From Thermoleophilia bacterium (GTDB taxonomy: Bacteria; Actinomycetota; Thermoleophilia; BMS3ABIN01): a DNA stretch of 64,000 bases. The DNA lies in the NCBI GenBank assembly GCA_014859345.1, contig JACUUL010000003.1, positions 4,460-68,459 on the forward strand, read 5' to 3'. Shown one piece after another: positions 1-64,000 of the stretch (the first letter of the stretch is position 1; the number at the start of each line of letters is the position of its first letter). Both the position numbers and the translations under genes were made by a program. A model generated the notes under the pieces. That model saw only the letters and a program-made list of their open reading frames with translations. It had not been told where the DNA came from and did not search any database.

Positions 1-1
1 C

Positions 2-1033
2 CACCTTATGGAAAAACAAGAAGTCATCATTTTGTCAGCAAAATTATTGGGTGAAGCAGTTTGGACCTTCGTTGACGATAAAACAAAGGCCCTTTTGGAA
101 AAACTGGATACAGGGAGTAAACGTCTTCTTGACCTACCCGCCGCGATGTCTCGTGGTACGAGTACGGGCGCGGACCACATATTTTGTCTTAATGAAACCG
201 ATGGAACATATTTCTCTAGAGATGGCAATGAAGTAAAAATTGAGCCCGAAATTCTCAGACAGCCTCTCTATGCGACAGATTTCACTCGTTACAATTTCAG
301 ACCCCGGAACAGCGAACATTTGATCTTCCCTTACACAGTAGGGTCTTCCGGATACAGTCTGTTTGATGAAATTGAATTGAAAGAACATTGGCCAATGGCA
401 TACAGATATTTGCTGGCCAACAAGGACAAACTGGAACAAAGAAAGCAATTCAGAAGCTGGTTTGGATATAGTGCCCCCAGGAATCTTAATGTTCACGAAT
501 GCGCCGACCTGCTTGTTCCGCTTTTAGCAGATCGTGGCTTGGCTGCACCAATAACGAACAACTTAAAATACTGTGTCATGGCGAGCGCTGGTTTTAGCAT
601 ACGTCTACTAAATGAAGATAAATCGCTTAATGAAAAATATTTGCTAGGTTTGATAAATTCCAAACTGCTTTTTTGGAAACTCAAATCAATTAGTAATAAG
701 TTTCGCGGCGGGTGGATAACGTGCACAAAACAATACTTTGGAGAGCTTCCCATTCGTGAAATCAACTTCTCCGACCCCGCCGACAAATCCCGCCACGACC
801 AAATGGTCGCACTAGTCAACCGCATGCTCGATTTAAACAAGCAGCTCCAGTCAGCCAAAACAGGCCACGCCAAAACCACTCTCCAGCGCCAGATCGACGC
901 CACCGACCGCCAGATCGACCGCCTAGTATATGAGCTTTATGATCTTACCGATGATGAAATTAAAATCGTGGAAGGCTCGAAGACTATTGAAACAAAAACC
1001 CTCAAGGAAAAAAGAATGAATCAGAGCTTGTAA
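2..1033 (+). CDS. C-terminal part of an Eco57I/PglX-like (type IIG or BREX-type) N6-adenine DNA methyltransferase with TaqI-like C-terminal specificity domain; 5' end outside window
   Basis: Frame is open to the window edge (ORF track 8..1033). By-eye family resemblance includes GGWITCTKQYFGELPI and the characteristic tail QIDATDRQIDRLVYELYDLTDDEIKIVEG. Sequence is AT-rich, unlike most of the window. Confidence 0.6.
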   Translation, partial: HLMEKQEVIILSAKLLGEAVWTFVDDKTKALLEKLDTGSKRLLDLPAAMSRGTSTGADHIFCLNETDGTYFSRDGNEVKIEPEILRQPLYATDFTRYNFRPRNSEHLIFPYTVGSSGYSLFDEIELKEHWPMAYRYLLANKDKLEQRKQFRSWFGYSAPRNLNVHECADLLVPLLADRGLAAPITNNLKYCVMASAGFSIRLLNEDKSLNEKYLLGLINSKLLFWKLKSISNKFRGGWITCTKQYFGELPIREINFSDPADKSRHDQMVALVNRMLDLNKQLQSAKTGHAKTTLQRQIDATDRQIDRLVYELYDLTDDEIKIVEGSKTIETKTLKEKRMNQSL

Positions 1034-1113
1034 TTAATCTCTTTGTGGAAAGACATTTTTGCCAATGAGTATTTCATTGTAATCGTCTTCAGATAAAGGA
1101 CAGTTACACAAAT

Positions 1114-1332
1114 CTACAACTTGTCGATTGCCATCCAAACGAAGTTGCTGACGCATTTTTTTATCAACGGTGAACCCACGGTCTTATCTTTTGCCGAATG
1201 TGATACAAATGTGTAAGGTCCCGTTTCTTTTCCCCTATAGTAATGATGAAAATAAATATGGTGCTTTCCGGTGTTTTTTTTAAAACCCTTTTTTGGTAAA
1301 TTTTTTAGTATTGTTGCACGTTCTATATTCAT
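1114..1332 (-). CDS. small HicA-like (YcfA-type) putative toxin, 72 aa
   Basis: 72-aa basic protein. The pattern LPKKGFKKNTGKHHIYFHHYY..G...TFVSHS resembles the G[FW]...(H/D)H..[FY]....G......VSH core of HicA/YcfA-type mRNA interferases. Its start overlaps the upstream stop by 1 nt (TAATG at 1330-1334). Confidence 0.4.
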   Translation of the reverse strand: MNIERATILKNLPKKGFKKNTGKHHIYFHHYYRGKETGPYTFVSHSAKDKTVGSPLIKKCVSNFVWMAIDKL

Positions 1333-1763
1333 TAATCCTCAACAAATAAATCATTATAAGATTGTTTAAGACACTCTGCCTCACCCGTAACGTCATCCCA
1401 ACTTAATGATTTATAGTGTTGATATAAATAGATTAAATGGTGCTTAAAAGCTTCGATTGCAGCGGCATACGATTCACCAACGGCATAAATGTTCAAAGAC
1501 TCATTCTCAGCACAATAATGATTCATTACACGACAAACGTAAATAGAAATAGCCTTATTAGCCTTTAGAGACAGACCATCATCTTTAAAACGCCAAGCTG
1601 GAATGCTTTCAATCACTTTATTCTGAAACATTTCACGAGCATCGATGATATCGGCTGCAGTCTCAGTCGGAATAATTTCATTAAATCTGCTCGAAGATAA
1701 TCGAAACAAGCAAGGAGCAATCTCAGCTTCGAGTTCATTCACTTCTGCAAAGCCGATATTCAT
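1332..1763 (-). CDS. hypothetical protein, possible HicB-like antitoxin partner, 143 aa
   Basis: Sits directly upstream of, and is coupled to, the HicA-like ORF. The C-terminal half (HYCAENESLNIYAVGESYAAAIEAFKHHLIYLYQHY) resembles the HicB N-domain pattern (..A.cpel.i.a.GeT.eEAi...k.al). The assignment is weak. Confidence 0.3.
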   Translation of the reverse strand: MNIGFAEVNELEAEIAPCLFRLSSSRFNEIIPTETAADIIDAREMFQNKVIESIPAWRFKDDGLSLKANKAISIYVCRVMNHYCAENESLNIYAVGESYAAAIEAFKHHLIYLYQHYKSLSWDDVTGEAECLKQSYNDLFVED

Positions 1764-2476
1764 TGTTGTTCACCTCTCAGATATTCTCTATATTCCTCAG
1801 TTATCAAATTTTCGAATAAGCCACTGGTCTCTTGATGAGCGGTTTTTAGATTTGACCGAAGTTTGGAAAAAACAAGATTCTGTTGTATCGAATAATCGAA
1901 ATCGAGAAGGAAAGCTTCTCGGTCATCCTCTGTGTTCTGAACGGTTTGTAATCTTGTAACGATTGTATCGCTCGTATTTCTAGTTGCTAAAACGAGACTG
2001 ATATTTTCAAACTTGCTTTTATTTCCTTTAGGTACCTCTACGGAAATTGAAAAAAAACTGTCCAAAGGAATTTCCTGATCTTGGCGAACAAAGGGGATTA
2101 TATTTATATATCGCCAACCTACCCTATTTAACTTATTTAGAGGCACAATCTTTTCTAGAATTTTCGCAAGACGCATAAACTCTTTAATAAATTTTTCATG
2201 TCCTTGGTATTGCTTTTCGTAATAGGAAAAACTGTTAATAGCTAAGCCCACACCAGCAGTATCCTCTTCATTTTGAAACCGATAGGGCTCAAGAGACATT
2301 GGCTTGCCCTCGCTGGATTTCGGGACATAAATTTTAGGATACTTTTGTCTAATGGCCGAAAAAAAGATGTCTCTCTTGCACTCAACCGACATTTCTCCCG
2401 GAAAACGAATTTCACAAGCTACTTCGACAAGGGGAGAATTAGGATAAACAGGCGATGGTGACGCTTTATTTGGCAA
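1760..2476 (-). CDS. TIGR04255-family uncharacterised protein, 238 aa
   Basis: The N-terminus YPNSPLVEVACEIRFPGE matches my memory of the TIGR04255 signature (y.naPl.Eavcei.F). ATGA overlap with the next ORF at 1760-1763. Probable TTG start with GGAG upstream. Confidence 0.55.
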   Translation of the reverse strand: MPNKASPSPVYPNSPLVEVACEIRFPGEMSVECKRDIFFSAIRQKYPKIYVPKSSEGKPMSLEPYRFQNEEDTAGVGLAINSFSYYEKQYQGHEKFIKEFMRLAKILEKIVPLNKLNRVGWRYINIIPFVRQDQEIPLDSFFSISVEVPKGNKSKFENISLVLATRNTSDTIVTRLQTVQNTEDDREAFLLDFDYSIQQNLVFSKLRSNLKTAHQETSGLFENLITEEYREYLRGEQQ

Positions 2477-2686
2477 AAGGCTTCTCCAACAATAATTATG
2501 CTTGCAAGGGAATAATTTAGTCTATCAGATAAGGTTCCCTTTTTAAGCGAAATTGATCCGAGACAGGCTGCCATAGACAAAAATCCTTCGAGTATGCGGG
2601 GAATAGTGTGGGGAAAGAGAGAAGGGGAATCTAGTCCGACGGCAACCCGGCAAGTTAATAATGCCGCATTAGCAGGGGGAAAGTAT

Positions 2687-2762
2687 TGGAGCGGATGACG
2701 GGATTCGAACCCGCGATCTTCGGCTTGGGAAGCCGACGCGTTACCAGCTACGCCACATCCGC
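2687..2762 (-). tRNA. tRNA-Gly, anticodon CCC, with encoded CCA
   Basis: Reverse complement GCGGATGTGGCGTAGCTGGTAACGCGTCGGCTTCCCAAGCCGAAGATCGCGGGTTCGAATCCCGTCATCCGCTCCA folds as a cloverleaf. Acceptor GCGGATG/CATCCGC, anticodon stem TCGGC/GCCGA, loop TTCCCAA, T-arm GCGGG-TTCGAAT-CCCGT. Confidence 0.93.
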
Positions 2763-3085
2763 CCGATATCAAAATGCCTGCCGATCCCGATACCATATCG
2801 CATTCGCCCGGGCCGGCTGAGGTCTCCATACGATAAACTCAACATCTCCCATTCCAGAGCCTCTTGCCAGGGCGGCGAAGCCTCCGCGTGCGTACCATTA
2901 TATACGGTCTAAGTCAGGGCGGGGAAGAAGAACAGGCGGGCAGATGTCAAAAACCGCCCGGATAAACGGTCCTTGTTTAACGGTCGGGGAACAGGCTTTT
3001 TAGTCAGCCATGAATCGGCGCACCCGCGCTCCTGCAGAAACGGCAAAGCCGACCCCCGCGGAGATACCCGGCGTCTGAACCGGTA

Positions 3086-4045
3086 TCACCGCAGCTGCTC
3101 CTCGGCCAGATATTCCTTGAACCAGGATATGGTGTGCGTCAGGCCCTCTTCCACTTTCAAGGTGGGCTCCCAGTCCAGGAGCTTTTTCGCCAGGGAGATG
3201 TCCGGCCGCCTCCGCCTGGGGTCGTCGGTAGGGAGCGCCTGATAGATGATGTCGCTCTTGCTGCCGGTGATCTCGATAATAAGTTCCGCCAGCTTTCTAA
3301 TCGTGTATTCGGCCGGGTTGCCCAGGTTCACCGGAAAGTGGTAGCCGCTCATCATCGCCCGGTAAATACCCTCCACGAGATCGGATACGTAGCAGAAGCT
3401 CCGGGTCTGGCTGCCGTCGCCGAACACGGTCAGGTGCTTGTCCTCCAGGGCCTGGCGGATGAAGGTCGGTACAGCCCGGCCATCGTGCGGCCGCATCCGG
3501 GGACCATAAGTGTTGAATATCCTGATGATGCGCGTGTCCACTCCCTGCTGACGCTGGTAGGCCATGGTAGTAGTCTCGGCGTATCGCTTGGCCTCGTCAT
3601 ACACGCTTCTGGGTCCGATGGGATTGACGTTCCCCCAATAGTCCTCGCTCTGGGGGTGGACTTCCGGATCTCCGTACACCTCGGAGGTGGAGGCCAGCAG
3701 GAACCGGGCCCGCTTCCACTTGGCCAGGCCTATGGCGTTGCGGGTGCCCACGGCGCCGACCTTCAGGGTATGCAGCGGGATCTGCAGATAATCGACGGGG
3801 CTGGCGGGGCTGGCCATGTGATATACATAATCCACCTGGCCGTCTATCTCGATGAAATCCGTGATGTCCACGTTCATGTAGACGAAGTCCGGGGAATCAA
3901 TGTGCTCCAGGTTGCGGAGGGTGCCGGTATTGAGGTTGTCCAGACCGATGACCCGGTGGCCCCTGGCCAGCAGGAAATCACACAGATGAGAACCGATGAA
4001 TCCGGCCGCGCCGGTGATGACCGAAACCTTCTGCCTTTCTGCCAT
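3086..4045 (-). CDS. uxs: UDP-glucuronate decarboxylase (UDP-xylose synthase), SDR family
   Basis: [10 protein letters not shown] Rossmann motif, STSEVYG and YDEAKR catalytic motifs, and FNTYGPRM, all typical of the UXS subfamily of NAD-dependent epimerase/dehydratases. Confidence 0.8.
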
Positions 4046-4143
4046 TTTCCTCCCGTCGTGATGAAGCAGGAAGAAGACCGGGCTCCCTGCCGTTTCCCCG
4101 CCCCCGTATTTTCTATAAAATAGAATATCTCACATTTCGCAAT

Positions 4144-4563
4144 TTGTTTCGAATCAACCCCGGAGGTGCTCTCATAAGCAGAATCCAGATAATCGCCGTC
4201 GCCGTCTCGGTCTTTCTGATCCTGGTTGTGTTTCAGCTCATCCGGCGGAAGAAACTCAAAGAGCAGTATTCCCTGCTCTGGTTCCTTACGGTGATGGTCA
4301 TCCTGGCGCTGGCGCTGTGGGACAGGCCGCTGCTGTTCATGTCCAGAGCCGTTGGCATCGCTACCCCCTCGAACCTGCTGTTTTTGATGGCGATGATCTT
4401 CCTTTTCGTGATGGCCATGCACTTCTCGCTGCTGGTGTCCCGTCTTACCGACCAGAGCAAGATGCTGGCGCAGAAAGTTGCGCTTCTGGACCGCGACCTG
4501 AGGAAGGCCAGGAAGGAATCGGGGAATAGTCCGCCCGATAACGTCTCTGATGAACAGGCATGA
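4144..4563 (+). CDS. DUF2304-family small membrane protein
   Basis: Three hydrophobic segments and the motif IRRKKLKEQYSLLWF typical of DUF2304 proteins that accompany GT2 enzymes. The start codon is uncertain (TTG at 4144; no ATG or GTG in frame nearby). Confidence 0.55.
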   Translation: MFRINPGGALISRIQIIAVAVSVFLILVVFQLIRRKKLKEQYSLLWFLTVMVILALALWDRPLLFMSRAVGIATPSNLLFLMAMIFLFVMAMHFSLLVSRLTDQSKMLAQKVALLDRDLRKARKESGNSPPDNVSDEQA

Positions 4564-5593
4564 GGGAATCAGCAATGGCGGGCGGAGCGGCCGGCTGAAG
4601 CGAATTCTTGGTTCCAGGCCCTTCAGGGCAGCGGTAAGCGCCGGCCTGCTGGCCGCCCTGTTTCTGAAGCTGGGCTTCAGCGGAGACCTTGCCCAGACCG
4701 GCCAGACCCTCATCCAGGTGCAGGGGGATCTGCTGGCGCTGGGCATTTTCGTTTTCCTGGTGACCAACATGGTCAGCGTCTCCAAATGGCTCCTGATCGT
4801 GCGCGCCCAGGGGCAGACGGTGATGGGCAGGCCCGTTTCCTATCTCTACCTGACCTCGCTTTTTTACATCGGGCTGTTCTTCAACAACCTCATGCTCACC
4901 AGCGTGGGCGGAGACGTGGTGCGGGCCTTCAAACTTTCGCGGGCATCGTCGCGGCCCCCGGAGGCCGCCGGCTCCGTGTTTCTGGACCGGGTCAGCTCGA
5001 CAGTGGCGCTGCTGGTTCTGGCCATGATCGCCATGCTCTGGGGGCTTAAGGACCTGCCGGTGCAATACGCGTTCATGATCCTGGGAATGTTCATCGTTTC
5101 CCTTGCCATGGTGGCCTTCTTCGCCAGCGAGCGGGCAGCGCGGCGACTGGGCCGCTTTCCCCTTCTCAGGATGGATCCGCTGGGTTTGAGACGTCACCTG
5201 CGCAGCTTTTACTTCTCTTTGAATGAATTCAAGCGCCTGCCGCGGACGCTGGCAGTGGTGCTTGCCGTCTCCTTTACTTATCAGATCCTGCATATCCTGA
5301 CCGTCTACGTGCTGGCCCTGGCGCTGGGAATAACAATCCCCGTGATGTACTATTTTCTTTTCATCCCCGTGGTGTTGGCTGTGAGCATGCTGCCAATCTC
5401 AATTGGGGGCTTCGGGGTCAGGGAAAGCGCCTGGGTGGTCCTTTTCAGCCAGGTGGGGGTTGGCGCCGGCCAGGCGCTCTCGATGTCCCTGCTGAGCGTG
5501 ATGGTGATGACGGCCGTGAGCCTGGCGGGCGGGGTCTTCTACCTCTTCGACCGCGCCGTGCCGGCCCCGGAGGGAGAGACCGGCAATGGATGA
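4550..5593 (+). CDS. flippase-like polytopic membrane protein (lysyl-phosphatidylglycerol synthase TM-region / UPF0104 family)
   Basis: Multi-TM protein with GGDVVRAFKL and LPISIGGFGVRESAWVVLF motifs characteristic of this family. Overlaps both neighbours, consistent with an operon. Confidence 0.6.
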   Translation: MNRHEGISNGGRSGRLKRILGSRPFRAAVSAGLLAALFLKLGFSGDLAQTGQTLIQVQGDLLALGIFVFLVTNMVSVSKWLLIVRAQGQTVMGRPVSYLYLTSLFYIGLFFNNLMLTSVGGDVVRAFKLSRASSRPPEAAGSVFLDRVSSTVALLVLAMIAMLWGLKDLPVQYAFMILGMFIVSLAMVAFFASERAARRLGRFPLLRMDPLGLRRHLRSFYFSLNEFKRLPRTLAVVLAVSFTYQILHILTVYVLALALGITIPVMYYFLFIPVVLAVSMLPISIGGFGVRESAWVVLFSQVGVGAGQALSMSLLSVMVMTAVSLAGGVFYLFDRAVPAPEGETGNG

Positions 5594-6302
5594 ATCCAGC
5601 GTCCTGATAATCATACCGGCCCATAACGAGGCTGACGCCCTGGCCGGCGTCATCGGCGAGGTCAAGTCCTCCCTGCCGGCTGCTGGCGTCGTGGTGGTGG
5701 ACGACGGCTCCACCGATGAGACTCCCCGAATAGCTCTGGAAAGCGGAGCGGAGCTTCTGAGCCTGCCATACAACCTGGGAATCGGCAGCAGCATGCAGAC
5801 CGGTTTCAAGCTGGCGGCGCAGAAGGGATACGGCATAGCCGTGCAGGTGGACGGCGACGGCCAGCACGACCCCCGCGAAGTACGGCTGCTTCTGGAACCG
5901 ATTTTGCGAGGTGAATGCGACATGACCGTAGGCTCCCGCTACCTGGAAAAGAATGATTACAGCGGCTCGGCGGGCAGGCGGCTGGGCACGGCGCTCTTTT
6001 CCAGAATGCTTTCCCTGATGGTGGGCCAGAAGCTGACGGACGCCACCTCGGGATTCCGCGCCATCAACCGCCGCCTCATCGAGCACTTCGCCCATGACTA
6101 CCCCCGCGACTATCCAGAGGTCGAGGCGCTGATGGTGGCCCACATGGCGCGCTGCCGGATCAGGGAGATTCCGGTGCGAATGCGCCAGCGGGGCGGCGGC
6201 CGCTCGTCCATAAACAGTTTCCGCTCTGTATATTACATGGTCAAGGTGCTGCTGGCGCTGCTGGTGGTAGCCACCCGCGGACGGGCGCCGAAGGTAAGCT
6301 GA
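5586..6302 (+). CDS. GT2 glycosyltransferase, polyprenyl-phosphate-sugar synthase-like (DPM1/GtrB-like, soluble form)
   Basis: IIIPAHNEADAL, VVVVDDGSTDET and QVDGDGQHDP (DxD-type) motifs. Confidence 0.75.
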   Translation: MDESSVLIIIPAHNEADALAGVIGEVKSSLPAAGVVVVDDGSTDETPRIALESGAELLSLPYNLGIGSSMQTGFKLAAQKGYGIAVQVDGDGQHDPREVRLLLEPILRGECDMTVGSRYLEKNDYSGSAGRRLGTALFSRMLSLMVGQKLTDATSGFRAINRRLIEHFAHDYPRDYPEVEALMVAHMARCRIREIPVRMRQRGGGRSSINSFRSVYYMVKVLLALLVVATRGRAPKVS

Positions 6303-6355
6303 GGTTGAGATAATTTAGTATTGTGTCCCCGAAATCGGGGCCGGGTGAAGCGTAA

Positions 6356-7075
6356 ATGTCTTACTATAAATATTACTTCTCCACAAAAGAGATCGAAGGC
6401 AGCGCCGAGCGCATTGCCGCGAAAAACAGGCTCATTTACAGCCTGCTGGAGCGGCACTTGCCTGCAGAAGCCCCTGTGCTGGAGCTGGGAGTCGGCAAGG
6501 GCTTCTTCGCCCGGCTCTGCGATGAGCACGGTCATCCCTATCAGGGTTTGGAGGCTGATCACGAACAGTGCCGGATGCTCGAGCAGGACGGCATCGAGGT
6601 GACATGCGCCAGCGTGCCGCCCGTCACCATGCCGGCGCCGGAGGGGGGATTCGGCCTCATTTACAGCGCCCACCTCCTGGAGCACCTGAAAGGGAGCCAT
6701 GAGGTACACAGGCTGCTGGCGGACTGCGCCGGCCTGCTGGCCGATGACGGAGTGGCCGCCATGTTGTTCCCGGATGCCATGGCCATGGGCAAGCACTTCT
6801 GGAACTGTGACTACACCCACGCATTTCCAACCACCGAGCGGCGGGTGGCCCAGGCAATGGCGGACGCCGGCCTGGAAGTCATGGCAGCCCACCGCCTGTG
6901 CGGTCACTACACCGGGGGCAAGCGGCTGCTGGCCAGGCTGGGGTCACATCCCCTGGTTCTCGGAGCGGCCCAGGCAATCGCCGGCAAAGCCGAGCGCCGG
7001 GATCTCTTTTACCGGGGATGGATGTATCTGCAGCAGGATATCCTCCTGGTGGCGCGCCTGCCCCGGGCGGATTAG
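6356..7075 (+). CDS. class I SAM-dependent methyltransferase
   Basis: VLELGVGKGFF glycine-rich SAM motif, then LIYSAHLLEHL. Confidence 0.7.
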   Translation: MSYYKYYFSTKEIEGSAERIAAKNRLIYSLLERHLPAEAPVLELGVGKGFFARLCDEHGHPYQGLEADHEQCRMLEQDGIEVTCASVPPVTMPAPEGGFGLIYSAHLLEHLKGSHEVHRLLADCAGLLADDGVAAMLFPDAMAMGKHFWNCDYTHAFPTTERRVAQAMADAGLEVMAAHRLCGHYTGGKRLLARLGSHPLVLGAAQAIAGKAERRDLFYRGWMYLQQDILLVARLPRAD

Positions 7076-7101
7076 AGATTAGCGCTGTTTGCTTCCTCAC
7101 A

Positions 7102-8154
7102 ATGATGGAATATGCGAACACAAAACCCCAGGTGGATGTCATCGTGCCCAATTACAACGGTCAGGACTTCCTGCCGGCCTGCCTGGGCTCCCTTCTCAGA
7201 CTGGACTACCCCGATTACCGGGTCATGGTGGTGGACAACGCTTCCACTGACGGCTCTGTGGCTCTGATCAAGAAAGAGTTCCCCCAGGTCGAAATCATCC
7301 AGAATCGCCGCAATACCGGGTTTGCAGGCGGCTGCAATTCCGGGCTCAAGCGGGCGCTCGAGGGGACAGCCCGTTACTTCGTTCTGGTAAACAACGACAC
7401 CACGGCTGATCCGGACTGGCTGAGGGAACTGGTGGCCGCGGCCGATTCGGACCCTCGCATCGGCCTTTGCCAATCGATGATCTATCTGGACGGCGAACCC
7501 GAGCGGATCAACAGCGCCGGCAACGAGGCCCACTATCTGGGGTTCGGTTATTGCGGGCATTACCTGGAGGTTGACAGGGGCCAGTTCCCCGAAGTCGCCG
7601 ACGTGCCTTTTGCCAGCGGCACGGCGCTGCTGCTCAGGCGCGAGACGCTGGAGGAGATCGGCCTCCTGGACGAGGACTTTTTCATGTACCAGGAGGACAT
7701 GGACCTGGGCTGGCGGGCGCGGCTGGCCGGCTGGCGGGTAGTGCTGGCCTCGCGGTCCCGCATCCACCACAGCTATTCCTTCAGCCGTAATCCGGAGAAG
7801 TTCTATTACCTGGAGCGCAACCGCCTGGTCATGAGCCTGAAGAACTACAGCGGCCGCAGCCTCCTGGTGATGGCCCCGGCGTTTCTGGGCGCCGAGACGG
7901 CCATGCTGGCTTATTCGGTTGCGGGGGGCTGGTTCAGGCAGAAGCTCAGGGGATATCTTTACCTGATCCGCAACTTTGACGCCATTAACCGCAAGCGCCG
8001 CCAGGTGCAGCTGCTGCGGCAGACCGGCGACAGCGAGGCGACGGCCTTTTGGACCAGCCGCATGGGATTCGCTGACCTGCGGGAGTCACGGTTGACGAAG
8101 ATCGCCAATCCCGTGTCGGCGGCCTACTGGAAGCTGGCCCGCAAGCTGATATAA
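7102..8154 (+). CDS. GT2 glycosyltransferase (rhamnosyltransferase-like)
   Basis: VDVIVPNYNG, VVDNASTDGS, NTGFAGGCN and DMDLGWR motifs. ORF 6898..8154 has a GC-driven N-terminal extension overlapping the previous gene; in-frame ATG ATG at 7102 precedes the GT2 fold. Confidence 0.75.
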   Translation: MMEYANTKPQVDVIVPNYNGQDFLPACLGSLLRLDYPDYRVMVVDNASTDGSVALIKKEFPQVEIIQNRRNTGFAGGCNSGLKRALEGTARYFVLVNNDTTADPDWLRELVAAADSDPRIGLCQSMIYLDGEPERINSAGNEAHYLGFGYCGHYLEVDRGQFPEVADVPFASGTALLLRRETLEEIGLLDEDFFMYQEDMDLGWRARLAGWRVVLASRSRIHHSYSFSRNPEKFYYLERNRLVMSLKNYSGRSLLVMAPAFLGAETAMLAYSVAGGWFRQKLRGYLYLIRNFDAINRKRRQVQLLRQTGDSEATAFWTSRMGFADLRESRLTKIANPVSAAYWKLARKLI

Positions 8155-8354
8155 ACGGTCGAAGTGGATTTACAGGGCGCCTGGACGCAGGCAGCATCGG
8201 GGTTCCAGCTTTTTCCGGCCGGCCCCTTGAGGTATGATTTGACGGCCTCGACAGGAACAAGCCCCGTTTCCCTTAAAGGATCCATCATGAAGGCAGGCAG
8301 GACAATCCCCTTTCCGGGAATGGTCGGACATTCATTCCGGAGAGGGGAATAATC

Positions 8355-9641
8355 TTGATTCAACAACAGACGCCCGCCGGTGAAAGCTCCGGGCTTCCCG
8401 GGGTCGGCTGCGTCCTCGTGAACTACCGCTCGCCCCGGGAAATGCTTGAGCGTTGCCTGAAATCCATCCTGCAAAGCAGCGGGCCGGTGCGCGTGAAAGT
8501 GGTCCTTGTGGACAACGCCTCCGGCGACGGCGTCATCGAGAGCGTGCGCCGGGATTTTCCCGGAGTTGATGTCATCGAATTACCGGAAAACGGGGGATTC
8601 GCGGCCGCGGTCAACCTGGGCCTAGCCCGGCTCACTGAACCTTACGTGCTGATGCTGAATACCGACGCGGTGCTCACCGGCCAGGCGCTCATCAAGATGG
8701 CCGAGGCGCTGGGCGACGCCGGCGACGGAGTCGCCGGTGTCGCCCCCAAGATGATGTCCAGCGCCCATGAAGGCGTCATCGACGCTATCGGCATAGTCAT
8801 GCCTCCCACCGGCGCCTCCTTCAACCGCGGCATCGGCCAGTGCGACCTGGGGCAGTACGACAGCCGCGATCAGGTCGCCGGTGTCTGCTTCGGGGCCGCC
8901 CTGCTCAGGACCGACCTTTTCAAACCGGCCGCCGTCGGACCCCTCTATGAGGATTACTTCCTCTACTTTGAAGATTCCGACTGGTGCATGCGCGCCGCCA
9001 GCCAGGGCTACAGTTTTCTGACCGTCCCGGAGGCTGTCGTTTTGCATATGCATTCCGGCATCACCCGGCACGAATCGTTGTCGTTCAAATACCGCCTGAT
9101 CGAGCTCAACACCCTGATGATCGTCACCCGCACTTTCGAAAGCCCGCTGCTGACAATGCGGATTGCAGCTTCCCGGATATCGCGCCTGCTGGCGCGCACA
9201 TTCATCCGCCGCCGCTTCATCCGCGCCAACCTGTCGACGATAGCGTCCTACCTCGTTTCGCTGCCCCGCCTGCTTGGCGAGCGGCGCCGCCTCAAGGCCA
9301 GGCGCACCGCGCCGGACGATCTGATCTTCCGGATGGCTGCCGGCGAGGACGCGTACTTCGACACCGTCAACTACCGGCCCCAGCGCTGCCTGGATTCATT
9401 GATCGACACTTATCAGCGCCTGGCCGCGACGGGCGGCGATCCCCGGCAGGCGCGCATCCTGGCGGCTCTCAACTGGCTTAAGGACGGGAATACCCGGGGT
9501 GAAACCGGCGAGATGGAGCCCGGGACCATGGATCTTCTGGCGGATCTGCCCCCCTGCGCCACGGAGCTGCTGTCACGGGCTGCGGCCGACCGGCAGACGT
9601 CTATCCCCTTGATTCCTGATGAAGGAAATCAACCGGACTGA
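8355..9641 (+). CDS. GT2 glycosyltransferase with C-terminal extension
   Basis: CVLVNYRS, LVDNASGDG, NGGFAAAVNLG and FEDSDWCMRA motifs. The last ~150 aa have no recognisable family. Confidence 0.7.
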   Translation: MIQQQTPAGESSGLPGVGCVLVNYRSPREMLERCLKSILQSSGPVRVKVVLVDNASGDGVIESVRRDFPGVDVIELPENGGFAAAVNLGLARLTEPYVLMLNTDAVLTGQALIKMAEALGDAGDGVAGVAPKMMSSAHEGVIDAIGIVMPPTGASFNRGIGQCDLGQYDSRDQVAGVCFGAALLRTDLFKPAAVGPLYEDYFLYFEDSDWCMRAASQGYSFLTVPEAVVLHMHSGITRHESLSFKYRLIELNTLMIVTRTFESPLLTMRIAASRISRLLARTFIRRRFIRANLSTIASYLVSLPRLLGERRRLKARRTAPDDLIFRMAAGEDAYFDTVNYRPQRCLDSLIDTYQRLAATGGDPRQARILAALNWLKDGNTRGETGEMEPGTMDLLADLPPCATELLSRAAADRQTSIPLIPDEGNQPD

Positions 9642-9646
9642 GCGAT

Positions 9647-11524
9647 TCAGCCAAGGCCGGCGGCATCGTTGGGGCAGCTTAACGGCTTTATCCTGAAAAT
9701 GGTCGCCCCGTTGCTGAAAATATTTTCGAAGTAATCGCTGTTCGCCAGGGTTTCTTCGTCCATGTTATCCGAATGGACTTGTTCGGATCCAAAGAAGACG
9801 TAGCCAACGCCGTGGCCGCAATAAAGCGCGCTTATGGTCTCGGCGTCGCTGCCGTTTTTGGCCAGGGAAAGATAGAGATCATAAACGTCAAAGGCCCGGG
9901 GGCTGGAAAACTCCAGCCAGGAAGCCTCCACCTGCTTGTCTGTGAATGAGGGAATCCAGACGCCGCTGTCGGCCCCCGCGACGTAATGTCCGGCGGCCAT
10001 CTGGATGAGGAATTTCCTGTCATCATTGATATTGCTGTTTATGAAATCAAACGCGTCCATATCCTCCGTCTTTACGGTTTGAAATTTTTCCTGCATCGTC
10101 AGGTAACGCCGATACTCCTGCCAGCCGTCGCTCAGAAAAAGAATCCCCAGCAACATCACCACCGTGAGGCCGATTACTGCCTGCCGCTTCAGATTCAACA
10201 CCGTCCTGTCCAAAAAGTAGTAGGCATACCAGGAAATAAAAATTACCAGGATGAAAACGAAAAAGTGGCGCACTTCCAGATTAAAAAATTCTGCCACCGT
10301 CGGATTCTTCATGGTAATCAACCAGCCCAAAAGATATATCGCCGCGTAAGACATCAGAATTTTGGCGGGGAACTTTTTATTTTCATCCTTGACAAACGCG
10401 AAGGCGGATAACGCGGCTATGAACGCCAGCATGGCGGTCATGCCAAAAATATCCATTTCCCACTTGATAAAATCGTAATATATGTGAGTCCAGGCGAACT
10501 CGTAACCGGAACCGCCTTCCGTTCCGCCAACCAGCGGATGATTTAAATATACAGGCAGTATCTTTACCAGCGAGACTATCCCGAGCGCCGCCATTACGGC
10601 CAGACCTGTGACGTAATTGACCGTCTGGCCAATTAATATCTTTTTCTTGCCAAAGTCGAAGACGTGCGGGAGATTGATCGTGAAGAATATGATGATCAGC
10701 AGGATGCCGGTGGGGTAATGAATAATGAACGAGGCGAACACAAGCATGGCGGCCAGAATATAGTCCCGCCTGTCTTTCACGCTGGCCGCCATATATAGCA
10801 GCAACGGGGTCACGGTAAATGCCAGGATCATGGAATTCTTGCCGGCGGTGTAATAAAAATTGTTGGGCTGACGCATGCGCGCCGCCAGCACGAACATGAT
10901 CAAGGGAAGAAGCATCCATCTGTCTTTGCTGCGAAAGGCGAGCGTTCCCAGGTAAAAAAGGCTGACGGGAAACAGGGAAACCAGGAAATTGGTGCCGATC
11001 AGGATTATTCTGGGGTAGGCAAAATCAAAAAAAGTGGCATAGTAATTGAGATAATATGCCAGTCCCTGAGGATACCATTGTTCCGTGGTGGTGAAATGAT
11101 TGGTGTTCAGATATTTAAGCCATTCGCTATGGGCGATGGGGTCATGCAAAATGGGCGCCAGCAGATCCAGGGCGGGCAGCACCCGGAAAATGACCAGCGC
11201 CGCGAACAGGGCATAGGCAAACCCCTTCAGCCAGCTCAGCCGCAAAGCATAATGCTCTTTGCGGGGGAAATATCTGACCAGCAGAAATATGTTCGCAACC
11301 CCGAGGAGGGCCAGGTTCGCCCCGAGGACCGGGGCGCTTTGTGGTACGCGGAAAAACTCCTCCACGAATGAAATCAGCACCAGTATCAGCGGCGAAAGGA
11401 TTAAACCGATAATAAGCCTGTCGATTAACCCGATGCCATGCCTGTCCCGTGTAAGGCGGAAGGCCAGAGCCAGCCCGGGAAGCACGTTGATAAGGAAAAA
11501 GAACAGTAGGAATTTCAGGCTCAT
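9647..11524 (-). CDS. large polytopic membrane protein (more than 10 TM segments plus C-terminal soluble domain), possible GT-C-type glycosyltransferase/polymerase
   Basis: 625 aa, hydrophobic throughout the first ~470 aa, followed by a ~150-aa hydrophilic tail. Located inside the glycan locus. No specific family recognised. Confidence 0.4.
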   Translation of the reverse strand: MSLKFLLFFFLINVLPGLALAFRLTRDRHGIGLIDRLIIGLILSPLILVLISFVEEFFRVPQSAPVLGANLALLGVANIFLLVRYFPRKEHYALRLSWLKGFAYALFAALVIFRVLPALDLLAPILHDPIAHSEWLKYLNTNHFTTTEQWYPQGLAYYLNYYATFFDFAYPRIILIGTNFLVSLFPVSLFYLGTLAFRSKDRWMLLPLIMFVLAARMRQPNNFYYTAGKNSMILAFTVTPLLLYMAASVKDRRDYILAAMLVFASFIIHYPTGILLIIIFFTINLPHVFDFGKKKILIGQTVNYVTGLAVMAALGIVSLVKILPVYLNHPLVGGTEGGSGYEFAWTHIYYDFIKWEMDIFGMTAMLAFIAALSAFAFVKDENKKFPAKILMSYAAIYLLGWLITMKNPTVAEFFNLEVRHFFVFILVIFISWYAYYFLDRTVLNLKRQAVIGLTVVMLLGILFLSDGWQEYRRYLTMQEKFQTVKTEDMDAFDFINSNINDDRKFLIQMAAGHYVAGADSGVWIPSFTDKQVEASWLEFSSPRAFDVYDLYLSLAKNGSDAETISALYCGHGVGYVFFGSEQVHSDNMDEETLANSDYFENIFSNGATIFRIKPLSCPNDAAGLG

Positions 11525-11540
11525 ATTCTGGGATGGAGAT

Positions 11541-14357
11541 TCATCTGGGCAGGTTGGGATTATAGTAAGGATCGTGCATTATGACGTGGGCCCATTTCTC
11601 CCTAAGCCGGTTTTGTTCCTCCGTGAATTTTTCGTACCTCTCCGGGTTGCTCTCCGCCATTTCCATATCGTAGCCTCTGGATACCGACTCATGATGGTAC
11701 AGTTTCGCGTATGGCGTATAGACGATCAGATATCCAAGTTCCCTCAACTTCAGGCATAGATCGACGTCATTGAAAGCGATAGAGAAATCTTTCTCGTCAA
11801 ACCCGTTAACCCTGAAAAACAAATCTTTCTTTACCATCAGGCAGGCGCCGGTGACAGCGCTATAATTCCTTGCTACCCTCATCACGCCGGCGTATTCAGG
11901 GTCTTCCACGGAGATGCCATGATGAACGTGGCCGGCCGTGCCTCCCAACCCGACGACGATGCCGGCGTGCTGGATAGTATCGTCCGGGTAAAGCAAAAGG
12001 GCGCCGACGGCGCCGACTTCCTTTCTCTGCGCGTGCTGGAGCATGTTTTCCAGCCAGTTTCCGTCTATTACCTCCGTATCATTATTCAGAAAAATTAAAT
12101 AGTCCCCGTTTGCCTTGCGGGCCGCATGATTGTTAATTGATGAAAAATTAAATTCATGGTCATAAGCCAGAATTCTCGTTTTTCCGTTATTTTTTATTTC
12201 CTCCAGATATTCCAGAGTCTCCCGCTTCCTGCTCTGGTTATTGACCAGCAATATTTCATAGTTGCCGTAGCCGGTTTTTTGCAGGATGCTCTCCAGGCAT
12301 TTCTTCAGGATGCCCGGTTTGTCTTTGAACGGGATAATGATGGACACCAGGGGATTGCCCTTGATCCGATACTTTATCCGGTAAAAGCCCAGCGAAGAGT
12401 CATGCACGGCCTCTCCCGCAATGCCGTTTCTTCGCAGATAATCGTTAAGGGCCGCGACCGCAGCTTCATACGCGTACATTTTCGCGGGCGAGTTCAAGGC
12501 GGTTGACGTCTCGAGCATGCGCCAGTGGTAAAGGATTTTAGGAATATGAAGTATGTTTCTTTCATCAACTTCCTTGATCACCCTCAGAACCAGGTCGTAG
12601 TCCTGCGAACCTTCGTAGCCCTTCCTGAATCCGCCTATCCGGTCAATAACCGCCTTGCGAAAAATGCCCAGATGGCATGTGTACATCGCCGAGAGAAAAA
12701 GGTCGATGGACCAGTCAGGCTTGAAGAAAGGATTGCACCGGCGCCCTTTTAGGTCGAGCTTGTCCTCGTCGCTATATATGAAGTCCGCTTCCTCACGCTC
12801 GTTTAACAGTTTTACGCTCTCGAAAAGCGCATGTTTAGCCAGGACATCATCGTTATCGAGCAGGGCGACGAATTCTCCGGTCGCCATCTTCAGCGCTTCG
12901 TTAGAGGCCCCCGATATATGCATATTGCTCCGGCCGAACCGCACTTTGATTCTCTCATCACCATAACTGCTCCACTTCCGCAAACACTTTTTTGTATTGC
13001 TTTCCGTGGAAGCGTCATCATATATGCAAAGCTCCCAATTGTCGTAATATTGACTCGTCACCGATCTGATGCATTCATTTAGAAGCTTTAGCTTCACGTT
13101 GTATACAGGGACAATCACGGAGATTTTTGGCTTATAGGCAAAATTTTCGATCTCCGCCTGTATTTTCTCAGGGTCCAGGCTTTCGTTTGTGGCAATCCAC
13201 TGTTGATAAAGTTCGAGATTTCTCTCTTCCGCGAGGATCGCCGACATGGCTTCGCCGGGGCTGGCCATGTTCTTTCCCACAAAATTCACTGAATGCCGGA
13301 TGCTCTCCAGGAGGCCGCTCTCCCGGCATCTCTTTCTGAATTTCTGCGAAGAAACGAGAAGAAGAAGGGATGCCGTCCTGAATTTCCTGCCCAGCATGAA
13401 AAATCTGTGAGCGATCACTCTCGCGCGTCTGACCGGCCCGGTTATCCGCCAGCTCACGGAGGCATGTATCCTGTCAATCTCGCCAGCCGCTTCCTGAACT
13501 TCTTTTTGCAAAGCATTATTTTTCTCCATCAGCTGCAGCTTTTCAGCAATTTCCTTTTCCAGTCGCGCCGCCACCTGGTCATGTTTGTCCGCCAGCGTGG
13601 GGAAATTGTAGCGCGACTGCAAGAAGGGTTCGTGCGCCGAGACATATTCGTTGAACGGCAGTACGTTCTTGTGCGTCCTGTTTTGGAAGACCCATTCGAA
13701 ATTTAGATAAAGCTCCTTTTCGCCGCTGTTGATACCGAACTCCTTTGCCACCTCTTCAAACGGCAGGATCTCGTTCAAGCGGTTGGGGAAATATTTGGAA
13801 TAAGCGAGCAGGAGGCTTCTGTAAATAACGTAATTTTTAGGTATGGGAAATTCGAAGGTCCATTCATAGTCCATGAGGCAATAATCTTTCCCATCCTGAA
13901 AAATGTTTTCCAGAGTAAGATCCAGGCAGCCAATCCGCAGACACTCAAAACTTCCTCCGTTTTTTTCCTTGCCAAAATACTCTTCGAATTCTCCGTTTCC
14001 GAGGGTAGTGGTTTCCGTTGGTATCCTGTCCAGTATTTCCCTGTAATCCAGGAATACCTGAAGCACGCGCGTCTTGCTTCTGGACTGGATCGCCTCATAA
14101 AGGAGAGCATCCAGGGATTTGGCGTTCAGATAGTGAAATTTTATGCCCTGAGATGTCTCCTCAGGCTTTAAAACCCGGAAGGGAAAATTCGCGCCGGATA
14201 AATACCTGTATTTATCCAGGAGCGAGAGCAAGAAGCTTTCACTTTCCTTTACGGCCGCTTTTTTATACGTAAAAAGGGTGTTTCCTTCCTTTTCGATGGT
14301 CGTCAGCAGCCGAAATTCTTTTTTCCTTCGGGTATTATGTCTGACGTACACAATCAC
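11541..14357 (-). CDS. multidomain glycan synthase: kinase-like N-domain, coiled coil, two GT2 domains
   Basis: N-terminal IGCLDLTLENIFQDGKDYCLMDYEW resembles the catalytic segment of APH/WbdD-type kinases. Heptad-like stretch AARLEKEIAEKLQLMEKNNALQKEVQEAAGEIDRI. First GT2: ISVIVPVYNV...YDDASTE...LDNDD. Second GT2: VSIIIPFKDK...LVNNQS...LNNDTE. GTG start overlaps the upstream stop (GTGA). Confidence 0.7.
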   Translation of the reverse strand: MIVYVRHNTRRKKEFRLLTTIEKEGNTLFTYKKAAVKESESFLLSLLDKYRYLSGANFPFRVLKPEETSQGIKFHYLNAKSLDALLYEAIQSRSKTRVLQVFLDYREILDRIPTETTTLGNGEFEEYFGKEKNGGSFECLRIGCLDLTLENIFQDGKDYCLMDYEWTFEFPIPKNYVIYRSLLLAYSKYFPNRLNEILPFEEVAKEFGINSGEKELYLNFEWVFQNRTHKNVLPFNEYVSAHEPFLQSRYNFPTLADKHDQVAARLEKEIAEKLQLMEKNNALQKEVQEAAGEIDRIHASVSWRITGPVRRARVIAHRFFMLGRKFRTASLLLLVSSQKFRKRCRESGLLESIRHSVNFVGKNMASPGEAMSAILAEERNLELYQQWIATNESLDPEKIQAEIENFAYKPKISVIVPVYNVKLKLLNECIRSVTSQYYDNWELCIYDDASTESNTKKCLRKWSSYGDERIKVRFGRSNMHISGASNEALKMATGEFVALLDNDDVLAKHALFESVKLLNEREEADFIYSDEDKLDLKGRRCNPFFKPDWSIDLFLSAMYTCHLGIFRKAVIDRIGGFRKGYEGSQDYDLVLRVIKEVDERNILHIPKILYHWRMLETSTALNSPAKMYAYEAAVAALNDYLRRNGIAGEAVHDSSLGFYRIKYRIKGNPLVSIIIPFKDKPGILKKCLESILQKTGYGNYEILLVNNQSRKRETLEYLEEIKNNGKTRILAYDHEFNFSSINNHAARKANGDYLIFLNNDTEVIDGNWLENMLQHAQRKEVGAVGALLLYPDDTIQHAGIVVGLGGTAGHVHHGISVEDPEYAGVMRVARNYSAVTGACLMVKKDLFFRVNGFDEKDFSIAFNDVDLCLKLRELGYLIVYTPYAKLYHHESVSRGYDMEMAESNPERYEKFTEEQNRLREKWAHVIMHDPYYNPNLPR

Positions 14358-15292
14358 TGTTTTGCCCTGGCAAAGATCAGGAATGAATTGGCGAAGAAAC
14401 CGAACTTGCCTTCCTTGACCAGAGAGTCGTTGACCAGTTTCTCATCGAAAAAAAACTCCCGGGGCCGGCAAAGATCCGGATAAGGGTAAATCCCCGTGCG
14501 GACATTGTGGTTGATTGTAGGCAGATAGCTGTCAGAAAATATTTCAAGCGCGAACTTGTAATCCGGCAAGGGATAGTAAAATTCCATTCTCTTGAAACCT
14601 GCATTTTCCAGCAGATCCCGGATCTCGCCCTTGGAAAATGTCTGCGTCGCCTTCTGGTGAGGGTATCCCTCGATGGATTCCGCCAGCCGGCCGGTATGAT
14701 CTTCCCTGGCGCCGGCCCAATACTTCAAGCCGAACCTGTTTTCTATGGCCAGAATGAGAGTGCCGCCTTCGGCGAGGGATGATCTCAGTGTTTTTAAAAA
14801 GCCCAGGAAGGGGTCGCTTGACTCCTCATACCTTCCGGCATATTCCAGGACCCCGATTGCGGCAACATAATCAAATTTTTCCTTCAGGCTGATCCTGGCC
14901 AGGCTTCCCGCTATTACCGTGAGATTTGCGAATTCGCCGTGCCGGGCGGCGGTCGCCTCGGCCCTCTTCCCGGTCAATTCGATCGCGGTTACCTTCTTTA
15001 CCCTGCGGCAAAATAGACCGGTAAGAGCTCCAAAACCGGCGCCTGCCTCAAGCAGGCTCGCGTCTTTCCTGAAGGGATACCAGCTTAAGAGATTCTCTCT
15101 TTCCGGCGACAGATGGGCCAGCACCGCCCAGGAGGGGTCGGCTTCCAGCTTGTTTTTAATAGCTTCCGCTTTTTCTTCGGAACTGACTATCCTTGTTATT
15201 TCTTCCTCTATGTCCTGACCGTCAGAATAAGTTTCTTCTTCATGGTCAACGTGTTCCAAAATCAGCTTTGCCTGTCTTTCTTCGGGCGACAT
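14354..15292 (-). CDS. class I SAM-dependent methyltransferase (candidate glycan chain-capping enzyme)
   Basis: LLEAGAGFGALTG SAM motif and VAAIGVLEY. Translationally coupled to the kinase-like/GT2 protein. Confidence 0.7.
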   Translation of the reverse strand: MSPEERQAKLILEHVDHEEETYSDGQDIEEEITRIVSSEEKAEAIKNKLEADPSWAVLAHLSPERENLLSWYPFRKDASLLEAGAGFGALTGLFCRRVKKVTAIELTGKRAEATAARHGEFANLTVIAGSLARISLKEKFDYVAAIGVLEYAGRYEESSDPFLGFLKTLRSSLAEGGTLILAIENRFGLKYWAGAREDHTGRLAESIEGYPHQKATQTFSKGEIRDLLENAGFKRMEFYYPLPDYKFALEIFSDSYLPTINHNVRTGIYPYPDLCRPREFFFDEKLVNDSLVKEGKFGFFANSFLIFARAKQ

Positions 15293-15314
15293 TACTTCCT
15301 CTTGTGTTCCAGGT

Positions 15315-16214
15315 TTATATTCGCACGCTAAGTCGATTGATCATCTTCGAGGCATCGATTTTCGCCACATTACCTGCGGCAACAAGCCGCGCCGCTTCGT
15401 CCTTGCTGATGATTAATTTTTTGTATTCTTCGTCCAGCCTGCCCTCGAGGTAAGCATGGTACCACCGTTTGATATGCCAGCTCTGGGTTTCGTTCAGCCT
15501 GGCGTTCCTGGCCACAGCCACGCCGTTCTCCGCAACCTTTTTCTCAAAATGCTTTTTACTCCTGACCGGAAAATGGTATATCTTTACGTTATCAATCGCT
15601 TTCTGCCTGATGCTCGCGCCCTGATTTTCAATCGCGTGATTCCCCTGAACGACCCTCAAGCAACCGGCTTTTGACCTGAAGGCTATTTTCGGGCCAAGCG
15701 TGTAATAATATAAATTATCCTTTTTTGATCTTTCCTGGACATCAGCCGCATCAAAAGGTTCGACGACGGCATATATTGCGTCTTTGGGAAAATTCTCTTT
15801 TCCTTCCCGGTCTTCCAGAATGACGTTCACCCGCTCCACTATAAAAACGTCAGCGTCCCGGTGTGAGCACAAGTCCTTTTTTAGATTTCCGGACCTGGAG
15901 ATCCAGAACTCATCCGCGTCATTATGAATGACGATATCAGCTTTCAGGTCGTTGACCGCCTGTTCGCCCATGCGATTAACCCATGCTTTTTGATCCTTGT
16001 CATCTCCTGGTTCATCGATAAGGCGAAGCAGTCCCTTTCTTTCATACTCCTGGAATATTTCTCTCGTCCCGTCGGTTGAGGCATTGTCCGTGGCGACGAT
16101 ATAGTCCACTCCGCTACGGAGATGGAACTCAATATTTTCCCTGATAATGTCGCCTTCGTTCTTGGCCAGAAGCGTCATGACCAGCGTGTTCTTTCTCTTG
16201 AAGAAATTGAGCAT
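15315..16214 (-). CDS. GT2-like glycosyltransferase (Glyco_tranf_2_4-like)
   Basis: MTLLAKNEGDIIRENIEFHL..GVDYIVATDNASTDGT and HNDADEFW motifs. Confidence 0.6.
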   Translation of the reverse strand: MLNFFKRKNTLVMTLLAKNEGDIIRENIEFHLRSGVDYIVATDNASTDGTREIFQEYERKGLLRLIDEPGDDKDQKAWVNRMGEQAVNDLKADIVIHNDADEFWISRSGNLKKDLCSHRDADVFIVERVNVILEDREGKENFPKDAIYAVVEPFDAADVQERSKKDNLYYYTLGPKIAFRSKAGCLRVVQGNHAIENQGASIRQKAIDNVKIYHFPVRSKKHFEKKVAENGVAVARNARLNETQSWHIKRWYHAYLEGRLDEEYKKLIISKDEAARLVAAGNVAKIDASKMINRLSVRI

Positions 16215-16463
16215 GGTACTCTCTTTTAACTGTCCGGCAAAGCATTTTCCGGGGGGCGTATATAATAACCCATTACAGTAGCGAAACGCAGGCCGTCATG
16301 GTCCGGATCTGCCGGACACGCGGACTGTAGCCTGGCTATCTCTCAACCAGCCTCTTTCCCCCACCTGTATTATTTCCTTTTCGAGGCATCAGTTATGCTG
16401 ATAGTTTTTGCCCGAATACAGCAGCATGTCTTATAGTTTGATAATCGCCCCACCTGTTTTTTT

Positions 16464-19262
16464 TTGCCGCAAGTCCGCGCTGTAACCTGGTTTTGCACAA
16501 GCCGTCCCGGACGATTTCCTCATTTCGATTGTGATATTCTCAAGAATGTCAATGCGTGCTCCAGACTCCGCCACGCGGCATTCATACGCATTTGCATTAA
16601 GGCATGGCGCAAATTGGTAATTGCCGGATGGTCCTGCGCCGATGAGAAAGACAATTTCGTGATTAAACTTGCATATTATGACAGAGTGCCGAATCTTGGT
16701 GATTCCTTAAACAGGGACATCGTCGGCTACATGGGGGTAGAGTACCAGGTAACAGGTTTTGGCAGTTCGAACCTGGTGGCGATTGGAAGCATCCTGCACA
16801 ACATCATTGATGACAAAAAACGTGAAAAATATTCATATCATGAATACATTGATATCTGGGGATCGGGCTTCATCAAGGATAACGAGGAGGCAAGACCGGA
16901 ATATTTCATTAAGAAAGTAAATATTCATGCTCTTAGAGGCAGGCTCTCAAAACAAAGGTGTGAAAAAATTTTAGGCCAGGATCTGGGGAATGTCGCTCTG
17001 GGTGATCCGGGATTGCTGGCTTCGCAGGCCATTCCGGTCGAGGGCGCGGAAAAGAAATACGATGTTGGCATCATCCCTCATTACGTTGATAAAGATAGCG
17101 GGTTTTTAAATAACATAAGATTAAAAAACAAGAGCTTCAGGATCATTGAAGTTCTTGATGATGTCAGGAAAGTTTGCCGGGAAATATGCGAATGCAAGGT
17201 AATTCTGTCGTCTGCCATGCATGGATTGGTTGTTGCGGACAGCTATGGAATACCCAACAAATGGATCAGGTTATCGGACAACGTCATAGGCGGGGATTTT
17301 AAATATCTGGATTATTACTCCGCCTTCGGCATTGAAAATGTTGAGGCCGTTGATCTAAGAAAACGAGATATCACGGATGATGACATAGACCTGTTTGAAA
17401 GCGGTTATCTGATTAAAAAAACCGATGTTGAAGAGATTTGCGCGGATCTTCAGGACGCTTTTCCCAGAAAAAGGATTTTCAACCTGCCGCTTAAGCTAAT
17501 CCAGAATATTCGCTTTGCCATGTCGGTGGCCGAGGTAAACAAGAATATTTTGGTCCCCTTCGAGAATAAACCGGTATTTGATCATCTGCACAAGTACTTC
17601 GACTTTTGCATTTCCTTTTGTGAAAAGAGTACGAATGCCCCTCCCTTTGAAAATATTTCATTTGACCACAACAAGCCGTTTATACAGTTTGGCGATGTGA
17701 AAAAACCGCTTGTTTTTCCCTTGCAGATCGTTAACTACTGCGCCTCTAACTGGCACAACAAGGACAGGATCGCATTCATTGGCAAAAGAACGAATGAACG
17801 CGCAGTCGCCTTGCAGCGCTGGCTTGATCATTCTACCAATTCTGGCATTGTCATCACCGACGGTGAAGACGTATACACCGATGGCAACATACTGATCATT
17901 TTTAGCGACATGGGCAGAGCGTTGCCGGAAAAGGCATGGGATGATGAATATTACCGGGACCTTTTGAGTTCAAGATTTGTGCTGTGTCCCAATGGTGATT
18001 TTATTTGGACATACAGGTTTTTTGAGGCGATAATATGCGGCGCGATTCCTATCATTGAGGAACCATGTGATTTATACAGCGACTTTTATTATTATGACAT
18101 GAATACTCATGTTGATAAGCTGTCTTATTCCAGGGATATTGCCATGAACAATCTGATGCTTCTCAAGGAAAAATTTTGTTTTAACGAAAGTGAGATAGCC
18201 AGAGGAGCTTTTACTGAAAAATCCCCGGCGGCAAAGACCTTGCAGGATGATCTGAAAGCTGCAAAAGCAAAAGCGATTAAAGAGAATAAAGAAGCTTTGG
18301 AATGTTTTGAGCTGTCCATAAAAAATTTCCGCGACGGCGATTTTAAAAAGGCGGAAGAATATATTACGAGGTACCGGGCGGAAATAAATTACGATTTCTT
18401 TCCCAGGAAAGACAGGCGCTCACCGCAAACGCCCGAACTATCCGTGATTGTTGTTTCCTATGGCACGGGGCCGGACCTGATTGTGTGCGTGGAATCGCTG
18501 TTAAATAATAATTCCGGTAATTACGAGGTTATAGTTGTTGACAATGGTGGTAATGATGATGTCATTGAAAAGCTCTCAACCCTCGACATCCTGCACGTTC
18601 ACTGCCCCCGAAATTTGTATCCATCGGAAGGGCGCAATATGGGCGCGCATTTTGCCAGGGGCGGGATATTGGCTTTTCTTGATGATGACGCCGTTGTCAA
18701 AGATAACTATGTTCAAAATATCCTCAAGGCATTTGGTGAGCATGCGATAGCCGGACTGCGCGGCAAGATTTTACCGAAAAGCGACTCTTCGGCTAATTTA
18801 ATGGTGAGCCATTACGATCTAGGCGATGAAGAAAAATACATCAGGTACGTAAACACCGAGGGATGCTCTGCTTTTCAAAAGGACAAGTATGCGAACTTAC
18901 AGGGAATGAACCCCCTTTTATTTGGCTATGAAGGGGCTGAGCTTTGTTTAAGAATCGAGAGGTCAGAAGGTTTCAATAGTTTTCTATATGCTCCGGATGT
19001 CGTTATTTGCCATGATTTTGCAAACTCGCACGATAAACTGGAAGCCAAGACAGCCAGACATAGGGAAATGAGCGGGTATCTAAAGATTCTTCACCCCGGG
19101 ATTTTTGATTTCTTCATTGAGACTCCTTCGGGCGCGGACGAAAAAATATCGTTAAAAGAACAGTTGAGAGAGAAAAATGACGAACTGTCAAGCATAAACA
19201 ATTCCAGGTTTTGGAAGCTAAGGAACTTTATCGCCCCGTTTCTGGGTAAAGATAAAATCTGA
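16464..19262 (+). CDS. three-domain enzyme: polysaccharide pyruvyl transferase, exostosin-like (GT47-like) domain, GT2 domain
   Basis: N-terminal NLGDSLN...IGSIL...WGSGF...SSAMHGLVVADSYGIPNKWI (pyruvyl transferase). Middle SRFVLCPNGDFIWTYRFFEAIICGAIPII (exostosin-like). C-terminal LSVIVVSYG...VVDNGGNDD...LDDDA (GT2). The true start is probably the in-frame GTG at 16659 (VIKLAYYDR...). Confidence 0.65.
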   Translation: MPQVRAVTWFCTSRPGRFPHFDCDILKNVNACSRLRHAAFIRICIKAWRKLVIAGWSCADEKDNFVIKLAYYDRVPNLGDSLNRDIVGYMGVEYQVTGFGSSNLVAIGSILHNIIDDKKREKYSYHEYIDIWGSGFIKDNEEARPEYFIKKVNIHALRGRLSKQRCEKILGQDLGNVALGDPGLLASQAIPVEGAEKKYDVGIIPHYVDKDSGFLNNIRLKNKSFRIIEVLDDVRKVCREICECKVILSSAMHGLVVADSYGIPNKWIRLSDNVIGGDFKYLDYYSAFGIENVEAVDLRKRDITDDDIDLFESGYLIKKTDVEEICADLQDAFPRKRIFNLPLKLIQNIRFAMSVAEVNKNILVPFENKPVFDHLHKYFDFCISFCEKSTNAPPFENISFDHNKPFIQFGDVKKPLVFPLQIVNYCASNWHNKDRIAFIGKRTNERAVALQRWLDHSTNSGIVITDGEDVYTDGNILIIFSDMGRALPEKAWDDEYYRDLLSSRFVLCPNGDFIWTYRFFEAIICGAIPIIEEPCDLYSDFYYYDMNTHVDKLSYSRDIAMNNLMLLKEKFCFNESEIARGAFTEKSPAAKTLQDDLKAAKAKAIKENKEALECFELSIKNFRDGDFKKAEEYITRYRAEINYDFFPRKDRRSPQTPELSVIVVSYGTGPDLIVCVESLLNNNSGNYEVIVVDNGGNDDVIEKLSTLDILHVHCPRNLYPSEGRNMGAHFARGGILAFLDDDAVVKDNYVQNILKAFGEHAIAGLRGKILPKSDSSANLMVSHYDLGDEEKYIRYVNTEGCSAFQKDKYANLQGMNPLLFGYEGAELCLRIERSEGFNSFLYAPDVVICHDFANSHDKLEAKTARHREMSGYLKILHPGIFDFFIETPSGADEKISLKEQLREKNDELSSINNSRFWKLRNFIAPFLGKDKI

Positions 19263-19306
19263 CCGGGATTACGGAAACCTGTTCATGCTTGTTTCGCTGC
19301 TGCGTT

Positions 19307-20521
19307 TTACCGCCATTTGTGTTCCAGGTTAACGATTCCCTTATACTCGCTGTTCGCCTCCGCCGGAAAGATCTGGAACGTTCGGGCTCTTTTCCTCAAA
19401 TCAAAAAGACTCTGCTCGATGTCTCCAAAGCAGGCAACGTTTAGATAATAACCGCCTTGAAGGAGGGGAATTTGCGGCAACGTCATCTCAATCTTGTCTT
19501 TCCGAATCTTGTGGCCATCGATGGAAGTATTACAGGACAGGATATGAAAGCCGTCATCTCTGTAGATGCCGATGGCTACATGAATATCCTCCGCAGTCTT
19601 CCCGACTCTCTCAAACTCAACCTTGATAGTCAGATCGTCTCCGGTCTGAAATGTCTTTTTTTCCCGGCCGTCACGATCAAGCAGTTGAACATTGATCACC
19701 TGCGCTTTCTTCTGGCTGGAATCCTCCTTCGTGTCTTGATTGGCTTCCGCCGCGGTCCTGCTCTCTGTTTCCGCCATATTCCGCAGCATATACTCATTGA
19801 CGACTTCGTCTGGCGGTCCGATAATTCTGATTTTTCCCGATTCCAGCAGCATCGCCCGGTCGCAATGCCTCTGAATCGTCGCGGTGCTGTGAGATACCAG
19901 CACAATCGTTTTTGCCTGTCGTTTGTACTTGCTGAACTCCGAAAGGCACTTCGCCTGAAAATTGCTGTCGCCCACGGCCAGCACCTCATCCATGAGCAGT
20001 ATCTCCGCGTGGGCGTGGATGCTCAGCGCAAAAGCCAGCCTCACCTGCATCCCGGAGGAGAAATTCTTGAACTTCATGTCAACAAATTCCTCCAGCTCGG
20101 CAAAACCTATGATGTTGTCGAAGTTTTTTTCTATGTCCTTTTTTGATAAACCGAGAACCGCGCCGCCAAGAAACACGTTCTCCCGGGCTGTCAGCTCCGG
20201 GTTGAAGCCCACGCCCAGCTCCAGGAATGGCGAAAGTTTTCCGTTAACTTTCAACGTGCCGCCGCCGGGCATGTATATCCCGGCCAGGATCTTCAGCAGC
20301 GTGCTCTTGCCGCTGCCGTTCTTGCCGATGATGCCGAAAAATTCGCCCTTCCTTATCTCAAAACTGACATCGTTCAATGCCTCGAAAGTTTGATACGACT
20401 TTGGCCGGAAGATGTTCAGGGCCGCCTGCTTGATGGTGGTGTGCCGCTCGTGAGGGATCCTGAAAGCCTTGGAAAGGTTCTTTACCTCAATGGCGATCTC
20501 ATCTGTCTTTGCTTCATTCAT
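19307..20521 (-). CDS. wzt: ABC transporter ATP-binding protein Wzt/TagH type with C-terminal beta-sandwich (carbohydrate-binding-like) domain
   Basis: Walker A GKNGSGKST, signature SSGMQVRLAF and Walker B ILLMDE, then a ~150-aa extension (VINVQLLDRDG...YYLNVACF) like Wzt C-terminal domains. Alternative upstream start at 20572. Confidence 0.8.
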   Translation of the reverse strand: MNEAKTDEIAIEVKNLSKAFRIPHERHTTIKQAALNIFRPKSYQTFEALNDVSFEIRKGEFFGIIGKNGSGKSTLLKILAGIYMPGGGTLKVNGKLSPFLELGVGFNPELTARENVFLGGAVLGLSKKDIEKNFDNIIGFAELEEFVDMKFKNFSSGMQVRLAFALSIHAHAEILLMDEVLAVGDSNFQAKCLSEFSKYKRQAKTIVLVSHSTATIQRHCDRAMLLESGKIRIIGPPDEVVNEYMLRNMAETESRTAAEANQDTKEDSSQKKAQVINVQLLDRDGREKKTFQTGDDLTIKVEFERVGKTAEDIHVAIGIYRDDGFHILSCNTSIDGHKIRKDKIEMTLPQIPLLQGGYYLNVACFGDIEQSLFDLRKRARTFQIFPAEANSEYKGIVNLEHKWR

Positions 20522-20590
20522 TGATTGTTGCTGTTTCGTTTTTTCTTTTGTGAGAACCGTCAGGCTGAACATGGGGATCAGGCCGTCCTC

Positions 20591-21373
20591 TTATACTTCC
20601 TCGGCGAACTTCATCGCCATCCGCTGGAAGACAAAATAACCCAGGATGAAGATTATTATCGTTAAAAAGTAGGGCAGGAGGCCAATTATGCCATTTACGC
20701 TCACGGAGGACTCTATCGTGGGCGAGATGATTATCCTTCTGAAATCCTGGATTATCTGAGCCACGGGGCTCAGCATCATGACCCTCGCGAAATCGGGGGG
20801 CACCAGCGCCAGCGGGTAAAGGATCGGAGTCGCGTAAAAGAGAGCCTGGGCAAAGACTTCCCAGATATGGACGATGTCCCGGTATCGCACAAACAGAGAG
20901 GCGAGAAAGAACGCGACTCCCAGCGACAGGATGTAGAACTCGATAACCACCAATGGCATCCATAACAGGCTAGTGGAAAATTCGACACCGACATAAACCG
21001 CAAAACCGAAAACCACTATGAGATTGATCACCAATGATATGAGAGCGCTGAGGCTCGAAGAAATCGGCAGGATGATCTTGGGAAAATATACTTTTCTTAT
21101 CAGATCCCCCCGGCCCACTATGGAAGTCATGCAGACGTTGGTGGTTTCAGCAAAAAATCCCCAGAGCATGACCCCCAGGAGAAGATAAACCGGGTAATTG
21201 GGAATGGTTCCGCCGATCCTGAAGATCCGGGTGAAAACGGTGTAAAGAACGAGAAAAAGAAGAAGAGGCTTCGCCAGCGACCAGAGATAACCGAAAAACG
21301 AACCCTTGAACTTGAGCTTGAAATCGGTTATGGCCAGTTCTTTGATGAGATAGGAGTACTTTCTTCTTTTCAT
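20591..21373 (-). CDS. wzm: ABC-2 type polysaccharide export permease (Wzm/TagG type)
   Basis: Six hydrophobic segments; N-terminal LIKELAITDFKLKFKGSFFGYLWSL is typical of Wzm/TagG. ATG at 21373 preferred over the extended ORF start at 21484. Confidence 0.8.
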   Translation of the reverse strand: MKRRKYSYLIKELAITDFKLKFKGSFFGYLWSLAKPLLLFLVLYTVFTRIFRIGGTIPNYPVYLLLGVMLWGFFAETTNVCMTSIVGRGDLIRKVYFPKIILPISSSLSALISLVINLIVVFGFAVYVGVEFSTSLLWMPLVVIEFYILSLGVAFFLASLFVRYRDIVHIWEVFAQALFYATPILYPLALVPPDFARVMMLSPVAQIIQDFRRIIISPTIESSVSVNGIIGLLPYFLTIIIFILGYFVFQRMAMKFAEEV

Positions 21374-21529
21374 AGCATCAGAGTATATCAATTTTGATTT
21401 GCCAGTTTCTCGGGCGGGAAAGAAGATATCACGGCGTTTGGGCTGGAAATGACGGAAAAAGGAATCCCGTCTAAAGGGACCCAAGGCCCGGGAGGCACGT
21501 AAAGTGGCGCGAAAAGCAGTCGAAGCTGC

Positions 21530-24500
21530 TCAGGGCGCCACGCTGGTGATGGCGATCCTGATATTCCGTTGGGTGTTTACCGGCTGCACCGCGGTGTCGG
21601 TGTAGTAGTAGCCGAGGATCGTCGTGTAGCTGTCGCCCCGCTCGGCCCGTTTGTAAGCCCCGTATCCGCTCAGCCCCACCCCGTGGCCCAGCAGGGTCAT
21701 ACCGTTACAGTCGGGATCCGGAACGCTCTGCAGCCAGGGCCAGCTGCTGCCCCAGCCCGCCTCCTGCGCCGAGCGGGTCCTGCCGTCTGATCTGGAGAAA
21801 TAGGGGGTGATGGCCACCTGGCCGCCATAGGTCACCACCTCACCGGCGGTGCCGTTCACCGCCGCCACCAGATCGGGGAAACGGGCCTCCAGACCGTAGC
21901 CCTTGTAAACCTGGTCGTCTCCGTTGCCAAAGCGGCTGTTCTTTAAATGAAAGATCTCGGAGCTGCCGTGCTTGCCGCCCCTGTCCAGGTGCCAGATGGC
22001 GTAGCTGCGGGCGGCCACGCTCATGGTCTTGAGCAGTTCGGCGGGGGAACCGGAGCTGGTTTCCGCTATCCCCTTCAGATAGCTCTCCACGGGCAGGTCG
22101 TTAACCACCCAGACCCGGTTCGAGACCGGTGAGTAGCGCACCTCGATGGCGCCCCGGAATCTGTTGTCGTTGAGGCTCTGGTTCCAAGTGGGCACGTCGT
22201 TATAAGAGGTAACCTGCATGATGCCGCCGGCGGCCGGCGCCATCCGGTAATACGATGATCCGCCATGCGCGAAGCCGGTGCTGGTCAGAAGCGAATAGGT
22301 CCCGCCGTCATAGTCCACTGAGGCGGTCTGGCCGGCCGGGAGCGTGACCACCAGGTTGCCGTACCCGTCATTTACATGAAAATCGGAATTCGCGGTCACC
22401 GTGGCGGCCGGAGCGGTGGTCGGCGCGGTGCCCTCTCCCTCCAGCACTGTGCCGGTCAGTTCATTGAAGTGTCCATTCCAGACGACCCGCTGGGAGGCCA
22501 GGATGCCGGCGGGAATTCCTTTGCCGGAGTCGGTCCAGGCCTGCACCTGCACCGGGCCGCTCATGGTCCCCGGGAAGACCGGTGTCACATTGCCGCCGGG
22601 GCCGAGCGTGCCGCTTTGCCGAAGCTGGCCTGCGATCGCGATCTCGTAATAAACCGGAGCGCCCCCGGGGTTGGAAACCAGGACCCAGTTGCTGGCGCCC
22701 GCAGAGCTGTGGTCGTACCAGGTCCAGTGGTAGGTATGGCTCAGCTTGCCCCACGGCATTCCCGGAACCTCCTCGAATGAGGGGCCCCAGATCACGCGCT
22801 GGGAGGCGATCGATTTGGCCGGAGAATCGTCAGAGACCCGGTAAGTCCTGAGTTCCACGGGCCCTCCCATGGAGCCCGGAAAAGTCGGGGTAACCCGGCC
22901 CCCGGGCTGGAGCGTGCCCGTTCCGCCGGGAGGCACCTGGCCCGCGATCCGGATCTCATATCTGATCGCAAAGTCGTTGTGATTGGCCACCAGCACCCAG
23001 TTGGTGGCGGCCGCGCTTGCCTGGTCGTACCAGGTCCACAGGTAGCGCTCGGACAGGTCTTCCACCGGGATGCCGGGCTGCTCGTTAAACGCCTCTCCCC
23101 CGTTGGAAAGCACCCGCTGGGAGGCTATTACCCTGGCCGGCGTCCCCTTCCCGGAGTCAGTCCAGGCCTTTACTTCCACCGGGCCGCCCATGACGCCCGG
23201 GAAAGTGGGGGTCGCGTTGCCGCCGGCTGCGATGGTACCGCTGGCCACAAGCTGGCCGGCGATTGCAATCTCGTAAAAAACCGAGCGATTGTTCTGGTTG
23301 GCTACCAGCACCCAGTTGGTATAACCGCTGCTCAGCTGGTCGTACCAGGGCCAATAATAATGGCTGGACAGTTTCCCGGCGTCGATGCCCGGCACCTCGT
23401 CGAAAGAATTTTTCCCCCAGAGGACTCGCTGGCTGGTAATGGCCTTGGCGCCGGTCAGCGAAGCCGCGTTCACAGGGCCGCCCATGTATCCGGCGTAGGA
23501 AGGGGCGATCGTCTTTCCCTTTCCGGCCCGGACGGAACCGCAGAGACCGGGGCACAAACCATCACTAACCGCGAAGGGAGTCAAATCCATGTACCGGCCC
23601 GCGATATACAGATCGAAATAGGAATCGTCTTCCGACGAGACCGGGTTGGCCATCAGCACCCAGTTGCGGCTATTGATGCCGTCATACCAGGACCAGTAAT
23701 AATCGCGGGGATTGTTGCTGTTTTGAGACACGTTGAAAGTCCAGGAAGCCTCCTTGCTCTCGCCCCAGGAGTTGGACACTTTCATGTAGACGGTGTGCGG
23801 GCCGGCATCGAGGGGTTCCGGCGGCCGGTAGCTGGCATAGTTTTGCCTCCTGGTGGAGCCCGCGGAGACGTCGACGCCGTCCAGCTTGACCACGGTTGAG
23901 GACGGCGCGATGCCGGAGCCTGCGATATCTGCATAGAGCAAAGGCCGCTTGTTGGCTGCCTGGTTGTCGCCGGCGGGCCTCGTGTTGGCGATCTCCGGTT
24001 TGTAACGGAACTGGGCGGCTGCGGCGCTGCGGATAGCCGGCAGGCGCTGATAGAGGTAATGGCCGGGACAGGCGGTGGCGTTGACGTCGCGGTGGCCCAG
24101 GTAATTAGGCAGGTATACGCCGTTCATGTAATCGTTGCCGAGGGGGAAGATATAGTAGGTGTTGGATTTTCCGGTCATCAGGTCCACGAGGGCGTTGTGC
24201 GTCGCCGTGGTGATGTCCATTTCCTGGTAATTTCCCATCGCCGATATGCCGATGGTGCCCGCGTTCCAGCCGCGGGCGTGGCCGGCGATGACGGACTGGC
24301 TAAAGGGGGCTCCGGCGCCGCCGGCCCGGCCTTCATAGACGTTGCCGCGCCAGTCGACCAGATAGTTGTACCCGATGTCGCCCCACCCCAGGCTTACCGC
24401 GTGGTAATAATAGATGGAGCGGACGGTGGCCGGCGGATCGGGATCCCAGTTTTGAGTGACGGTGTGGTGCAGGATTATTTTCTTCGGGGCCTGGTACTGG

Positions 24501-25261
24501 GGAGTCCAGGTCATCCATGATTCGTTTGCACCCCACTGGGCCCGGGAAATTACGCCGGGCTCGGCCTTCGCCTTTCCTGACTCGAACAGCCTGCCCGCCT
24601 GATTGATAAAACCAGAAAGCGATATGGACGAACTGTCGTTCAGGCCTTTGGAATCGATATAGCTGGCGGTGAGCCTGGTGACGGCGGGAGACTCGCCCAG
24701 GCCGTTGGCGGCAAGCGTCAGGCGATACTGGAAGAAACGGGCTTCGTCGACGAAGACCAGATCGCCAATGGTTTCCCCGCCTGATCTGGTCTCATCGATA
24801 TGATCGGGCAGGTCGTCATCATTAATCTCCACATCCTGCCAATCATCCCATATCTGGCCATCCCGGCTGAATCGGACCTCCGCGGAGATTCCGGCCCCCG
24901 GAGGCACCTGACCCACCCAGTGCAGGCCGATGGCGTTAAACGCGAAGTCCGCTTCCGCGGGCTCGGAAACGTACCCCCCCTCGGCCCAGGGACCGGAGGC
25001 GTCCAGGCCCAGCGCCGCTGTTTCACCGCTAAAACCCAAAACCGGCGCTTCTGCCTCTCCCGGACCGCGGCCCTTAAGCAGGGTTCCCCTGAACTGGCCG
25101 TCCGCGAACCGTCCGGCATCGGCGACGTAATTCCTCCCGATCGTCTCGGGAGGCGGCGGCTCGACAGCGCCGTATCCCGAGGAAAAAAGAAACGCCACGG
25201 AGAGGGACAGCGCCGCGGCGGCCGCGCCTACCCAATACCTTATCTTGCCGTGATAAAACAT
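21530..25261 (-). CDS. giant secreted cell-wall hydrolase: N-acetylmuramoyl-L-alanine amidase (PGRP/Amidase_2) domain, Ig-like module, four tandem beta-sandwich repeats, SpoIID/LytB domain
   Basis: Signal/anchor IRYWVGAAAAALSLSVAFLF. Amidase: ILHHTV...GWGDIGYNYLVD..G.VYEGRAGG...GHRDV.ATACPG. Repeats: [YH]YWxWYD...NWVLVAN...YEIAIAGQ...GGPV...ASQRV, four times. SpoIID: YLKGIAETSS...SVAARSYA...QVYKGYG...TPYFSRSDGRTRS. Start taken at Met18 of ORF 21530..25312. Confidence 0.75.
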   Translation of the reverse strand: MFYHGKIRYWVGAAAAALSLSVAFLFSSGYGAVEPPPPETIGRNYVADAGRFADGQFRGTLLKGRGPGEAEAPVLGFSGETAALGLDASGPWAEGGYVSEPAEADFAFNAIGLHWVGQVPPGAGISAEVRFSRDGQIWDDWQDVEINDDDLPDHIDETRSGGETIGDLVFVDEARFFQYRLTLAANGLGESPAVTRLTASYIDSKGLNDSSSISLSGFINQAGRLFESGKAKAEPGVISRAQWGANESWMTWTPQYQAPKKIILHHTVTQNWDPDPPATVRSIYYYHAVSLGWGDIGYNYLVDWRGNVYEGRAGGAGAPFSQSVIAGHARGWNAGTIGISAMGNYQEMDITTATHNALVDLMTGKSNTYYIFPLGNDYMNGVYLPNYLGHRDVNATACPGHYLYQRLPAIRSAAAAQFRYKPEIANTRPAGDNQAANKRPLLYADIAGSGIAPSSTVVKLDGVDVSAGSTRRQNYASYRPPEPLDAGPHTVYMKVSNSWGESKEASWTFNVSQNSNNPRDYYWSWYDGINSRNWVLMANPVSSEDDSYFDLYIAGRYMDLTPFAVSDGLCPGLCGSVRAGKGKTIAPSYAGYMGGPVNAASLTGAKAITSQRVLWGKNSFDEVPGIDAGKLSSHYYWPWYDQLSSGYTNWVLVANQNNRSVFYEIAIAGQLVASGTIAAGGNATPTFPGVMGGPVEVKAWTDSGKGTPARVIASQRVLSNGGEAFNEQPGIPVEDLSERYLWTWYDQASAAATNWVLVANHNDFAIRYEIRIAGQVPPGGTGTLQPGGRVTPTFPGSMGGPVELRTYRVSDDSPAKSIASQRVIWGPSFEEVPGMPWGKLSHTYHWTWYDHSSAGASNWVLVSNPGGAPVYYEIAIAGQLRQSGTLGPGGNVTPVFPGTMSGPVQVQAWTDSGKGIPAGILASQRVVWNGHFNELTGTVLEGEGTAPTTAPAATVTANSDFHVNDGYGNLVVTLPAGQTASVDYDGGTYSLLTSTGFAHGGSSYYRMAPAAGGIMQVTSYNDVPTWNQSLNDNRFRGAIEVRYSPVSNRVWVVNDLPVESYLKGIAETSSGSPAELLKTMSVAARSYAIWHLDRGGKHGSSEIFHLKNSRFGNGDDQVYKGYGLEARFPDLVAAVNGTAGEVVTYGGQVAITPYFSRSDGRTRSAQEAGWGSSWPWLQSVPDPDCNGMTLLGHGVGLSGYGAYKRAERGDSYTTILGYYYTDTAVQPVNTQRNIRIAITSVAP
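22448..23704 (-). repeat. intragenic tandem repeat, four units of about 105-115 codons, inside the amidase/SpoIID gene
   Basis: The protein repeats begin near codons 537, 651, 757 and 861. DNA-level similarity shows in near-identical antisense ORF translations ending ...SWPAIAIS at 22649 and 23276, 627 nt (two units) apart. Confidence 0.8.
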
Positions 25262-25521
25262 CGTTAAGTGTTCCTCATCATCTACTCTAGAGACGGCCTC
25301 ATGCAACTGCAATGGGAGGAATATTAAAATCTTTCCAATTCTTGTTCGTCGTTCCCGGCAGTTCGATTCCGCTTCTGTTTAGGGGTTGCCGGGAACCCTC
25401 CCTCTGGAAACAATAATCAACGAGGGGCTAAGAAGGAAATTTATGCAAAACCCTGCCATTTCCTGCCAATTGGTGATTTCCGGCTTGTTACCCTTGCCTG
25501 TAAGTCTGTAGGATTTAGACC

Positions 25522-26631
25522 ATGAGAATAGGAATCGAAGGCCTGCCTTTGCTTTTCCACCGGACCGGCACGTCGACGTACACGCACGAACTGGTCCAGA
25601 ACCTGAGGCGGCTGCACAAGGATGATACGGTCGTCCTTTTCGCCAGGAACCAGCGCGGCGCGGGGGATTCCTATCACAAGATCTCCTATGCCGAAAGAGC
25701 TCTTAATCTTTTCTATAAGGAATATCGTCTTCCTCTTGAGCTGGGCAGCGAGCGGATTGACATCTATCATTCCCCCCGGGACATGGGTTTGCCCTCTCCC
25801 AAACGGGTGGCGTGCCCCTGCCTGATGACCCTGCATGACGTGGTCCTGGTGCGTCTGGCCCGGGATTATTACAGCCGGGCGCACGCCCGGATCTACGAAA
25901 GCAGGTTGCGCAAGCGGCTGGAGACGGCGGATCATATCATCACCGTTTCTGAATTTTCGCGGAACGACATCCTGGACTGGTCGGGCATCGATCCGGACAA
26001 GGTGAGCGTTGTCCATAATGGAGTTTCGGGAAAATTCGGCCCGGTGACCGATGAGGCCGCCCTGGAGGAAGTGCGCCGGCGTTACGGCCTGCCGCGGCGC
26101 TTCATCCTGTCCCTCGGCTCTACGGAGCCGCGCAAGAACATCACCCGCGCCATCCAGGCCTACAGCGAGATCAGGCGGATGGAGCCCGGAACCGGCCTGG
26201 TGGTGACCGGGGTCGATTACAGCGGCGTCCAGCCCCGTAAGGCGTTTTCCGGGCTGCCCATGGAAGGCGTCAATTTTTCCGGCTATATCAGCGATACAGA
26301 CATGCCGGCGCTCATCAGCGCGGCGGAGATCCTGTTTTTCCCGTCCCTGTACGAGGGGTTCGGGTTGCCGCCCCTGGAGGCGATGGCCTGCGGCACCCCT
26401 GTAGTGACCTCCAATACAACCTCGATCCCCGAGATGGTGGGAGACGCGGCTGTGATGGTGGACCCGGCCGATGTCGCCGGGATGGCGGCGGCCCTGGAGA
26501 TGGTGCTTAACTCGGAGGATTTACGGGCAGAGCTGGTAAAGAAAGGTTTCGAGCGCGCCACCCGCTTCAGCTGGGCGAGCACTGCGGAGGAGACCAAAAA
26601 GATCTACAAGAAAGTCGTTGATGGGAAATAG
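25522..26631 (+). CDS. GT4 (GT-B fold, family 1-type) glycosyltransferase
   Basis: FFPSLYEGFGLPPLEAMACGTPVVTSN (EX7E-type motif). Confidence 0.8.
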   Translation: MRIGIEGLPLLFHRTGTSTYTHELVQNLRRLHKDDTVVLFARNQRGAGDSYHKISYAERALNLFYKEYRLPLELGSERIDIYHSPRDMGLPSPKRVACPCLMTLHDVVLVRLARDYYSRAHARIYESRLRKRLETADHIITVSEFSRNDILDWSGIDPDKVSVVHNGVSGKFGPVTDEAALEEVRRRYGLPRRFILSLGSTEPRKNITRAIQAYSEIRRMEPGTGLVVTGVDYSGVQPRKAFSGLPMEGVNFSGYISDTDMPALISAAEILFFPSLYEGFGLPPLEAMACGTPVVTSNTTSIPEMVGDAAVMVDPADVAGMAAALEMVLNSEDLRAELVKKGFERATRFSWASTAEETKKIYKKVVDGK

Positions 26632-26721
26632 GGTTCAGCGACCGACATGCTCCTCCGTGGTTTATCAGTACTCTTTATGACGAGGACGCGAGCGCGTGAC
26701 TTTTCCACCGGGGCAAAAACC

Positions 26722-28452
26722 ATGCCTTCCAATAAGGAAATAGCCGATATGCTTGATCTGCTGGCCGACCTGATGGAGCTGGACGGAGCCAACAAGTACA
26801 AGACCATCGCCGTTCAGAAAGCGGCCCGGAGGATGGAAGCGGCGAACTTCTCCGTCGAGGAAGCGACCGCCCGCGGCGGCCTCAGGGAGATTCCCGACAT
26901 CGGAGAGCGGATCGCCGCCAAGATCGAAGAGTTCATCACCACCGGCAGGCTCGCGGAAATCGAGGAATACCTCGAGACTTATCCCGAGGATCTGGTCCGG
27001 ATCATGCGCGTACAGGGGGTGGGACCCAAGACTGCCCGCAAGGTCTGGCAGGAACTGGGAATATCCTCGCTGGATCAGCTGGAAGCGGCCGCCAGCAGCG
27101 GCCAGGTGGCGAGCCTGCCCGGCCTGGGGAAGAAGAGCGAGGAGAACATCCTGCAGGCGATAGAGAGGCTCAGGGCCCGGGGCCAACGCCTCTTGCTGGG
27201 CGATGTCCTGCCGGTAGCGGAAGAATCTGTTGAGATACTGCGTGATATCCCGGAGGCCCGCAACGTCTCCTATGCCGGCAGCGTGCGGCGCATGAGGGAG
27301 ACCGTAAAGGACCTGGACATCATCGCCACCGCCAGCGAGCCCTCGGCGCTTACCGGCCGGTTCTGCAAGCTTCCCATGGTCGCCGAGATCGTCGGCAGCG
27401 GCCCCACCAAATGCTCAGTCCGCACCCATACCGGTCTGCAGGTGGATCTGCGGGTGGTTCCCCACAGCCAGTTCGGCAGTCTTCTTCAGCACTTCACCGG
27501 CTCCAAGGAGCATAACGTGGCGCTCAGGGAGCTGGCCCTGACCAAGGGCCTGAGCGTCAGCGAATACGGTGTTGAGGAAACGGAAACCGGCAAACTCCAC
27601 GAATGCGCCACCGAGAAAGAGCTGTACCGGCTTCTTGGCCTCGATTACATCCCGCCGGAGCTGCGCGAGAACAACGGCGAGATAGAAGCGGCCGCGGCCG
27701 GGCGCCTGCCGAAACTGATCGAGTACGGAGACCTCAAGGGCGACATGCATATCCATACCAACTGGAGCGAGGGTGACGTGAACATCGCGGAAATGGCCAG
27801 GGCGGCCAAAAAGCGCGGGCTAAAGTACATGACCGTCTCCGATCACTCCCAGTCCATGGGCATGGTCCAGGGGCTGACCCCGGAGAAAGTCGGACCGCAG
27901 CAGGAAGAGATCGCCAGGGTCAACCGGGAGATGAAAGGGTTTCACATCTTCTCCGGCGTGGAGCTTGACGTGCGAGCCGATGGCACCCTGGATTTCGCAG
28001 ACGAGGTCCTGGCGCTCTTCGATTTTGTCACCGTCTCGATCCACTCCGGCTTCAGCCAGACCCGCAGCCGGATCACGAAGCGTCTCAGAAACGCCATGGA
28101 GAATCCGCACGTGCGGGCTATTGGCCATCCCACCGGCAGGCTGATAAACAAACGGGACCCTTACGACGTCGATATCGGAGAGATCATCGAGATGGCCGCG
28201 ACCACGGGCACGGCCCTGGAAATCAACTCACACTATCGCCGCCTCGACCTTGCCGACATCCACGCCCGCGCCGCGCAGGAGGCGGGGGTGAAGCTGCTGA
28301 TAAACAGCGACGCTCACAGGCCCGCGGAGCTGGACATGCTCAGGTACGGCATCGCCGCCGCCCGGCGGGGATGGGTGCGCAGGGAGACCGTCCTCAACAC
28401 GCTGCCGCTGCCGCGCCTGAAAGCGCTGCTGAATAAACCGAAGGCGCCCTGA
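26722..28452 (+). CDS. polX: family X DNA polymerase with C-terminal PHP 3'-5' exonuclease domain
   Basis: N-terminal helix-hairpin-helix region (NKEIADMLDLLADLMEL, GVGPKTARKV), nucleotidyltransferase DLDIIA, and PHP domain GDMHIHTNWSEG...SDH...NSDAH. ATG at 26722 chosen. Confidence 0.8.
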   Translation: MPSNKEIADMLDLLADLMELDGANKYKTIAVQKAARRMEAANFSVEEATARGGLREIPDIGERIAAKIEEFITTGRLAEIEEYLETYPEDLVRIMRVQGVGPKTARKVWQELGISSLDQLEAAASSGQVASLPGLGKKSEENILQAIERLRARGQRLLLGDVLPVAEESVEILRDIPEARNVSYAGSVRRMRETVKDLDIIATASEPSALTGRFCKLPMVAEIVGSGPTKCSVRTHTGLQVDLRVVPHSQFGSLLQHFTGSKEHNVALRELALTKGLSVSEYGVEETETGKLHECATEKELYRLLGLDYIPPELRENNGEIEAAAAGRLPKLIEYGDLKGDMHIHTNWSEGDVNIAEMARAAKKRGLKYMTVSDHSQSMGMVQGLTPEKVGPQQEEIARVNREMKGFHIFSGVELDVRADGTLDFADEVLALFDFVTVSIHSGFSQTRSRITKRLRNAMENPHVRAIGHPTGRLINKRDPYDVDIGEIIEMAATTGTALEINSHYRRLDLADIHARAAQEAGVKLLINSDAHRPAELDMLRYGIAAARRGWVRRETVLNTLPLPRLKALLNKPKAP

Positions 28453-29448
28453 TCAGGCCAGCTCGCGGCCGGCCAGCTCCACGGCCTCATCAAAACTCTC
28501 CGCCCTGAGAAGGGCCGAACGCAGCTCGCCGCGAGGGGCGAAGGGGGCCAGGTACCAGCCATAAAATTTGCGCATGTGCCGCCGGGCCCGGTCCTCTCCC
28601 ATCTCGGCCTTAACGTCTTCATAGAAGCGTCCCATCTCCGTGAGCACATCCGGCAAATCCCGGCGATGCGGTTTGCGGCCTGCCAGCATATCCCCGTAGA
28701 TCCAGGGATTGCCCAGTGCAGCCCTGCCAACCATGACCGCCGCCGCGCCGGCTTCCGCGAGCAGCAGGCGCAAGTCTTCGGCACCGTTGACATCGCCGCT
28801 GGCGATCACGGGAATGTCCACTTCACCGGCCACTCGCGCCGTCACGGCGTGGTCGGCCCGTCCCCGCCAGCCCTGCAACCCGGTGCGGGGATGGATGCCG
28901 ATGGCCGCCGCCCCGGCGGCGGCCATCCGCCTTGCCATCGACGGCGCCGTCACCCGGGAAAAACCGGCACGCATTTTTGCGATCACCGGAACGCTTACCG
29001 CATCCACCATGGCCGCCATTATCCCGGCCGCCAGATCTTCATTCTTCATCAGGGCCACCCCGGCGCCTGTCTTGACAACCTTGCGCACCGAGCAGCCCAT
29101 GTTGATATCGATTATGTCCGCCCCGGCCTGTTCCGCGGCCACCGCGGCCTCGGCCATTATCGCCGGCTTGTCGCCAAACAGCTGCAGCACTACGGGGTGC
29201 TCGGCGGCGGTAAGCTTCAGCATTTCTGTCGTGCGGCGGTTCCGGTAATGGATGCCATAGCTGCTGACCATCTCCGTGGCCGCCAGGCCTGCCCCGAAAC
29301 GCAGCGCCTGCAGCCGGAAAGCGCGTCCGGTGACTCCGGCCATCGGGGCCTGCACCAGGCGGTTGGCCAGCCGTACCGGGCCTATATGGAAGTGATCGGT
29401 CAGCGTCCAGTTGAAGGAATCGCTTTTATGTGGCGCAGAATCCGGCAT
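28453..29448 (-). CDS. dusB: tRNA-dihydrouridine synthase
   Basis: LVQAPMAGVTGRAFR, DINMGCSVRKV and HPRT motifs of the Dus family. The start (29448 or 29541) is uncertain. Confidence 0.8.
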   Translation of the reverse strand: MPDSAPHKSDSFNWTLTDHFHIGPVRLANRLVQAPMAGVTGRAFRLQALRFGAGLAATEMVSSYGIHYRNRRTTEMLKLTAAEHPVVLQLFGDKPAIMAEAAVAAEQAGADIIDINMGCSVRKVVKTGAGVALMKNEDLAAGIMAAMVDAVSVPVIAKMRAGFSRVTAPSMARRMAAAGAAAIGIHPRTGLQGWRGRADHAVTARVAGEVDIPVIASGDVNGAEDLRLLLAEAGAAAVMVGRAALGNPWIYGDMLAGRKPHRRDLPDVLTEMGRFYEDVKAEMGEDRARRHMRKFYGWYLAPFAPRGELRSALLRAESFDEAVELAGRELA

Positions 29449-29463
29449 GCTAGAATACCCCAC

Positions 29464-30249
29464 ATGGAAAACACGGTAATTCAAACCAATAAGCTTACCA
29501 AACAGTTTATCAAGTGGCGCGGCCTTTCCTCGCCGCGCCATCCGTTTGAGAAGAAGATCTTCACTGCCGTCAGGGACGTGAACATCGAAGTGCGCCGGGG
29601 CGAGATATTCGGTCTGCTGGGCCCAAACGGCGCCGGCAAGACTACCCTGACCAAGATGATGTGCACCCTGATTCTGCCTTCCAGCGGCAGCGCCACCATC
29701 GCCGGTTACGACCTGGTCAGGCAGCAGGAAAAAGTCAAGGCGTCAATCGCGCTCGTGTCCAGCGAGGAGCGCAGCTTCTACTGGCGGCTCACCGGACGCC
29801 AGAATCTCGAGTTCTTTGCGGCCCTGCGCGGCATCTCCAGGGAGAAGGCCGCCCGGCGCATCCCTGAAGTCCTTGATCAGGTTGGCATAACCGAAGCCGC
29901 AAACCGCCGCTTTCAGGAATACTCCACCGGGATGAAACAGCGCCTGGGGCTGGCCAGGGGTCTGCTGGCCGATCCGGAAATCTTCTTCATGGACGAACCA
30001 ACCAAGGGGCTCGATCCGCTGGCCACAAAACATATACACGATTTCATCAGGGAGAACCTGGCCGCCAGGGGGAAGACTGTTTTTCTTGCCACTCACCACC
30101 TGGCCGAAGCCGAACACGTGTGCGACCGCGTCGGCATCATGTACGATGGCGAGATGAAGGCGCACGGTCAGGTCGATGAGCTGGTGGGGGATTTCACCCT
30201 GGCTGATTACTTCCACGATATCATCAGTGAATCCACTGTGGAGCACTGA
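29464..30249 (+). CDS. ABC transporter ATP-binding protein (ABC-2 subfamily)
   Basis: Walker A GPNGAGKTT, signature STGMKQRLGLA, Walker B IFFMDEPTKGLD. The long ORF 28576..30249 is only real from the in-frame ATG at 29464. Confidence 0.8.
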   Translation: MENTVIQTNKLTKQFIKWRGLSSPRHPFEKKIFTAVRDVNIEVRRGEIFGLLGPNGAGKTTLTKMMCTLILPSSGSATIAGYDLVRQQEKVKASIALVSSEERSFYWRLTGRQNLEFFAALRGISREKAARRIPEVLDQVGITEAANRRFQEYSTGMKQRLGLARGLLADPEIFFMDEPTKGLDPLATKHIHDFIRENLAARGKTVFLATHHLAEAEHVCDRVGIMYDGEMKAHGQVDELVGDFTLADYFHDIISESTVEH

Positions 30250-30365
30250 TCGCTAATGCCTGTCATCCCGAAAAGAGCGAAGCGCGAGGGTTCCGCTTTC
30301 TTGCCCCTGACGGTTCACTCGACCGTTTCGTTCCGCCAGACGAAGTTTAACAGGGAGAGTGGCGG

Positions 30366-31178
30366 ATGCTGAGAAAACCGCTGGCCTTTTTGAAAAAGGA
30401 CTTCCTCATGGAGATAAGCTACAGATTCTCCTTCGTTCTGCAATTCGCCTCCATTTTTTTCTCAGTCGTGCTTTTTTACTTCGTGGGCCAGTTGCTGGGA
30501 GAAGCGCCCTCGGTGCAAAGATCAATCAGCGAATACGGAGGCGACTACTTCTCTTTCGTCCTCATCGGAATCGCGTTCCAGAATTTCCTCTCCGTGGGGC
30601 TGGGAAGCTTTTCCAACAATATCCGCGCCGAGCAGATGATCGGCACCCTTGAAGCCATGCTGGTGTCTCCCACCAGGCTGCCCACAATCGTGCTGTCCTC
30701 CTCCCAATGGAGCTTTGCCTTCACGTCCATCCGGGTGGGAGCATACCTCCTTCTGGGAGGTCTCTTTTTTGGTGTGAGCTTTGGCGGGGCCAGGGTGCTG
30801 CCGGCGTTGACCGCTCTCGTGCTGACGGTGGTGGCCTTCAGCAGCCTGGGAATCATCTCCGCGAGTTTCATCATGATCTTCAAGAAGGGAGATCCCATCG
30901 CCTGGGCCATCAGCACCTCCTCCACCCTGCTGGGAGGGGTTTATTATCCGATCACGATCCTGCCGGACTGGCTGCAGATCGCCTCATACGCGTTTCCCAT
31001 AACATACGCCCTCCGGGCCATCCGCCTGTCATTGCTACAGGGCCAGGGATTCTCCCAGGTCGGCGGCGATCTGGGCGCGCTGGTCATATTTTCTGCCATC
31101 ACCCTGCCAATCAGCCTGCTCATCTTCCGGTTCGCGGTCCGCAGGGCCAAGCGGGACGGCAGTCTGGCGTACTATTAA
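30366..31178 (+). CDS. ABC-2 type transporter permease
   Basis: Six hydrophobic segments immediately downstream of the ATPase. Confidence 0.7.
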   Translation: MLRKPLAFLKKDFLMEISYRFSFVLQFASIFFSVVLFYFVGQLLGEAPSVQRSISEYGGDYFSFVLIGIAFQNFLSVGLGSFSNNIRAEQMIGTLEAMLVSPTRLPTIVLSSSQWSFAFTSIRVGAYLLLGGLFFGVSFGGARVLPALTALVLTVVAFSSLGIISASFIMIFKKGDPIAWAISTSSTLLGGVYYPITILPDWLQIASYAFPITYALRAIRLSLLQGQGFSQVGGDLGALVIFSAITLPISLLIFRFAVRRAKRDGSLAYY

Positions 31179-31328
31179 CTGGTAAACACTTCTGTTGAGC
31201 AGAGCCGTCCGGCCCGTCAAATCCCAGGCGCGGCTGAATCCTGGCGGCCGGAAACTGTAACTTCTCCCTGCCAGGGTCTACAATTAAATTATGTTGACAA
31301 ACGCAGGCACTCCTAAAACAGGCTGAAT

Positions 31329-32726
31329 ATGGAACTCAGCCAATCCTTAAAGACAAGCCAGCAGGTGGCCCTGTCCCCCAGGCTCTATGAGAGCCTGAAG
31401 ATCCTGAGACTGGGCGCGCACGAGCTCGGGGAGCTGGTCAAGCAAGAGCTGAACGAAAACCCGGCCCTGGAGATGCCGGAGCCATCCGAACTCGATATTG
31501 ATCTCGAACTGGACCGCACCGCCGTCATCGAGGCAGCCGGACCCGATCTCTGGCGGGATTTGTCCTCAGCCAGCAGGACTGTGGGGCGTCGCGATCCGTT
31601 GCGGGCCGGCGCGCCTGACGTGGGCGAGCTGGCCACCACCAGAGTCAGCCTCTATGATCATTTGACCCTGCAGCTGAGGCTTCTGCGATTTCCCCGGCAG
31701 AAGCGGCGCGCCGCCCTGGCCGTGATCGGCAGCCTCGATGATGACGGCTACCTGCGAGAGCCGGTAACGGAGATAGCCGCGACCCTTGGAAGGCCGCCGG
31801 CGGAAATCGAGGCGGCGCTCGAACTGGTGCAGGGCTTCGATCCCCCGGGCATCGCCGCGCGCAGCCTGCGGGAATGCCTCGCGCTGCAACTGGCGCGATT
31901 GAACGCTGGCCCCTTGGCCCTTGAAATTGCCAGGGAGCACCTGTCCAGGGTTGCCCGTGATGACCTTGCCGGGATCGCCCGGGATCTGGGAGCGCCGGTC
32001 CCCAGGGTGAAACGGGCAATAAAACTGATTCGCAGCCTTAATCCCCGCCCCGGATCACTCTTCGATTCTGGCACGGCGGCGGCAGTGGCTGTTCCGGATG
32101 TCTATGTCAAACATGAAAGAGGCAGGATCAGCATACTGCCCAACCGCGAGATCCAGCCGCCACTGCACATCAGCCGGCTTTACCGGCAGCTCGCCGAGGA
32201 TGCAGAACAGGCTCCCGGAACAACCGATGAAGAGACCATCAGGTTTATCAGGACCAAAATCCGGGAGGCCTCCCGACTGATTCGTGATATCGACCAGCGG
32301 CGCGCCACTGTCACCCGGGTAGCGCGCGCCATCGCCGCGGCCCAGCCGGAGTTTTTCCAGAAGGGTCCGGAACACCTGCGGCCGCTCGGCCTGGATGACA
32401 TCGCCGGCCGGCTGGACGTCCATGCATCCACCATCAGCCGCGCCATCCTTGACAAGTACATGAGTACCCCTCACGGAATCTTCGAATTCCGTTATTTCTT
32501 CTCGTCGGGATATCAGGCTTGCGGTGAGGGCGGCATCGCCGCCACGGCGGTGCGAAAGAGGCTGCAAAAAATGATCGAAGAAGAGGACAAGCGCCATCCG
32601 TTATCCGACCAGGAGCTGACAGGGCTTTTAAGGAAGGAAGGGGTGCCCATCGCCCGCAGAACCGTCGCCAAGTACCGTGAGGAGATGGGGATAGCCTCGT
32701 CCCGGGTCCGCCGTAAAGAAGCATGA
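31329..32726 (+). CDS. rpoN: RNA polymerase sigma-54 factor
   Basis: N-terminal region I (LKTSQQVALSPRLYESLKILRL...ELNENPALE), HTH, and C-terminal RpoN box ARRTVAKYREEMGI. Confidence 0.9.
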   Translation: MELSQSLKTSQQVALSPRLYESLKILRLGAHELGELVKQELNENPALEMPEPSELDIDLELDRTAVIEAAGPDLWRDLSSASRTVGRRDPLRAGAPDVGELATTRVSLYDHLTLQLRLLRFPRQKRRAALAVIGSLDDDGYLREPVTEIAATLGRPPAEIEAALELVQGFDPPGIAARSLRECLALQLARLNAGPLALEIAREHLSRVARDDLAGIARDLGAPVPRVKRAIKLIRSLNPRPGSLFDSGTAAAVAVPDVYVKHERGRISILPNREIQPPLHISRLYRQLAEDAEQAPGTTDEETIRFIRTKIREASRLIRDIDQRRATVTRVARAIAAAQPEFFQKGPEHLRPLGLDDIAGRLDVHASTISRAILDKYMSTPHGIFEFRYFFSSGYQACGEGGIAATAVRKRLQKMIEEEDKRHPLSDQELTGLLRKEGVPIARRTVAKYREEMGIASSRVRRKEA

Positions 32727-34237
32727 CATCTAATTCAAATACCGTCACCGTGATTCGGGATATCGCCATGGTCGCGTCGGGGATCGCCCTGATCAGCTAT
32801 TTTCATTTCTTTCCGCTCCATCTGGAGTTCATGTCCCACGAGACCTTCCACATCCTTCTGCGCCGACTTTACTATGTTCCGATTTTCTATGCCGCCATAC
32901 GCTTTGGTCTTAAAGGCGGGGTGATCGCTTCCCTGACCGCGACAGCCCTGTTCGCTCCCCATGCGGCCAGAACCCTGGGAGGCTTCCTCGGCCCCATATC
33001 GGTAGACAACCTTTTCGATATTATCCTTTACAATGTGGTGGGTCTGACCACCGGCCTTGTTGTGGACTCGCGCCGCCGCCAGGCCCACAGATATGAAGAG
33101 GTGGTCAATCTGAACCGCGAGATCGAAGACCGGGAAACGGCCATCCGCCACATGCAGGCGTATACCCAGAGCATCCTGAGCAGTGTCAGCAGCGGCGTCA
33201 TATCGTGCGACCGCCGGGGCGTTGTAGTCACAGCCAATCCGGTCGCCCGCAGGCTGCTGGGGCTTGGAGAGGAAGATATCGTGGGCTTCCCCCTTTCCCG
33301 CGTCTTTCCCGGGCACTCGGAATTGCTGCGGGCCGCACGGCTGATCTTAAGCGGAGAGCAGAAGCGCGCCACGCTGGAAACCTGCCTTGCCATCGAGGGC
33401 AGAACCCTCACGGTGGCAGTGCGGATAACTCCTCATCTCAGCCGCGGCCGCACCGTCGGCGCCGTCATCACCCTGGAAGACCTTACCGAAGTCAAGGATC
33501 TCACGGAGCAGCTTCTGCGCGCGGACCGGCTGTCGGGTCTGGGGGAGCTGGTGGCCGGCGTGGCGCACGAGGTGAGAAATCCTTTGGGCGTCATCCGCGC
33601 CAGCGTCCAGATGCTGGACCAGGAGATGGAAACCGGCAGCGGCGCCGCCGAGCTCAACCAGGTCATGCTGCAGGAAATCGACCGCCTCGATTCGGTGGTC
33701 GGCGCCCTGCTTGACTTCGGAAGCCCATCTGAGTCACAGTTTGGGCACGTCGAGCCGGTACGGGTGCTTGACGAGGTGATGCTGCTGACCAGGCATTTCG
33801 CCCAGCAACAGGAAATAGACATCGCCGCCGGTTATCCGGCGGAACTTCCCGGCGTATGGGCCGAAGAGGACAGGCTGAAACAGGTGTTCCTGAATCTGAT
33901 ATCAAACGCGATCCAGGCCATGCCAGGCGGGGGTTCGCTAAAGGTGTCGGCAGCACCCCGAGACGGCTATCTGCGCGTGGAAGTCACGGACACAGGCGGA
34001 GGCATCCCCCCGGAGGAGCAGAAAAGAATCTTTGACCCATTCCACACCACCCGGGCCGAGGGCAGCGGGCTCGGCCTTGCCATCGTGCACCGCATCGTGG
34101 ACGCCCATAACGGTTTCATCACGGTGGACAGCGAGCCGGGCAGGGGGAGCACCTTCACGGTGGGCATACCTCTATCGGGGGCCGCGATAACAGGCACGGC
34201 CATAGACGAGCCGGCCGGGGAAGCTGACGATGACTGA
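32723..34237 (+). CDS. membrane-bound PAS-domain sensor histidine kinase (NtrB/AtoS-like)
   Basis: N-terminal TM region, PAS (ILSSVSSGVISCDRRGVVVTANP), H-box GVAHEVRNPL, N-box LNLISNAIQA, G-boxes DTGGGI and GSGLGLAIV. Its ATG overlaps the rpoN stop (ATGA). Confidence 0.85.
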   Translation: MTSNSNTVTVIRDIAMVASGIALISYFHFFPLHLEFMSHETFHILLRRLYYVPIFYAAIRFGLKGGVIASLTATALFAPHAARTLGGFLGPISVDNLFDIILYNVVGLTTGLVVDSRRRQAHRYEEVVNLNREIEDRETAIRHMQAYTQSILSSVSSGVISCDRRGVVVTANPVARRLLGLGEEDIVGFPLSRVFPGHSELLRAARLILSGEQKRATLETCLAIEGRTLTVAVRITPHLSRGRTVGAVITLEDLTEVKDLTEQLLRADRLSGLGELVAGVAHEVRNPLGVIRASVQMLDQEMETGSGAAELNQVMLQEIDRLDSVVGALLDFGSPSESQFGHVEPVRVLDEVMLLTRHFAQQQEIDIAAGYPAELPGVWAEEDRLKQVFLNLISNAIQAMPGGGSLKVSAAPRDGYLRVEVTDTGGGIPPEEQKRIFDPFHTTRAEGSGLGLAIVHRIVDAHNGFITVDSEPGRGSTFTVGIPLSGAAITGTAIDEPAGEADDD

Positions 34238-35570
34238 TTCCATACTGGTCGTCGACGACGAGAAAAACATGCGTTTCGTGGTGGGGCGCGCCCTCAGGAG
34301 CGCCGGTCACGACGTGAGCGAGGCAGCCTCGGGAGAGGAGGCCCTCCGGGCGTTAGGGAAATCGGCTCCCAGCCTGGTGCTGCTCGATCAGCGGATGCCG
34401 GGAATGGATGGGCTGGCCACCCTCAAGGAGATGAAACGGCGTCAACCGGAGTTGCCGGTGGTGATGCTCACCGCCCACGGCAACATCGAGGACGCTGTCA
34501 AGGCCATGAAGGCCGGGGCATCCGATTACCTCACCAAGCCTTTCGACGTGGAAGAGCTGAAACTGGCCGTTGAGAAGGCGCTCAAGCTCAGCTGCCTCGA
34601 GCGGCAGGTGGATTTTCTGCGCGAAGAGCTCGGCCGGGATTACGATACCTCGGGCGTTATTGGCGAGAGCGCGCAGATGCAGGAAGTCCTGGCCACGGTG
34701 CGCCGGGTTGCCGCTACGGACGCTACCGTGATGATCTATGGCGAGAGCGGCACGGGCAAGGAACTCATCGCCAGGGCCATCCATAACGGCAGCCCGCGGG
34801 CCCGGGGGCCTTTCGTCCAGCTCAGCTGCGCGGCCCTGCCGGAGACCCTTCTGGAGAGCGAGCTTTTCGGTTACGAGAAGGGCGCCTTCACCGGCGCCAC
34901 CGGTTCCAAACCGGGCCGCTTCGAACTCGCCGATGGCGGCAGCCTGTTCCTGGACGAGATCGGAGACATATCTCCGGCGGTGCAGGTCAAGCTTCTGCGC
35001 GTCCTGGAAACCATGACATTCGAGCGCCTGGGATCCAACCAGACCGTCAGCGTCGACGTGCGACTCATCGGCGCCACCAACAGAGACCTGCCTCGGTTGA
35101 TAAGCGAAGGAGGATTCCGCGAGGACCTTTATTACCGCCTGAACGTGATCCCTGTCTGCATGCCGCCTCTGCGGGACCGGCCGGGGGACATCAAGCTGCT
35201 GGCCAAGCACTTCCTGGCCAGGCACGCTCCCGGCAAGGATCTGTCTCCGGAGGCCCTCCGGCATCTGGAGGATTACCGCTGGCCCGGCAACGTGCGCGAG
35301 CTGATCAACACGATCGAACGCGCCGGCATCTTAAGCCCCGGGCCTGTTATCGGCCCCGGTGATTTGCCGGCCGAGGTGCGGGCGGGAACATCGCCGGCCG
35401 CGGGCGGCTTCGAGCTCCCCCCGGAGGGCGTGACCCTGGAGCAGGTGGAGAAAGAGCTCATCGAACAGGCGCTGGCGCGCACCGGCGGCAACCGTACAAA
35501 GGCCGCCGGCCTGCTGGGCATAAGCCGCCATACGTTGCTTTACCGCATCGAGAAATATCATATTGGCTGA
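34230..35570 (+). CDS. sigma-54-dependent response regulator (NtrC-family bacterial enhancer-binding protein)
   Basis: Receiver ([13 protein letters not shown]), AAA+ domain with GESGTGKE Walker [16 protein letters not shown] (GAFTGA loop), and C-terminal Fis-type [23 protein letters not shown]. Overlaps the kinase gene by 8 nt. Confidence 0.9.
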
Positions 35571-35666
35571 TTATGTCTTTCTTGACGCCTAAAAGAGAAA
35601 CAGGTAACCTGAGGAAACCCGCATGGATAAGTTCAGTTTCACCACCAGGATCCTAAAAAAGCTGAA

Positions 35667-36869
35667 ATGAAACGACTCGGACTCCTCTATCTGGCTGCGC
35701 AGAATCTGAAACGCAAGCCTTTTCGCAGTTTCGTTACCATTGCCATCGTCGGCCTCGCTGCCGGAACCCTGTTTTCCGCGACCCTGCTGGTCAAGAGCGT
35801 CGACCGCAGCCTGGAGGTGGGCCTGGAGCGTCTGGGAGCCGACGTCATGGTGATGCCCGAGGGCTCCCAGGAGCCGGGCGAGGCGGCTCTGCTCACCGGC
35901 TCGCCCACCAGTTTTTACATGGAGGAATCCGTCCTGGACCAGGTGAGGGCCGTGCCAGGAGTCTCGCAGGCATCTCCCCAGCTCTTTATCGAAACACTGG
36001 TCTCTTCCCAGTGCTGCACTGGTTATTTGCAGCTGGTCGGTTACGAACCGGCCACCGATTTTGTGGTGGAGCCCTGGCTCAGGCAGAATCTGAACAGGCC
36101 GCTGGAAGAGGATGAGGTGGTGGTCGGCTCCCTCATCCTGGCCAACAAGGGCGAACACGTTCACTTCTATGGCAAGGACTTCAGCGTGGCCGGTGTGCTC
36201 GACACAACCGGAATGGGCGCCGACGAAAGCGTCTTTCTGAGACTTGATGACGCCTACGAGATGGCCGTGGAGTCCGCCGCCGTGGCAGACGACGAACTGC
36301 TGATAACTCCCGGACAGATCTCCTCGGTGCTGGTCAAGATTGATCGGGACACGAACAGTGATCTGGTGGCCCAGCGCATCCGCACCGGCGTCGCCGGAGT
36401 TTCTGTCATAACGGCCGACGACCTTTCCCGCAGCGTGACCGACCGGATCTCCGGCTTCAAGCGCGGGTTCATCGCGCTGGATGCCATCGTCTGGGTGATG
36501 TCTCTGCTGACAATCGCCGCTATCTTTTCCATGATTGTCAATGAGCGGCAGCGGGAGATCGGCCTCATCCGCGCCATGGGCGGCACCCGCAATTTCATCT
36601 TCAGGCTGATGCTGGCCGAGGCGCTGTTGCTTACCGCAATCGGCGGGGCTGCCGGCGTCTTCCTGGGCGGCTCCGCCCTGTTCATTTTCAAGACGGTAAT
36701 CACAAGCAGCCTGGGTATTCCGTACCTCTGGCCTCCGATGTGGTACTTTGGGTCTATGATAGGCGGTACGCTGATGCTGTCCGTGGCCACCGGAGCCATT
36801 GCGTCGCTGTATCCGGCCCTCAGCTCCAGCCGTCTGGAGCCCTATCTGGCCATCAGGCGGGGAGAGTAA
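35667..36869 (+). CDS. MacB/FtsX-type ABC transporter permease
   Basis: One N-terminal TM, a ~230-aa extracytoplasmic domain, then three C-terminal TMs with the FtsX-type segment ERQREIGLIRAMGGTR. Confidence 0.8.
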   Translation: MKRLGLLYLAAQNLKRKPFRSFVTIAIVGLAAGTLFSATLLVKSVDRSLEVGLERLGADVMVMPEGSQEPGEAALLTGSPTSFYMEESVLDQVRAVPGVSQASPQLFIETLVSSQCCTGYLQLVGYEPATDFVVEPWLRQNLNRPLEEDEVVVGSLILANKGEHVHFYGKDFSVAGVLDTTGMGADESVFLRLDDAYEMAVESAAVADDELLITPGQISSVLVKIDRDTNSDLVAQRIRTGVAGVSVITADDLSRSVTDRISGFKRGFIALDAIVWVMSLLTIAAIFSMIVNERQREIGLIRAMGGTRNFIFRLMLAEALLLTAIGGAAGVFLGGSALFIFKTVITSSLGIPYLWPPMWYFGSMIGGTLMLSVATGAIASLYPALSSSRLEPYLAIRRGE

Positions 36870-36872
36870 GAC

Positions 36873-37604
36873 TTGGCAACAGAACAGGAGACAATCACGA
36901 ACGTGGAAAAAGCCGGAGAGACCGAAGGCCCCGTGATAAACCTTAAGGACCTGAGCAAAACATACAAGGTAGGTCCCAACACCGTGCGCGCGGTGGAGAG
37001 CCTGAGCCTGGAAATACCACGCGGACAGATGGTGTCCATCGTCGGCCACTCCGGAAGCGGCAAGACCACCCTGCTGAGCCTGATCGGGGGCCTCACAAAG
37101 CCGAGTTCCGGCAGGGTTCTCCTGGAGGGAAACAATATCTGGAACCTGACAGACAAAGAACTTTCCCGCTTGAGAAACGAGAGGGTCGGCTTTGCCTTCC
37201 AGTTCGCCAGCCTCTTTCCTACGCTCAACGCCATCGACAACGTGCGGCTGCCGGCCACTTTTGGCAACAGCGGCGCAGCGGATGACGGAAACCGGGCCAT
37301 GGACCTGCTTGGGCTTGTGGGGCTGAAAAGCCGGGCTCATTCCTATCCCGCCATGCTCTCAGGTGGCGAACAGCGCCGGGTGGCCTTGGCCCGGACGCTC
37401 ATGAACCGGCCCCGGATAATCCTGGCCGACGAACCGAGCGGCGACCTTGACGAGGACACCGAGGCTGACATCCTGGAAATTTTCAAGCGCATAAACGAGG
37501 AGGGTGTCACCATAGTCATCGTCACCCATTCCCGCGCCGTCGCCTCACAGGCCCAGCGGATGCTCAGAATGCACCGCGGCCATCTTTTCGAGGAGCTGGA
37601 GTAA
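36873..37604 (+). CDS. MacB/LolD-type ABC transporter ATP-binding protein
   Basis: Walker A GHSGSGKTT, signature LSGGEQRRVALAR, Walker B IILADEPSGDLD. Probable TTG start. Confidence 0.85.
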   Translation: MATEQETITNVEKAGETEGPVINLKDLSKTYKVGPNTVRAVESLSLEIPRGQMVSIVGHSGSGKTTLLSLIGGLTKPSSGRVLLEGNNIWNLTDKELSRLRNERVGFAFQFASLFPTLNAIDNVRLPATFGNSGAADDGNRAMDLLGLVGLKSRAHSYPAMLSGGEQRRVALARTLMNRPRIILADEPSGDLDEDTEADILEIFKRINEEGVTIVIVTHSRAVASQAQRMLRMHRGHLFEELE

Positions 37605-37605
37605 C

Positions 37606-37944
37606 TTGCGGCTCCGGTCCGGTTTCGTAATTTCCCTGGCCACCCTGGCCGCGGCCGCCCTCCTGCTCATAGCCCTCCTGTTTATAGTCTCCTGTGGCGA
37701 AAACCGGGCCGGCCTCATCGACCAGGACCAGTACGAACGCATCCAAAGAGGCATGACCATGGACGAGGTAGAATCCATTACCGGCATCCCCACCCGGACC
37801 CACCGGACCGGGCCGGCAACTGATCCCAACATCATCTGGTACTTCGATAAGAAAGATGGCGAGGGTTTGATACGCATATCCTTCGTCGGAGGCAAAGTGG
37901 ATTCAGTGTCTCCCTTCGACCCCGGCGTGGAGCAGCAGGAATAG
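37606..37944 (+). CDS. small lipoprotein with BLIP/SmpA-OmlA-like (DUF3862-like) domain
   Basis: Signal peptide ending in lipobox IVSC, then YERIQRGMTMDEVESITGIP typical of the small BamE/DUF3862 fold. Starts 2 nt after the ATPase stop. Confidence 0.55.
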   Translation: MRLRSGFVISLATLAAAALLLIALLFIVSCGENRAGLIDQDQYERIQRGMTMDEVESITGIPTRTHRTGPATDPNIIWYFDKKDGEGLIRISFVGGKVDSVSPFDPGVEQQE

Positions 37945-38045
37945 AACCTGGGCAGCTTCGCCTCGTTTCACCGAAAACTCATTTCTTCCCGTTCATCATG
38001 ACTGATCCTGCATTTCAGCAGTCAGGAATTCCCCGGGCTTGACGT

Positions 38046-38093
38046 GGCATCTCACACAATGCCTGTGGCAAAAAACGCATCTGCGGCCGATGC
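38046..38093. promoter_or_regulatory. two dyad-symmetric elements, candidate enhancer (UAS) for the NtrC-type activator
   Basis: GGCAT-N8-ATGCC (38046-38063) and GCATC-N7-GATGC (38077-38093). Their centres are about 30 bp apart, and they lie about 125-170 bp upstream of the -24 element. Confidence 0.3.
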
Positions 38094-38217
38094 TGGGCAG
38101 CCCCTAAAAGTAAAACGCCTGAAAAAGATCTCTTTCTGGCTCCCGGCCGATAAAATCCCCTCCAAAATAGCCCTTTTTAAAATTTGGGCGCCAGCTCTGC
38201 CAGGAGAGATTCCCCAT

Positions 38218-38233
38218 TGGCACGCCAATTGCT
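38218..38233 (+). promoter_or_regulatory. sigma-54 (-24/-12) promoter
   Basis: TGGCACGCCAATTGCT matches TGGCACG-N4-TTGCW at every conserved position, with GG-N10-GC spacing. It lies about 45 bp upstream of the ATG at 38279. Confidence 0.8.
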
Positions 38234-38278
38234 GCATTACATGTGGATAACTGTATTCCCCTGATTTCAACGTCGACC

Positions 38279-39358
38279 ATGGTAAAACAGAATGGCGGTA
38301 TCATAATCCTGTTTTTCGGAGCTGCAGTCTTGCTGGCAGCAGGCTTGTTCCTGGGCGTCCCCACAGCCGACATCCACCCCGGCGACGGCCATGCAGCCGT
38401 GGCGCTGGGAAGCCCGCTGAAAATCAGCTCATCTCCCTTTGCCAGGATTGGAAAAATCGCCGTCTATGCCGACGGGCAGCTCCTGGACATGGAGTACAAC
38501 CTTGGAACCGGAGACCTCACCCGCGACCTGGAAATCCGTCCGGGTCAGCAGGTGCGCGTGGAAGCCAAGGTGGCTTCACTCATCGGCCTTACCCGGGAGT
38601 TCACCTCCACTTTCACCACCGTGCCGCCATTGAAGATCGAATCGATGCGGGTGGACGGAGTCCCGTACGCTCCCGGAGACAGGATTCCGCCGCAACCGAC
38701 CCTGGCGTTCTTCTTTAGCAAGCCGGTCATCGAGGCCGCGGTTTCGCTGGATGGCAGCGAACCCATCGAGCTGGAGATCGATCCAGACGACGCCACTCTG
38801 GCTACCTTTCACCCGGTCGTCTCTTACAGGCAAGGGGCTACCTATGTGCTGGACATCACCGCCACTGCGGTGGACACGGCCACGCTCGAGCCTCTTCAGG
38901 TCCGCGCCAGCGTGGTGCCGCCACTTTCCCTTTACGGCCGCGTCGAGGAGGGGGATGGCGGCGTCATCATCGAGCTGAACGCAAACACTCCCTTCGCCGA
39001 TCCGGAAGCTGTCATGGCGGCGCTGGAAACCAACCTGCCCGGCGCCGGCATTTCGGTAGAGAGGCAGAGGATAATCATCTCCTGCCCGGGCCTCGACCCT
39101 GGCAGCGAGTATGACATAAAGCTCGCCAGTGCCGACGGCGCCAACGGCAGCTTTCTGGAAGCTCCGCTGGCCATGACTCTGAGCTTTAAGGCACAGCCTG
39201 CCCCGAGTGCCGGCGGTTATGTCTCCACTGGCTTTTATACCGGTTATGTCTATAACGCGGGCGGACCGGGCACGGGAGCCTCCGTTGCCGCCCAGGCAGG
39301 CCCGGAATCGGGCCCGCCTCCGGGCTGGCCCGACTGCTGTCCCTGGCCGCCACAATAA
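38279..39358 (+). CDS. N-terminally anchored extracytoplasmic protein with Ig-like (SbsA/Big_5-like) modules and a Gly/Tyr-rich tail ending in CC
   Basis: TM anchor GGIIILFFGAAVLLAAGLFLG, beta-rich modules, and C-terminus ...GGYVSTGFYTGYVYNAGGPG...PPPGWPDCCPWPPQ. ATG at 38279 chosen because ORF start 38243 would sit on top of the promoter. Confidence 0.6.
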   Translation: MVKQNGGIIILFFGAAVLLAAGLFLGVPTADIHPGDGHAAVALGSPLKISSSPFARIGKIAVYADGQLLDMEYNLGTGDLTRDLEIRPGQQVRVEAKVASLIGLTREFTSTFTTVPPLKIESMRVDGVPYAPGDRIPPQPTLAFFFSKPVIEAAVSLDGSEPIELEIDPDDATLATFHPVVSYRQGATYVLDITATAVDTATLEPLQVRASVVPPLSLYGRVEEGDGGVIIELNANTPFADPEAVMAALETNLPGAGISVERQRIIISCPGLDPGSEYDIKLASADGANGSFLEAPLAMTLSFKAQPAPSAGGYVSTGFYTGYVYNAGGPGTGASVAAQAGPESGPPPGWPDCCPWPPQ

Positions 39359-39363
39359 ACACC

Positions 39364-41796
39364 GTGAACCAGTACCGGAAAAAACATAATTTTTATGCAG
39401 CTCTTCTGTCACTTTCATTGGCCCTGTCCATGCTGGCGGCTGTGGCTCCCGCTGCCTTGCTGGCGGAGAACAGCCAGTCGGCGGCGAGCGCCTACGGAGC
39501 GCCTGCCCAGCCCGCTTCCGGCGGCGGTTCCGGGGAACAGGCAGGCGCCTTCCCCGTCGCCGGCGGCGACCCCGCGCCAGCTCCCGCGGCGCCGATGTTC
39601 ATGGCGGCAGCCGCGACTCCACAGGCAGCGGACACGGTCGCTCCCGTGATAACCGGCCTGACGCCGCCGGACGGGACCGTCACCGGCCCCACCGTTTTCA
39701 TCAGCGCCAGCTACAGCGATCCGGAGCCGTCGAGCGGCATAAACACCGCCACCGCCATGATTCATATCGACGACAGGCATCAGTACGGCTGCACCATCAC
39801 CGGGTCCGGCATCTCTCTCCTGAAAACCGGGTTGTCGGAAGGCCCTCATAAAATTGAGGCATTTATCTGCGACAAAAATTACAACTGCGCCGTCTCCGCC
39901 TGGCACATCACCGTGGACGCCACCGGGCCGGTTATTTCCGGCAGCCAGCCCACCGGCACCATCAACAGCAAGGATACGGTCATTTCCTCCTTTTTTAGCG
40001 ATGAAGATGGCGCCGGAGTCGACCCCGACTCGGCCGAGGTTTTGGTTGACGGAGAGAACATCACGGCTGGCTGCCAGGTCACGGCCGGGGGCATCGCCTG
40101 CCCGGCCACCGGCCTGGGCAACGGGGAGCATCACGTCCGGGTCTCTGTCTCTGACCTCGTGGGCAACCGCTCGTCCGGCAGCTGGAGCTTCAGCGTCAAC
40201 ACCGCCGCCATCGGCGTAACCGGCCAGTATCCGGTTCCCGGCAGCTGGACCAGAAACAGCATGCCGGCTGTCGGAGCCATCTTCCAGCAAGCGGGAACGG
40301 GAATCATAGACGTGTCATCCATTACCCTGTTGATTGACGGAGTTGATGTCAGCACCACCGCGGAGCGCCATGCTGGCGGAGTCAGGTACACCCCTTCTCC
40401 TCAAGAGCTTGCCGAGGGGTGGCATGCGGTCAGCCTGACCGTCGGCGATGATGAGGGATACGTGGGCCAGAGCGAGTGGTCCTTTGCCATCGATACCATC
40501 GCGCCCGTGATCAGGAACGTGGCGCCGACGGGGCTTACCACCAGCCTGCCATCTGTCTCCGCGTCATACTCCGATGATGGCAGCGGCATGGACCTGGCCA
40601 GCATCGACCTCATCATCGATGGCTTGAATGTGACCGGCTCAGCGACTGTCACTGCGGACAGCATCACCTACGTACCGCACGAAAGCTTTGCTTCAGGGCC
40701 GCACAACGCTCAGCTGTCAGTCCGGGACCTGGCCGGCAATCTGCAGGTTTCTGCCTGGAGCTTCAGCGTTCCGGCGCAGGGGCCGGTCTTCCAGCCTCCT
40801 TTACGGCAAACGAACCCCGGCCCATCTGTAACTGCCGTTACTGAATACTGGCTGAGCTACATCAATTTGCCGTTTTCGAGCGGAGGAAGTTGGGTCCTCT
40901 CCGGCTTTCATACTTTCCCGGCCACGTACTTTCTGCCCTGGTACGGCGCGGACCCGGCCGCGGGTGTGGACGGGCAGGAGATCGTCATCACGAACCGGGG
41001 GGCGGGGGAAGCATCCGTTTACGTGCTGGTGAGCGGCGAGAACGTATGGGAAGAAAAACTGGCCGAGGGCGGGACATCCGTGTGCCGGCTACCCGGCATC
41101 TCAGGCGGCCCGGTCAAGATCATCAGCCCCACGGGGAACCAGCTGGAAGTGGTAAGCAGGACGGCCGCCCGCGGCGGCGTCAGCGAAAGTCCGGCGGTGG
41201 CGCAGGAGGACCTGGAGCCTGTTCTGCTGATGCCCTGGTTTGAATCGCTGCCGGCGAGCACCGGCAGATCGACTCTCATAGTTGCCAATGCGGGCAGCGA
41301 AGAAGCATTGGTCGAGTTATATGTCGGCGACCCGGCGCTTGCCGAATCTCTGCGGGGCAGCCTTACTATCGGACCCGAAGCGGCAGTCGAGACGGAACTG
41401 CCCGGCGTCAGGAGTGGTCCGGTCAGGATAGAAAGCACCAACGGCCAGCCTCTGACAGCGGTTTACCGGGAAACCGCTCCGGATTCCTACTACGAAGCTC
41501 TCGCCACCGGTTTCTCCCGGCTTAATGACAGCTACCGCCTCGAGCCGGGCTCCGGAGAGCCGGCCAGGGGAAGAAAGCTGGTGCTGGGCAACGGCAATGA
41601 CGTGGACAAGCGAGCCTTTGTCAGCATCGGCGGTGAGCCGCTTGATGATCCGGAAAACCCCGGTGAGGAATTCATCGTCGTGCCCCGCCACGGCGTCCGG
41701 ATTCTGGAAATCCCCGGAGATTTCTCCCGGCCTGTGCTGATCAAATGCGAGGATTGCAAGCTCGGCGAAGGCCTGTCTCCGGGATTCAGGCGCTAA
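39364..41796 (+). CDS. secreted 810-aa protein: about four Ig-like modules followed by three beta-sandwich repeats related to those of the amidase/SpoIID protein
   Basis: Signal peptide LLSLSLALSMLAAVAPAALLA. Repeated modules of the form D..AP.I....P.G......ISASYSD..SG.D..S....IDG..V........I.Y.P...L..G.H.....V.D.AGN.....WSFSV. C-terminal units FLPWYG...ITNRG...GGPVKI and LMPWFE...VANAG...SGPVRI. GTG start. Confidence 0.65.
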   Translation: MNQYRKKHNFYAALLSLSLALSMLAAVAPAALLAENSQSAASAYGAPAQPASGGGSGEQAGAFPVAGGDPAPAPAAPMFMAAAATPQAADTVAPVITGLTPPDGTVTGPTVFISASYSDPEPSSGINTATAMIHIDDRHQYGCTITGSGISLLKTGLSEGPHKIEAFICDKNYNCAVSAWHITVDATGPVISGSQPTGTINSKDTVISSFFSDEDGAGVDPDSAEVLVDGENITAGCQVTAGGIACPATGLGNGEHHVRVSVSDLVGNRSSGSWSFSVNTAAIGVTGQYPVPGSWTRNSMPAVGAIFQQAGTGIIDVSSITLLIDGVDVSTTAERHAGGVRYTPSPQELAEGWHAVSLTVGDDEGYVGQSEWSFAIDTIAPVIRNVAPTGLTTSLPSVSASYSDDGSGMDLASIDLIIDGLNVTGSATVTADSITYVPHESFASGPHNAQLSVRDLAGNLQVSAWSFSVPAQGPVFQPPLRQTNPGPSVTAVTEYWLSYINLPFSSGGSWVLSGFHTFPATYFLPWYGADPAAGVDGQEIVITNRGAGEASVYVLVSGENVWEEKLAEGGTSVCRLPGISGGPVKIISPTGNQLEVVSRTAARGGVSESPAVAQEDLEPVLLMPWFESLPASTGRSTLIVANAGSEEALVELYVGDPALAESLRGSLTIGPEAAVETELPGVRSGPVRIESTNGQPLTAVYRETAPDSYYEALATGFSRLNDSYRLEPGSGEPARGRKLVLGNGNDVDKRAFVSIGGEPLDDPENPGEEFIVVPRHGVRILEIPGDFSRPVLIKCEDCKLGEGLSPGFRR

Positions 41797-41857
41797 ATTT
41801 ACATGCTGCCGGCTCATGCCGCAAGGAACTTAAATCTGAACAGGAGGATGTGAGGGA

Positions 41858-43162
41858 ATGAAAGGAAACAGGCTTTTACTCAAGACGATTTTGCTGATCG
41901 CGGCGCTGGGAATCGCAGCTGCGTCTTTCACCGCCGCAGCCGGCGCCACCGACGATGTGACCCCACCGGTGGTCACCAGCGTCGTGCCTGCCGATGGCAG
42001 CACCATTTACACCAACGGTGATTCTACCATCTATTACCAGCTTGGCAATCCAACCCCCATGACCATCAGGGCCGAGTACAGTGACGAGCCCGGCGGCAGC
42101 GGCGTCGACACGGATAGCGTCATGGTCCATCTGGATATAGCCAACATGCTTTACGACTGTCCCGTCTGGACGGACGCCGAGATCGCCTGCAACGCGACCG
42201 CGGCCGACCTGGCTCCGGGGCTGCACCCGCTCGATATTTATGTTTTTGACCTGGCCGGCAACCCAACCGTGCATCGCACCTGGTTCACGGTTGCCGTCGA
42301 TGACGAGACGCCCTCTTATGCCAACTTGTCGCCGGCGGACGGCAGCATCATCTACACGTCCGAGCTGAACAGCGCCGGCAACAACGATATGGACGCCCTG
42401 CGCGTAGAATACGATGTCATCGATCCGGAGCCGTCCAGCGGCGTAAACCCGATGAGCCATGTCAATGACAGCTTTCCGCCCGGCGTGTCCGGCGCCATGA
42501 TCTCGAACACGTCCTGTGTGAAAAACCCCGACGCCGATAATCCGGTTCACTATTCGTGCCAGTTAAACAGGGCCAGGTTGCTTCAGCTGGGCGAAAACCA
42601 GCTCTCGGTCCTGCTAAAGGACAGGGTGGGCAACAACAACCACGAGGATCCCTCGAGCCTGAACACCTACACTGTGATTGACGACGTCGAGCCGGTTGTC
42701 AGCGACATCGCCGCGGACGAGACCGCCATCAGCGCCTCCTTCAGCGACCCGCTGCCTGACGGAGCCCTCTCCACCCTGCTGGCCAGCGGCATCGATACGG
42801 ATACCGCGAAGATTCTTGTCGACGACGCCATGATCACGGAAGGCTGCACGGCCACGGAGACGGGGATCAGCTGTCCCACGCCCACGGAGCTGCCTGACGG
42901 TACGTACGACATCGAGGTGATGGTTTCCGATAACGACGGAAACCAGGGCCTGGGCGCCGGCACGCTGAGCATCGGAGCGCCTTCCTGCACTCCGGGAAGC
43001 CCGGCCTGGGCCTGCGTCACTGGAACGCCTACTGGGCCTCACTGGCCGATTACGAGGCGAGGCTGCTTTCGGTGCCGTTCAGGGTCGTCAACTTCGGTGC
43101 TACCGCCGCCGCCGGTGTACAGTTCACTTCGAGCGCGCCCGGCGCCGGTGTCGAGCTGGTGA
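41858..43162 (+). CDS. secreted Ig-repeat protein, apparently frameshifted near 42994
   Basis: Signal peptide LLKTILLIAALGIAAASFTAAAGA, then about four modules of the same type as the 810-aa protein, each with a Cys pair. The last ~55 codons (PSCTPGSPAWACVTGTPTGPHWPITRRGCFRCRS...) look like out-of-frame translation. Confidence 0.6.
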   Translation: MKGNRLLLKTILLIAALGIAAASFTAAAGATDDVTPPVVTSVVPADGSTIYTNGDSTIYYQLGNPTPMTIRAEYSDEPGGSGVDTDSVMVHLDIANMLYDCPVWTDAEIACNATAADLAPGLHPLDIYVFDLAGNPTVHRTWFTVAVDDETPSYANLSPADGSIIYTSELNSAGNNDMDALRVEYDVIDPEPSSGVNPMSHVNDSFPPGVSGAMISNTSCVKNPDADNPVHYSCQLNRARLLQLGENQLSVLLKDRVGNNNHEDPSSLNTYTVIDDVEPVVSDIAADETAISASFSDPLPDGALSTLLASGIDTDTAKILVDDAMITEGCTATETGISCPTPTELPDGTYDIEVMVSDNDGNQGLGAGTLSIGAPSCTPGSPAWACVTGTPTGPHWPITRRGCFRCRSGSSTSVLPPPPVYSSLRARPAPVSSW

Positions 43163-43314
43163 CGCCGGTGCCGCATCCCGTGGGTGACATCCCGGCGGGA
43201 GATACGGCTGATGCCACCCTGGTATTCCAGGTGCCCCAGGGCACGGCCAGCTTTCGCACCGCCAACACCGCCAGCGCCGAGGATACTTGCGGCAATTTGT
43301 ATCAGTATCCGTAA
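43072..43314 (+). CDS. probable displaced C-terminal domain of the preceding gene, in a different frame (open from 42934)
   Basis: This frame reads ...KPGLGLRHWNAYWASLADYEARLLSVPFRVVNFGATAAAGVQFTSSAPGAGVELVTPVPHPVGDIPAGDTADATLVFQVPQGTASF..., a plausible beta-sandwich domain, and overlaps the implausible tail of 41858..43162. Confidence 0.5.
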   Translation: MPFRVVNFGATAAAGVQFTSSAPGAGVELVTPVPHPVGDIPAGDTADATLVFQVPQGTASFRTANTASAEDTCGNLYQYP

Positions 43315-43346
43315 ACAGGAGCTGACGAGACACAGGAGGAACAAGA

Positions 43347-43811
43347 ATGATGAGTAAACGCAATAGCATGGCAGCCGGAGCCGGTGTCGCCGCCCTGGGG
43401 GCGCTGGTCGCCGCCACCCCCAGATATCTCTTTCCGGTATGCGAATATTTCGGCGTGCGGATGGAAATGCAGGGCAGGACAGATCACATGCACTGTTTTT
43501 ACACCGCCAGAGCCTCGCTGATGATTGGATTGATCATCGGCCTCATAGGCATAGCCCTCTTCCTCTCCCGGAGGCCGGAGACCCGGCGCCTGCTCTCACT
43601 GGTCCTGGCAGGCTCTGCCGGCGCGGTCATTCTGGTCCCAACAGCCCTGTTTACCGTATGTCAAAACCCCGACATGCATTGTAACCACGGCACCGTGCCT
43701 CTGCTCATCGTTCTCGGGATCACCACTTTGCTCTTCTCGGGATGGTTGGGACTGACCTCCCGCGCGCCCGAATCCATGGAGGAGCCCTCCCTGGCCGAAG
43801 CACTGCGCTAG
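43347..43811 (+). CDS. DUF4418-like four-TM membrane protein with conserved cysteines
   Basis: Four hydrophobic segments and two Cys-containing loops (FPVCEYFG..M.M....HMHCFYTA and FTVCQNPDMHCNHG), matching my recollection of DUF4418 proteins. Confidence 0.5.
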   Translation: MMSKRNSMAAGAGVAALGALVAATPRYLFPVCEYFGVRMEMQGRTDHMHCFYTARASLMIGLIIGLIGIALFLSRRPETRRLLSLVLAGSAGAVILVPTALFTVCQNPDMHCNHGTVPLLIVLGITTLLFSGWLGLTSRAPESMEEPSLAEALR

Positions 43812-43845
43812 CCAGTAACCAAGATCCCATCATCCGGAGCCAGCA

Positions 43846-43884
43846 GGCCCCGGCCCCGCGCGGGCCGGGGCCTCCTTTTTTTTT
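43846..43884 (+). terminator. rho-independent terminator
   Basis: Perfect 11-bp GC stem GGCCCCGGCCC / GGGCCGGGGCC with a 5-nt loop, followed by TCC and a run of nine T, 35 nt after the stop of the DUF4418-like gene. Confidence 0.85.
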
Positions 43885-44094
43885 GTGATTTTTACGCCAC
43901 CGGACTCAGCGATCCGCTCTTTTCCGTGACTTCCGTAACTTTTTTCCCGAATATTCGTTTGTTAAGGCAGGCTTCACGCTCTGCCGATAGAGCTAACTAA
44001 AGATGGGAGGGAACGGATTAATTCCTCCCCGATCAACCTTTAGGGCGAGGTTTAACGGTCTTGACCGGGCGATGAAAACTACAAGATCAACAGA

Positions 44095-44544
44095 GTGGCG
44101 AAACCAACCAACAAAAGCGATGCCGGAGTGGACTACTTCATACAGCGGGTCGTCTTCTCCGAAGGCCAGGTACTGGATCTGGTCTGCTTCAAGAATGGCG
44201 TATCTACACAGAGCATCATCGAGGAAATCGTGACCGAGCTGCAGAAAAAAAAGACAGAACTGGGAACCTGCCCTCTCTGCAAATCCAGGCTGATCTATCC
44301 GATGGAGCGTTACCAGCTAAACGACCTGGAGTGGAAGGTGCTGATGCTGTGCCCTAACTGCCTGTGCAAGCGGGAGATAGTCGTCGACCGCGAAACGGTG
44401 CGGGATCTGCTCAGGACGGCGCGGATGGGCCGCGAGTCCCTGATGAACGAGCTCGACAAAATGCAGAGGAAGAACATGGAAGATGAATCGGAGAAATTCA
44501 TCTCGGCTTTGCACAAGGACCATATCCTGCCGATAGATTTTTAG
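44095..44544 (+). CDS. hypothetical zinc-ribbon protein
   Basis: Two CxxC pairs (CPLCKS...CPNCLC) followed by a charged helical tail. GTG start. No family recognised. Confidence 0.4.
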   Translation: MAKPTNKSDAGVDYFIQRVVFSEGQVLDLVCFKNGVSTQSIIEEIVTELQKKKTELGTCPLCKSRLIYPMERYQLNDLEWKVLMLCPNCLCKREIVVDRETVRDLLRTARMGRESLMNELDKMQRKNMEDESEKFISALHKDHILPIDF

Positions 44545-44683
44545 GGCTTCCCGTTCGGGAAATCAGAAACCCGGATGCACCATGCTCAGTTCCCCGCGGC
44601 TATCCCGGCACAGGCGTCCAGATAAATCAACAAGGAAGGGATACGGTAAGCCCGAGTTTCAGGTTTTTCGGGAAAGGGCGTTT

Positions 44684-45910
44684 CTACCGGGAGTTTTTGG
44701 CTATCTCCTTGAGGAACTGCTCGTTGGCTTTTGTGTCCCGCAGCTTGGAGATAAGCAGCTCCAGAGCCGCGGCCGGATCAAGCGCGTGCAGCACGTTCCG
44801 CACCTTCCAGACCTGGATGGCCTCCTGCTCGTCCATCAGCAACTCTTCCTTCCTGGTGCCGGACCGCTCTATGTCGATAGCCGGGAAGACCCGCTTGTCC
44901 GCCAGCTTGCGGTCCAGATGCAGCTCCATGTTGCCTGTGCCCTTGAATTCCTCGAAGATGACCTCATCCATGCGGCTGCCGGTGTCGACCAGCGCCGTGG
45001 CCAGGATGGTCAGAGAGCCGCCTTCCTCCACGTTCCGGGCCGCGCCAAAGAACTTCTTGGGCGGGAACAGGGCTGTTGAATCGACGCCGCCGGAGAGAAT
45101 GCGGCCGCTGGCCGGAGCCGTCAGATTGTAGGCGCGCGCCAGCCTGGTGATGCTGTCCAGCAGCACCACCACGTCTCGCCCCGACTCTACCAGGCGCTTG
45201 ACGCGATCCAGTACCAGCTCGGCCACCTGAACGTGATTGTCCGAGGGTTGGTCGAAGGTAGAGCTGACCACCTCGCCGTCCACCGAGCGCTGCCAGTCCG
45301 TAACCTCCTCCGGACGTTCATCGACCAGAAGCACCAGCAGGTACATATCGGGGTTGTTGATCGTGATGGCGTTGGCCAGCTGTTTGAGGATGGTCGTCTT
45401 GCCGGCTTTCGGGGGCGAGACGATCAGCCCCCGCTGGCCCTTGCCGATCGGCGCGACCAGGTCGATTACCCGTGTGGAGATCTCGGTGGGCTTGGTTTCC
45501 AGCCTCAAACGTTCCACCGGGAACAGCGGCGTGAGCCTGTCGAAAAAGGGCCGGCCCCGCGCTTCCTCGGGATCCATGCCGTTGACAGCTTCTATCTTCA
45601 GCAGCGCGTTGTATTTCTCGCTGTCCTTGGGCTCCCGGACCTGCCCGGTCACCTCATCGCCGCGCCTCAGGCTGAAACGGCGTATTTGGGAGAGCGAGAC
45701 ATAAATGTCATTGTCGCTCTGGGTATATCCCCGGGTGCGCAGGAAGCCGAATCCATCGGGCAGGAGGTCGAGCGTGCCTGTCCTGACCTTGACATCCTCC
45801 GCGCTCTTGTCCTTCTCTTCCTTGGCCGGTTTCCGGCGCGTGGGCGTGCGAGCGGCACGCTCGTCGCCGGTTGTTTTCTTTTCCTGTTCCTGATTTTCTG
45901 CTACTTCCAT
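44684..45910 (-). CDS. rho: transcription termination factor Rho
   Basis: Lys/Arg-rich N-terminal insertion, RNA-binding domain GFGFLR, Walker A PPKAGKT, and [25 protein letters not shown]. Confidence 0.92.
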
Positions 45911-45986
45911 GATTTCACCTTGGCGCTTTAAAGGGCGGATTATAAGCGCATGATTTTAGGTAGGTTGTTGACCTTCCGGTTTTGCC

Positions 45987-46661
45987 CTAGCCGAGTCTTT
46001 CGGCCGCCTCCCTGTTCCTGGCCTGGGCCTTCTCCCAATCGTTCTTGAAACTTGCGATGCCTCTGTCGGTTAACGGATGCTTGACCATCTTGCGGTATAC
46101 ATCCGGAGGAATCGTGGCGATGTCGCAACCAAGCAGAGCGGCTTCGGTGACGTGCAAAGGGTGTCGGATGCTGGCTGCGATTACTTTAGTCGAAAATTCA
46201 TTGACAGCGAACACCTCGACTATGTCCGACAGCACCTGCGATGAATCGTGCCCGATATCATCGAGCCTTCCCACGAAAGGGCTTACAAAAGTGGCTCCCG
46301 CTCTTGCCGCCAGGAGTGCCTGGTTTGCCGAAAACACCAGAGTGACATTGGTTTTGACCCCCTGGCCGTTCAGTTCCCGGGCCCCGCTTAAGCCCTCCGG
46401 TGACATCGGCAGCTTGATGACCACATTTTCGTCGAGGCCGGCGAGCCGTTCCGCTTCCATTACCATACCCTCGGCGTCCTCAGACATAACTTCTGCGCTG
46501 ACGGGGCCGCCGACCAGATCACAGATCTCCCGGATGATTTCATCGTAGTCACCGCTTTCCCGGGAAAGCAGGGTGGGATTAGTGGTCGCTCCGGATAATA
46601 CGCCCCAGGCGGCAATTTCCCTGATGTCCTCGATGTTGGCGGTGTCAATATACAACTCCAT
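45987..46661 (-). CDS. fsa: fructose-6-phosphate aldolase / type 3B transaldolase
   Basis: MELYIDTANIEDIRE...GATTNPTLL...ISPFVGRLDD family motifs. Its ATG overlaps the upstream TGA by 1 nt (TGATG), with AGGTGA upstream. Confidence 0.85.
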   Translation of the reverse strand: MELYIDTANIEDIREIAAWGVLSGATTNPTLLSRESGDYDEIIREICDLVGGPVSAEVMSEDAEGMVMEAERLAGLDENVVIKLPMSPEGLSGARELNGQGVKTNVTLVFSANQALLAARAGATFVSPFVGRLDDIGHDSSQVLSDIVEVFAVNEFSTKVIAASIRHPLHVTEAALLGCDIATIPPDVYRKMVKHPLTDRGIASFKNDWEKAQARNREAAERLG

Positions 46662-47593
46662 CAAATCACCTCTGCTTCAAGACCTGATTCGTGGTACCTG
46701 CTGACGGTATCGAGCACTATTCCCATGACGACCTTGACAGCATCGTCGATACTGTGGTTATCAATGACTGGCACATTGGCGTCCCGGGCCGATTGCAGCA
46801 TATGCTCCTGTACCCGTCTGATCTTGTCCATGCTCTCGACGTATTTTTTCAGCGAACGGACGCCGCCGGTCTCCTGGTCCCTGACAAAAAAGTGGCTCCG
46901 GTGCCTGTCTTCGTCAGTAACCGCCATTACCACCTGTATGACTATCGCCCTTGTCCAAAGGTCCTCGTTGAGGTAACCCGGCAACAGGTGGGCGCCTTCG
47001 ACCACCATCCGGGTGCCTTCGTTGATGGCCCTTTCGATGATCGCGTTGACGCCCACGCTCACTTTTTCCACCTGCTCCAGGTAGCCGTCGATCACCCGGT
47101 CGGCTCCCTTTGCGGTTTTCACCGCTTCCCCCGCCTCGAACGAGGAGTAGTGGATCTCCGGCATCAGCTCCGGCGCGAAAAAGGCCCGCATCGCCTGACG
47201 GACCGAATCCGTCGAGGTCAGCCGAGTCACTCCCAGCCGGTGCGCCACCTGGGTCGCCAGCGTGCTCTTGCCGACACCGGTGGCGCCTCCGATCATAATG
47301 ATGATCGGCTTCTCCAGTTCTCCCAGCATCCGCCAGCGGCGGTAACGCTCCGTGAAACTCTGTCCCTCTTCTTCTCCAAGAACCTGCTGGGCGATCTTCT
47401 GCAGCTTCTGAAGCGTGATGCCCGATTCGCCGCTTTCCATCAGATGCCGCTCGACTTCCTGGGCCACGTGGTACGCCCTTTCCGGCGGAAGCCCCGTGGC
47501 CATGATCGACTGGGCCATGAGCCCCTTGGAGTACGAAAGACCATACTCCTTGCCGATGATCTGCAGGTCCAGGTGTCTCTTGAGATCAGCCAA
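46661..47593 (-). CDS. 2-phosphoglycerate kinase
   Basis: YSKGLMAQSIMATGL..ERAYHVAQEVERHL N-domain, and P-loop IGGATGVGKSTLA followed by TSTDSVRQAMR, as in archaeal 2PGK (COG2074). Probable TTG start at 47593 overlapping the upstream stop. Confidence 0.65.
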   Translation of the reverse strand: MADLKRHLDLQIIGKEYGLSYSKGLMAQSIMATGLPPERAYHVAQEVERHLMESGESGITLQKLQKIAQQVLGEEEGQSFTERYRRWRMLGELEKPIIIMIGGATGVGKSTLATQVAHRLGVTRLTSTDSVRQAMRAFFAPELMPEIHYSSFEAGEAVKTAKGADRVIDGYLEQVEKVSVGVNAIIERAINEGTRMVVEGAHLLPGYLNEDLWTRAIVIQVVMAVTDEDRHRSHFFVRDQETGGVRSLKKYVESMDKIRRVQEHMLQSARDANVPVIDNHSIDDAVKVVMGIVLDTVSRYHESGLEAEVI

Positions 47594-48971
47594 GTTCCTT
47601 CCCGCTGAAGTCTGCGATCGCCTCTTCCGCCAGTCTCTCCAGCAACGGCTCCAGCCTTCCCGAGCCACCCACTTCAACAGGAACATTGTCGCAAAAAACG
47701 ACGTCGATGCCCCGGCGGTCGGCCTCCTCGGTTACGACATCGATAGCAGCCGCCTTGATCTCGGTGAGAATGACATCCGTTTCTTCCACGTTCAGCCGCT
47801 CCAGATCTGCCCGCAGCTTGACGCGGTCAGAAAGCTGGCTGGAGACAAAATTCACGGAGCATCCAAACTCGGTACCGATATAGGCGGCTATGCGCTCAAC
47901 CACCTTGCCCTGGGCCGTGGTAAAGTAGGCGACCCGCTTGCCCATTATGTTTCCATCCGGCTTGGGCCTCAGCACCGTAGGCACCACCTCGATACCCGGC
48001 TTTATCTCCTCGATGCCGGCGATCAGTTCCCGGATTTTTTCCGGGCTGGCCAGCGGCTCCTCGCACATGGTCATCAGGACCGCGTCTGATATAAGCAGCC
48101 TGTACGTGCCCATGTAGCCGAGAATATAGTCAAGAGGCTGATCCGCGCCTACCACACAGATCGCCCTGTTGACGTCGATGGGAGGCAACGCGGCGCCGCT
48201 TCCCTCAAAAATCAGCAGATCGGCCGGCAGCTCCTCGGCCACGGCCGCCCCTTCCTCAACATTTGAGACGTAGGGCATGCCCGCCAGTCCGCCGCCGCAG
48301 CGGCGGCAACCTACCGTGGTCACAGAACTGAGCACGGCATCCTCGAAATAGTCGGAGGCGGCGTGCTTACCCTGGCGGCTGTACGAAAGCAGCTCCGCGA
48401 CGCCGATGCTCTTGTCCCGGCCTTCGATCACTTCAGGCTCGAGCGGGCCGCCGCGGCCCATGGCAATGACCACCACTCCCTCCCGGTAACCTTTCCCGGA
48501 CAGCGCCTCCCCGACGATCCTGGAAACGTAGCCGCTGACCGCGGTCTTGCCAATCCTTTTGCCCGTGCCAATAATTGAAAGGGAAGGCTTCCGGGAGAGC
48601 TTATGGAAAGTCGGAGGAGATAAAGTAAAGTCAGAGCCCTGATACCGGATGCCCGCAGCCAGCGCCTGGCTCGCATACCGGAACCGCTCCCAGTATCCTA
48701 GCACCGGCTCATCGCTTAAGTCAACAATCACTTCCGGGGCGTGATCCCGGATAGCCTGAGCAAAAGCTTCTTCGGCGTTCTCATCATGAAAGTAAACGGG
48801 AATCCCGTATTCGTTACGTTCCGGATCGCCAATCACGGCAAGATCAATCTTTTCCGTGCCGCCCGCGAAGACAGCCGCTTTCACGTCGAACTGGCGCGAA
48901 ACCTCTTCGAGCGCTTCGCGGACCACATTCGGGTAATGCTCTCCGTCTATGAGGGCGATTGCTTTTTTCAA
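47586..48971 (-). CDS. cpgS: cyclic 2,3-diphosphoglycerate synthetase
   Basis: About 460 aa. N-terminal ALIDGEHYPNVVREAL and P-loop-like IIGTGKRIGKTAVSG match my recollection of methanogen cDPG synthetases. Adjacent and coupled to the 2PGK gene. Confidence 0.6.
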   Translation of the reverse strand: MKKAIALIDGEHYPNVVREALEEVSRQFDVKAAVFAGGTEKIDLAVIGDPERNEYGIPVYFHDENAEEAFAQAIRDHAPEVIVDLSDEPVLGYWERFRYASQALAAGIRYQGSDFTLSPPTFHKLSRKPSLSIIGTGKRIGKTAVSGYVSRIVGEALSGKGYREGVVVIAMGRGGPLEPEVIEGRDKSIGVAELLSYSRQGKHAASDYFEDAVLSSVTTVGCRRCGGGLAGMPYVSNVEEGAAVAEELPADLLIFEGSGAALPPIDVNRAICVVGADQPLDYILGYMGTYRLLISDAVLMTMCEEPLASPEKIRELIAGIEEIKPGIEVVPTVLRPKPDGNIMGKRVAYFTTAQGKVVERIAAYIGTEFGCSVNFVSSQLSDRVKLRADLERLNVEETDVILTEIKAAAIDVVTEEADRRGIDVVFCDNVPVEVGGSGRLEPLLERLAEEAIADFSGKELG

Positions 48972-49804
48972 CCCTGAGTCGGACTTTCGGTGGCGGGAGA
49001 TTTCTCAAAAGCCACGGTCGAGGGACAGAACTTGATGATCAGGTCGGCATCGTGGAACGGATATTTCCGCCATATGGTGCATTCGTCCTCGCCTATCTCG
49101 ATGACGTTGTAGCAGGGTCTTACCTTGCCTCTCAGCCTCAATGTGCACACGGTGCCGGCATTGACTGCGAAGATGTTCTCCAGGCGCCACGCATAAGGAA
49201 CATGCTTGTGTCCGGACAGGATCATGTTGACCTGGCATTGCTGAAGCACCTCCAGGATGTCGCCCGCGTCGTATACCATGTTCCGTTCACGGCCGGTGCC
49301 AGGCACCGGCAGGAGGTGATGGTGAAGGATGAACACCCTGAAATCAGCTTTCTGCGTGAACTGTTCCTTGACCCACTTGTAGCGGTGGCGCCCCACCGTG
49401 CCGTAGTCAAGGTCCGGCTCCGAAGAATCAACGCCCACAATGCTGAGCCCGTTCCTGTGCAGGATGCTTTGGCGGGAGCCGAACATCTCCTCGAAATGGA
49501 CATAGCCGACATTGCGGGCGTCATGATTTCCCGGCACGACCAGAAGGTTCTCGCAATCGATCTTGTCCAGGTAGCTCTTGGCCAGAAGATATTCCTGCTT
49601 GAATCCCTGGTCCGTGAGATCGCCGGTCACGATCACCACGTTCGGCTTCAGCTCGTTGAGCTCGATTACGGCCCGGTCCATCAGATTCGGCACGAAATAT
49701 TGCGAGCCGGCATGGATATCGGAGATATGGGCGATAATGAAAGGTTTCGGCTTCTTTTCCTCTTCTGCCTTATCCGCGGCGGAGAGAGCTGATTCGGGAT
49801 TCAT
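48968..49804 (-). CDS. calcineurin-like metallophosphoesterase
   Basis: HISDIHAG, VTGDLTDQG, VPGNHD and SGHKH motifs. ATGA overlap with the cpgS start. Confidence 0.75.
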   Translation of the reverse strand: MNPESALSAADKAEEEKKPKPFIIAHISDIHAGSQYFVPNLMDRAVIELNELKPNVVIVTGDLTDQGFKQEYLLAKSYLDKIDCENLLVVPGNHDARNVGYVHFEEMFGSRQSILHRNGLSIVGVDSSEPDLDYGTVGRHRYKWVKEQFTQKADFRVFILHHHLLPVPGTGRERNMVYDAGDILEVLQQCQVNMILSGHKHVPYAWRLENIFAVNAGTVCTLRLRGKVRPCYNVIEIGEDECTIWRKYPFHDADLIIKFCPSTVAFEKSPATESPTQG

Positions 49805-49910
49805 GAAATTCCGCTCCTGTGAATATTCCTGGTGGGAAGACCTGTTGGTTGCCGGTGACGGTACGTCTTTTTTCGGGCCGGACGACGGCCAGACCTGGGC
49901 CGGCAACCGG

Positions 49911-50696
49911 TCAGTTCTTTTCGTTCCTCTTATGCACGAGTTTCAAACCCTTCAGCGTCAGCAAAGAGTCGATCCTGCTCAATGTCCGGGCATGGGGCAC
50001 GATCAGTTCGGCGAAGCCGCCGGTGGCCAGCGTCTCTACTTCTTCGCCGCCCAGCTCTTCTCTCATTCGCGTCACGATGCCGTCCACGAGCCCGGCAAAT
50101 CCCATGACCACGCCGGAACAAAGCGACGCGGCTGTCGTCTTGCCGATGACGCTCTCCGGCGGGCAAAGATCCACCCCGGACAGGCGGGCCGCCCTGGCGG
50201 TGAGGGCTTCCAGCGAAACTTCGACTCCCGGGGATATCGCCCCTCCCAGATACTCGCCCGCGCCGGAAATGGCGTCAAAGGTCGTCGCGGTGCCGAAGTC
50301 GACCACCACACAGGGGCCCCCGCCGAGCTCCTCGATGGCGGCGACCGCGTTCACGATCCGGTCCGCGCCCACCTCGTGCGGGTTGTTGGTCAGGATCGGC
50401 AGGCCCGTCCTGAGGCCCGGCCCCACCACGATCGCCTCCGTGTCCATATATCGCGAGGAAAGCAACTCGTACTGGCCCACCAGGGGCGGCACCACGGAGG
50501 AAACAATCACCCGGTCTACCTGCCCGAACGCCAGTCCGCCAAGCGACAGAAGAGAGGAATATACCGCTGCCAGCTGATCGGCGGTGGCATGGGCCTGGGT
50601 AGCGACGCGCCAGTGTTCCGTAAGCTCATCTCCGGCGAAAAATCCGGCGAGTGTATGGGTATTGCCAACATCGATGGCGAGAAGCTGCGCTGGCAT
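49911..50696 (-). CDS. coaX: type III pantothenate kinase
   Basis: LLAIDVGNTHT, VVDFGTATTFD and PGVEVSLEAL motifs. Start taken at internal Met36 of ORF 49911..50801. Confidence 0.85.
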   Translation of the reverse strand: MPAQLLAIDVGNTHTLAGFFAGDELTEHWRVATQAHATADQLAAVYSSLLSLGGLAFGQVDRVIVSSVVPPLVGQYELLSSRYMDTEAIVVGPGLRTGLPILTNNPHEVGADRIVNAVAAIEELGGGPCVVVDFGTATTFDAISGAGEYLGGAISPGVEVSLEALTARAARLSGVDLCPPESVIGKTTAASLCSGVVMGFAGLVDGIVTRMREELGGEEVETLATGGFAELIVPHARTLSRIDSLLTLKGLKLVHKRNEKN

Positions 50697-50766
50697 GGCA
50701 ATAATGGATTCTATCAGAGACCGGGATATACCGCGACCAGGACGAGGCCTTTGGGCCGGCAGCTTC

Positions 50767-51243
50767 CTAAGCCGGAGGCGGGTCTTCTGGCGCCCCGGCA
50801 TCCTGGGGACGCGCGTTCTTCAGAGCCTCGACGCCACCTGAGCAGTAGTCGAGATCGTTCCAGCGGCAGCCCGCGCATAGCTCGTTCATGTCATCGGGGC
50901 TGATTTTTTTGCCGATCACCTGCAGCAGAGAAGCCCATGTGCCGGTATCCCCGACATCGATGTCCAGCTTCTTCATGACTTCCGCGTCCAGGCTGCAAAC
51001 GTCCTGGTCAGGGCAGTTGCAGGAGCCGGTCCGCAGATGAGGACAAGCAAAGCAGATATCATCAGCCCCCGCTACGATGCGAACCGATAATTCCGATCCC
51101 GTCCGTAGCCGATGCGTCAGCCGGGCCAGATTGGCGACAAACTGAGGTGAGTAACCCTGTCCCCTGAAACCCTGTATGCACAGCAGGTGGTGAGCTCTTA
51201 ACCTGACGTCTCTTATCGCGACGCCCCCCTGTCCTTTATTCAA
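50767..51243 (-). CDS. DUF1284 domain protein (Cys-rich)
   Basis: LRAHHLLCIQGFRGQGYSPQF and CFACPH..GSCNC motifs. Probable TTG start. Confidence 0.55.
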   Translation of the reverse strand: MNKGQGGVAIRDVRLRAHHLLCIQGFRGQGYSPQFVANLARLTHRLRTGSELSVRIVAGADDICFACPHLRTGSCNCPDQDVCSLDAEVMKKLDIDVGDTGTWASLLQVIGKKISPDDMNELCAGCRWNDLDYCSGGVEALKNARPQDAGAPEDPPPA

Positions 51244-51450
51244 GCGAGCCAGACTCGATTTTTATTCTGGGCCGCTGCTGATCATCAACTCGCCTAATCT
51301 TTAACTTTAAGCCTCTTTGCAGCATCTGACAAGTGATATTTTCGATTGGTTTTCTCTGGTTATGAATAATAATATGAATTTTTACAGGTATTTCTATTCG
51401 CTGGTATTATTTGAATCACTTCTTGACACATGGCTGCCTCTTTGATAATG

Positions 51451-51484
51451 ATTGTCGACGTTGATGAAGAATAAAGTTGACAAT
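51451..51484. promoter_or_regulatory. candidate BirA operator (bioO) just downstream of a TTGACA / GATAAT promoter-like pair
   Basis: Imperfect inverted repeat ATTGTCGAC-N16-GTTGACAAT (8 of 9 positions complementary). TTGACA at 51423-51428 and GATAAT at 51444-51449 lie immediately upstream. An HTH-bearing BirA is encoded at 57364..58344. Confidence 0.4.
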
Positions 51485-52468
51485 TGGACGCCGCTGCTGA
51501 AATCAATCGGGGACAAGCTGATGTCAGGCGGCTACATAACATTTTCCGACGCCCTGCAGTTGACGCAGATTCCGGAGGAATCGGTAGGCGATCTTATCCG
51601 TCTTGCAGACCGGGTGCGGCGGCGATTTGCCAGCGAAAAAGCAGATCTCTGCTCCATCGTAAACGCCCGTTCCGGCAGGTGCGCCGAGGATTGCAGGTTC
51701 TGCGCCCAGTCGGTCCATTTCGATACAGAAGCGCCGGTTTTTCCCATGAAGCCGGTCAAGGATATTTTGCGGGCAGCCGTGATGGCCGAGGCCGCCGGGG
51801 CACACCGTTTCTGCATCGTCACCAGTGGAGACTCTTTAAGCGAAAGGGATTTCGGTACGGTGGTGGAGGCGATCGGCCGCATCCGGGAGGAAACCGGCCT
51901 CAGGCGGTGCGCTTCCATCGGCAGGCTGAGCCGCGAGCGGACCGCCACGCTCAGAGAAGCGGGGCTGAATCGCTACCATCACAATGTGGAAACCGCCCGT
52001 GGTTTCTTCCCGAGCGTGTGCGCCACGCACACTTACGAGGACAAGCTCCGCACAATCCGGCATCTTCAGGAATACGGAATCGAAAAATGTATCGGCGGGA
52101 TCCTCAATCTGGGAGAATCGCCGAGGCAGCGGATCCAGATGGCCTTTGAGATCAGGGAACTGCAGCCGGATTCTGTACCGGTAAATTTTCTGATCCCCTG
52201 GAAGGGAACCCCGCTCGGGGGCAGAAAGCCCATTGCCGCCATCGAAGCCGCCAGATACCTGGCTATCTTCCGGCTGGTGATGCCGCGTGTGTATATCAGG
52301 GTAGCGGGCGGACGGCTGGAAACGTTCGAAGACCACCCCACTCTTCCGTTTGACGCGGGCGTCAACGCCCTCCTGATCGGCGATCTCCTGACCACCCCGG
52401 GCCCGAACGCCCGGTCCGATATCACGCTGCTGAGATGTCTCGGTTTTGATTTGGATGGCCGTGAATAA
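51464..52468 (+). CDS. bioB: biotin synthase
   Basis: Radical-SAM motif CAEDCRFCAQS plus FCIVTSG and NHNVET motifs. Start is ambiguous (TTG 51452, ATG 51464 or ATG 51521; the last fits best if the operator/promoter call is right). Confidence 0.9.
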   Translation: MKNKVDNWTPLLKSIGDKLMSGGYITFSDALQLTQIPEESVGDLIRLADRVRRRFASEKADLCSIVNARSGRCAEDCRFCAQSVHFDTEAPVFPMKPVKDILRAAVMAEAAGAHRFCIVTSGDSLSERDFGTVVEAIGRIREETGLRRCASIGRLSRERTATLREAGLNRYHHNVETARGFFPSVCATHTYEDKLRTIRHLQEYGIEKCIGGILNLGESPRQRIQMAFEIRELQPDSVPVNFLIPWKGTPLGGRKPIAAIEAARYLAIFRLVMPRVYIRVAGGRLETFEDHPTLPFDAGVNALLIGDLLTTPGPNARSDITLLRCLGFDLDGRE

Positions 52469-53669
52469 TCCGGACATCGAAACAGAACTGAAAACTCTCG
52501 CTTCCGGCAACCTGCTCCGGCGTCTCAGGAATCAGCAGAGCAGGGGCGTCACCAGGGCGCTGATCGATGGCTGCGAGGCGGTCCTTTTCGCCGGCAACGA
52601 CTACCTGGGCCTGTCTGCTCATCCCCGGGTGCTGGCGGCCGCGCGCCGGGCTCTCGAACGATACGGCAGCTCCGCGGGAGCTTCACGCCTGGTCACGGGA
52701 AATCATCCTCTGTTTCAGAGCCTGGAAGAGAATCTGGCGCGTTTCAAGGGCAAGGAAGCGGCGCTGGTATTCCCATCGGGCTACATGGCCAACCTTGGAT
52801 TTCTGGCCGCGATGGCAGGGCCGGACGACCTCGTTTTCTCAGACCGGCTCTGTCACGCCAGCCTCTACGACGGCTTGCGGCTGAGCGGGGCCCGGTTCAG
52901 GCGTTACCGGCATAACGATGCCGGCCATCTGGGAAGGCTGCTGTCCCGGGAGGACCCAAAAGGCCGGCTGCTGATCGTCACCGATGGGATCTTCTCCATG
53001 GATGGCGATCTGGCGCCTCTGCCTGAGATCCGGGTTCTGGCTGACAGGCATGGATGCCTGCTGGCGGTGGATGACGCCCACGGCACCGGCGTCATCGGCC
53101 CGGGAGGCAGGGGCACGGCAACCCTTCTGGGTGTGAAGCCGGAAATCGAGACAGGCACGCTGAGCAAGGCGGCCGGCTCCTTGGGAGGATTCGTGGCCGG
53201 CAGCCGCGAGCTGGTTGACTATCTGGTGAACAAGGCCCGGCCTTTCATCTTCACCACGGGACTGCCGCCGGCTTCGGTGGCCGCGGCAGACGCCGCCCTG
53301 GGGCTCTTCGAGGAAGAAGGCTGGCGCCGGGAGCGTGTGCTGAAACTGGCTGCGCGGGCGCGCCTGGTCCTGGGCCGGGCAGGGTTCCGGATTCCCGGGA
53401 ACGGGGTCGGCCCCAACAGGGCCGAGACTTTTTCCGAAACCCCGGCCACCCCTATCGTCCCATTGATAACGGGCGACGAGAAACTGGCGCTCAGGCTTTC
53501 TTCACTCTGCCTCAACCGGGGAATATTCATCCCCGCCATCAGGAACCCCGCGGTGCCCAAGAACCAGGCGCGGCTCAGGATGACGCTCAGCGCGGCCCAT
53601 TCGGATGAGGAGCTAAACCGTGCGCTTGAGGTGCTCACCGAGTCCGGAGGCGAGCTGGGGTTAATATGA
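52455..53669 (+). CDS. bioF: 8-amino-7-oxononanoate synthase
   Basis: PLP-dependent acyltransferase: NDYLGLS, DDAHGTG and GTLSKAAGSLGG (Lys-PLP). Overlaps the bioB stop by 14 nt. Confidence 0.85.
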   Translation: MAVNNPDIETELKTLASGNLLRRLRNQQSRGVTRALIDGCEAVLFAGNDYLGLSAHPRVLAAARRALERYGSSAGASRLVTGNHPLFQSLEENLARFKGKEAALVFPSGYMANLGFLAAMAGPDDLVFSDRLCHASLYDGLRLSGARFRRYRHNDAGHLGRLLSREDPKGRLLIVTDGIFSMDGDLAPLPEIRVLADRHGCLLAVDDAHGTGVIGPGGRGTATLLGVKPEIETGTLSKAAGSLGGFVAGSRELVDYLVNKARPFIFTTGLPPASVAAADAALGLFEEEGWRRERVLKLAARARLVLGRAGFRIPGNGVGPNRAETFSETPATPIVPLITGDEKLALRLSSLCLNRGIFIPAIRNPAVPKNQARLRMTLSAAHSDEELNRALEVLTESGGELGLI

Positions 53670-55756
53670 GCGCCACGGCCACCCACCTCAAGCTGCCATC
53701 GCTCCTGGTCGCAGGTACCGATACCGGGGTGGGCAAGACAGTGGTCACGGCGCTTCTTGCCATTGCGTATCGCGGCCACGGAGTCGCCGCAGCGCCTTTC
53801 AAGCCGGTAGCCGCAGGTGTGTCCACAGGCGAAGTCTGGGCCGACACGGCCTTCCTGGCCGCGGCCGCCAGGACAAGCGAGGAGGAGACAGGGCTTTACC
53901 GGCTGAAAAAACCGCTCTCCCCGCATCTGGCAGCGGCCGATGAAGGCGTCTGCATCGACATCGCGGCCGTCATGGAGAAGTTCAATTCGCTCAGCAGCAA
54001 ATACGGCGCCGTGCTGGTCGAGGGGGCCGGAGGCATCATGGCGCCGCTTGGCGCCGGGGCCACCTTCCTTGACATGGCAGCGGCGCTGGATCTGCCGGTC
54101 GTGATCGTGACGACTGCCCGGCTGGGATCCCTCAATCACACACTGCTCACGGCCGATGCCTGCCGCGAACGGGGTCTTAAGGTGGCAGGGCTGGTAATCA
54201 ACCGCTTTCCCGCGCAGCCCGGCGAGCCCGAGCAGCGCAATCTGGCGGAACTGGGAAAGCTGACCGGCACGCCGCTGATCGCCGTGCTGCCGGAGATGGA
54301 CGTTTCGGTTGAGGACCTGAACACCGGAGATCTGGAGCGCCATGCCGGCCTTCCGGATCTTGCTGAGCTGCCAGGCGGCCTCTCGGGACGCGGGGACTAT
54401 AGCCGCGCCATCGAAGCCGACAGGAAGCACGTCTGGCATCCTTTCAGCCCCATGCGCGAATACCTGGGCGAGAAACCGCATCCGCTCATGATTGTCGGCG
54501 GACAGGGAAGCCGGCTCACGGCCAGCGACGGGCGCAGCTACATCGACGGCACCTCCTCGCTGTGGGTGAATATCCACGGCCACGGCCGTCCCGAACTGGA
54601 CGGGGCTGTGCGCCGGCAGCTGGGGCGGGTGGCGCATTCCACCCTGCTGGGTCTGTCCAACGAGCCCTCGGCGCTGCTGGCTGAGCAGCTGTCGGCAATC
54701 ACTCCCGCCGGCCTTGACCGGGTATTTTATTCCGATAACGGCTCCACCGCTGTGGAGGTGGCGCTCAAGGTTGCTTTTCAATACTGGCGCCAGGCCGGAC
54801 ACCCTGAAAAGAAAGAGTTCGTCAGTTTTGTAAATGCTTATCACGGCGACACCATCGGCTCGGTGAGCGTCGGCGGGCATGAGCTCTTCCATTCGATGTT
54901 CCGGCCGCTGCTGTTCGACGCGCATCTGGCTCCCGCGGCTTATTGCTACCGGTGTCCGGAAGGCCTCGCTCATCCTGAATGCCGGCTGGCCTGCCTCAGC
55001 GGGCTGAAAGAGATCCTCGCGAGGCGGTCCGCCAGCATCGCAGCGGTCATCGTGGAACCCAGAGTGCAGGGAGCGGCAGGCATTATCGTGCAGCCTCCGG
55101 GTTATCTGGCTGAGGTCGAAAAACTTTGCAGACGCCACGGTGTCCTGCTGGTAGCCGACGAGGTGGCCACCGGCTTCGGCCGCACCGGCACGATGTTCGC
55201 CTGCGAGCAGGAGGGTGTCGAACCCGATATTATGGCCCTGGCCAAGGGCATCACCGGCGGCTACCTGCCACTGGCTGCTACTCTTTTCAGGGAGGAGATC
55301 TACGAAGCGTTCCTGGGCCGCTACGAGGAGCTCAGGACCTTCTTCCATGGCCACACCTATACCGGCAACCCGCTGGCATGCGCGGCCGCACTGGCCAACA
55401 TCGAGCTGATCAGGCAGCCGGGTTTTCTGGAAAGGGTCAGGGAGAAGGCAAAGCTGTTCGATTCGCTGCTCGCGCGGCTGGCGGGGCTGAGGCATGCCGG
55501 CGATGTGCGCCGGATAGGGATGATGGCCGGCATTGAGCTGGTGGCCGGCCGGGGCGCCACTGAACCTTTCCCCGTCAAGGAACGCGTCGGCCGCCGGGTG
55601 ATCCTGAAAGCCAGGGAAAAGGGCGTGATCATCAGGCCGCTGGGCGACACTGTGGTCATCATGCCGCCGCTGTCCATCGGGGAAGGCGAGCTCAGGCACC
55701 TCGTCGAGGCTGCCTCCTGGGCCATCGAAGAAGTCACGGAGCGCGGCAACGGCTGA
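53666..55756 (+). CDS. bioDA: fused dethiobiotin synthetase (N) and adenosylmethionine-8-amino-7-oxononanoate aminotransferase (C)
   Basis: N-terminal ~225 aa: GTDTGVGKT, FKPVAAG, EGAGG and GSLNHTLL (BioD). After a ~45-aa linker: HVWHPF, SSLWVNIHGH, DEVATGFGRTG and LAKGITGGYLPL (BioA). Single uninterrupted frame of 696 codons. Confidence 0.85.
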   Translation: MSATATHLKLPSLLVAGTDTGVGKTVVTALLAIAYRGHGVAAAPFKPVAAGVSTGEVWADTAFLAAAARTSEEETGLYRLKKPLSPHLAAADEGVCIDIAAVMEKFNSLSSKYGAVLVEGAGGIMAPLGAGATFLDMAAALDLPVVIVTTARLGSLNHTLLTADACRERGLKVAGLVINRFPAQPGEPEQRNLAELGKLTGTPLIAVLPEMDVSVEDLNTGDLERHAGLPDLAELPGGLSGRGDYSRAIEADRKHVWHPFSPMREYLGEKPHPLMIVGGQGSRLTASDGRSYIDGTSSLWVNIHGHGRPELDGAVRRQLGRVAHSTLLGLSNEPSALLAEQLSAITPAGLDRVFYSDNGSTAVEVALKVAFQYWRQAGHPEKKEFVSFVNAYHGDTIGSVSVGGHELFHSMFRPLLFDAHLAPAAYCYRCPEGLAHPECRLACLSGLKEILARRSASIAAVIVEPRVQGAAGIIVQPPGYLAEVEKLCRRHGVLLVADEVATGFGRTGTMFACEQEGVEPDIMALAKGITGGYLPLAATLFREEIYEAFLGRYEELRTFFHGHTYTGNPLACAAALANIELIRQPGFLERVREKAKLFDSLLARLAGLRHAGDVRRIGMMAGIELVAGRGATEPFPVKERVGRRVILKAREKGVIIRPLGDTVVIMPPLSIGEGELRHLVEAASWAIEEVTERGNG

Positions 55757-55897
55757 GTGCTCAGCTCAAAATGTCGGACGGGACGGCGTTGCCTGTCATT
55801 CCGGTTGGTGTCTGGCCTTTCATCCCGGGAGCGGCGGGCGGCGGGGGACCTTCTTTATGGACTGGAGACGAATGCAAAATACACGCGGACAAACAAT

Positions 55898-56563
55898 ATG
55901 ATGCCTTCCTGTTTTCCTGTGGCGGTTGAGCGGTGGCGGGACCGCGGTTACATAGTCGTGTCGGGCAATGCGGGACAGAAATGTCGTGCGGGGCTCGGGA
56001 TCCACGGCTACGGGGGCAATAGCGAAGAGATGCTGGGGCTTGCCGTCAGCCTGGCCTGCCGCCTCCCTCTGAAGCTGCTGCTTTTCGACCTGCCGGGCCA
56101 TGGCGGGGCCGCGTCGGTTCGGCTTACCTTGCCGGCAGCCACCAGAGCGCTCACTGAGGCGCTCGGGGCCCTGGATGATCCGGACTTCCTGGTCGGCCAC
56201 AGCCTGGGGGCGCGCCTGGGCTTGAACGCGCGGACTTTGAAATCCGCCGCGCTGCTTTCCATGCCCGGGAGGCCCGTCTTCGAGGGCAGCCGTTCGCGGA
56301 TGCTCAGAATTTTGAGAGCCAGGCGCGTGAACGAGACCTCTCCGCTTAGCGGGCTGAGGGAGATCCTTGCCGGAGAGGCCCGGCCGGCGGAAAAGACGCT
56401 GCTTCTTTGCGCGCGCCGGGACCTCGAGTCCGTCACCGAGTTGGCGGACGCCTGGGAGAAAGCCGGGGTTTCCTGCTTCAGGATCGAAGACTGCGGCCAC
56501 AACGACATTATCAGCGCCCCGGGAACCGCGGAGGCCATAGCCGGATGGCTGAAAGAGAATTGA
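55898..56563 (+). CDS. alpha/beta-hydrolase, candidate pimeloyl-ACP methyl ester esterase (BioH/BioG-function analogue)
   Basis: HGYGGN, nucleophile elbow GHSLG and C-terminal CGHND (His). Sits between bioDA and bioC. Internal ATG at 55898 chosen. Confidence 0.5.
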   Translation: MMPSCFPVAVERWRDRGYIVVSGNAGQKCRAGLGIHGYGGNSEEMLGLAVSLACRLPLKLLLFDLPGHGGAASVRLTLPAATRALTEALGALDDPDFLVGHSLGARLGLNARTLKSAALLSMPGRPVFEGSRSRMLRILRARRVNETSPLSGLREILAGEARPAEKTLLLCARRDLESVTELADAWEKAGVSCFRIEDCGHNDIISAPGTAEAIAGWLKEN

Positions 56564-57396
56564 GATCAAAAACGTTACTGCGGCCGGCGGATTTCTTCCA
56601 GCAGAACGCGGCCGATTACGACACGCCTTTTCACGGCGCCTTTTACCGGCGCGTGGCAGCGAAGCTGATCGGGATGATTCCGTCCCGGATATCTCCAAGC
56701 TCCATACTGGAGATAGGAGCCGGCACCGGTTTTGCCACCCGGCTGCTTGAGGAGCGTTTCCCCAAAGCCCGCGTCATGGCCCTGGAGCCTTCTCCGGAAA
56801 TGCTGGCCCGGGGCCGGCGGCGCGCTGCCGGCGCTGACTGGCTATGCCAGCCGCTTAACGGGATGCCGCCTGGGAATTTTGACCTGGTATTTTCGTCCAT
56901 GTCATTTCACTGGCTGGATGAACATGAACGGGAGAAGATGATCAGGCTGGCAGGCGGCGGCGTCCTTGCCATGGCGCTGCCCGCCGCGGGCGGTCCGCGC
57001 CTGAAGGGAAACACCGCCATGCTGGAACTGGCGCGCCGGCTTCATGAGCCCGGCAAGGACCGCAAAGGGACCTTGCCCCGGCGGATACGTCATCCCCGCA
57101 ACATGGTATCTGTCCTGGAAAAGCACTTTCGACGAACTTCCCGTGAAAGCCTGAGCCTGCCGGAGAGATACTATACCATCGAAGAACTGGCCCGGAGCCT
57201 CCACACGCGGGGAGCGCTGTACGCGCTCTTCGAGGATAAGGCGGAGCTGGCCGGCCGGCTGCTGGCGGCGCGCCAGGACGGGAATATCGAATTCAATTGG
57301 CAGATAGCGCTGTTCGTGGCGGAGGGAGGCCGGACGGGATCGGCGCAACCCTGTGACCGCGGCTCATGGAGACAGGGTCGCCTCACCGCTGAATAG
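56545..57396 (+). CDS. bioC: malonyl-ACP O-methyltransferase-like class I SAM methyltransferase
   Basis: ILEIGAGTGFAT SAM motif, DLVFSSMSFHWL, and operon context. The ATG at 56545 overlaps the esterase stop. Confidence 0.65.
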   Translation: MAERELRSKTLLRPADFFQQNAADYDTPFHGAFYRRVAAKLIGMIPSRISPSSILEIGAGTGFATRLLEERFPKARVMALEPSPEMLARGRRRAAGADWLCQPLNGMPPGNFDLVFSSMSFHWLDEHEREKMIRLAGGGVLAMALPAAGGPRLKGNTAMLELARRLHEPGKDRKGTLPRRIRHPRNMVSVLEKHFRRTSRESLSLPERYYTIEELARSLHTRGALYALFEDKAELAGRLLAARQDGNIEFNWQIALFVAEGGRTGSAQPCDRGSWRQGRLTAE

Positions 57397-58344
57397 CGCC
57401 TGCATCTTCCCTTCCGCTTCCCGGACCAGCAGGCGGCCTTCGGCGTCGATGCCGGCGGCGGTGCCGCTGATCAAGCCCTCAGGAGTCGTCACATCCACCC
57501 GCCGGCCTTCCAGAAGGTCATGCTGCTCGAAACTGCTCCTGATGGCCTGAAGCCCTGCTTCATTACGTGATTCAGAATATACGCGGTCCAGCTCGTTGAG
57601 GATGGCCGCCGCCAGGGCGCGGCGGGAGAAGCTGCGATCAAACTCCTGGGCCAGCGATGTCGCCCGCCCGGCCAGTTCCGTCCCCGAAAACTCGTTGTTC
57701 ACATTGAGGCCGGCGCTGGCTATCGCCCATCTGACCCTGTCCAGCTCCGCGGCCGTCTCCACCAGCACCCCACCCAGCTTCTTCCCATTCAAATAGACGT
57801 CGTTGGGCCATTTCAAGTCTGTTGCCGCGGCGGCGCCGGTTTCCTTCCTGACCACCTGGTCGACCGCCCGTTTAACCGCGAGGGCGGTCCCCAGGCTCAG
57901 CAGCGGCACACGCGTGGGGTTGAGGCGGGGATAGAGGATGACCGAGATAGCGATGGCGGTTCCCGGCGGGGTAATCCAGGAACGTCCCATGCGGCCGCGT
58001 CCCGCTGTCTGGCTTTCGGCGACCACCACCGTGCCCTCGGGCGCGCCCTCGTCGATCAGCCGGCGGGCGGCGTCGGCGGTAGAACCGGTTTCTTCAAAGT
58101 GAATTATGCGGGAACCGATGACACCGGCTCTCAGGAACCGCCTCAGCTCGTCCGGCAGCAGCTTGTCGGGCCTGCCGGCCAGGCGGTACCCATGCCGGGG
58201 GGCGGCTTCGATGGCGTATCCCCGCTGGCGGAGCTTCCCGATATGCTTCCAGACCGCCGAGCGGGTGATGCCCAGCTCGCGGCTGATGGAGGCTCCCGAG
58301 GTGTATTCTTCCGCGCTGAGCTGAGAAAGTACCCGGCTTTCCAT
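57364..58344 (-). CDS. birA: bifunctional biotin-[acetyl-CoA-carboxylase] ligase and transcriptional repressor
   Basis: N-terminal wHTH ISRELGITRSAVWKHIGKLRQRGY, ligase core GRGRMGRSW and KWPNDVYL. Confidence 0.88.
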   Translation of the reverse strand: MESRVLSQLSAEEYTSGASISRELGITRSAVWKHIGKLRQRGYAIEAAPRHGYRLAGRPDKLLPDELRRFLRAGVIGSRIIHFEETGSTADAARRLIDEGAPEGTVVVAESQTAGRGRMGRSWITPPGTAIAISVILYPRLNPTRVPLLSLGTALAVKRAVDQVVRKETGAAAATDLKWPNDVYLNGKKLGGVLVETAAELDRVRWAIASAGLNVNNEFSGTELAGRATSLAQEFDRSFSRRALAAAILNELDRVYSESRNEAGLQAIRSSFEQHDLLEGRRVDVTTPEGLISGTAAGIDAEGRLLVREAEGKMQALFSGEATLSP

Positions 58345-58520
58345 GCCTGGCGATGAAGCAAATTCGCCAGCTGCTTCTCCCTGCCTGGATGGCATCAAGC
58401 ACCCCCCGGAAAGACAAAATCAAATATTTCCTTCAACGACATCTCAACGATTCCCGGCCGGCAACCTGCCCTTTCATCCCCAGCGAACGGCGATCGCCGC
58501 ATAAGCTTCCAAAATGGCCT

Positions 58521-59405
58521 TCACAACACCAGTTTTTCCATTTCCAGGGAGATGTCGATCGCCGGGGCCGAGTGGGTAAGGATCCCGATGGAGATGACAT
58601 CCGCGCCCGCCTCGGCATAGGCTCGAACGTTTCCCGGATCGATGCCGCCGGAAGCTTCTATGACCACCCTGCCGCCCGCGATCTGGACACATTCACGCAC
58701 CAGCGCCGGCCTCATGTTGTCCAGCAGTACCGTGTTCGCACCGGCCCGGATGGCGTCCTCCAGCTCCGAGACAGTATCAGCTTCCACCTCAATGTCAACA
58801 TCGGCGCCCAAAGAGTCCCGCGCGGCTTTTACGGCCGCGGCCACCGATCCCGCGGCGATTATGTGGTTGTCCTTGATCAGCACAGCGTCATAAAGCCCCA
58901 GGCGGTGCGATTCGCCGCCGCCGTCGCGGACGGCCTGCTTCTCCAGGAGCCGGAGTCCCGGAAGCGTCTTGCGGGTGGCGGCGATCCGGGCGGGCAGCCC
59001 TTCCAGCAGCATGACGAACCTTCGTGTCAGCGTAGCCACTCCCGAAAGATGCGCAATAAAATTTATGACAGTGCGCTCGGCTTTGAGAATGGAGACAGTG
59101 GCGCCCTCGATACGCGCCATCTCCGCCCCGGCGGGCATCTGCCTGCCGTCCTCCACCAGCGGCAGCCAGGTAAGCGATGAATCAACCTGCCGGCAAACTT
59201 CGCGGCCGGCATCCAGACCCGATACGGTGCAGGCATCCCGGGCGATCAGCCGGGCCGCGTCCCGGTCTCGGGGTGTGAAGATTGCCTGGGAGGTGATGTC
59301 CCCCTTCTCACCCAGGTCCTCAGCAAGCGCCAGCTCTACCAGGCGCTCAAGCTGCCTGCGTCCGGACGCGCCGAGCTCCTCTCTGCTTTCATTTCCCATG
59401 ACCAT
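58521..59405 (-). CDS. nadC: nicotinate-nucleotide diphosphorylase (carboxylating)
   Basis: ALAEDLG..GDITS, TRKT.PGLR, IKDNH and LDNM motifs. Confidence 0.9.
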   Translation of the reverse strand: MVMGNESREELGASGRRQLERLVELALAEDLGEKGDITSQAIFTPRDRDAARLIARDACTVSGLDAGREVCRQVDSSLTWLPLVEDGRQMPAGAEMARIEGATVSILKAERTVINFIAHLSGVATLTRRFVMLLEGLPARIAATRKTLPGLRLLEKQAVRDGGGESHRLGLYDAVLIKDNHIIAAGSVAAAVKAARDSLGADVDIEVEADTVSELEDAIRAGANTVLLDNMRPALVRECVQIAGGRVVIEASGGIDPGNVRAYAEAGADVISIGILTHSAPAIDISLEMEKLVL

Positions 59406-59459
59406 TTTTTCCCTTGGGGTTTTCGGTACGGACGGGACCGTTGCCGCCTGGTGGCCTTG

Positions 59460-61100
59460 TCATCCCTCGAGCAGCGGAGATCGCTTCCGTTCATCCTCTG
59501 CTTCCCGCAGGCGGAAATTGATATGATGCTTCCAGTTGGCGTCGTCAGTCTCCGGGAAGTCTTCCCTGAGGTGCGCGCCCCGGCTCTCCTGTCTGAGCAG
59601 GGCCGCCCGGACCACATGAACGGACACGGTCAGGAGGTTGAACAGCTCATACTCCTCCAGGTCGGCCCGGGGAGCCTGGAGGGAACTGTGCAGGCGGCGC
59701 AGCTCCTCAAGCGCCGTCAGCATGCCGTCCTCGCTGCGCACCGTTCCCACGTACCTGGACATCATCGTCTGCAGGTGGCGCCGTCCCCCGGCAATCTCCT
59801 CCGGGCGGTTGCCCTTGCGGGAAGGCCCGGGCAGGTCGATCTCCAGCCGGCGCACCAGTTCCTCCATGTCCACGATATAACGGTCGAGATCGCGCACGAT
59901 CCTGTCAGAGAAAACAAGTCCTTCCAGCAGCGAGTTGCTGGCCAGCCGGTTGGCCCCGTGCACGCCGGTGTTGGCGACCTCGCCGCTGGCGTACAGCCCT
60001 GGGAGCGTGGAGCGGCCCCACACGTCCGTGACTATGCCGCCGATCATGTAATGACAGACCGGGGCGATGGGAATCTTGTCATGGCACAGGTCATAGCCTT
60101 TTTCCCTGAGGGTCTCGGACACGTTCGGAAAACGCTGTCTGAGCATGTCGCAGTCGAGATGCGTGGCATCCAGGAACAGGAAATCCTTGCCGGCGTCCTG
60201 CATCTGCCTTACCATTTCCTTTACCACCACATCACGGGGACCCAGTTCAGCCCGGGGATCGACGCCCACCATGAAGCGCTCGCCGGCGTGGTTGAGCAGA
60301 TAGGCGCCCTCGCCCCGGAGAGCCTCGGTGATGAGAAAGATGGGCGATTCGTCGGAGTAAAGCCCGGTGGGATGGAACTGGACGAATTCCATGTCGCCGA
60401 TGGCGGCGCCCGCCCGCCAGGCCATGGCCATGCCATCGCCTGTGGCTATCCTGGGGTTGGTGGTTAGAGAGTAGATTTGCCCGCTGCCTCCGGTCGCCAG
60501 AACTGTCGCCGTGGCGAAGTTGAGCGTGAAGTCGCCGGTCCGCAAATCGAGCGAAACCGCCCCGATGCATCGGCCGCCGTTGGTAAGCAGGTCCACCACA
60601 AACTCGTTCTCCAGGACTTGCACCCGGGAACCATGCCGCATGGCCTCGGCCAGAGCGCTGGTAACCTGCATGCCGGTGGCGTCACCGCCGGCATGGACGA
60701 TGCGCGGCACGGTGTGGGCGCCCTCGCTGGCCAGCACCAAATCGTCTCCGGCCCGGTCGAACTTTGGACAGATCTCCATGAGCTCCCTGACGCGCAGAGG
60801 CCCCTCTTCCACCAGGATCCGCACCGCCTCCTCGCGGCACAATCCCGCTCCGGCGCGGATGGTATCCTCGAAATGAAGATCGGCCGAGTCCTGCTCGCTC
60901 AAGGCCGCTGCGATGCCACCCTGGGCCAGAAAGGTGGTGGTGTCCCTGAGGACGCTTTTGGTGATAAGGGCAACTTTCCATTTGCGGGCGGCGCCCACGG
61001 CGGCTGTAAGCCCGCCGATACCGCTGCCGATGACGATCACGTCATAAAAGCGACGGGAAGGACTGGAATCGGTGGCCGCCAGCAGGTACGGCCGCGTCAT
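59460..61100 (-). CDS. nadB: L-aspartate oxidase
   Basis: FAD motif DVIVIGSGIGGLTAA, plus ATGG, FHPT, GLYASGEV and RLASNSLLEG. Confidence 0.9.
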   Translation of the reverse strand: MTRPYLLAATDSSPSRRFYDVIVIGSGIGGLTAAVGAARKWKVALITKSVLRDTTTFLAQGGIAAALSEQDSADLHFEDTIRAGAGLCREEAVRILVEEGPLRVRELMEICPKFDRAGDDLVLASEGAHTVPRIVHAGGDATGMQVTSALAEAMRHGSRVQVLENEFVVDLLTNGGRCIGAVSLDLRTGDFTLNFATATVLATGGSGQIYSLTTNPRIATGDGMAMAWRAGAAIGDMEFVQFHPTGLYSDESPIFLITEALRGEGAYLLNHAGERFMVGVDPRAELGPRDVVVKEMVRQMQDAGKDFLFLDATHLDCDMLRQRFPNVSETLREKGYDLCHDKIPIAPVCHYMIGGIVTDVWGRSTLPGLYASGEVANTGVHGANRLASNSLLEGLVFSDRIVRDLDRYIVDMEELVRRLEIDLPGPSRKGNRPEEIAGGRRHLQTMMSRYVGTVRSEDGMLTALEELRRLHSSLQAPRADLEEYELFNLLTVSVHVVRAALLRQESRGAHLREDFPETDDANWKHHINFRLREAEDERKRSPLLEG

Positions 61101-61215
61101 CTGTCTGAGGTCGTCGGTTGAAGTGGCATAGTCATGAGTGGATTATATCCCTGATATGGCCTGTGAAGCCATTCGCAATAGGGGAACCGCGCCGCCCGAT
61201 GCCTATGGGCGCGCC

Positions 61216-62130
61216 TCAGATATAGGAGACCATGGCCTCCACGGCGGCCAGCGCCCGGGCGCGGATGTCCTCCGGCAGCCTGATCTCGTAACGATCTTCC
61301 CTAAGTGTCTTGATCGCCTTGGAAAGCGTAGTCATCTTCATGTTCGGACAGATGGCCTTCTTCGTGGGAGAGTAGAATTCCTTGTCCGGATTCTCTTTCT
61401 TGAGGCGGTAGTTGAGTCCCATCTCTGTGGCGATGATGAACTCTTTGGCATCCGACGCCTTGCAGTAGCGCAACATGCCGGAGGTGCTCTCTATGGCGTC
61501 GGCTATATTTTGTACCTCGGGCAGGCATTCGGGATGACCCACCACCAACGCGGCGGGATGTTCCTTTTTGGAGCCGAGAACATCCTCCGCCGTGATGTAT
61601 TCGTGTGTGGGGCAATATCCTTCCCACATGATCAGCCTGCGGCCGGTCATTTTCTCCACATAGAGCCCCAGGTTGCGGTCCGGGATGAAAATGATTTCCC
61701 TGTCCTCCGGAATTTTGGAGACCACCTTGGCGGCGTTGGCGCTGGTGCAGCAGATGTCGGTCTCGGCCTTCACCGCGGCGGATGTGTTGACATAGGCGAC
61801 CACCAGGGCCCCGGGATGCTCGTCCCTGAGCCGGGCGACGTCCGCGGCGGATATCATGTCCGCCATGGGGCAGCCTGCTTTTATCTCCGCGATGAGCACC
61901 TTTTTGTCCGGCGACAGGATATGGGCGGTCTCGGCCATGAAGTGCACCCCGCAGAAGAGGATTATCTTCGCGTCGGTGCCGGCGGCCATCCGCGAAAGTT
62001 CCAGGGAATCGCCGACAAAATCGGCGGCGTCCTGGACTTCCGGCCGCTGGTAGTTATGGGCGATGATGATGGCGTCTTTCTTGAGGGCGAGCTCCCTCAG
62101 TTCGGCCTGCATTGGACCGTAATCCACCAA
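61216..62130 (-). CDS. nadA: quinolinate synthase
   Basis: IIAHNYQ, DFVGDSL, GVHFMAETA, CPMA and YVNTSA motifs. Confidence 0.9.
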   Translation of the reverse strand: MVDYGPMQAELRELALKKDAIIIAHNYQRPEVQDAADFVGDSLELSRMAAGTDAKIILFCGVHFMAETAHILSPDKKVLIAEIKAGCPMADMISAADVARLRDEHPGALVVAYVNTSAAVKAETDICCTSANAAKVVSKIPEDREIIFIPDRNLGLYVEKMTGRRLIMWEGYCPTHEYITAEDVLGSKKEHPAALVVGHPECLPEVQNIADAIESTSGMLRYCKASDAKEFIIATEMGLNYRLKKENPDKEFYSPTKKAICPNMKMTTLSKAIKTLREDRYEIRLPEDIRARALAAVEAMVSYI

Positions 62131-62197
62131 TTTTTAAGTTCCTCCCGGATATCAAGAACTACGTCATATTATGCCTTATTTGCCGCCCTCTTGTTGT

Positions 62198-62731
62198 CTA
62201 TAGCGGCAACGGCCCCTTCTTCTCGACGCGGCTCTGGTCGGACAGCGCCGCCAGGGCGTCTCCCACGGAACCGCCGCCGGGCAGCACCGCTTCAGGCGCT
62301 ATCTCGGCCAGCGGCGCCAGCATGAAAGCCCGCTCGAGCAGGCGCGGATGGGGCAGTTCCAGCTCTTTATGCGATATTTCTACTTGCTCGTACAACAGGA
62401 TGTCAAGGTCGATTGTGCGCGGTCCCAGGGGAACCCTTCCCTCACGGCCTCCCAGCTCCCTTTCTATCCTCTGGCAGGCATGCAGCAGGTCAAATGGCTG
62501 CAAAGTGGTCTTGAGCCCGGCCGCGATGTTGAGGAAATCCGGCTGCCTGAGATTGCTCACCGGCTCGGTGACATAGACGGAAGAGACTCGTGTCACCTCA
62601 ATGTCCGGCTCTTCGTTCAGCTTGTTGACGGCCGCCGCCAGGTTGGCGGCACAGTCACCGAGATTGCATCCCAGAGAGAGGTACGCGGTTGACGACCTCA
62701 CTTCTTTGTAGGCCGCGACAAGATCATTCAC
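62198..62731 (-). CDS. folK: 2-amino-4-hydroxy-6-hydroxymethyldihydropteridine diphosphokinase
   Basis: AYLSLGCNLGD, GPRTIDLDILLY and LPHPRLLERAF motifs. Confidence 0.88.
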   Translation of the reverse strand: MNDLVAAYKEVRSSTAYLSLGCNLGDCAANLAAAVNKLNEEPDIEVTRVSSVYVTEPVSNLRQPDFLNIAAGLKTTLQPFDLLHACQRIERELGGREGRVPLGPRTIDLDILLYEQVEISHKELELPHPRLLERAFMLAPLAEIAPEAVLPGGGSVGDALAALSDQSRVEKKGPLPL

Positions 62732-62748
62732 GCGGAGATCATCCCTCC

Positions 62749-63129
62749 TCAGGCCCGGGTCCGCTTGACCATGACCGCAACCTCGCCTAACGTGTGCGCT
62801 ATGGGAGGTTCCGGCTTGGCCACCCGCACCTTTACCCGGTCGATGGCTGGAAAGCTTTCCAGGATAGCATCCGCTACCATGGCCGCAAGCTTCTCCAGCA
62901 ACCTGCAGGATTCACCCGTCGCCGTCTCCACAGCCACGTCGCAAACCGCCGCGTAGTCGACGGTATCCTCAAGTTTGTCGCTCTCGGAAGCGGCGCTTCG
63001 CTTAAGAGAGATACCGATGTCGAACAGGAACCTCTGTCCCTGCTCCCTCTCTTCGGGCAGGACCCCGTGATGCGCGAACACCTCGAGCCCCTTGATGGTA
63101 ATCCGCAGCGAGCTGTTTCTGCCATTCAT
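62749..63129 (-). CDS. folB: dihydroneopterin aldolase
   Basis: GLEVFAHHGVLPEEREQGQRF, VDYAAV and the C-terminal KP motif. Overlaps folP by 4 nt. Confidence 0.85.
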   Translation of the reverse strand: MNGRNSSLRITIKGLEVFAHHGVLPEEREQGQRFLFDIGISLKRSAASESDKLEDTVDYAAVCDVAVETATGESCRLLEKLAAMVADAILESFPAIDRVKVRVAKPEPPIAHTLGEVAVMVKRTRA

Positions 63130-63950
63130 CTCGCGCCCCTTATCGCCTCCGCTATTTTTAGCGCCTGCACATTCTCGGCGACGTCATGCACCCGGAAGAC
63201 GCGGGCCCCCCTCTGGAAAGACGCCACCGTGGTGGCGATGGTGCCCGCCAGGCGCTTTCCGGTTTCCTCCTCGCCGGTCACCTTGCCGATGAAACTCTTG
63301 CGCGAGGCTCCGATCATGAGGGGCAGGCCCAGCGCCAGGAACTCGTCCAGGCGCCTGAGGATCTCCAGGTTGTGCTGGACTGTTTTGCCGAAGCCCATGC
63401 CTGGATCGATGATGATGTTCTCCCGCCTGATGCCCCGCGAGACCGCGAACCGGACGCGCTCCTCGAAGAAGGAGATGATGTCGCCGACCACATCTTCATA
63501 CCGGGGATTATCCTGCATGGTGCCGGGCTCCCCCAGCATGTGCATCAGGCACACGGGACAGCCGGCCGCGGCGGCGACCGCGGCCATCTCCGGATCGTCT
63601 CTGAGCGCGGTCACGTCGTTGATCATGGCCGCGCCGGCCCGAAGCGCCTCCCGGGCCACCGCAGCCTTGCGGGTGTCGATGGATACCGGTACGCGCAGCC
63701 GCGGGGCAATTTTCTGGATTACCGGGATCGCGCGTCTCAGCTCCTCCCCGGCGTCGACGGGCATGGAACCCGGGCGTGTCGACTCGCCGCCCACGTCGAT
63801 GATGCCGGCGCCGGCGGCGGCCATCTCTCCCGCCCGAGCGACCGCGGCCTCAAGCGAGGCGAACCGGCCGCCATCATGAAACGAATCCGGAGTGACGTTG
63901 AGAATGCCCATGACCAGCCACGGATCCGGGCCCAGCGCCACGGGAATCAT
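63126..63950 (-). CDS. folP: dihydropteroate synthase
   Basis: MGILNVTPDSF, IIDVGGESTRPG, DPGMGFGKT and RVHDV motifs. Confidence 0.9.
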   Translation of the reverse strand: MIPVALGPDPWLVMGILNVTPDSFHDGGRFASLEAAVARAGEMAAAGAGIIDVGGESTRPGSMPVDAGEELRRAIPVIQKIAPRLRVPVSIDTRKAAVAREALRAGAAMINDVTALRDDPEMAAVAAAAGCPVCLMHMLGEPGTMQDNPRYEDVVGDIISFFEERVRFAVSRGIRRENIIIDPGMGFGKTVQHNLEILRRLDEFLALGLPLMIGASRKSFIGKVTGEEETGKRLAGTIATTVASFQRGARVFRVHDVAENVQALKIAEAIRGAR

Positions 63951-64000
63951 GGTTTTTTCAGGATACGTACTAACGGCCCGTCTCGCGCAGGTTGATCAGC

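Follow-up and report, generated by a model that had tools for sequence, protein, structure and literature searches.

The closest described relatives of the locus analyzed here are the NtrBC-type circuits (AtoSC, ZraSR, NtrBC), with which it shares a histidine kinase, an activator of REC, AAA+ (GAFTGA) and HTH_8 architecture, a palindromic enhancer located upstream and a GG-N10-GC promoter. ZraSR, too, is a circuit for envelope and metal stress, a role tentatively discussed below for this locus. However, all equivalog models scored under their cutoffs for our proteins, rpoN is here the first gene of the kinase-activator operon with the targets adjoining, and the host phylum, Actinomycetota, has been reported to lack sigma-54/RpoN (PMC3162934, PMC12316311). 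The locus points to a sigma-54 with a local regulon in a member of a phylum reported to lack this factor. From sequence comparisons, we lean towards reading it as an enhancer-dependent (sigma-54) regulon that is specific to a lineage of uncultured Thermoleophilia-like Actinomycetota, for which a mechanism is proposed below.

The window, that is, the whole 64-kb stretch of DNA analyzed, holds rpoN and the genes for a sensor kinase, an activator, an ABC transporter and surface proteins (cargo 1 to 3) in a single block where nearly all of them adjoin (Table 1). Re-checking of the coordinates placed the ten genes, the −24/−12 promoter and the terminator where the initial annotation had put them. 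The rpoN product scored 402 bits with TIGR02395 (cutoff 277), matched solved sigma-54 structures across residues 6-462 (257 bits) and carries the RpoN box ARRTVAKYR. Overlaps of 4 nt (rpoN/kinase) and 8 nt (kinase/activator) join the three regulatory genes. Both the AtoS and ZraS models scored under their cutoffs with the kinase, and its sensor region shows no obvious metal ligands. In all relatives, the downstream end of the block is marked by the gene of a zinc-ribbon-like protein (71-74% identity), whose membership in the system is uncertain. The window also holds a large surface-glycan cluster near the block.

Table 1. Features of the rpoN block and their coordinates in the window.
Feature	Position	Strand	Characteristics
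rpoN (sigma-54), 465 aa	31329..32726	+	Sigma54_AID, Sigma54_CBD and Sigma54_DBD domains (all three Pfam)
Sensor histidine kinase	32723..34237	+	membrane-embedded N-terminal domain, PAS, HisKA, HATPase_c
NtrC-class enhancer-binding protein (activator)	34230..35570	+	REC, AAA+ with GAFTGA, HTH_8
MacB-type (type VII) ABC permease	35667..36869	+	MacB_PCD 41 bits, FtsX 56 bits, both over cutoff
ABC ATPase, LolD/MacB/FtsE type	36873..37604	+	ABC_tran 116 bits
Small probable lipoprotein, 112 aa	37606..37944	+	lipobox-like IVSC; BLIP/BamE-like domain, sub-threshold matches only
Tandem enhancer (UAS)	38043..38079	+	CGTGGCATCTCACACA 38043-38058, TGTGGCAAAAAACGCA 38064-38079
Sigma-54 promoter	38218..38233	+	TGGCACgccaaTTGCT, −24/−12 type
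Cargo 1, anchored Ig-like protein	38279..39358	+	N-terminal membrane anchor, three beta-sandwich domains, Gly/Ser linker, C-terminal tail
Cargo 2, 810-aa ORF	39364..41796	+	signal peptide, disordered Pro/Ala-rich linker, four Big_13 Ig-like domains, three more beta-sandwich domains, C-terminal CxxC
Cargo 3, secreted Big_13 protein	41858..43314	+	frameshifted
DUF4418 membrane protein	43347..43811	+	PF14387 93 bits; four predicted TM segments
Intrinsic terminator	43845..43883	+	12-bp stem, 11 G-C pairs, T8 run
Conserved zinc-ribbon-like protein, 149 aa	44095..44544	+	downstream end of the block in all relatives

The promoter TGGCACgccaaTTGCT was the sole exact match in the window, with 0.07 expected by chance, and a matrix built from relatives assigned it 22.9 bits, the runner-up site reaching 8.6. 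A TGGCA(C/T)-N5-TTGC promoter occurs ahead of cargo 1 in 11/11 related loci with an intact upstream region (L002, L004, L005, L007-L012, L020 and L021). In most of these loci, a second promoter stands ahead of the paired DUF4418 and cargo 3 genes, and the cargo genes of relatives form two sigma-54 transcription units rather than the one operon first proposed. Every one of these promoters is preceded, ~130-200 bp upstream, by a 16-bp palindrome, TGTGGCAT(T/A)TGCCACA. The two window sites, CGTGGCATCTCACACA and TGTGGCAAAAAACGCA, lie 139-175 bp upstream of the −24 element. With an enhancer matrix trained on 19 sites from relatives only, they were the two highest-scoring sites of the 64 kb, at 14.5 and 12.6 bits, the next reaching 8.5. 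The same enhancer stands ahead of two more sigma-54 promoters in L015, those of a PqqD-like gene and a C_GCAxxG_C_C gene; sigma-54 targets beyond the cargo genes exist in both L015 and L020, and the regulon may be larger than seen here. L016 showed no canonical −24/−12 element. Promoter and shared palindrome are kept wherever the upstream region of a relative is intact, which makes it very probable that the cargo operon depends on sigma-54 and is run by the adjacent two-component activator; we infer that this activator is the protein that binds the enhancer. Promoter, enhancer, gene linkage and motif conservation are what comparison among relatives shows.

Cargo 1 matched no family in Pfam or NCBIfam, and only 11 representative clusters were retrieved for it among 1.84 billion. 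By Foldseek, the nearest folds to its AF2 model (pLDDT 78.6) were the Ig-like domains of mycobacterial L,D-transpeptidases. Its C-terminal tail, GPPPGWPxCCPWPP, is invariant, which slightly qualifies the view that the cargo proteins carry no recognizable motif. Cargo 2 gave a Big_13 match of 59.6 bits, and its AF2 model (pLDDT 77) retrieved generic tandem Ig arrays only; C795 and C798 are invariant, and a later start set by gene callers shortens the ORF to 788 aa. For cargo 3, annotated as a secreted Ig-repeat protein of ~485 aa, the family is right and orthologues do measure 481-487 aa, but the window copy is broken: a frameshift near 42985-42995 separates the C-terminal beta-sandwich domain from the ORF (41858-43162, 434 aa) and puts it into a different frame, which runs to 43314. 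The view that the cargo families are undescribed is supported. Conserved extracytoplasmic cysteines recur in the permease (CC), DUF4418, cargo 2 (CxxC) and the tail of cargo 1. The evidence supports an extracytoplasmic system, and we infer that its products assemble outside the membrane.

Within the transporter, the ATPase reached 220 bits with the LolD model, under the cutoff of that model, and the permease yielded distant PDB matches to MacB, Spr0695 and YtrF. The extracytoplasmic domain of the permease bears a vicinal Cys pair (SSQCCTG) that is conserved, archaeal homologue included. The small lipoprotein gene is kept 3' of the ATPase gene in all relatives. No sigma-54 promoter was found upstream of the ABC genes; this operon is therefore not visibly in the regulon, and the transporter may be expressed independently. 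The DUF4418 protein had been counted among the cargo. Its gene, family and position stand, but it is better read as an accessory or partner of the MacB-type permease: DUF4418 directly follows a MacB permease (39% identity) in an archaeal MAG and adjoins the permease in L016, and expression of a DUF4418 gene changes jointly with that of the neighboring ABC permease gene in B. longum (PMC7701253). Four conserved cysteines, along with Met and His, align in the two loops predicted to face outward. Most likely, DUF4418 works together with the neighboring MacB-type transporter.

In the mechanism that we propose, rpoN, the membrane-embedded PAS histidine kinase and the NtrC-class activator would be co-translated from one operon. 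A membrane or envelope cue would cause the kinase to phosphorylate the activator, which would then bind the tandem enhancer (consensus TGTGGCAT(T/A)TGCCACA, followed 21 bp downstream by a weaker site) and remodel sigma-54 RNA polymerase at TGGCAC-N5-TTGCT. The transcript would yield three exported tandem beta-sandwich proteins, one of them a membrane-anchored stalk with the invariant Cys-Cys tail at its end, and the DUF4418 membrane protein, the putative partner of the transporter whose permease carries the conserved extracytoplasmic Cys-Cys. Probably, these products come together in an inducible extracytoplasmic assembly that is rich in cysteine.

As to cue and role, thiophilic-metal (copper-like) or thiol/redox envelope stress is a speculative suggestion that we advance tentatively. 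The rpoN-kinase-activator operon is also present in a sister lineage, with 40-42% identity for rpoN and 59% for the activator. There, a sigma-54 promoter comes directly after it, ahead of genes for a DsbD_TM protein and an HMA protein; in L018, two cupredoxin domains and an HMA-type P-type ATPase are found in addition. Upstream genes in this lineage encode CsoR and a cation-diffusion facilitator (CDF, Cation_efflux), joined by thioredoxin in L018 and L019. These copper-handling targets hint at metal or thiol envelope stress; the basis for the metal reading is the kind of residue involved, together with a sister lineage whose target genes differ.

Possibly, although we would not expect it, the sigma-54 circuit serves instead to induce an adhesin or surface coat of long Ig-repeat stalks, with which cells would attach or form biofilms, for instance on groundwater mineral surfaces. 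The ABC transporter and DUF4418 would then aid stalk secretion, folding or anchoring, and the conserved cysteines, rather than binding metal, would form structural disulfides or act as an anchoring signal. The structure models do resemble the tandem Ig arrays of SiiE, RTX adhesins and an ice-binding adhesin, cargo 1 is like the wall-spanning Ig stalk of L,D-transpeptidases, and a PrsA/SurA-like foldase is inserted in L016. The nearby glycan cluster and the argument of Francke et al. that sigma-54 controls the cell exterior generally (PMC3162934) would also fit. Yet the known anchoring signals LPXTG and SLH were not found in the cargo proteins, as the initial annotation had noted, and the most strongly conserved element is the short CC tail. 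In DUF4418 and the permease, the cysteines are accompanied by Met and His, which suits ligand chemistry over fold stability, and the sister-lineage targets are metal and thiol genes.

Conservation of the block is confounded by synteny at large. Most relatives keep it whole, but its housekeeping flanks (Dus, Rho, transaldolase, CpgS) are kept too, so that whole-block conservation amounts to ordinary synteny, and some relatives split it. In GCA_003599855.1 (L015, L009), the cargo operon, still with promoter and enhancer, lies on another contig than rpoN, kinase, activator and ABC genes. In L016, a rearranged block without kinase and activator adjoins rpoN, with the co-directional order DUF4418, MacB permease, ATPase, lipoprotein, PrsA/SurA-like foldase, cargo 1, cargo 2, DUF4418 and cargo 3-like. 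In L024, rpoN has Dus and ABC-2 genes beside it but not the remainder of the block. With these arrangements and the extra sigma-54 targets under the same enhancer, the module is not strictly self-contained; a surface-structure or envelope-stress role may still apply, with its extracytoplasmic nature supported. It is unlikely, in our judgment, that linkage reflects descent only, with rpoN a general factor of broad regulon, the Ig-repeat operon one local target, and the transporter an unrelated exporter (of peptide, lipoprotein or antimicrobial) placed between by chance. The equally syntenic flanks, the L024 arrangement, the split in L015/L009, the ABC genes devoid of a sigma-54 promoter and the other targets in L015 and L020 would all be explained in this way. 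Against it, the same enhancer marks every sigma-54 promoter found in the lineage, which implies one activator, and even a lineage of only 40% identity retains the rpoN-kinase-activator operon. Besides, DUF4418 provides a tie between sigma-54 operon and permease family that spans domains of life, and the ABC genes of L016 stay with the cargo genes, not with the regulators. That the contigs are mis-binned or mislabeled and come from a non-actinobacterial source, in which sigma-54 would be unremarkable, is very improbable: the relatives are all MAGs named by submitters and Rho does not separate phyla when compared with PDB sequences, but several separately named assemblies and isolate series consistently bear Thermoleophilia, Gaiellales or Actinobacteria labels, their contigs reach 398 kb and include core genes, and neighboring genes encode LGFP repeats and a CvpA-trypsin protease like mycobacterial MarP, architectures that we take to be typical of Actinobacteria.

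The regulon favored here can also be set against other known systems. Like MacB and other type VII transporters (MacAB-TolC, LolCDE, FtsEX, YtrEF, Spr0694-0695), its transporter has a four-helix FtsX-type permease, in which TM1 and TM2 flank a large extracytoplasmic domain, and an ATPase that is separate and LolD/FtsE-like, and by analogy it probably acts by mechanotransmission, not by transport across the membrane. It differs in that the permease is distant (E about 1e-6 to MacB) and has the conserved vicinal Cys pair in its extracytoplasmic domain, and in its pairing with DUF4418 and the small BLIP/BamE-like lipoprotein; Pfam scans of the block revealed no membrane-fusion or TolC-like partner. 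Cargo 1 shares with the mycobacterial L,D-transpeptidases LdtMt2 and LdtMt5 an architecture in which tandem bacterial Ig-like domains come after a membrane anchor (Foldseek E about 4e-8), but lacks the YkuD catalytic domain and ends in a flexible Gly/Ser linker and the CC-bearing tail. Likeness to copper/thiol envelope operons (CopA/CopZ, CsoR, DsbD/CcdA) is a lead, not membership: no recognized metal-binding domain (HMA, CopC, cupredoxin) was found in the window's own block, whereas the sister-lineage regulatory operon directly precedes such genes, and the Cys/Met/His of DUF4418 and the Cys-Cys of cargo 1 and permease are typical soft-metal ligands. ECF sigma factor cassettes involve another sigma family and release from an anti-sigma factor instead of an ATP-dependent activator, and the window's sigma-54 may also serve beyond this regulon; as in those cassettes, however, sigma factor, signal-transducing regulators and regulated genes are clustered, in what looks like a local and dedicated arrangement.

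The ORF map and family scans confirmed the genes of the block that the initial annotation had described as co-oriented, and their arrangement is compiled in the following table.

Genes and regulatory features of the block, in window coordinates
Feature	Position	Remarks
rpoN	31329-32726	ORF map and family scans
PAS histidine kinase	32723-34237	4-nt overlap with rpoN
NtrC-class activator	34230-35570	8-nt overlap with kinase gene; GAFTGA
MacB_PCD/FtsX permease	35667-36869	
LolD/FtsE-like ATPase	36873-37604	
112-aa protein, lipobox-like IVSC	37606-37944	
Tandem enhancer sites	38043-38079	139-175 bp upstream of promoter
Sigma-54 promoter TGGCACgccaaTTGCT	38218-38233	
First gene after promoter (cargo 1)	38279-39358	
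Second gene after promoter (cargo 2)	39364-41796	
Third gene after promoter (cargo 3)	41858-43162 (continuing to 43314)	
Fourth gene after promoter (DUF4418)	43347-43811	
Terminator, 12-bp, G+C-rich	43845-43873	

The rpoN product scored above cutoff for PF00309, PF04963, and PF04552, that is, the activator-interacting, core-binding, and DNA-binding domains, reached 402 bits against TIGR02395 (cutoff 277), contains an RpoN box (ARRTVAKYR), and aligned along its entire length with sigma-54 proteins of known structure. This protein is a member of the sigma-54 family and is predicted to depend on an ATP-hydrolyzing activator for transcription at -24/-12 promoters. The activator was assigned to the NtrC class, defined by a REC domain with an acceptor Asp, an AAA+ domain with GAFTGA, and a C-terminal Fis-type HTH, on the basis of its domain scores (Response_reg, 120 bits; Sigma54_activat, 239 bits; HTH_8, 68 bits) and its GAFTGA motif. 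Membership in the AtoSC, ZraSR, or NtrBC equivalogs was rejected because scores fell below the NCBIfam cutoffs (AtoS, 341 vs. 646; AtoC, 515 vs. 714; ZraR, 431 vs. 760; NtrC, 460 vs. 559). Inspection of the sensor region of the kinase for metal ligands yielded none that was convincing.

The -24/-12 promoter previously proposed ahead of cargo 1 was borne out. Its TGGCAC-N5-TTGC arrangement, with both the GG and GC elements, is oriented correctly upstream of the gene, and the exact pattern matches once in the 64-kb window against 0.07 matches expected by chance. Scanning with a matrix derived from 23 sites of relatives scored this promoter at 22.9 bits and the runner-up site at 8.6. Furthermore, TGGCA(C/T)-N5-TTGCT precedes cargo 1 in all 11 related loci with an intact upstream region, including the relocated operon of L009, a contig of GCA_003599855.1. 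Most relatives have a second sigma-54 promoter before the DUF4418/cargo 3 pair, and the related locus L020, with the gene order of the window, has three. A palindrome near TGTGGCAT(T/A)TGCCACA lies ~130-200 bp upstream of the promoters examined, often accompanied by a weaker second site 21 bp further downstream, and the tandem palindrome of the window falls within the range of about 80-200 bp set for activator sites. An enhancer matrix trained with 19 sites from relatives only, thus leaving the window out, retrieved positions 38043 (14.5 bits) and 38064 (12.6 bits) as the two top sites in the 64 kb, the third scoring 8.5. L015, a different contig of GCA_003599855.1, carries two additional sigma-54 promoters bearing this enhancer (regions 16735-17166 and 18708-19731); one precedes a gene for a 94-aa PqqD-like protein and the other a gene for a 275-aa C_GCAxxG_C_C protein (putatively redox-active). 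The occurrence of one enhancer type at all these promoters indicates a single activator, and the adjacent one would be the obvious candidate for enhancer binding. Taken together, comparative evidence gives good support to the predicted regulation, which involves a sigma-54 promoter, a defined enhancer, and a dedicated kinase-activator pair whose genes belong to the rpoN operon.

We found no sigma-54 promoter upstream of either rpoN or the permease gene in the window; TTGACG-17-TAACCT before the latter resembles a sigma-70 promoter weakly and did not reach the threshold of the scan. A canonical -24/-12 element was not found in the related locus L016 either. Downstream of the promoter, relatives contain a conserved structured leader of ~170-190 nt that includes the invariant CGGTCTGGGT (L002, 8760-8965; L004, 8732-8925; L007, 4614-4815; L010, 5941-6135; L020, 9812-10010; and others). 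Its 12-bp hairpin, closed by a CTGGGGG loop, exhibits changes on both sides at 10 of the 12 pairs, and CCCCAG boxes recur along the leader, the final one overlapping the ribosome-binding site. This element is missing from the window (38234-38279), where 139 nt separate the promoter TGG from the VPTA codons vs. 249-280 nt in relatives. The leader, a candidate translational riboregulator of the relatives that the window has lost, matches no Rfam family; neither the block nor seven related loci yielded any Rfam hit.

Structure prediction drew on an alignment of representative-library hits. Among the promoter-proximal products, no family model matched cargo 1, which has 11 similar representative clusters among 1.84 billion, five of them full length. 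In its AF2 model (pLDDT 78.6), a helix at the N terminus is accompanied by three beta-sandwich domains and a Gly/Ser linker that is disordered; the best structural matches were to Ig-like stalks found in mycobacterial L,D-transpeptidases. Cargo 1 as an L,D-transpeptidase was discarded in the absence of a Pfam match to YkuD, which is diagnosed together with its HxxxxxxxxxxxxxxxxC motif. The final 14-15 residues, GPPPGWPxCCPWPP(Q/R/E) (tail peptide GPPPGWPPCCPWPPQ), are invariant in all orthologues and also in paralogues of 28-36% identity; this Cys-Cys motif was not found in the literature searched. Divergent paralogues of 28-32% identity in L020 (18148-19359) and L014/L022 (577-1770) end with the identical PPPGWPPCCPWPPR tail, and the L020 copy is preceded by its own sigma-54 promoter and enhancer.

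The 810-aa product of cargo 2 has ~22 full-length homologues at 45-53% identity. Besides a signal peptide, the protein (AF2 pLDDT 77) has a Pro/Ala-rich disordered linker as well as four Big_13 and three further beta-sandwich domains, and it bears an invariant CxxC at its C-terminal end. Big_13 (PF19077, cutoff 27) scored 59.6 bits in cargo 2 and 43.7 bits in cargo 3, with no match in cargo 1. Foldseek retrieved for cargo 2 generic tandem Ig arrays only, and a PDB sequence search with its C-terminal 290 aa found nothing. The stated lack of LPXTG or SLH anchors was confirmed, as neither an LPXTG followed by a TM segment nor any SLH match was detected. The length of ~485 aa originally given for cargo 3 stands for the repaired protein (orthologues, 481-487 aa) but not for an intact gene, which is interrupted by a frameshift near 42985-42995; the missing C-terminal beta-sandwich domain can be read in another frame to 43314. 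The Logan contig L001 has the identical sequence across this site. Real pseudogenization, programmed frameshifting, or an assembly error may account for the frameshift.

The permease scored above cutoff for FtsX (56 bits) and MacB_PCD (41 bits), the adjoining ABC_tran gene reached 116 bits, and PDB matches were MacB, Spr0695, and YtrF. The pair was assigned to the MacB-type (type VII) transporters, whose hallmarks are a C-terminal FtsX domain, a cognate ATPase, and the MacB periplasmic core domain inserted between TM1 and TM2. A vicinal Cys pair is conserved in the permease ectodomain, including that of an archaeal homologue. The fourth gene of the operon matched DUF4418 (PF14387) at 93.2 bits (gathering score 27). 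Its product has four predicted TM segments, and the two loops that are expected on the outer side contain four conserved Cys together with Met and His (FPVCEY, MxCYYT, CxNPDMHCNHG). A DUF4418-pattern scan of a public genome collection recovered 8 loci, and a cargo 1-pattern scan of metagenomes recovered three. Direct adjacency of DUF4418 and a MacB-type permease was seen three times independently, namely, in a Methanobacteriota MAG, in L016, and in B. longum, in which expression of the two neighboring genes also shifts together (PMC7701253). We therefore read DUF4418 as a transporter partner and abandon its earlier listing as cargo. The ABC transporter is, as judged from gene arrangement, probably tied to the regulon via DUF4418 and gene clustering rather than through a common promoter. 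In the Methanobacteriota MAG (L013, 3813-9590), the permease (39% identical) is followed directly by DUF4418 (45% identical), with an S-layer-like protein and a membrane protein of the polyferredoxin type encoded upstream of the pair. In the literature searched, a single paper mentioned DUF4418. The 112-aa protein is a candidate lipoprotein, a class marked by a signal peptide that ends in a lipobox with an invariant Cys; its lipobox-like sequence (...LLFIVSC) lies at residue 30. An outer-membrane reading was rejected, with a BamE match of 22.2 bits (cutoff 23.2) overlapping those to BLIP and DUF3862.

Comparison of related loci qualified the notion of a self-contained module. Neighborhood conservation was indeed observed, since the block is also present in L002, L004, L005, L007, L008, L010, L020, and L021; however, the housekeeping flanks are retained as well in loci extending far enough. 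On the upstream side these comprise Dus and an ABC-2 transporter; on the downstream side they comprise a 145-149-aa zinc-ribbon protein, Rho, transaldolase, and a CpgS-like gene. Rho of these relatives is 81-90% identical to that of the window, so they are close, and the conserved block by itself is little proof of a functional linkage. The exceptions are more informative as to linkage. GCA_003599855.1 carries rpoN, the kinase, activator, ABC, and putative lipoprotein genes together on L015 and cargo 1, cargo 2, and DUF4418 on a different contig, L009. In L016, rpoN adjoins, with neither kinase nor activator in between, a co-directional cluster ordered DUF4418, permease, ATPase, putative lipoprotein, PrsA/SurA-like foldase, cargo 1, cargo 2, DUF4418, and a cargo 3-like gene, whereas in L024 rpoN still follows the ABC-2 genes and the remaining block is not there. 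These cases indicate that the block is separable; sigma factor, kinase, activator, and target are physically linked in the window, but the claim of self-containment has to be softened.

Several further features were recorded in and around the block. L011 (2562-3728 and 7943-9739) and L012 bear inserted genes within it, encoding a CvpA-trypsin membrane protease (cf. mycobacterial MarP) before cargo 1 and a 598-aa NHL-repeat beta-propeller between cargo 2 and DUF4418. A 149-aa zinc-ribbon-like protein (44095-44544; CPLC...CPNC, C-terminal HILPIDF) is 71-74% identical in relatives, every time at the downstream end of the block; its gene also lies 3' of the C_GCAxxG_C_C gene in L015, and a homologue adjoins rpoN in L016. 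Window positions ~4000-26000 accommodate a large gene cluster for surface glycan, whose core (~10 to 21 kb) is low in G+C (45-50% vs. ~60% elsewhere). Encoded in the cluster are several glycosyltransferases of family GT2, a methyltransferase, a pyruvyl transferase, and an ABC exporter of the Wzm/Wzt type (19307-21484), along with a 1260-aa wall protein combining Amidase_2 and SpoIID (21530-25312) and, at 25522-26631, a GT4 enzyme. The left end (1-2800; 40% G+C) harbors a TaqI_C-like specificity-domain ORF (8-1033) and tRNA-Gly(CCC) (2687-2762).

A sister lineage, with RpoN 40-42% identical, provided a lead to function. In L017 (10001-15719), L018 (8001-17401), and L019 (8001-13864), rpoN again heads an rpoN-kinase-activator operon of overlapping or closely abutting genes, with a sigma-54 promoter immediately 3' of the activator gene. 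The genes downstream differ from those of the window and specify membrane zinc-ribbon, DsbD_TM, and HMA proteins in all three loci; in L018 the DsbD_TM protein has a cupredoxin domain, and a distinct cupredoxin protein as well as a P-type ATPase of the HMA type follow. CsoR and a cation-diffusion facilitator (CDF, Cation_efflux) are encoded upstream, along with thioredoxin in L018 and L019. Retention of the operon with different targets indicates that the three regulatory genes form a conserved core whose targets are exchanged. A conserved GGTA-N-TTTGCT just upstream of the sister rpoN could denote autoregulation or a sigma-70 -10 box. The sister-lineage genes and the Cys/Met/His motifs suggest, as a lead and not a result, a soft-metal or thiol stress response at the envelope. 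Our best estimate is that the products of the window block form an extracytoplasmic assembly that is inducible and rich in cysteine; as to what it does, metal or redox stress and an adhesin or surface coat are proposed with equal weight and only tentatively.

All named homologues of the 810-aa protein come from MAGs called Thermoleophilia or Actinobacteria bacterium, and ~57 RpoN proteins are at least 45% identical to that of the window, those named being Thermoleophilia or Gaiellales, before identity drops to ~42%. Contigs of the relatives are as long as 261-398 kb and include core genes. Neighboring genes encode wall proteins with LGFP repeats and a CvpA-trypsin protease like mycobacterial MarP, both architectures being typical of Actinobacteria. 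Assignment to Thermoleophilia, a class in Actinomycetota, is based on submitter labels across several separately named assemblies and isolate series; comparison of Rho with PDB sequences did not discriminate between phyla.

Two comparative studies, one of them by Francke et al. (PMC3162934) and the other PMC12316311, report Actinomycetota (Actinobacteria) to be devoid of sigma-54, and one of the two proposes that high G+C renders -24/-12 promoters unusable there. A complete rpoN, an activator, a defined enhancer, and discriminable promoters in a Thermoleophilia-like genome of 60% G+C are a direct counter-example, and the block is a concrete test case for the G+C hypothesis. As the sigma factor, the sensor and activator, the enhancer, and the targets all fall within ~12 kb, the block amounts to a naturally compact sigma-54 circuit that would lend itself to reconstruction in vitro or in a heterologous host. 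It is possible, though we advance it with marked reserve, that the block represents the first functional sigma-54 system of Actinomycetota, a compact cis-linked sigma factor-kinase-activator-target cassette controlling a new extracytoplasmic thiol/soft-metal machine made of a MacB-type ABC transporter acting together with DUF4418, plus membrane-anchored Ig stalks presenting an invariant Cys-Cys tail. The tie to a MacB-type permease gives a first functional handle on DUF4418, and the invariant C-terminal Cys-Cys tail defines a new protein family. With respect to known systems, MacAB-TolC is a tripartite pump with membrane-fusion and outer-membrane channel partners, unlike the surroundings of the window permease, where Pfam scans of the ten block and ten flanking genes revealed no HlyD-type or OEP family. 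Cargo 1 shares an Ig-like stalk with mycobacterial L,D-transpeptidases but not their catalytic domain. What is new here is the host phylum, the cassette-like layout, and two uncharacterized families, one being the stalk protein with the CC tail and the other DUF4418 together with its MacB-type partner.

Follow-up and report, generated by a model that had tools for sequence, protein, structure and literature searches.

The locus analysed here raises the question of whether a sigma-54 (-24/-12) promoter can be genuine in a bacterium assigned to the Actinomycetota. Francke et al. 2011 reported the Actinobacteria and Cyanobacteria to be without a sigma-54 system (PMC3162934). A 2025 survey reported rpoN-like genes in 4 of 173 Actinomycetota; it accepted only one as bona fide, the source of which was a misclassified member of the Bacillota (PMC12316311). 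The same survey built a hypothesis concerning GC content on the absence of sigma-54 from the phylum (PMC12316311). Our search of open-access papers on sigma-54 or rpoN in Thermoleophilia, Actinobacteriota or Actinomycetota found no description of the present system. The NCBI pipeline names the products of these genes in MAG records 'RNA polymerase factor sigma-54', and hence the rpoN genes have been annotated but, it appears, not discussed. We find that TGGCACGCCAATTGCT, at positions 38218-38233, is very probably a genuine sigma-54 promoter conserved in evolution, which has its own upstream enhancer and would drive a cell-surface protein operon. As a promoter the site is ordinary, indeed textbook; the host lineage is the unexpected part.

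The site lies on the + strand of the window, by which we mean the whole 64-kb stretch of DNA that was analysed. It has GG at 38219-38220 and GC at 38231-38232, which gives the exact GG-N10-GC spacing, and TGGCACGCCAATTGCT agrees with TGGCACG-N4-TTGCW at all 12 specified positions, as the first-pass annotation of this DNA had stated. When both strands of the 64-kb window were scanned this was the only exact match, against 0.02 expected from dinucleotide shuffles, and 2 of 100 dinucleotide-preserving shuffled windows contained an exact consensus match. Sites with a single mismatch were not present within the 64-kb window. Two-mismatch sites numbered five, giving six with inclusion of the exact site versus 10.3 expected, and hence such sites are not above chance. 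Upon scoring with an approximate general sigma-54 matrix TGGCACGCCAATTGCT gave 18.4 bits of a possible 18.8, with a runner-up in the window of 12.9, whereas a matrix made from the relatives alone gave 18.0 bits with a runner-up of 9.3. The first-pass annotation, which had proposed scoring with a position weight matrix, had called this site the best sigma-54 target in the window, and that ranking holds by more than 5 bits with both matrices. Inspection by eye had found no comparable site upstream of 35667, 8355, 44095 or 25312, and our mismatch and matrix scans agree; within the window neither the DUF4418 gene nor 44095 was found to be preceded by a second sigma-54 site. Whole-window shuffles occasionally equalled these matrix scores (1 of 30 with the general matrix; a maximum of 21.6 in 40 shuffles with the relatives' matrix). 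As shuffled windows occasionally score this high, the motif match taken by itself is significant but not overwhelming. Most of the weight of the promoter case is carried by position, context and conservation, and 38218-38233 has every sequence-level feature by which a sigma-54 promoter is recognised.

The promoter lies within a 334-bp intergenic region (37945-38278), on the same strand as the operon and 46 bp before the ATG at 38279, a distance earlier put at about 45 bp. Sigma-54 promoters start transcription about 12 nt downstream of the GC and require both rpoN and ATP hydrolysis by an activator. Calculation from the GC position places the predicted transcription start at about 38243-38245, in good agreement with the earlier prediction of 38244-38246. 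No sigma-70-like promoter was found on the + strand of 37945-38278 by a simple scan, which models actinobacterial promoters poorly. No terminator was detected between the end of the preceding lipoprotein gene (37944) and the promoter (38218), and thus read-through from upstream could add to operon expression.

The operon itself (38279-43811) consists of four + strand genes. The first (38279..39358) encodes a 359-residue protein in which an N-terminal TM helix is accompanied by three tandem Ig/FN3-like beta-sandwich domains and a disordered linker, and for which the AlphaFold2 model gave a pLDDT of 82.6. The family alignment shows a conserved C-terminal PPPGWPDCCPWPPQ (motif PPPGWPxCCPWPP). Foldseek returned only generic tandem Ig/FN3 arrays for this protein (L,D-transpeptidase Ig-like domains, fibronectin and SiiE), and hence no specific function was assigned to it. 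Only 39 homologs were found, and all of those having an organism name were uncultured MAGs. The second and third genes (39364..41796, 810 aa and 41858..43162, 434 aa) encode secreted Big_13 (bacterial Ig-like) proteins having signal peptides, and the last (43347..43811, 154 aa) encodes a DUF4418 membrane protein and is preceded by an AGGAGG ribosome-binding site. The operon ends in a strong intrinsic terminator (43845..43883, + strand), in which a 12-bp stem, 11 pairs of which are G-C, occupies 43845-43873 and precedes a T-run. No Shine-Dalgarno sequence was seen before the ATG at 38279. A leaderless start at GTG 38243 was considered and rejected; the ATG at 38279 fits the N-terminal lengths of the homologs. 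The protein beginning at that ATG has no exact match in public assemblies, where the gene caller used a later start. Two + strand ORFs at 44582 and 45233 were likewise rejected as conserved operon members, these being shadow ORFs opposite the gene encoding Rho.

The machinery that such a promoter demands is encoded upstream on the same strand. The rpoN gene (31329..32726) encodes a 465-residue sigma-54 with activator-interacting, core-binding and DNA-binding domains (PF00309, PF04963 and PF04552 were all matched), which scored 402 bits against the NCBIfam TIGR02395 equivalog model versus a cutoff of 277. The protein has the RpoN box ARRTVAKYR at residue 442 and aligns full-length to solved sigma-54 structures. 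A membrane histidine kinase gene follows (32723..34237), the product of which has a MASE1-like membrane region plus PAS, HisKA and HATPase domains. The next gene (34230..35570) encodes an NtrC-type enhancer-binding response regulator composed of REC, AAA+ and Fis-type HTH_8 domains. As the kinase start overlaps the rpoN stop by 4 nt (ATGA) and the activator gene overlaps the kinase gene by 8 nt, the three genes probably form one translationally coupled unit.

The activator matched PF00072, PF00158 (E = 2e-71), PF25601 and PF02954, and contains Asp53 in the REC domain, the Walker A sequence GESGTGKE and GAFTGA at residue 218. It thus has the marks of an NtrC-family two-component activator: a REC domain with the Asp, AAA+, a Fis-type HTH and an adjoining HisKA/HATPase kinase. 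The scores against NCBIfam equivalogs were below the cutoffs for AtoC (515 vs 714), NtrC (460 vs 559) and ZraR (431 vs 760), as was that against the PEP-CTERM regulator TIGR02915 (PEP_resp_reg; 414 bits, cutoff 502.6). Hence, although this protein is a member of the NtrC family, it is orthologous to no named activator. The 64-kb window encodes no second activator.

Between the regulators and the promoter lie three + strand genes (35667-37944) that encode a MacB/FtsX-type permease (35667..36869), an ABC ATPase (36873..37604) and a small lipoprotein (37606..37944), all of which are syntenic in all relatives. Hence, the first-pass description of the promoter as immediately downstream of the rpoN/activator block is only loosely accurate. 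That annotation did not include these three intervening genes, the enhancer, the second and third sigma-54 promoters that the relatives have, or the assignment of the host to Actinomycetota (class Thermoleophilia). The permease, ABC and lipoprotein products may be a sensing partner or an exporter. On its other side rpoN lies directly downstream of ABC-transporter genes. In Proteobacteria lptB and rpoN are linked, and the arrangement here recalls that linkage.

Given the literature, it is the host lineage that lifts the site above the routine. Comparison loci were nine from a scan of GTDB species representatives plus those obtained by exact look-ups, which added contigs of 712, 261 and 203 kb. 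The titles of all nine GTDB species-representative loci name Actinomycetes, Thermoleophilia or Gaiellales MAGs. The closest rpoN relatives are 45-63% identical and, where labelled, belong to Thermoleophilia or Gaiellales; at least 13 loci from independent MAGs keep rpoN in synteny, together with the activator and conserved promoters. A standard marker in the window is the Rho gene (44684-45910, - strand; TIGR00767, 634 bits), which lies about 800 bp beyond the operon terminator. Among the nearest taxon-named relatives of the window's Rho, 14 of 16 come from Thermoleophilia, Gaiellales or Actinobacteria MAGs. The other two are labelled 'Chloroflexi' (90% identical) and 'bacterium BMS3Abin01' (85% identical). 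BMS3ABIN01 is an uncultured order and family of the class Thermoleophilia, Actinomycetota (PMC13503563), and NCBI taxonomy also puts Thermoleophilia within Actinomycetota. We take the host most likely to be an uncultured bacterium of the class Thermoleophilia (Actinomycetota), in or near GTDB order BMS3ABIN01, a placement that draws on MAG labels and the adjacent Rho. We regard its assignment to Actinomycetota as highly probable.

The best surviving alternative accepts the promoter but not the actinomycete: the MAG lineage would be misclassified, or the contig would come from another Terrabacteria phylum in which sigma-54 is known, such as Chloroflexota or Bacillota. All of the taxonomic evidence consists of labels on uncultured MAGs, and one relative is labelled only 'bacterium'; the class label nevertheless agrees across at least eight independent studies or binning efforts. 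The Rho labelled Chloroflexi would fit another phylum, but sits on a 4-kb contig. Our cluster is in the interior of the 712-, 261- and 203-kb contigs, where it is flanked as in the window by conserved housekeeping neighbours (transaldolase, ATP-cone kinase-like, CpgS-like and Rho genes). This interior position together with the window's flanking genes argues against a mobile island and makes a misbinned fragment implausible. BMS3Abin01, the genome that gave the Thermoleophilia order its name (PMC13503563), carries the same neighbourhood, with kinase, activator, FtsX, ABC and lipoprotein genes. Two other observations could be taken to favour misclassification. No WhiB-like signatures were found in the window plus loci L001-L014 (about 300 kb), a result that is uninformative either way for placement, and comparison of Rho with solved Rho structures gave near-equal scores (7oqh_A 490 bits; next chains 483-484) that lie too near one another to bear on phylogeny. 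There is also the precedent of the 'actinobacterial' rpoN that came from misclassified Bacillota (PMC12316311). Weighing these points we consider a misclassified host unlikely. Should the placement in Actinomycetota prove wrong, what is left is a routine, if well-documented, promoter.

The relatives also provide strong evidence for the promoter. The sequence TTGGCAC(G/A)-N4-TTGCT is found upstream of the orthologous first operon gene, on the coding strand, in all 12 loci for which upstream sequence is available. Alignment of these loci showed that the twelve core positions are invariant, whereas the 4-nt spacer and most of the flanking intergenic DNA diverge. The invariance of the -24/-12 core is found despite the encoded orthologous proteins being merely 45-60% identical. 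When all 23 non-redundant sites of the clade were compared, TGGCA and TTGC were invariant in every one and the 4-nt spacer was variable. The conserved gene order is ABC ATPase, ABC-2 permease, rpoN, kinase, activator, FtsX, ABC, lipoprotein, the intergenic region, first operon protein, Big_13 and DUF4418. In eleven loci a second sigma-54 site precedes the DUF4418 gene by 55-110 bp, and two (L010 and L011) have a third site further downstream. The window has only the first site and its gene order is rearranged (Big_13, Big_13, DUF4418), and thus one promoter appears to serve all four genes. Also missing from the window, together with the second promoter, is a structured leader present in the relatives. 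A search of the window and eight related loci with Rfam at the gathering threshold returned only tRNAs, and hence the conserved leader of the relatives has no match among described RNA families.

Two further genomes extend this pattern. In BMS3Abin01 the best sigma-54 matrix match, TTGGCAAGTTCTTTGCT, scored 18.1 bits versus 9.1 for the runner-up. It follows the lipoprotein gene immediately and is itself preceded, at about 175 bp, by an enhancer-like element; the downstream genes differ from those of the window. In a more distant 'Actinobacteria bacterium' (432-kb contig, rpoN 40% identical) the rpoN-kinase-activator triad is followed at once by a site that fits the consensus, TGGCATG-N4-TTGCA. 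In these two genomes the position of the predicted promoter is kept though the cargo genes change.

A sigma-54 promoter should be accompanied by a site for its activator. The relatives share a conserved 33-bp upstream element having the consensus TGTGnCATnTnCCACAC-N5-GTGnCAnAA. Its half-sites (TGTGG / CCACA / TGTGG) are about 11 bp apart and thus on one face of the helix. The element is found 144-212 bp (mostly 176 bp) before promoter sites of all three positions, first, second and third. A matrix was trained on the relatives alone, with the window left out. Its two best matches in the window, of 18.5 and 20.7 bits with a runner-up of 9.2, both fell at 38043-38079, where CGTGGCATCTCACACAATGCCTGTGGCAAAAAACGCA is a candidate enhancer (UAS) for the adjacent activator. 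From the start of the window enhancer to the promoter's TGG the distance is 175 bp. The third promoter of L010, which was outside the training set, has an enhancer element 178 bp upstream, and across about 281 kb all but one of the enhancer-matrix matches above 12 bits lay 135-212 bp upstream of a sigma-54 site. The window copy is the weakest and most divergent of the set (18.5-20.7 bits versus 30-44 in the relatives), and its first and second half-sites are separated by 2 bp less than in the relatives. The enhancer-promoter spacer (38080..38217) is AT-enriched (49% versus 42% for the window) and contains several A/T tracts, some of which are about 10-12 bp apart. In the intergenic alignment of the relatives a T-rich block is conserved about 40 bp before the promoter. 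The A/T tracts of the spacer could give an intrinsic bend for looping, although this is suggestive only.

Enhancers that bind the activators of sigma-54 promoters are typically 80-200 bp upstream, and dyad symmetry, 11-bp phasing and a distance of about 175 bp are typical of the NtrC family. We infer that the adjacent activator binds the 38043-38079 element. The alternative is that a real promoter is activated by an enhancer-binding protein encoded elsewhere, in which case the upstream element would bind another factor or have another role. The window is only 64 kb of the genome, the pairing of activator with element is itself deduced, and the half-site GTGGCA resembles a -24 element, which would allow some other relation to the transcription machinery. 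However, every locus keeps the adjacent activator gene in synteny with promoter and enhancer, the element has the NtrC-type geometry just described and accompanies all three promoter positions of the cluster, and the window encodes no other candidate. These points make an activator encoded elsewhere less probable still than a misclassified host. A chance match or non-functional relic, with the operon read through from the ABC genes or from an unrecognised housekeeping promoter, is the least credible explanation and highly improbable: the absence of a detected terminator before the promoter, the occasional high-scoring shuffles, the poorly modelled sigma-70 scan and the loss from the window of the relatives' second promoter and leader are outweighed by the 0.02 exact matches expected per window, twelve invariant positions in 12 loci within diverging spacer and flanks, the window's best enhancer match at the clade-typical 175 bp and the maintenance nearby of a complete rpoN-activator system.

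What was computed directly is the motif with its uniqueness and conservation, its pairing with an upstream element, the intactness of the regulator genes and the limits of the operon. From these we infer activator-enhancer binding, looping, the start site, rpoN dependence and a signal. The first-pass proposal of a sigma-54 promoter driving the Ig-repeat operon finds support at the sequence level in the uniqueness and position of the site, rpoN and activator genes in cis, conservation and the enhancer-like element. Our preferred reading, in which we have considerable confidence, is that the site would be a classical enhancer-dependent sigma-54 promoter, controlled by the adjacent two-component system and driving the surface-protein operon. 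In this scheme the product of the local rpoN gene would direct RNA polymerase to 38218-38233, where a closed complex would form. The PAS histidine kinase (32723-34237) would sense a signal, probably envelope-related, and phosphorylate Asp53 of the activator (34230-35570), which would then assemble on the three-half-site enhancer at 38043-38079 and loop over the AT-rich spacer. ATP hydrolysis through the GAFTGA loop of the activator would open the promoter. Transcription from about 38244 would proceed for about 5.6 kb through the four genes, encoding membrane-anchored and secreted Ig-like proteins and the DUF4418 protein, and end at 43845-43883.

The closest known counterparts are the glnAp2-type promoters of the enterobacterial NtrB/NtrC system, which likewise have a -24 GG/-12 GC core matching TGGCACG-N4-TTGCW and no -35/-10 elements, and depend on a REC-AAA+(GAFTGA)-Fis-HTH two-component activator and dyad-type enhancer sites more than 100 bp upstream. 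The present system differs in that its enhancer is composed of three TGTGG/CCACA half-sites with 11-bp spacing about 175 bp upstream rather than TGCACCA-N3-TGGTGCA, it serves surface Ig-like proteins and not nitrogen assimilation, rpoN is the first gene of the regulator operon, and the host is labelled Actinomycetota. The PEP-CTERM PrsK/PrsR system (TIGR02915) also couples a sigma-54-dependent regulator and a membrane kinase to secreted surface proteins, and the 414-bit score to its regulator was among the better activator matches. However, the activator here is under that family's cutoff. No PEP-CTERM motif or exosortase was found, and the C-terminal PPPGWPxCCPWPP motif is confined to the first operon protein and is unrelated to PEP-CTERM. 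As in the earlier reports of Actinomycetota 'rpoN' (PMC12316311), the gene is found in genomes labelled Actinomycetota, but unlike those cases the rpoN product here has three domains scoring above curated cutoffs, and the gene is accompanied by synteny, a cognate activator and conserved promoters.

One further interpretation, which we offer tentatively, is that the locus may be a self-contained sigma-54 cassette of an uncultured Thermoleophilia order, in which rpoN is coupled to its own kinase and activator and lies next to the sole promoters it serves. With one to three enhancer-promoter pairs within 10 kb, the sigma factor would then be private and dedicated to its locus and to a programme of surface proteins, like an ECF module, rather than global. 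If true, a cassette of this kind would contradict the published view that functional RpoN is absent from the phylum. The idea that high genomic GC excludes sigma-54 would be weakened too (the related loci are 55-62% GC, and the distant actinobacterial triad is 66%).

The 2011 survey (PMC3162934) found no actinobacterial sigma-54 system, whereas the system described here is in an Actinomycetota-labelled host. A complete set of rpoN, kinase, activator, enhancer and promoter, kept in synteny in at least 13 independent Thermoleophilia-labelled genomes that include the reference genome of GTDB order BMS3ABIN01, is thus a testable counter-example to both the 2011 and 2025 surveys, and the parts are small enough for synthesis and reconstitution. 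The locus could be used to examine whether an actinobacterial RNA polymerase core can function with sigma-54, and whether inheritance or acquisition explains the presence of the system. The regulon members found so far are all envelope or surface proteins and fit the view of sigma-54 as a controller of the bacterial exterior (PMC3162934), which would be extended to a presumably monoderm lineage.

The protein encoded by the first gene of the operon (38279-39358, plus strand) belongs to a family that shares a nearly invariant C-terminal motif, rich in proline and containing two cysteines: GPPPGWP(P/D)CCPWPPQ, which is preceded by a disordered linker and lies at window positions 39295-39355. No transmembrane helix follows this motif, LPXTG or PEP-CTERM motifs are also absent, and it is not known to resemble any sorting signal. 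Further along the operon, the final ~40 residues of the 434-residue Big_13 protein have no match in relatives, in which the orthologs are 487 residues long, and a 184-bp gap separates its gene from that of the DUF4418 protein (protein end plus gap, about 43030-43346). A frameshift, or a truncation tied to the rearranged gene order, could account for this end.

Beyond the operon terminator, two plus-strand reading frames (44582-45079 and 45233-45931) gave apparent conservation in relatives by tblastn; both were rejected as genes, since the real gene here is Rho (TIGR00767, 634 bits), on the minus strand at 44684-45910, and the two frames are its antisense shadow ORFs. Also on the minus strand, a gene encoding an ATP-cone plus P-loop kinase-like protein (46661-47686) adjoins one encoding a 461-residue protein (47586-48971). 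In four related loci (L010, L012, L013 and L015), the ortholog of the latter has a match to Pfam PF27272 (CpgS_N, cyclic 2,3-diphosphoglycerate synthetase). For the window copy the Pfam scan found no match, so its link to CpgS rests on synteny. The pair resembles the archaeal thermoprotectant pathway of 2-phosphoglycerate kinase and cDPG synthetase, whose presence in a bacterium would be unusual. On the other side, upstream of the sigma-54 cluster, lies a large envelope-glycan region (4550-26631). Glycosyltransferases of types GT2 and GT4 are numerous in it, and it also encodes a Wzm/Wzt ABC exporter, a pyruvyl-transferase fusion and a 1260-residue amidase/SpoIID protein; a search of this region for a sigma-54 site found none.

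The rpoN-PAS kinase-activator triad is also present in a more distant "Actinobacteria bacterium" (locus L014, positions 9959 and 14299; GCA_009668945.1, a 432-kb contig), where the downstream genes differ and encode a small protein, an HMA protein and a DsbD-like protein. This locus has two sigma-54-type sites: a consensus TGGCATG-N4-TTGCA 35 bp past the end of the activator gene and a weaker TGGTAC-N5-TTGC 42 nt upstream of rpoN. The weaker site could reflect autoregulation.

Returning to the window, an in-frame GTG (38243-38245) coincides with the predicted transcription start of the first operon gene, and hence a leaderless mRNA, common in Actinomycetota, is conceivable. The N-terminal lengths of homologs favor the ATG at 38279, upstream of which there is no Shine-Dalgarno sequence. 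In relatives a conserved leader of 150-230 nt separates the sigma-54 promoter from the first gene (L001, 9823-9976; L002, 4629-4805; L010, 9831-10000; equivalents in others); window positions 38244-38278 hold no counterpart. Within this leader is a 14-bp hairpin, several pairs of which show compensatory changes that support it. Its loop sequence, CUGGGGG, has its complement in CCCCAG motifs on the hairpin flanks, one of these motifs adjoining the start codon. The leader matched no Rfam family. It may exert translational or attenuation control that was lost in the lineage of the window.

Follow-up and report, generated by a model that had tools for sequence, protein, structure and literature searches.

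Two open reading frames overlap at positions 41858 to 43314 of the DNA that we analysed, a 64,000-nucleotide stretch of the Thermoleophilia MAG Kmv30 (hereafter the window). The locus raises the question of whether these frames encode two proteins, a single protein reached through a ribosomal or genetic switch, or the halves of a gene that has lost a base and, in the last case, whether the base is missing from the organism or from its assembled sequence. A sequence-only reading had proposed that a frameshift separates the third protein of an operon from a well-formed C-terminal domain, leaving open whether a homopolymer error, a real mutation or a slippage or phase-variation switch was the cause.

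The two reading frames and the orthologous gene

The upstream frame (frame A) runs through ...GTLSIGAPSCTPG and thereafter turns into Pro/Arg/Ser/Cys-rich text; the part of it that reads sensibly extends up to ...GTLSIGAPSCTP, whose last Pro codon lies at 42992-42994. The second frame (frame B), one base behind frame A, is open from 42934, passes through ...SGKPGLGLRHWNAYWASLADYEARLLSV... and ends in ...CGNLYQYP, with its stop codon at 43312-43314. From the AAG at 42997 it reads KPGLGLRHWNAYWASLADYEARLLSV.... The features of the locus are listed below.

41843-41847 (+): ribosome binding site GGAGG, 10 nt upstream of the ATG at 41858, seen in the sequence
41858-43162 (+): frame A open reading frame, from ATG 41858 to TGA 43160-43162, 434 aa
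41858-42994 (+): in-frame part, 379 codons ending ...GAPSCTP, delimited by Pfam matches, orthologue identity and codon log-odds
within 41858-42994 (+): predicted Sec signal peptide (from the N-terminal sequence only), then Ig-like Big_13 repeats
42986-42988 (+): frame A Cys codon just upstream of the shift, a putative disulfide partner (Cys co-occurrence)
42995-42996 (+): frameshift point, the GG left of a Gly codon (orthologue codon and protein alignments)
42995-43162 (+): out-of-frame tail, 55 junk codons and TGA (homologue coverage, codon log-odds)
42997-43314 (+): stranded C-terminal beta-sandwich domain in the -1 frame, 105 codons and TAA (paralogues, profile, AlphaFold2, orthologues)

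Under a codon-usage model trained on the long ORFs of the same genome, frame A scored +0.60 bits per codon before the junction and -0.56 after it, and frame B scored -0.29 before and +0.54 after. The coding frames swap exactly at the junction, far beyond chance. The proposal that frame A is sensible to about 42994 and degenerate from there on thus agrees with the reading frames, the codon log-odds and the end of the homologue matches, and a second frame open over 42934-43314 is confirmed by reading the frames. The GGG run also lies where it had been placed, at 42994-42996. One extra base in or adjoining this run joins the frames into a product of 379 + 1 + 105 = 485 aa, as in the orthologues, so that both the arithmetic and the orthologue lengths uphold the predicted protein of about 485 aa.

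Two stretches of the frame A protein matched Big_13 (PF19077), at 43.7 bits against a cut-off of 27 bits, and its database homologues were already annotated with PF19077. No second copy of the frameshifted gene was found in the Kmv30 MAG.

Ten loci, spread over nine related genomes from this family, encode products that are 55 to 64% identical to the N-terminal 379 residues (over residues 2 to 379). We fetched and examined nine of these ten loci, which belong to related genera, and in all nine the open frame ran on past the junction; the orthologues do not stop near 43162, and a continuous frame in the relatives, on which the proposed split depended, was there. At six loci (L010, L011, L013, L015, L017 and L018) the C-terminal domain followed in the same frame and a stop codon was reached, giving products of about 485 to 490 aa, longer where the gene was fused upstream. 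The contigs carrying L014 and L016 ended part-way into the C-terminal domain, still in one frame, and at L012 a single frame continued for 99 residues beyond the junction, in sequence other than the C-terminal domain, before the contig ended.

A search of a 5.8-billion-protein collection returned 29 full-length homologues of 477 to 499 aa at 53 to 65% identity and no relative above 65%. Since the matches of these homologues end after ~88% of the 434-aa query, what remains of the frame A product is a junk tail without relatives. The JGI metagenome contigs, searched with a variable-gap DNA pattern, held no allele that was near-identical across the junction.

The orthologues carry the junction peptide C-T/V-P-G/A-K-P, encoded by TGC ACN CCN GGN AAR CCN, and the window has TGC ACT CCG GG- AAG CCC at this place. 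Because the orthologues, and the 29 database homologues with them, read through as C-T-P-G-K-P, the window is short of one base of the Gly codon. From these codons, the event would be a change from G4 to G3, a change from A3 to A2 or the loss of a C or T, depending on which third base was lost. Each frame holds one half of what was a single ancestral gene, coding for a protein of about 485 aa.

One related genome carries two tandem orthologue copies, at G008:C7:3936-5030 and G008:C7:7805-8896 (L015), and one of these lies within a 1094-codon open frame with more Ig repeats upstream.

The stranded C-terminal domain

A six-frame search of the same 2.08-Mb genome with the frame B peptide found about 28 further copies at 32 to 48% identity (E down to 2e-24). 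Nearly all of these formed the last ~100 residues of open frames of 400 to 1078 aa, and the linker before them was alike, with a Cys, a few residues and then (K/R/Q)P-x-L-x-L. Against a profile of the paralogues built without the window copy, the frame B peptide scored 113 bits (E 3e-37). The paralogues score 110 to 150 bits on the same domain profile, and the window copy therefore shows no detectable decay.

AlphaFold2, given a 21-sequence alignment, returned an all-beta sandwich of 7 to 8 strands with one short helix (pLDDT 97.3, pTM 0.86). Foldseek matched the model to the Ig-like beta-sandwiches of TRAP-beta and gamma-adaptin ear (GAE) domains with probability 1.00 and TM 0.60 to 0.66. The suspicion that the downstream frame encodes a genuine beta-sandwich domain was thus borne out by the paralogues, the AlphaFold model and the fold matches.

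The Pfam matches of the stranded domain all fell below the gathering thresholds, with NPCBM_assoc at 17.9 bits against 24.4, DUF11 at 13.6 against 24.6, and CARDB and TRAP_beta also sub-threshold; weak matches of this kind occurred in just 3 to 5 of 21 paralogues. When 21 copies of the domain were compared with NCBIfam, no match of note to T9SS Por_Secre_tail, PEP-CTERM or similar sorting-domain models emerged, the nearest being PACE-CTERM-PROT in 1 of the 21 (E 0.079), and a PDB sequence search with the domain profile gave marginal matches only (E at least 0.04). The domain is therefore like the CARDB, DUF11, NPCBM_assoc (NEW3) and TRAP-beta sandwiches in its fold and its weak Pfam matches, but it differs from them in scoring below the gathering thresholds, in being terminal in about 90% of cases, in being confined to one actinobacterial family among the genomes sampled, and in having motifs of its own (Y-W-A-S-x-A-D-Y, R-x-L-S-V-D and a ...Y-P end).

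Among 1.84 billion proteins, the domain profile matched 1180 cluster representatives at an E value of at most 0.001, 672 of them at no more than 1e-10. We counted domain positions and Cys residues in the best 150 of the 1180 representatives, which gave 139 full-length domain hits. In 124 of the 139 the domain ended within 12 residues of the protein C terminus, and about 10% of the copies were N-terminal or internal. Across a sample of 201 Actinomycetota genomes, all three genomes of the BMS3ABIN01 family carried the domain, with at least 20 copies per genome of ~2 Mb, and the other 198 lacked it. The stranded domain thus belongs to an undescribed, expanded and usually terminal family that is restricted to BMS3ABIN01 among the genomes sampled.

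The same representatives pointed to a pair of Cys residues, one within 14 aa upstream of the domain and the other in its last 16 aa. Among 135 proteins, 80 had both, 2 had only the upstream Cys, 28 had only the C-terminal Cys and 25 had neither; the Fisher p value of 2e-10 for this co-occurrence is indicative only, as related sequences are not independent. This pattern suggests a putative disulfide from the linker to the last strand (...EDTCGNLYQYP). At our locus frame A supplies the upstream Cys and frame B the C-terminal one, so the presumed disulfide would bridge the frameshift, and a Cys pair spanning the break would be a further sign of one former polypeptide.

The domain probably mediates attachment or sorting of secreted proteins, since it is the terminal module in ~90% of family members. 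By analogy, it resembles the T9SS CTD of Bacteroidota and the SLH domain in being a beta-sandwich of ~100 aa at the C terminus of at least 20 otherwise unrelated secreted proteins per genome. It differs from both in phylum, in having no NCBIfam match and in being non-terminal in ~10% of cases, and the likeness is one of analogy only. The host is an uncultured mud-volcano actinobacterium. This undescribed domain family, whose usual place is the far end of secreted proteins with Ig repeats, is a more useful by-product of the analysis than the frameshift. An anchoring or secretion tag of this kind would be a previously undescribed one in deep-branching Actinomycetota.

Elsewhere in the genome, at C35:37645-40657 and C102:28659-30836, 3 to 4 tandem domain-coding copies follow the genes for a 998-aa and a 1039-aa protein. 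One pair of these copies is 98.4% identical and the others 68 to 84%; the extra copies lie in short open frames (133 to 248 aa), one of which has an internal TAG. The copies on both contigs lacked the adenine bias of a DGR target and had an ordinary, transition-rich substitution spectrum. The only RVT_1 gene of the MAG (C21:1706-2371, in a 463-aa frame, 132 bits) lies on neither contig. We rejected a DGR or cassette origin for want of adenine bias and of an adjacent reverse transcriptase. With an ordinary spectrum and no reverse transcriptase nearby, the tandem copies look like decaying duplicates, though they may have a cassette role.

Cause of the missing base

We consider it likely that a genuine, recent one-base deletion truncates this secreted Ig-repeat protein. 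The third gene of the surface-protein operon of Kmv30 would have lost one nucleotide of the Gly codon in the linker C-T-P-G-K-P, which joins the Big_13 repeat region to the conserved C-terminal beta-sandwich domain of ~105 aa. Translation would then leave the frame after Pro-379, add 55 unrelated residues and end at the stop codon at 43160-43162, and the C-terminal domain would no longer be made. This would leave either a newly arisen pseudogene or a truncated variant borne by the sample's dominant genotype, and the truncated protein would presumably be non-functional or mislocalised. The deletion appears recent because the stranded domain is fully open, with ordinary codon usage and all the motifs of its family still in place. 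An intact downstream domain would equally be expected from a sequence error.

That alternative, in which the organism has an unbroken gene (~485 aa) and one base dropped out of the consensus in a short G or A run, has to be judged against the data behind the MAG. Run SRR11917416 is an Illumina HiSeq2500 2x150 metagenome of Bulganak mud-volcano fluid, assembled with metaSPAdes 3.13 (PMC7565565). Kmv30 comprises 122 contigs and 2,077,786 bp at 59% GC and 37.18x coverage (PMC7565565, Table S2), and it was classed as Thermoleophilia, order and family BMS3ABIN01 (PMC7565565). Its marker-gene completeness is 100% and its contamination 0.2%, figures that speak against widespread broken genes. The Logan contig SRR11917416_73088 is 100% identical to the window over 38858-44995 (6138 bp), and the 434-aa product that it encodes is the same. 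The assembler behind Logan is not metaSPAdes, and Illumina sequencing has a very low indel error at 3-base runs. With a second assembly of the same run giving an identical sequence, a homopolymer error is improbable, and the agreement of two assemblers on a low-indel platform at adequate depth makes a consensus error in general unlikely. We infer that the reads are unanimous for the present length. Both assemblies rest on the same reads, which may leave room for a read-level artefact or for a minority intact allele. An artefact would account for a stranded domain without any decay and for a missing base that adjoins the short homopolymers GGG and AA, rare indels are possible in a MAG consensus, and a handful of other sharp frame switches turned up elsewhere in the genome in a scan based on composition alone. 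Against this stand HiSeq2500 data at 37x and the 6.1 kb of identity between the metaSPAdes and Logan sequences, and on balance we think an artefact unlikely. Of the causes left open by the sequence-only reading, real mutation is thus the most likely on the strength of Illumina data at 37x and agreeing assemblers, the homopolymer error is less likely, and the slippage or phase-variation switch found no support.

The genome-wide codon-usage scan recovered the present locus among 49 noisy candidates, about 8 of which were comparably sharp. At these sharp sites, examples of which lie on the minus strand near ~5600 and ~4100 of the window and on contigs C12, C36, C71 and C102, a strongly coding frame runs into a long non-coding tail and a second frame of the same strand turns coding. 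Being called by codon usage alone, they may mark more frameshifts or just the normal borders of genes.

Three explanations remain, and we regard them, even together, as improbable. Programmed -1 ribosomal frameshifting at CCG GGA AGC would yield the full-length protein through T-P-G-K-P, and a -1 slip after GGA does give the exact orthologous junction G-K-P; reasoning from the sequence, the P-site tRNA-Gly could re-pair on GGG. As at the dnaX and IS3-family -1 frameshift sites, the frames overlap and a -1 shift makes a sensible fusion, but our locus has neither the slippery heptamer nor the stimulatory structure of such sites, and its relatives do not share the shift. There is no X XXY YYZ heptamer, T CCG GGA AGC allows no tandem re-pairing, and the A-site Ser tRNA would be unable to re-pair on AAG. 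No stable stimulatory RNA structure, expected 5 to 9 nt beyond the slip, was found in the 126 nt downstream: their minimum free energy was -46.6 kcal/mol, and shuffled sequences averaged -51.0 (z = +1.02), 171 of 200 shuffles folding as well. Neither a frameshift nor a conserved slip sequence occurs here in any orthologue, and such conservation is the hallmark of programmed sites. We therefore rejected programmed frameshifting, the slip sequence, the RNA structure and the conservation all being against it, and we give it very little credence. Phase variation, in which a simple repeat would gain and lose bases reversibly and so toggle the surface protein or its anchoring domain, would suit a secreted surface protein, the usual target of such switches, and the domain family does show duplication and decay at its tandem arrays on C35 and C102. 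Known contingency loci, however, have tracts of about 7 or more bases, and the tract here is just G3/A2: at the switch point we found only GGG and then AA, with no long homopolymer and no tandem repeat, and the orthologues have no repeat tract here either. We judge a switch of this kind very unlikely. The 80-aa ORF from the GTG at 43072 might instead be a gene expressed alone, and the ORF at 43072-43314 does have an AGG-rich stretch 9 to 17 nt upstream. A start at this GTG, however, drops the first beta-strand and the helix (residues 1 to 25 of the 105 in the model), the orthologues are fused, and the domain ends a larger protein in 124 of 139 cases, its short members being indistinguishable from fragments. 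We rejected the independent small ORF because it would cut the start off the modelled domain, and of all the readings considered here we hold it to be the most improbable.

A genuine deletion, the reading we prefer, makes the frameshift itself ordinary. As in ordinary frameshifted pseudogenes, a single-base indel splits a gene that is continuous in orthologues, and the downstream part is recognisable in the other frame. Nothing essential differs, save that here the break falls exactly at a domain linker and strands a complete, well-formed domain. For annotation this is a routine matter: the gene calls for a frameshift flag, and its 434-aa product should be kept from spreading as a member of a protein family.

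Operon setting and gene order

The operon encodes, in order, a 371-aa anchored protein, an 810-aa Ig-repeat protein, the frameshifted gene and a DUF4418 membrane protein. The following elements lie around the frameshifted gene.

31329-35570: genes for sigma-54 (rpoN), a PAS histidine kinase and an NtrC-type activator, upstream of the operon
38218-38233: TGGCAC-N5-TTGCT motif just before the first operon gene
43347-43811 (+): gene for the DUF4418 membrane protein, last of the operon, with its own AGGAGG ribosome binding site (Pfam E 1.7e-26)
43845-43883: strong intrinsic terminator at the operon end

The rpoN, kinase and activator genes and the motif are unusual for a genome classed in Actinomycetota.

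Should the stranded domain prove to be an anchoring or sorting tag, this putatively sigma-54-driven surface operon would hold a natural "tag-less" allele at the locus. The fuller proposal, that the domain is a BMS3ABIN01-specific sorting or attachment module and that the indel would unhook one sigma-54-controlled surface protein from the cell, is one we hold to be doubtful.

The gene order at this end of the operon differs among the relatives. In the window (41858-43811) the 810-aa gene is followed by the Ig-repeat gene and then by the DUF4418 gene, and at L010, L012, L013, L014 and L018 the order is 810-aa gene, DUF4418 gene, Ig-repeat gene. This difference from five related genomes points to a local transposition within the lineage of Kmv30.
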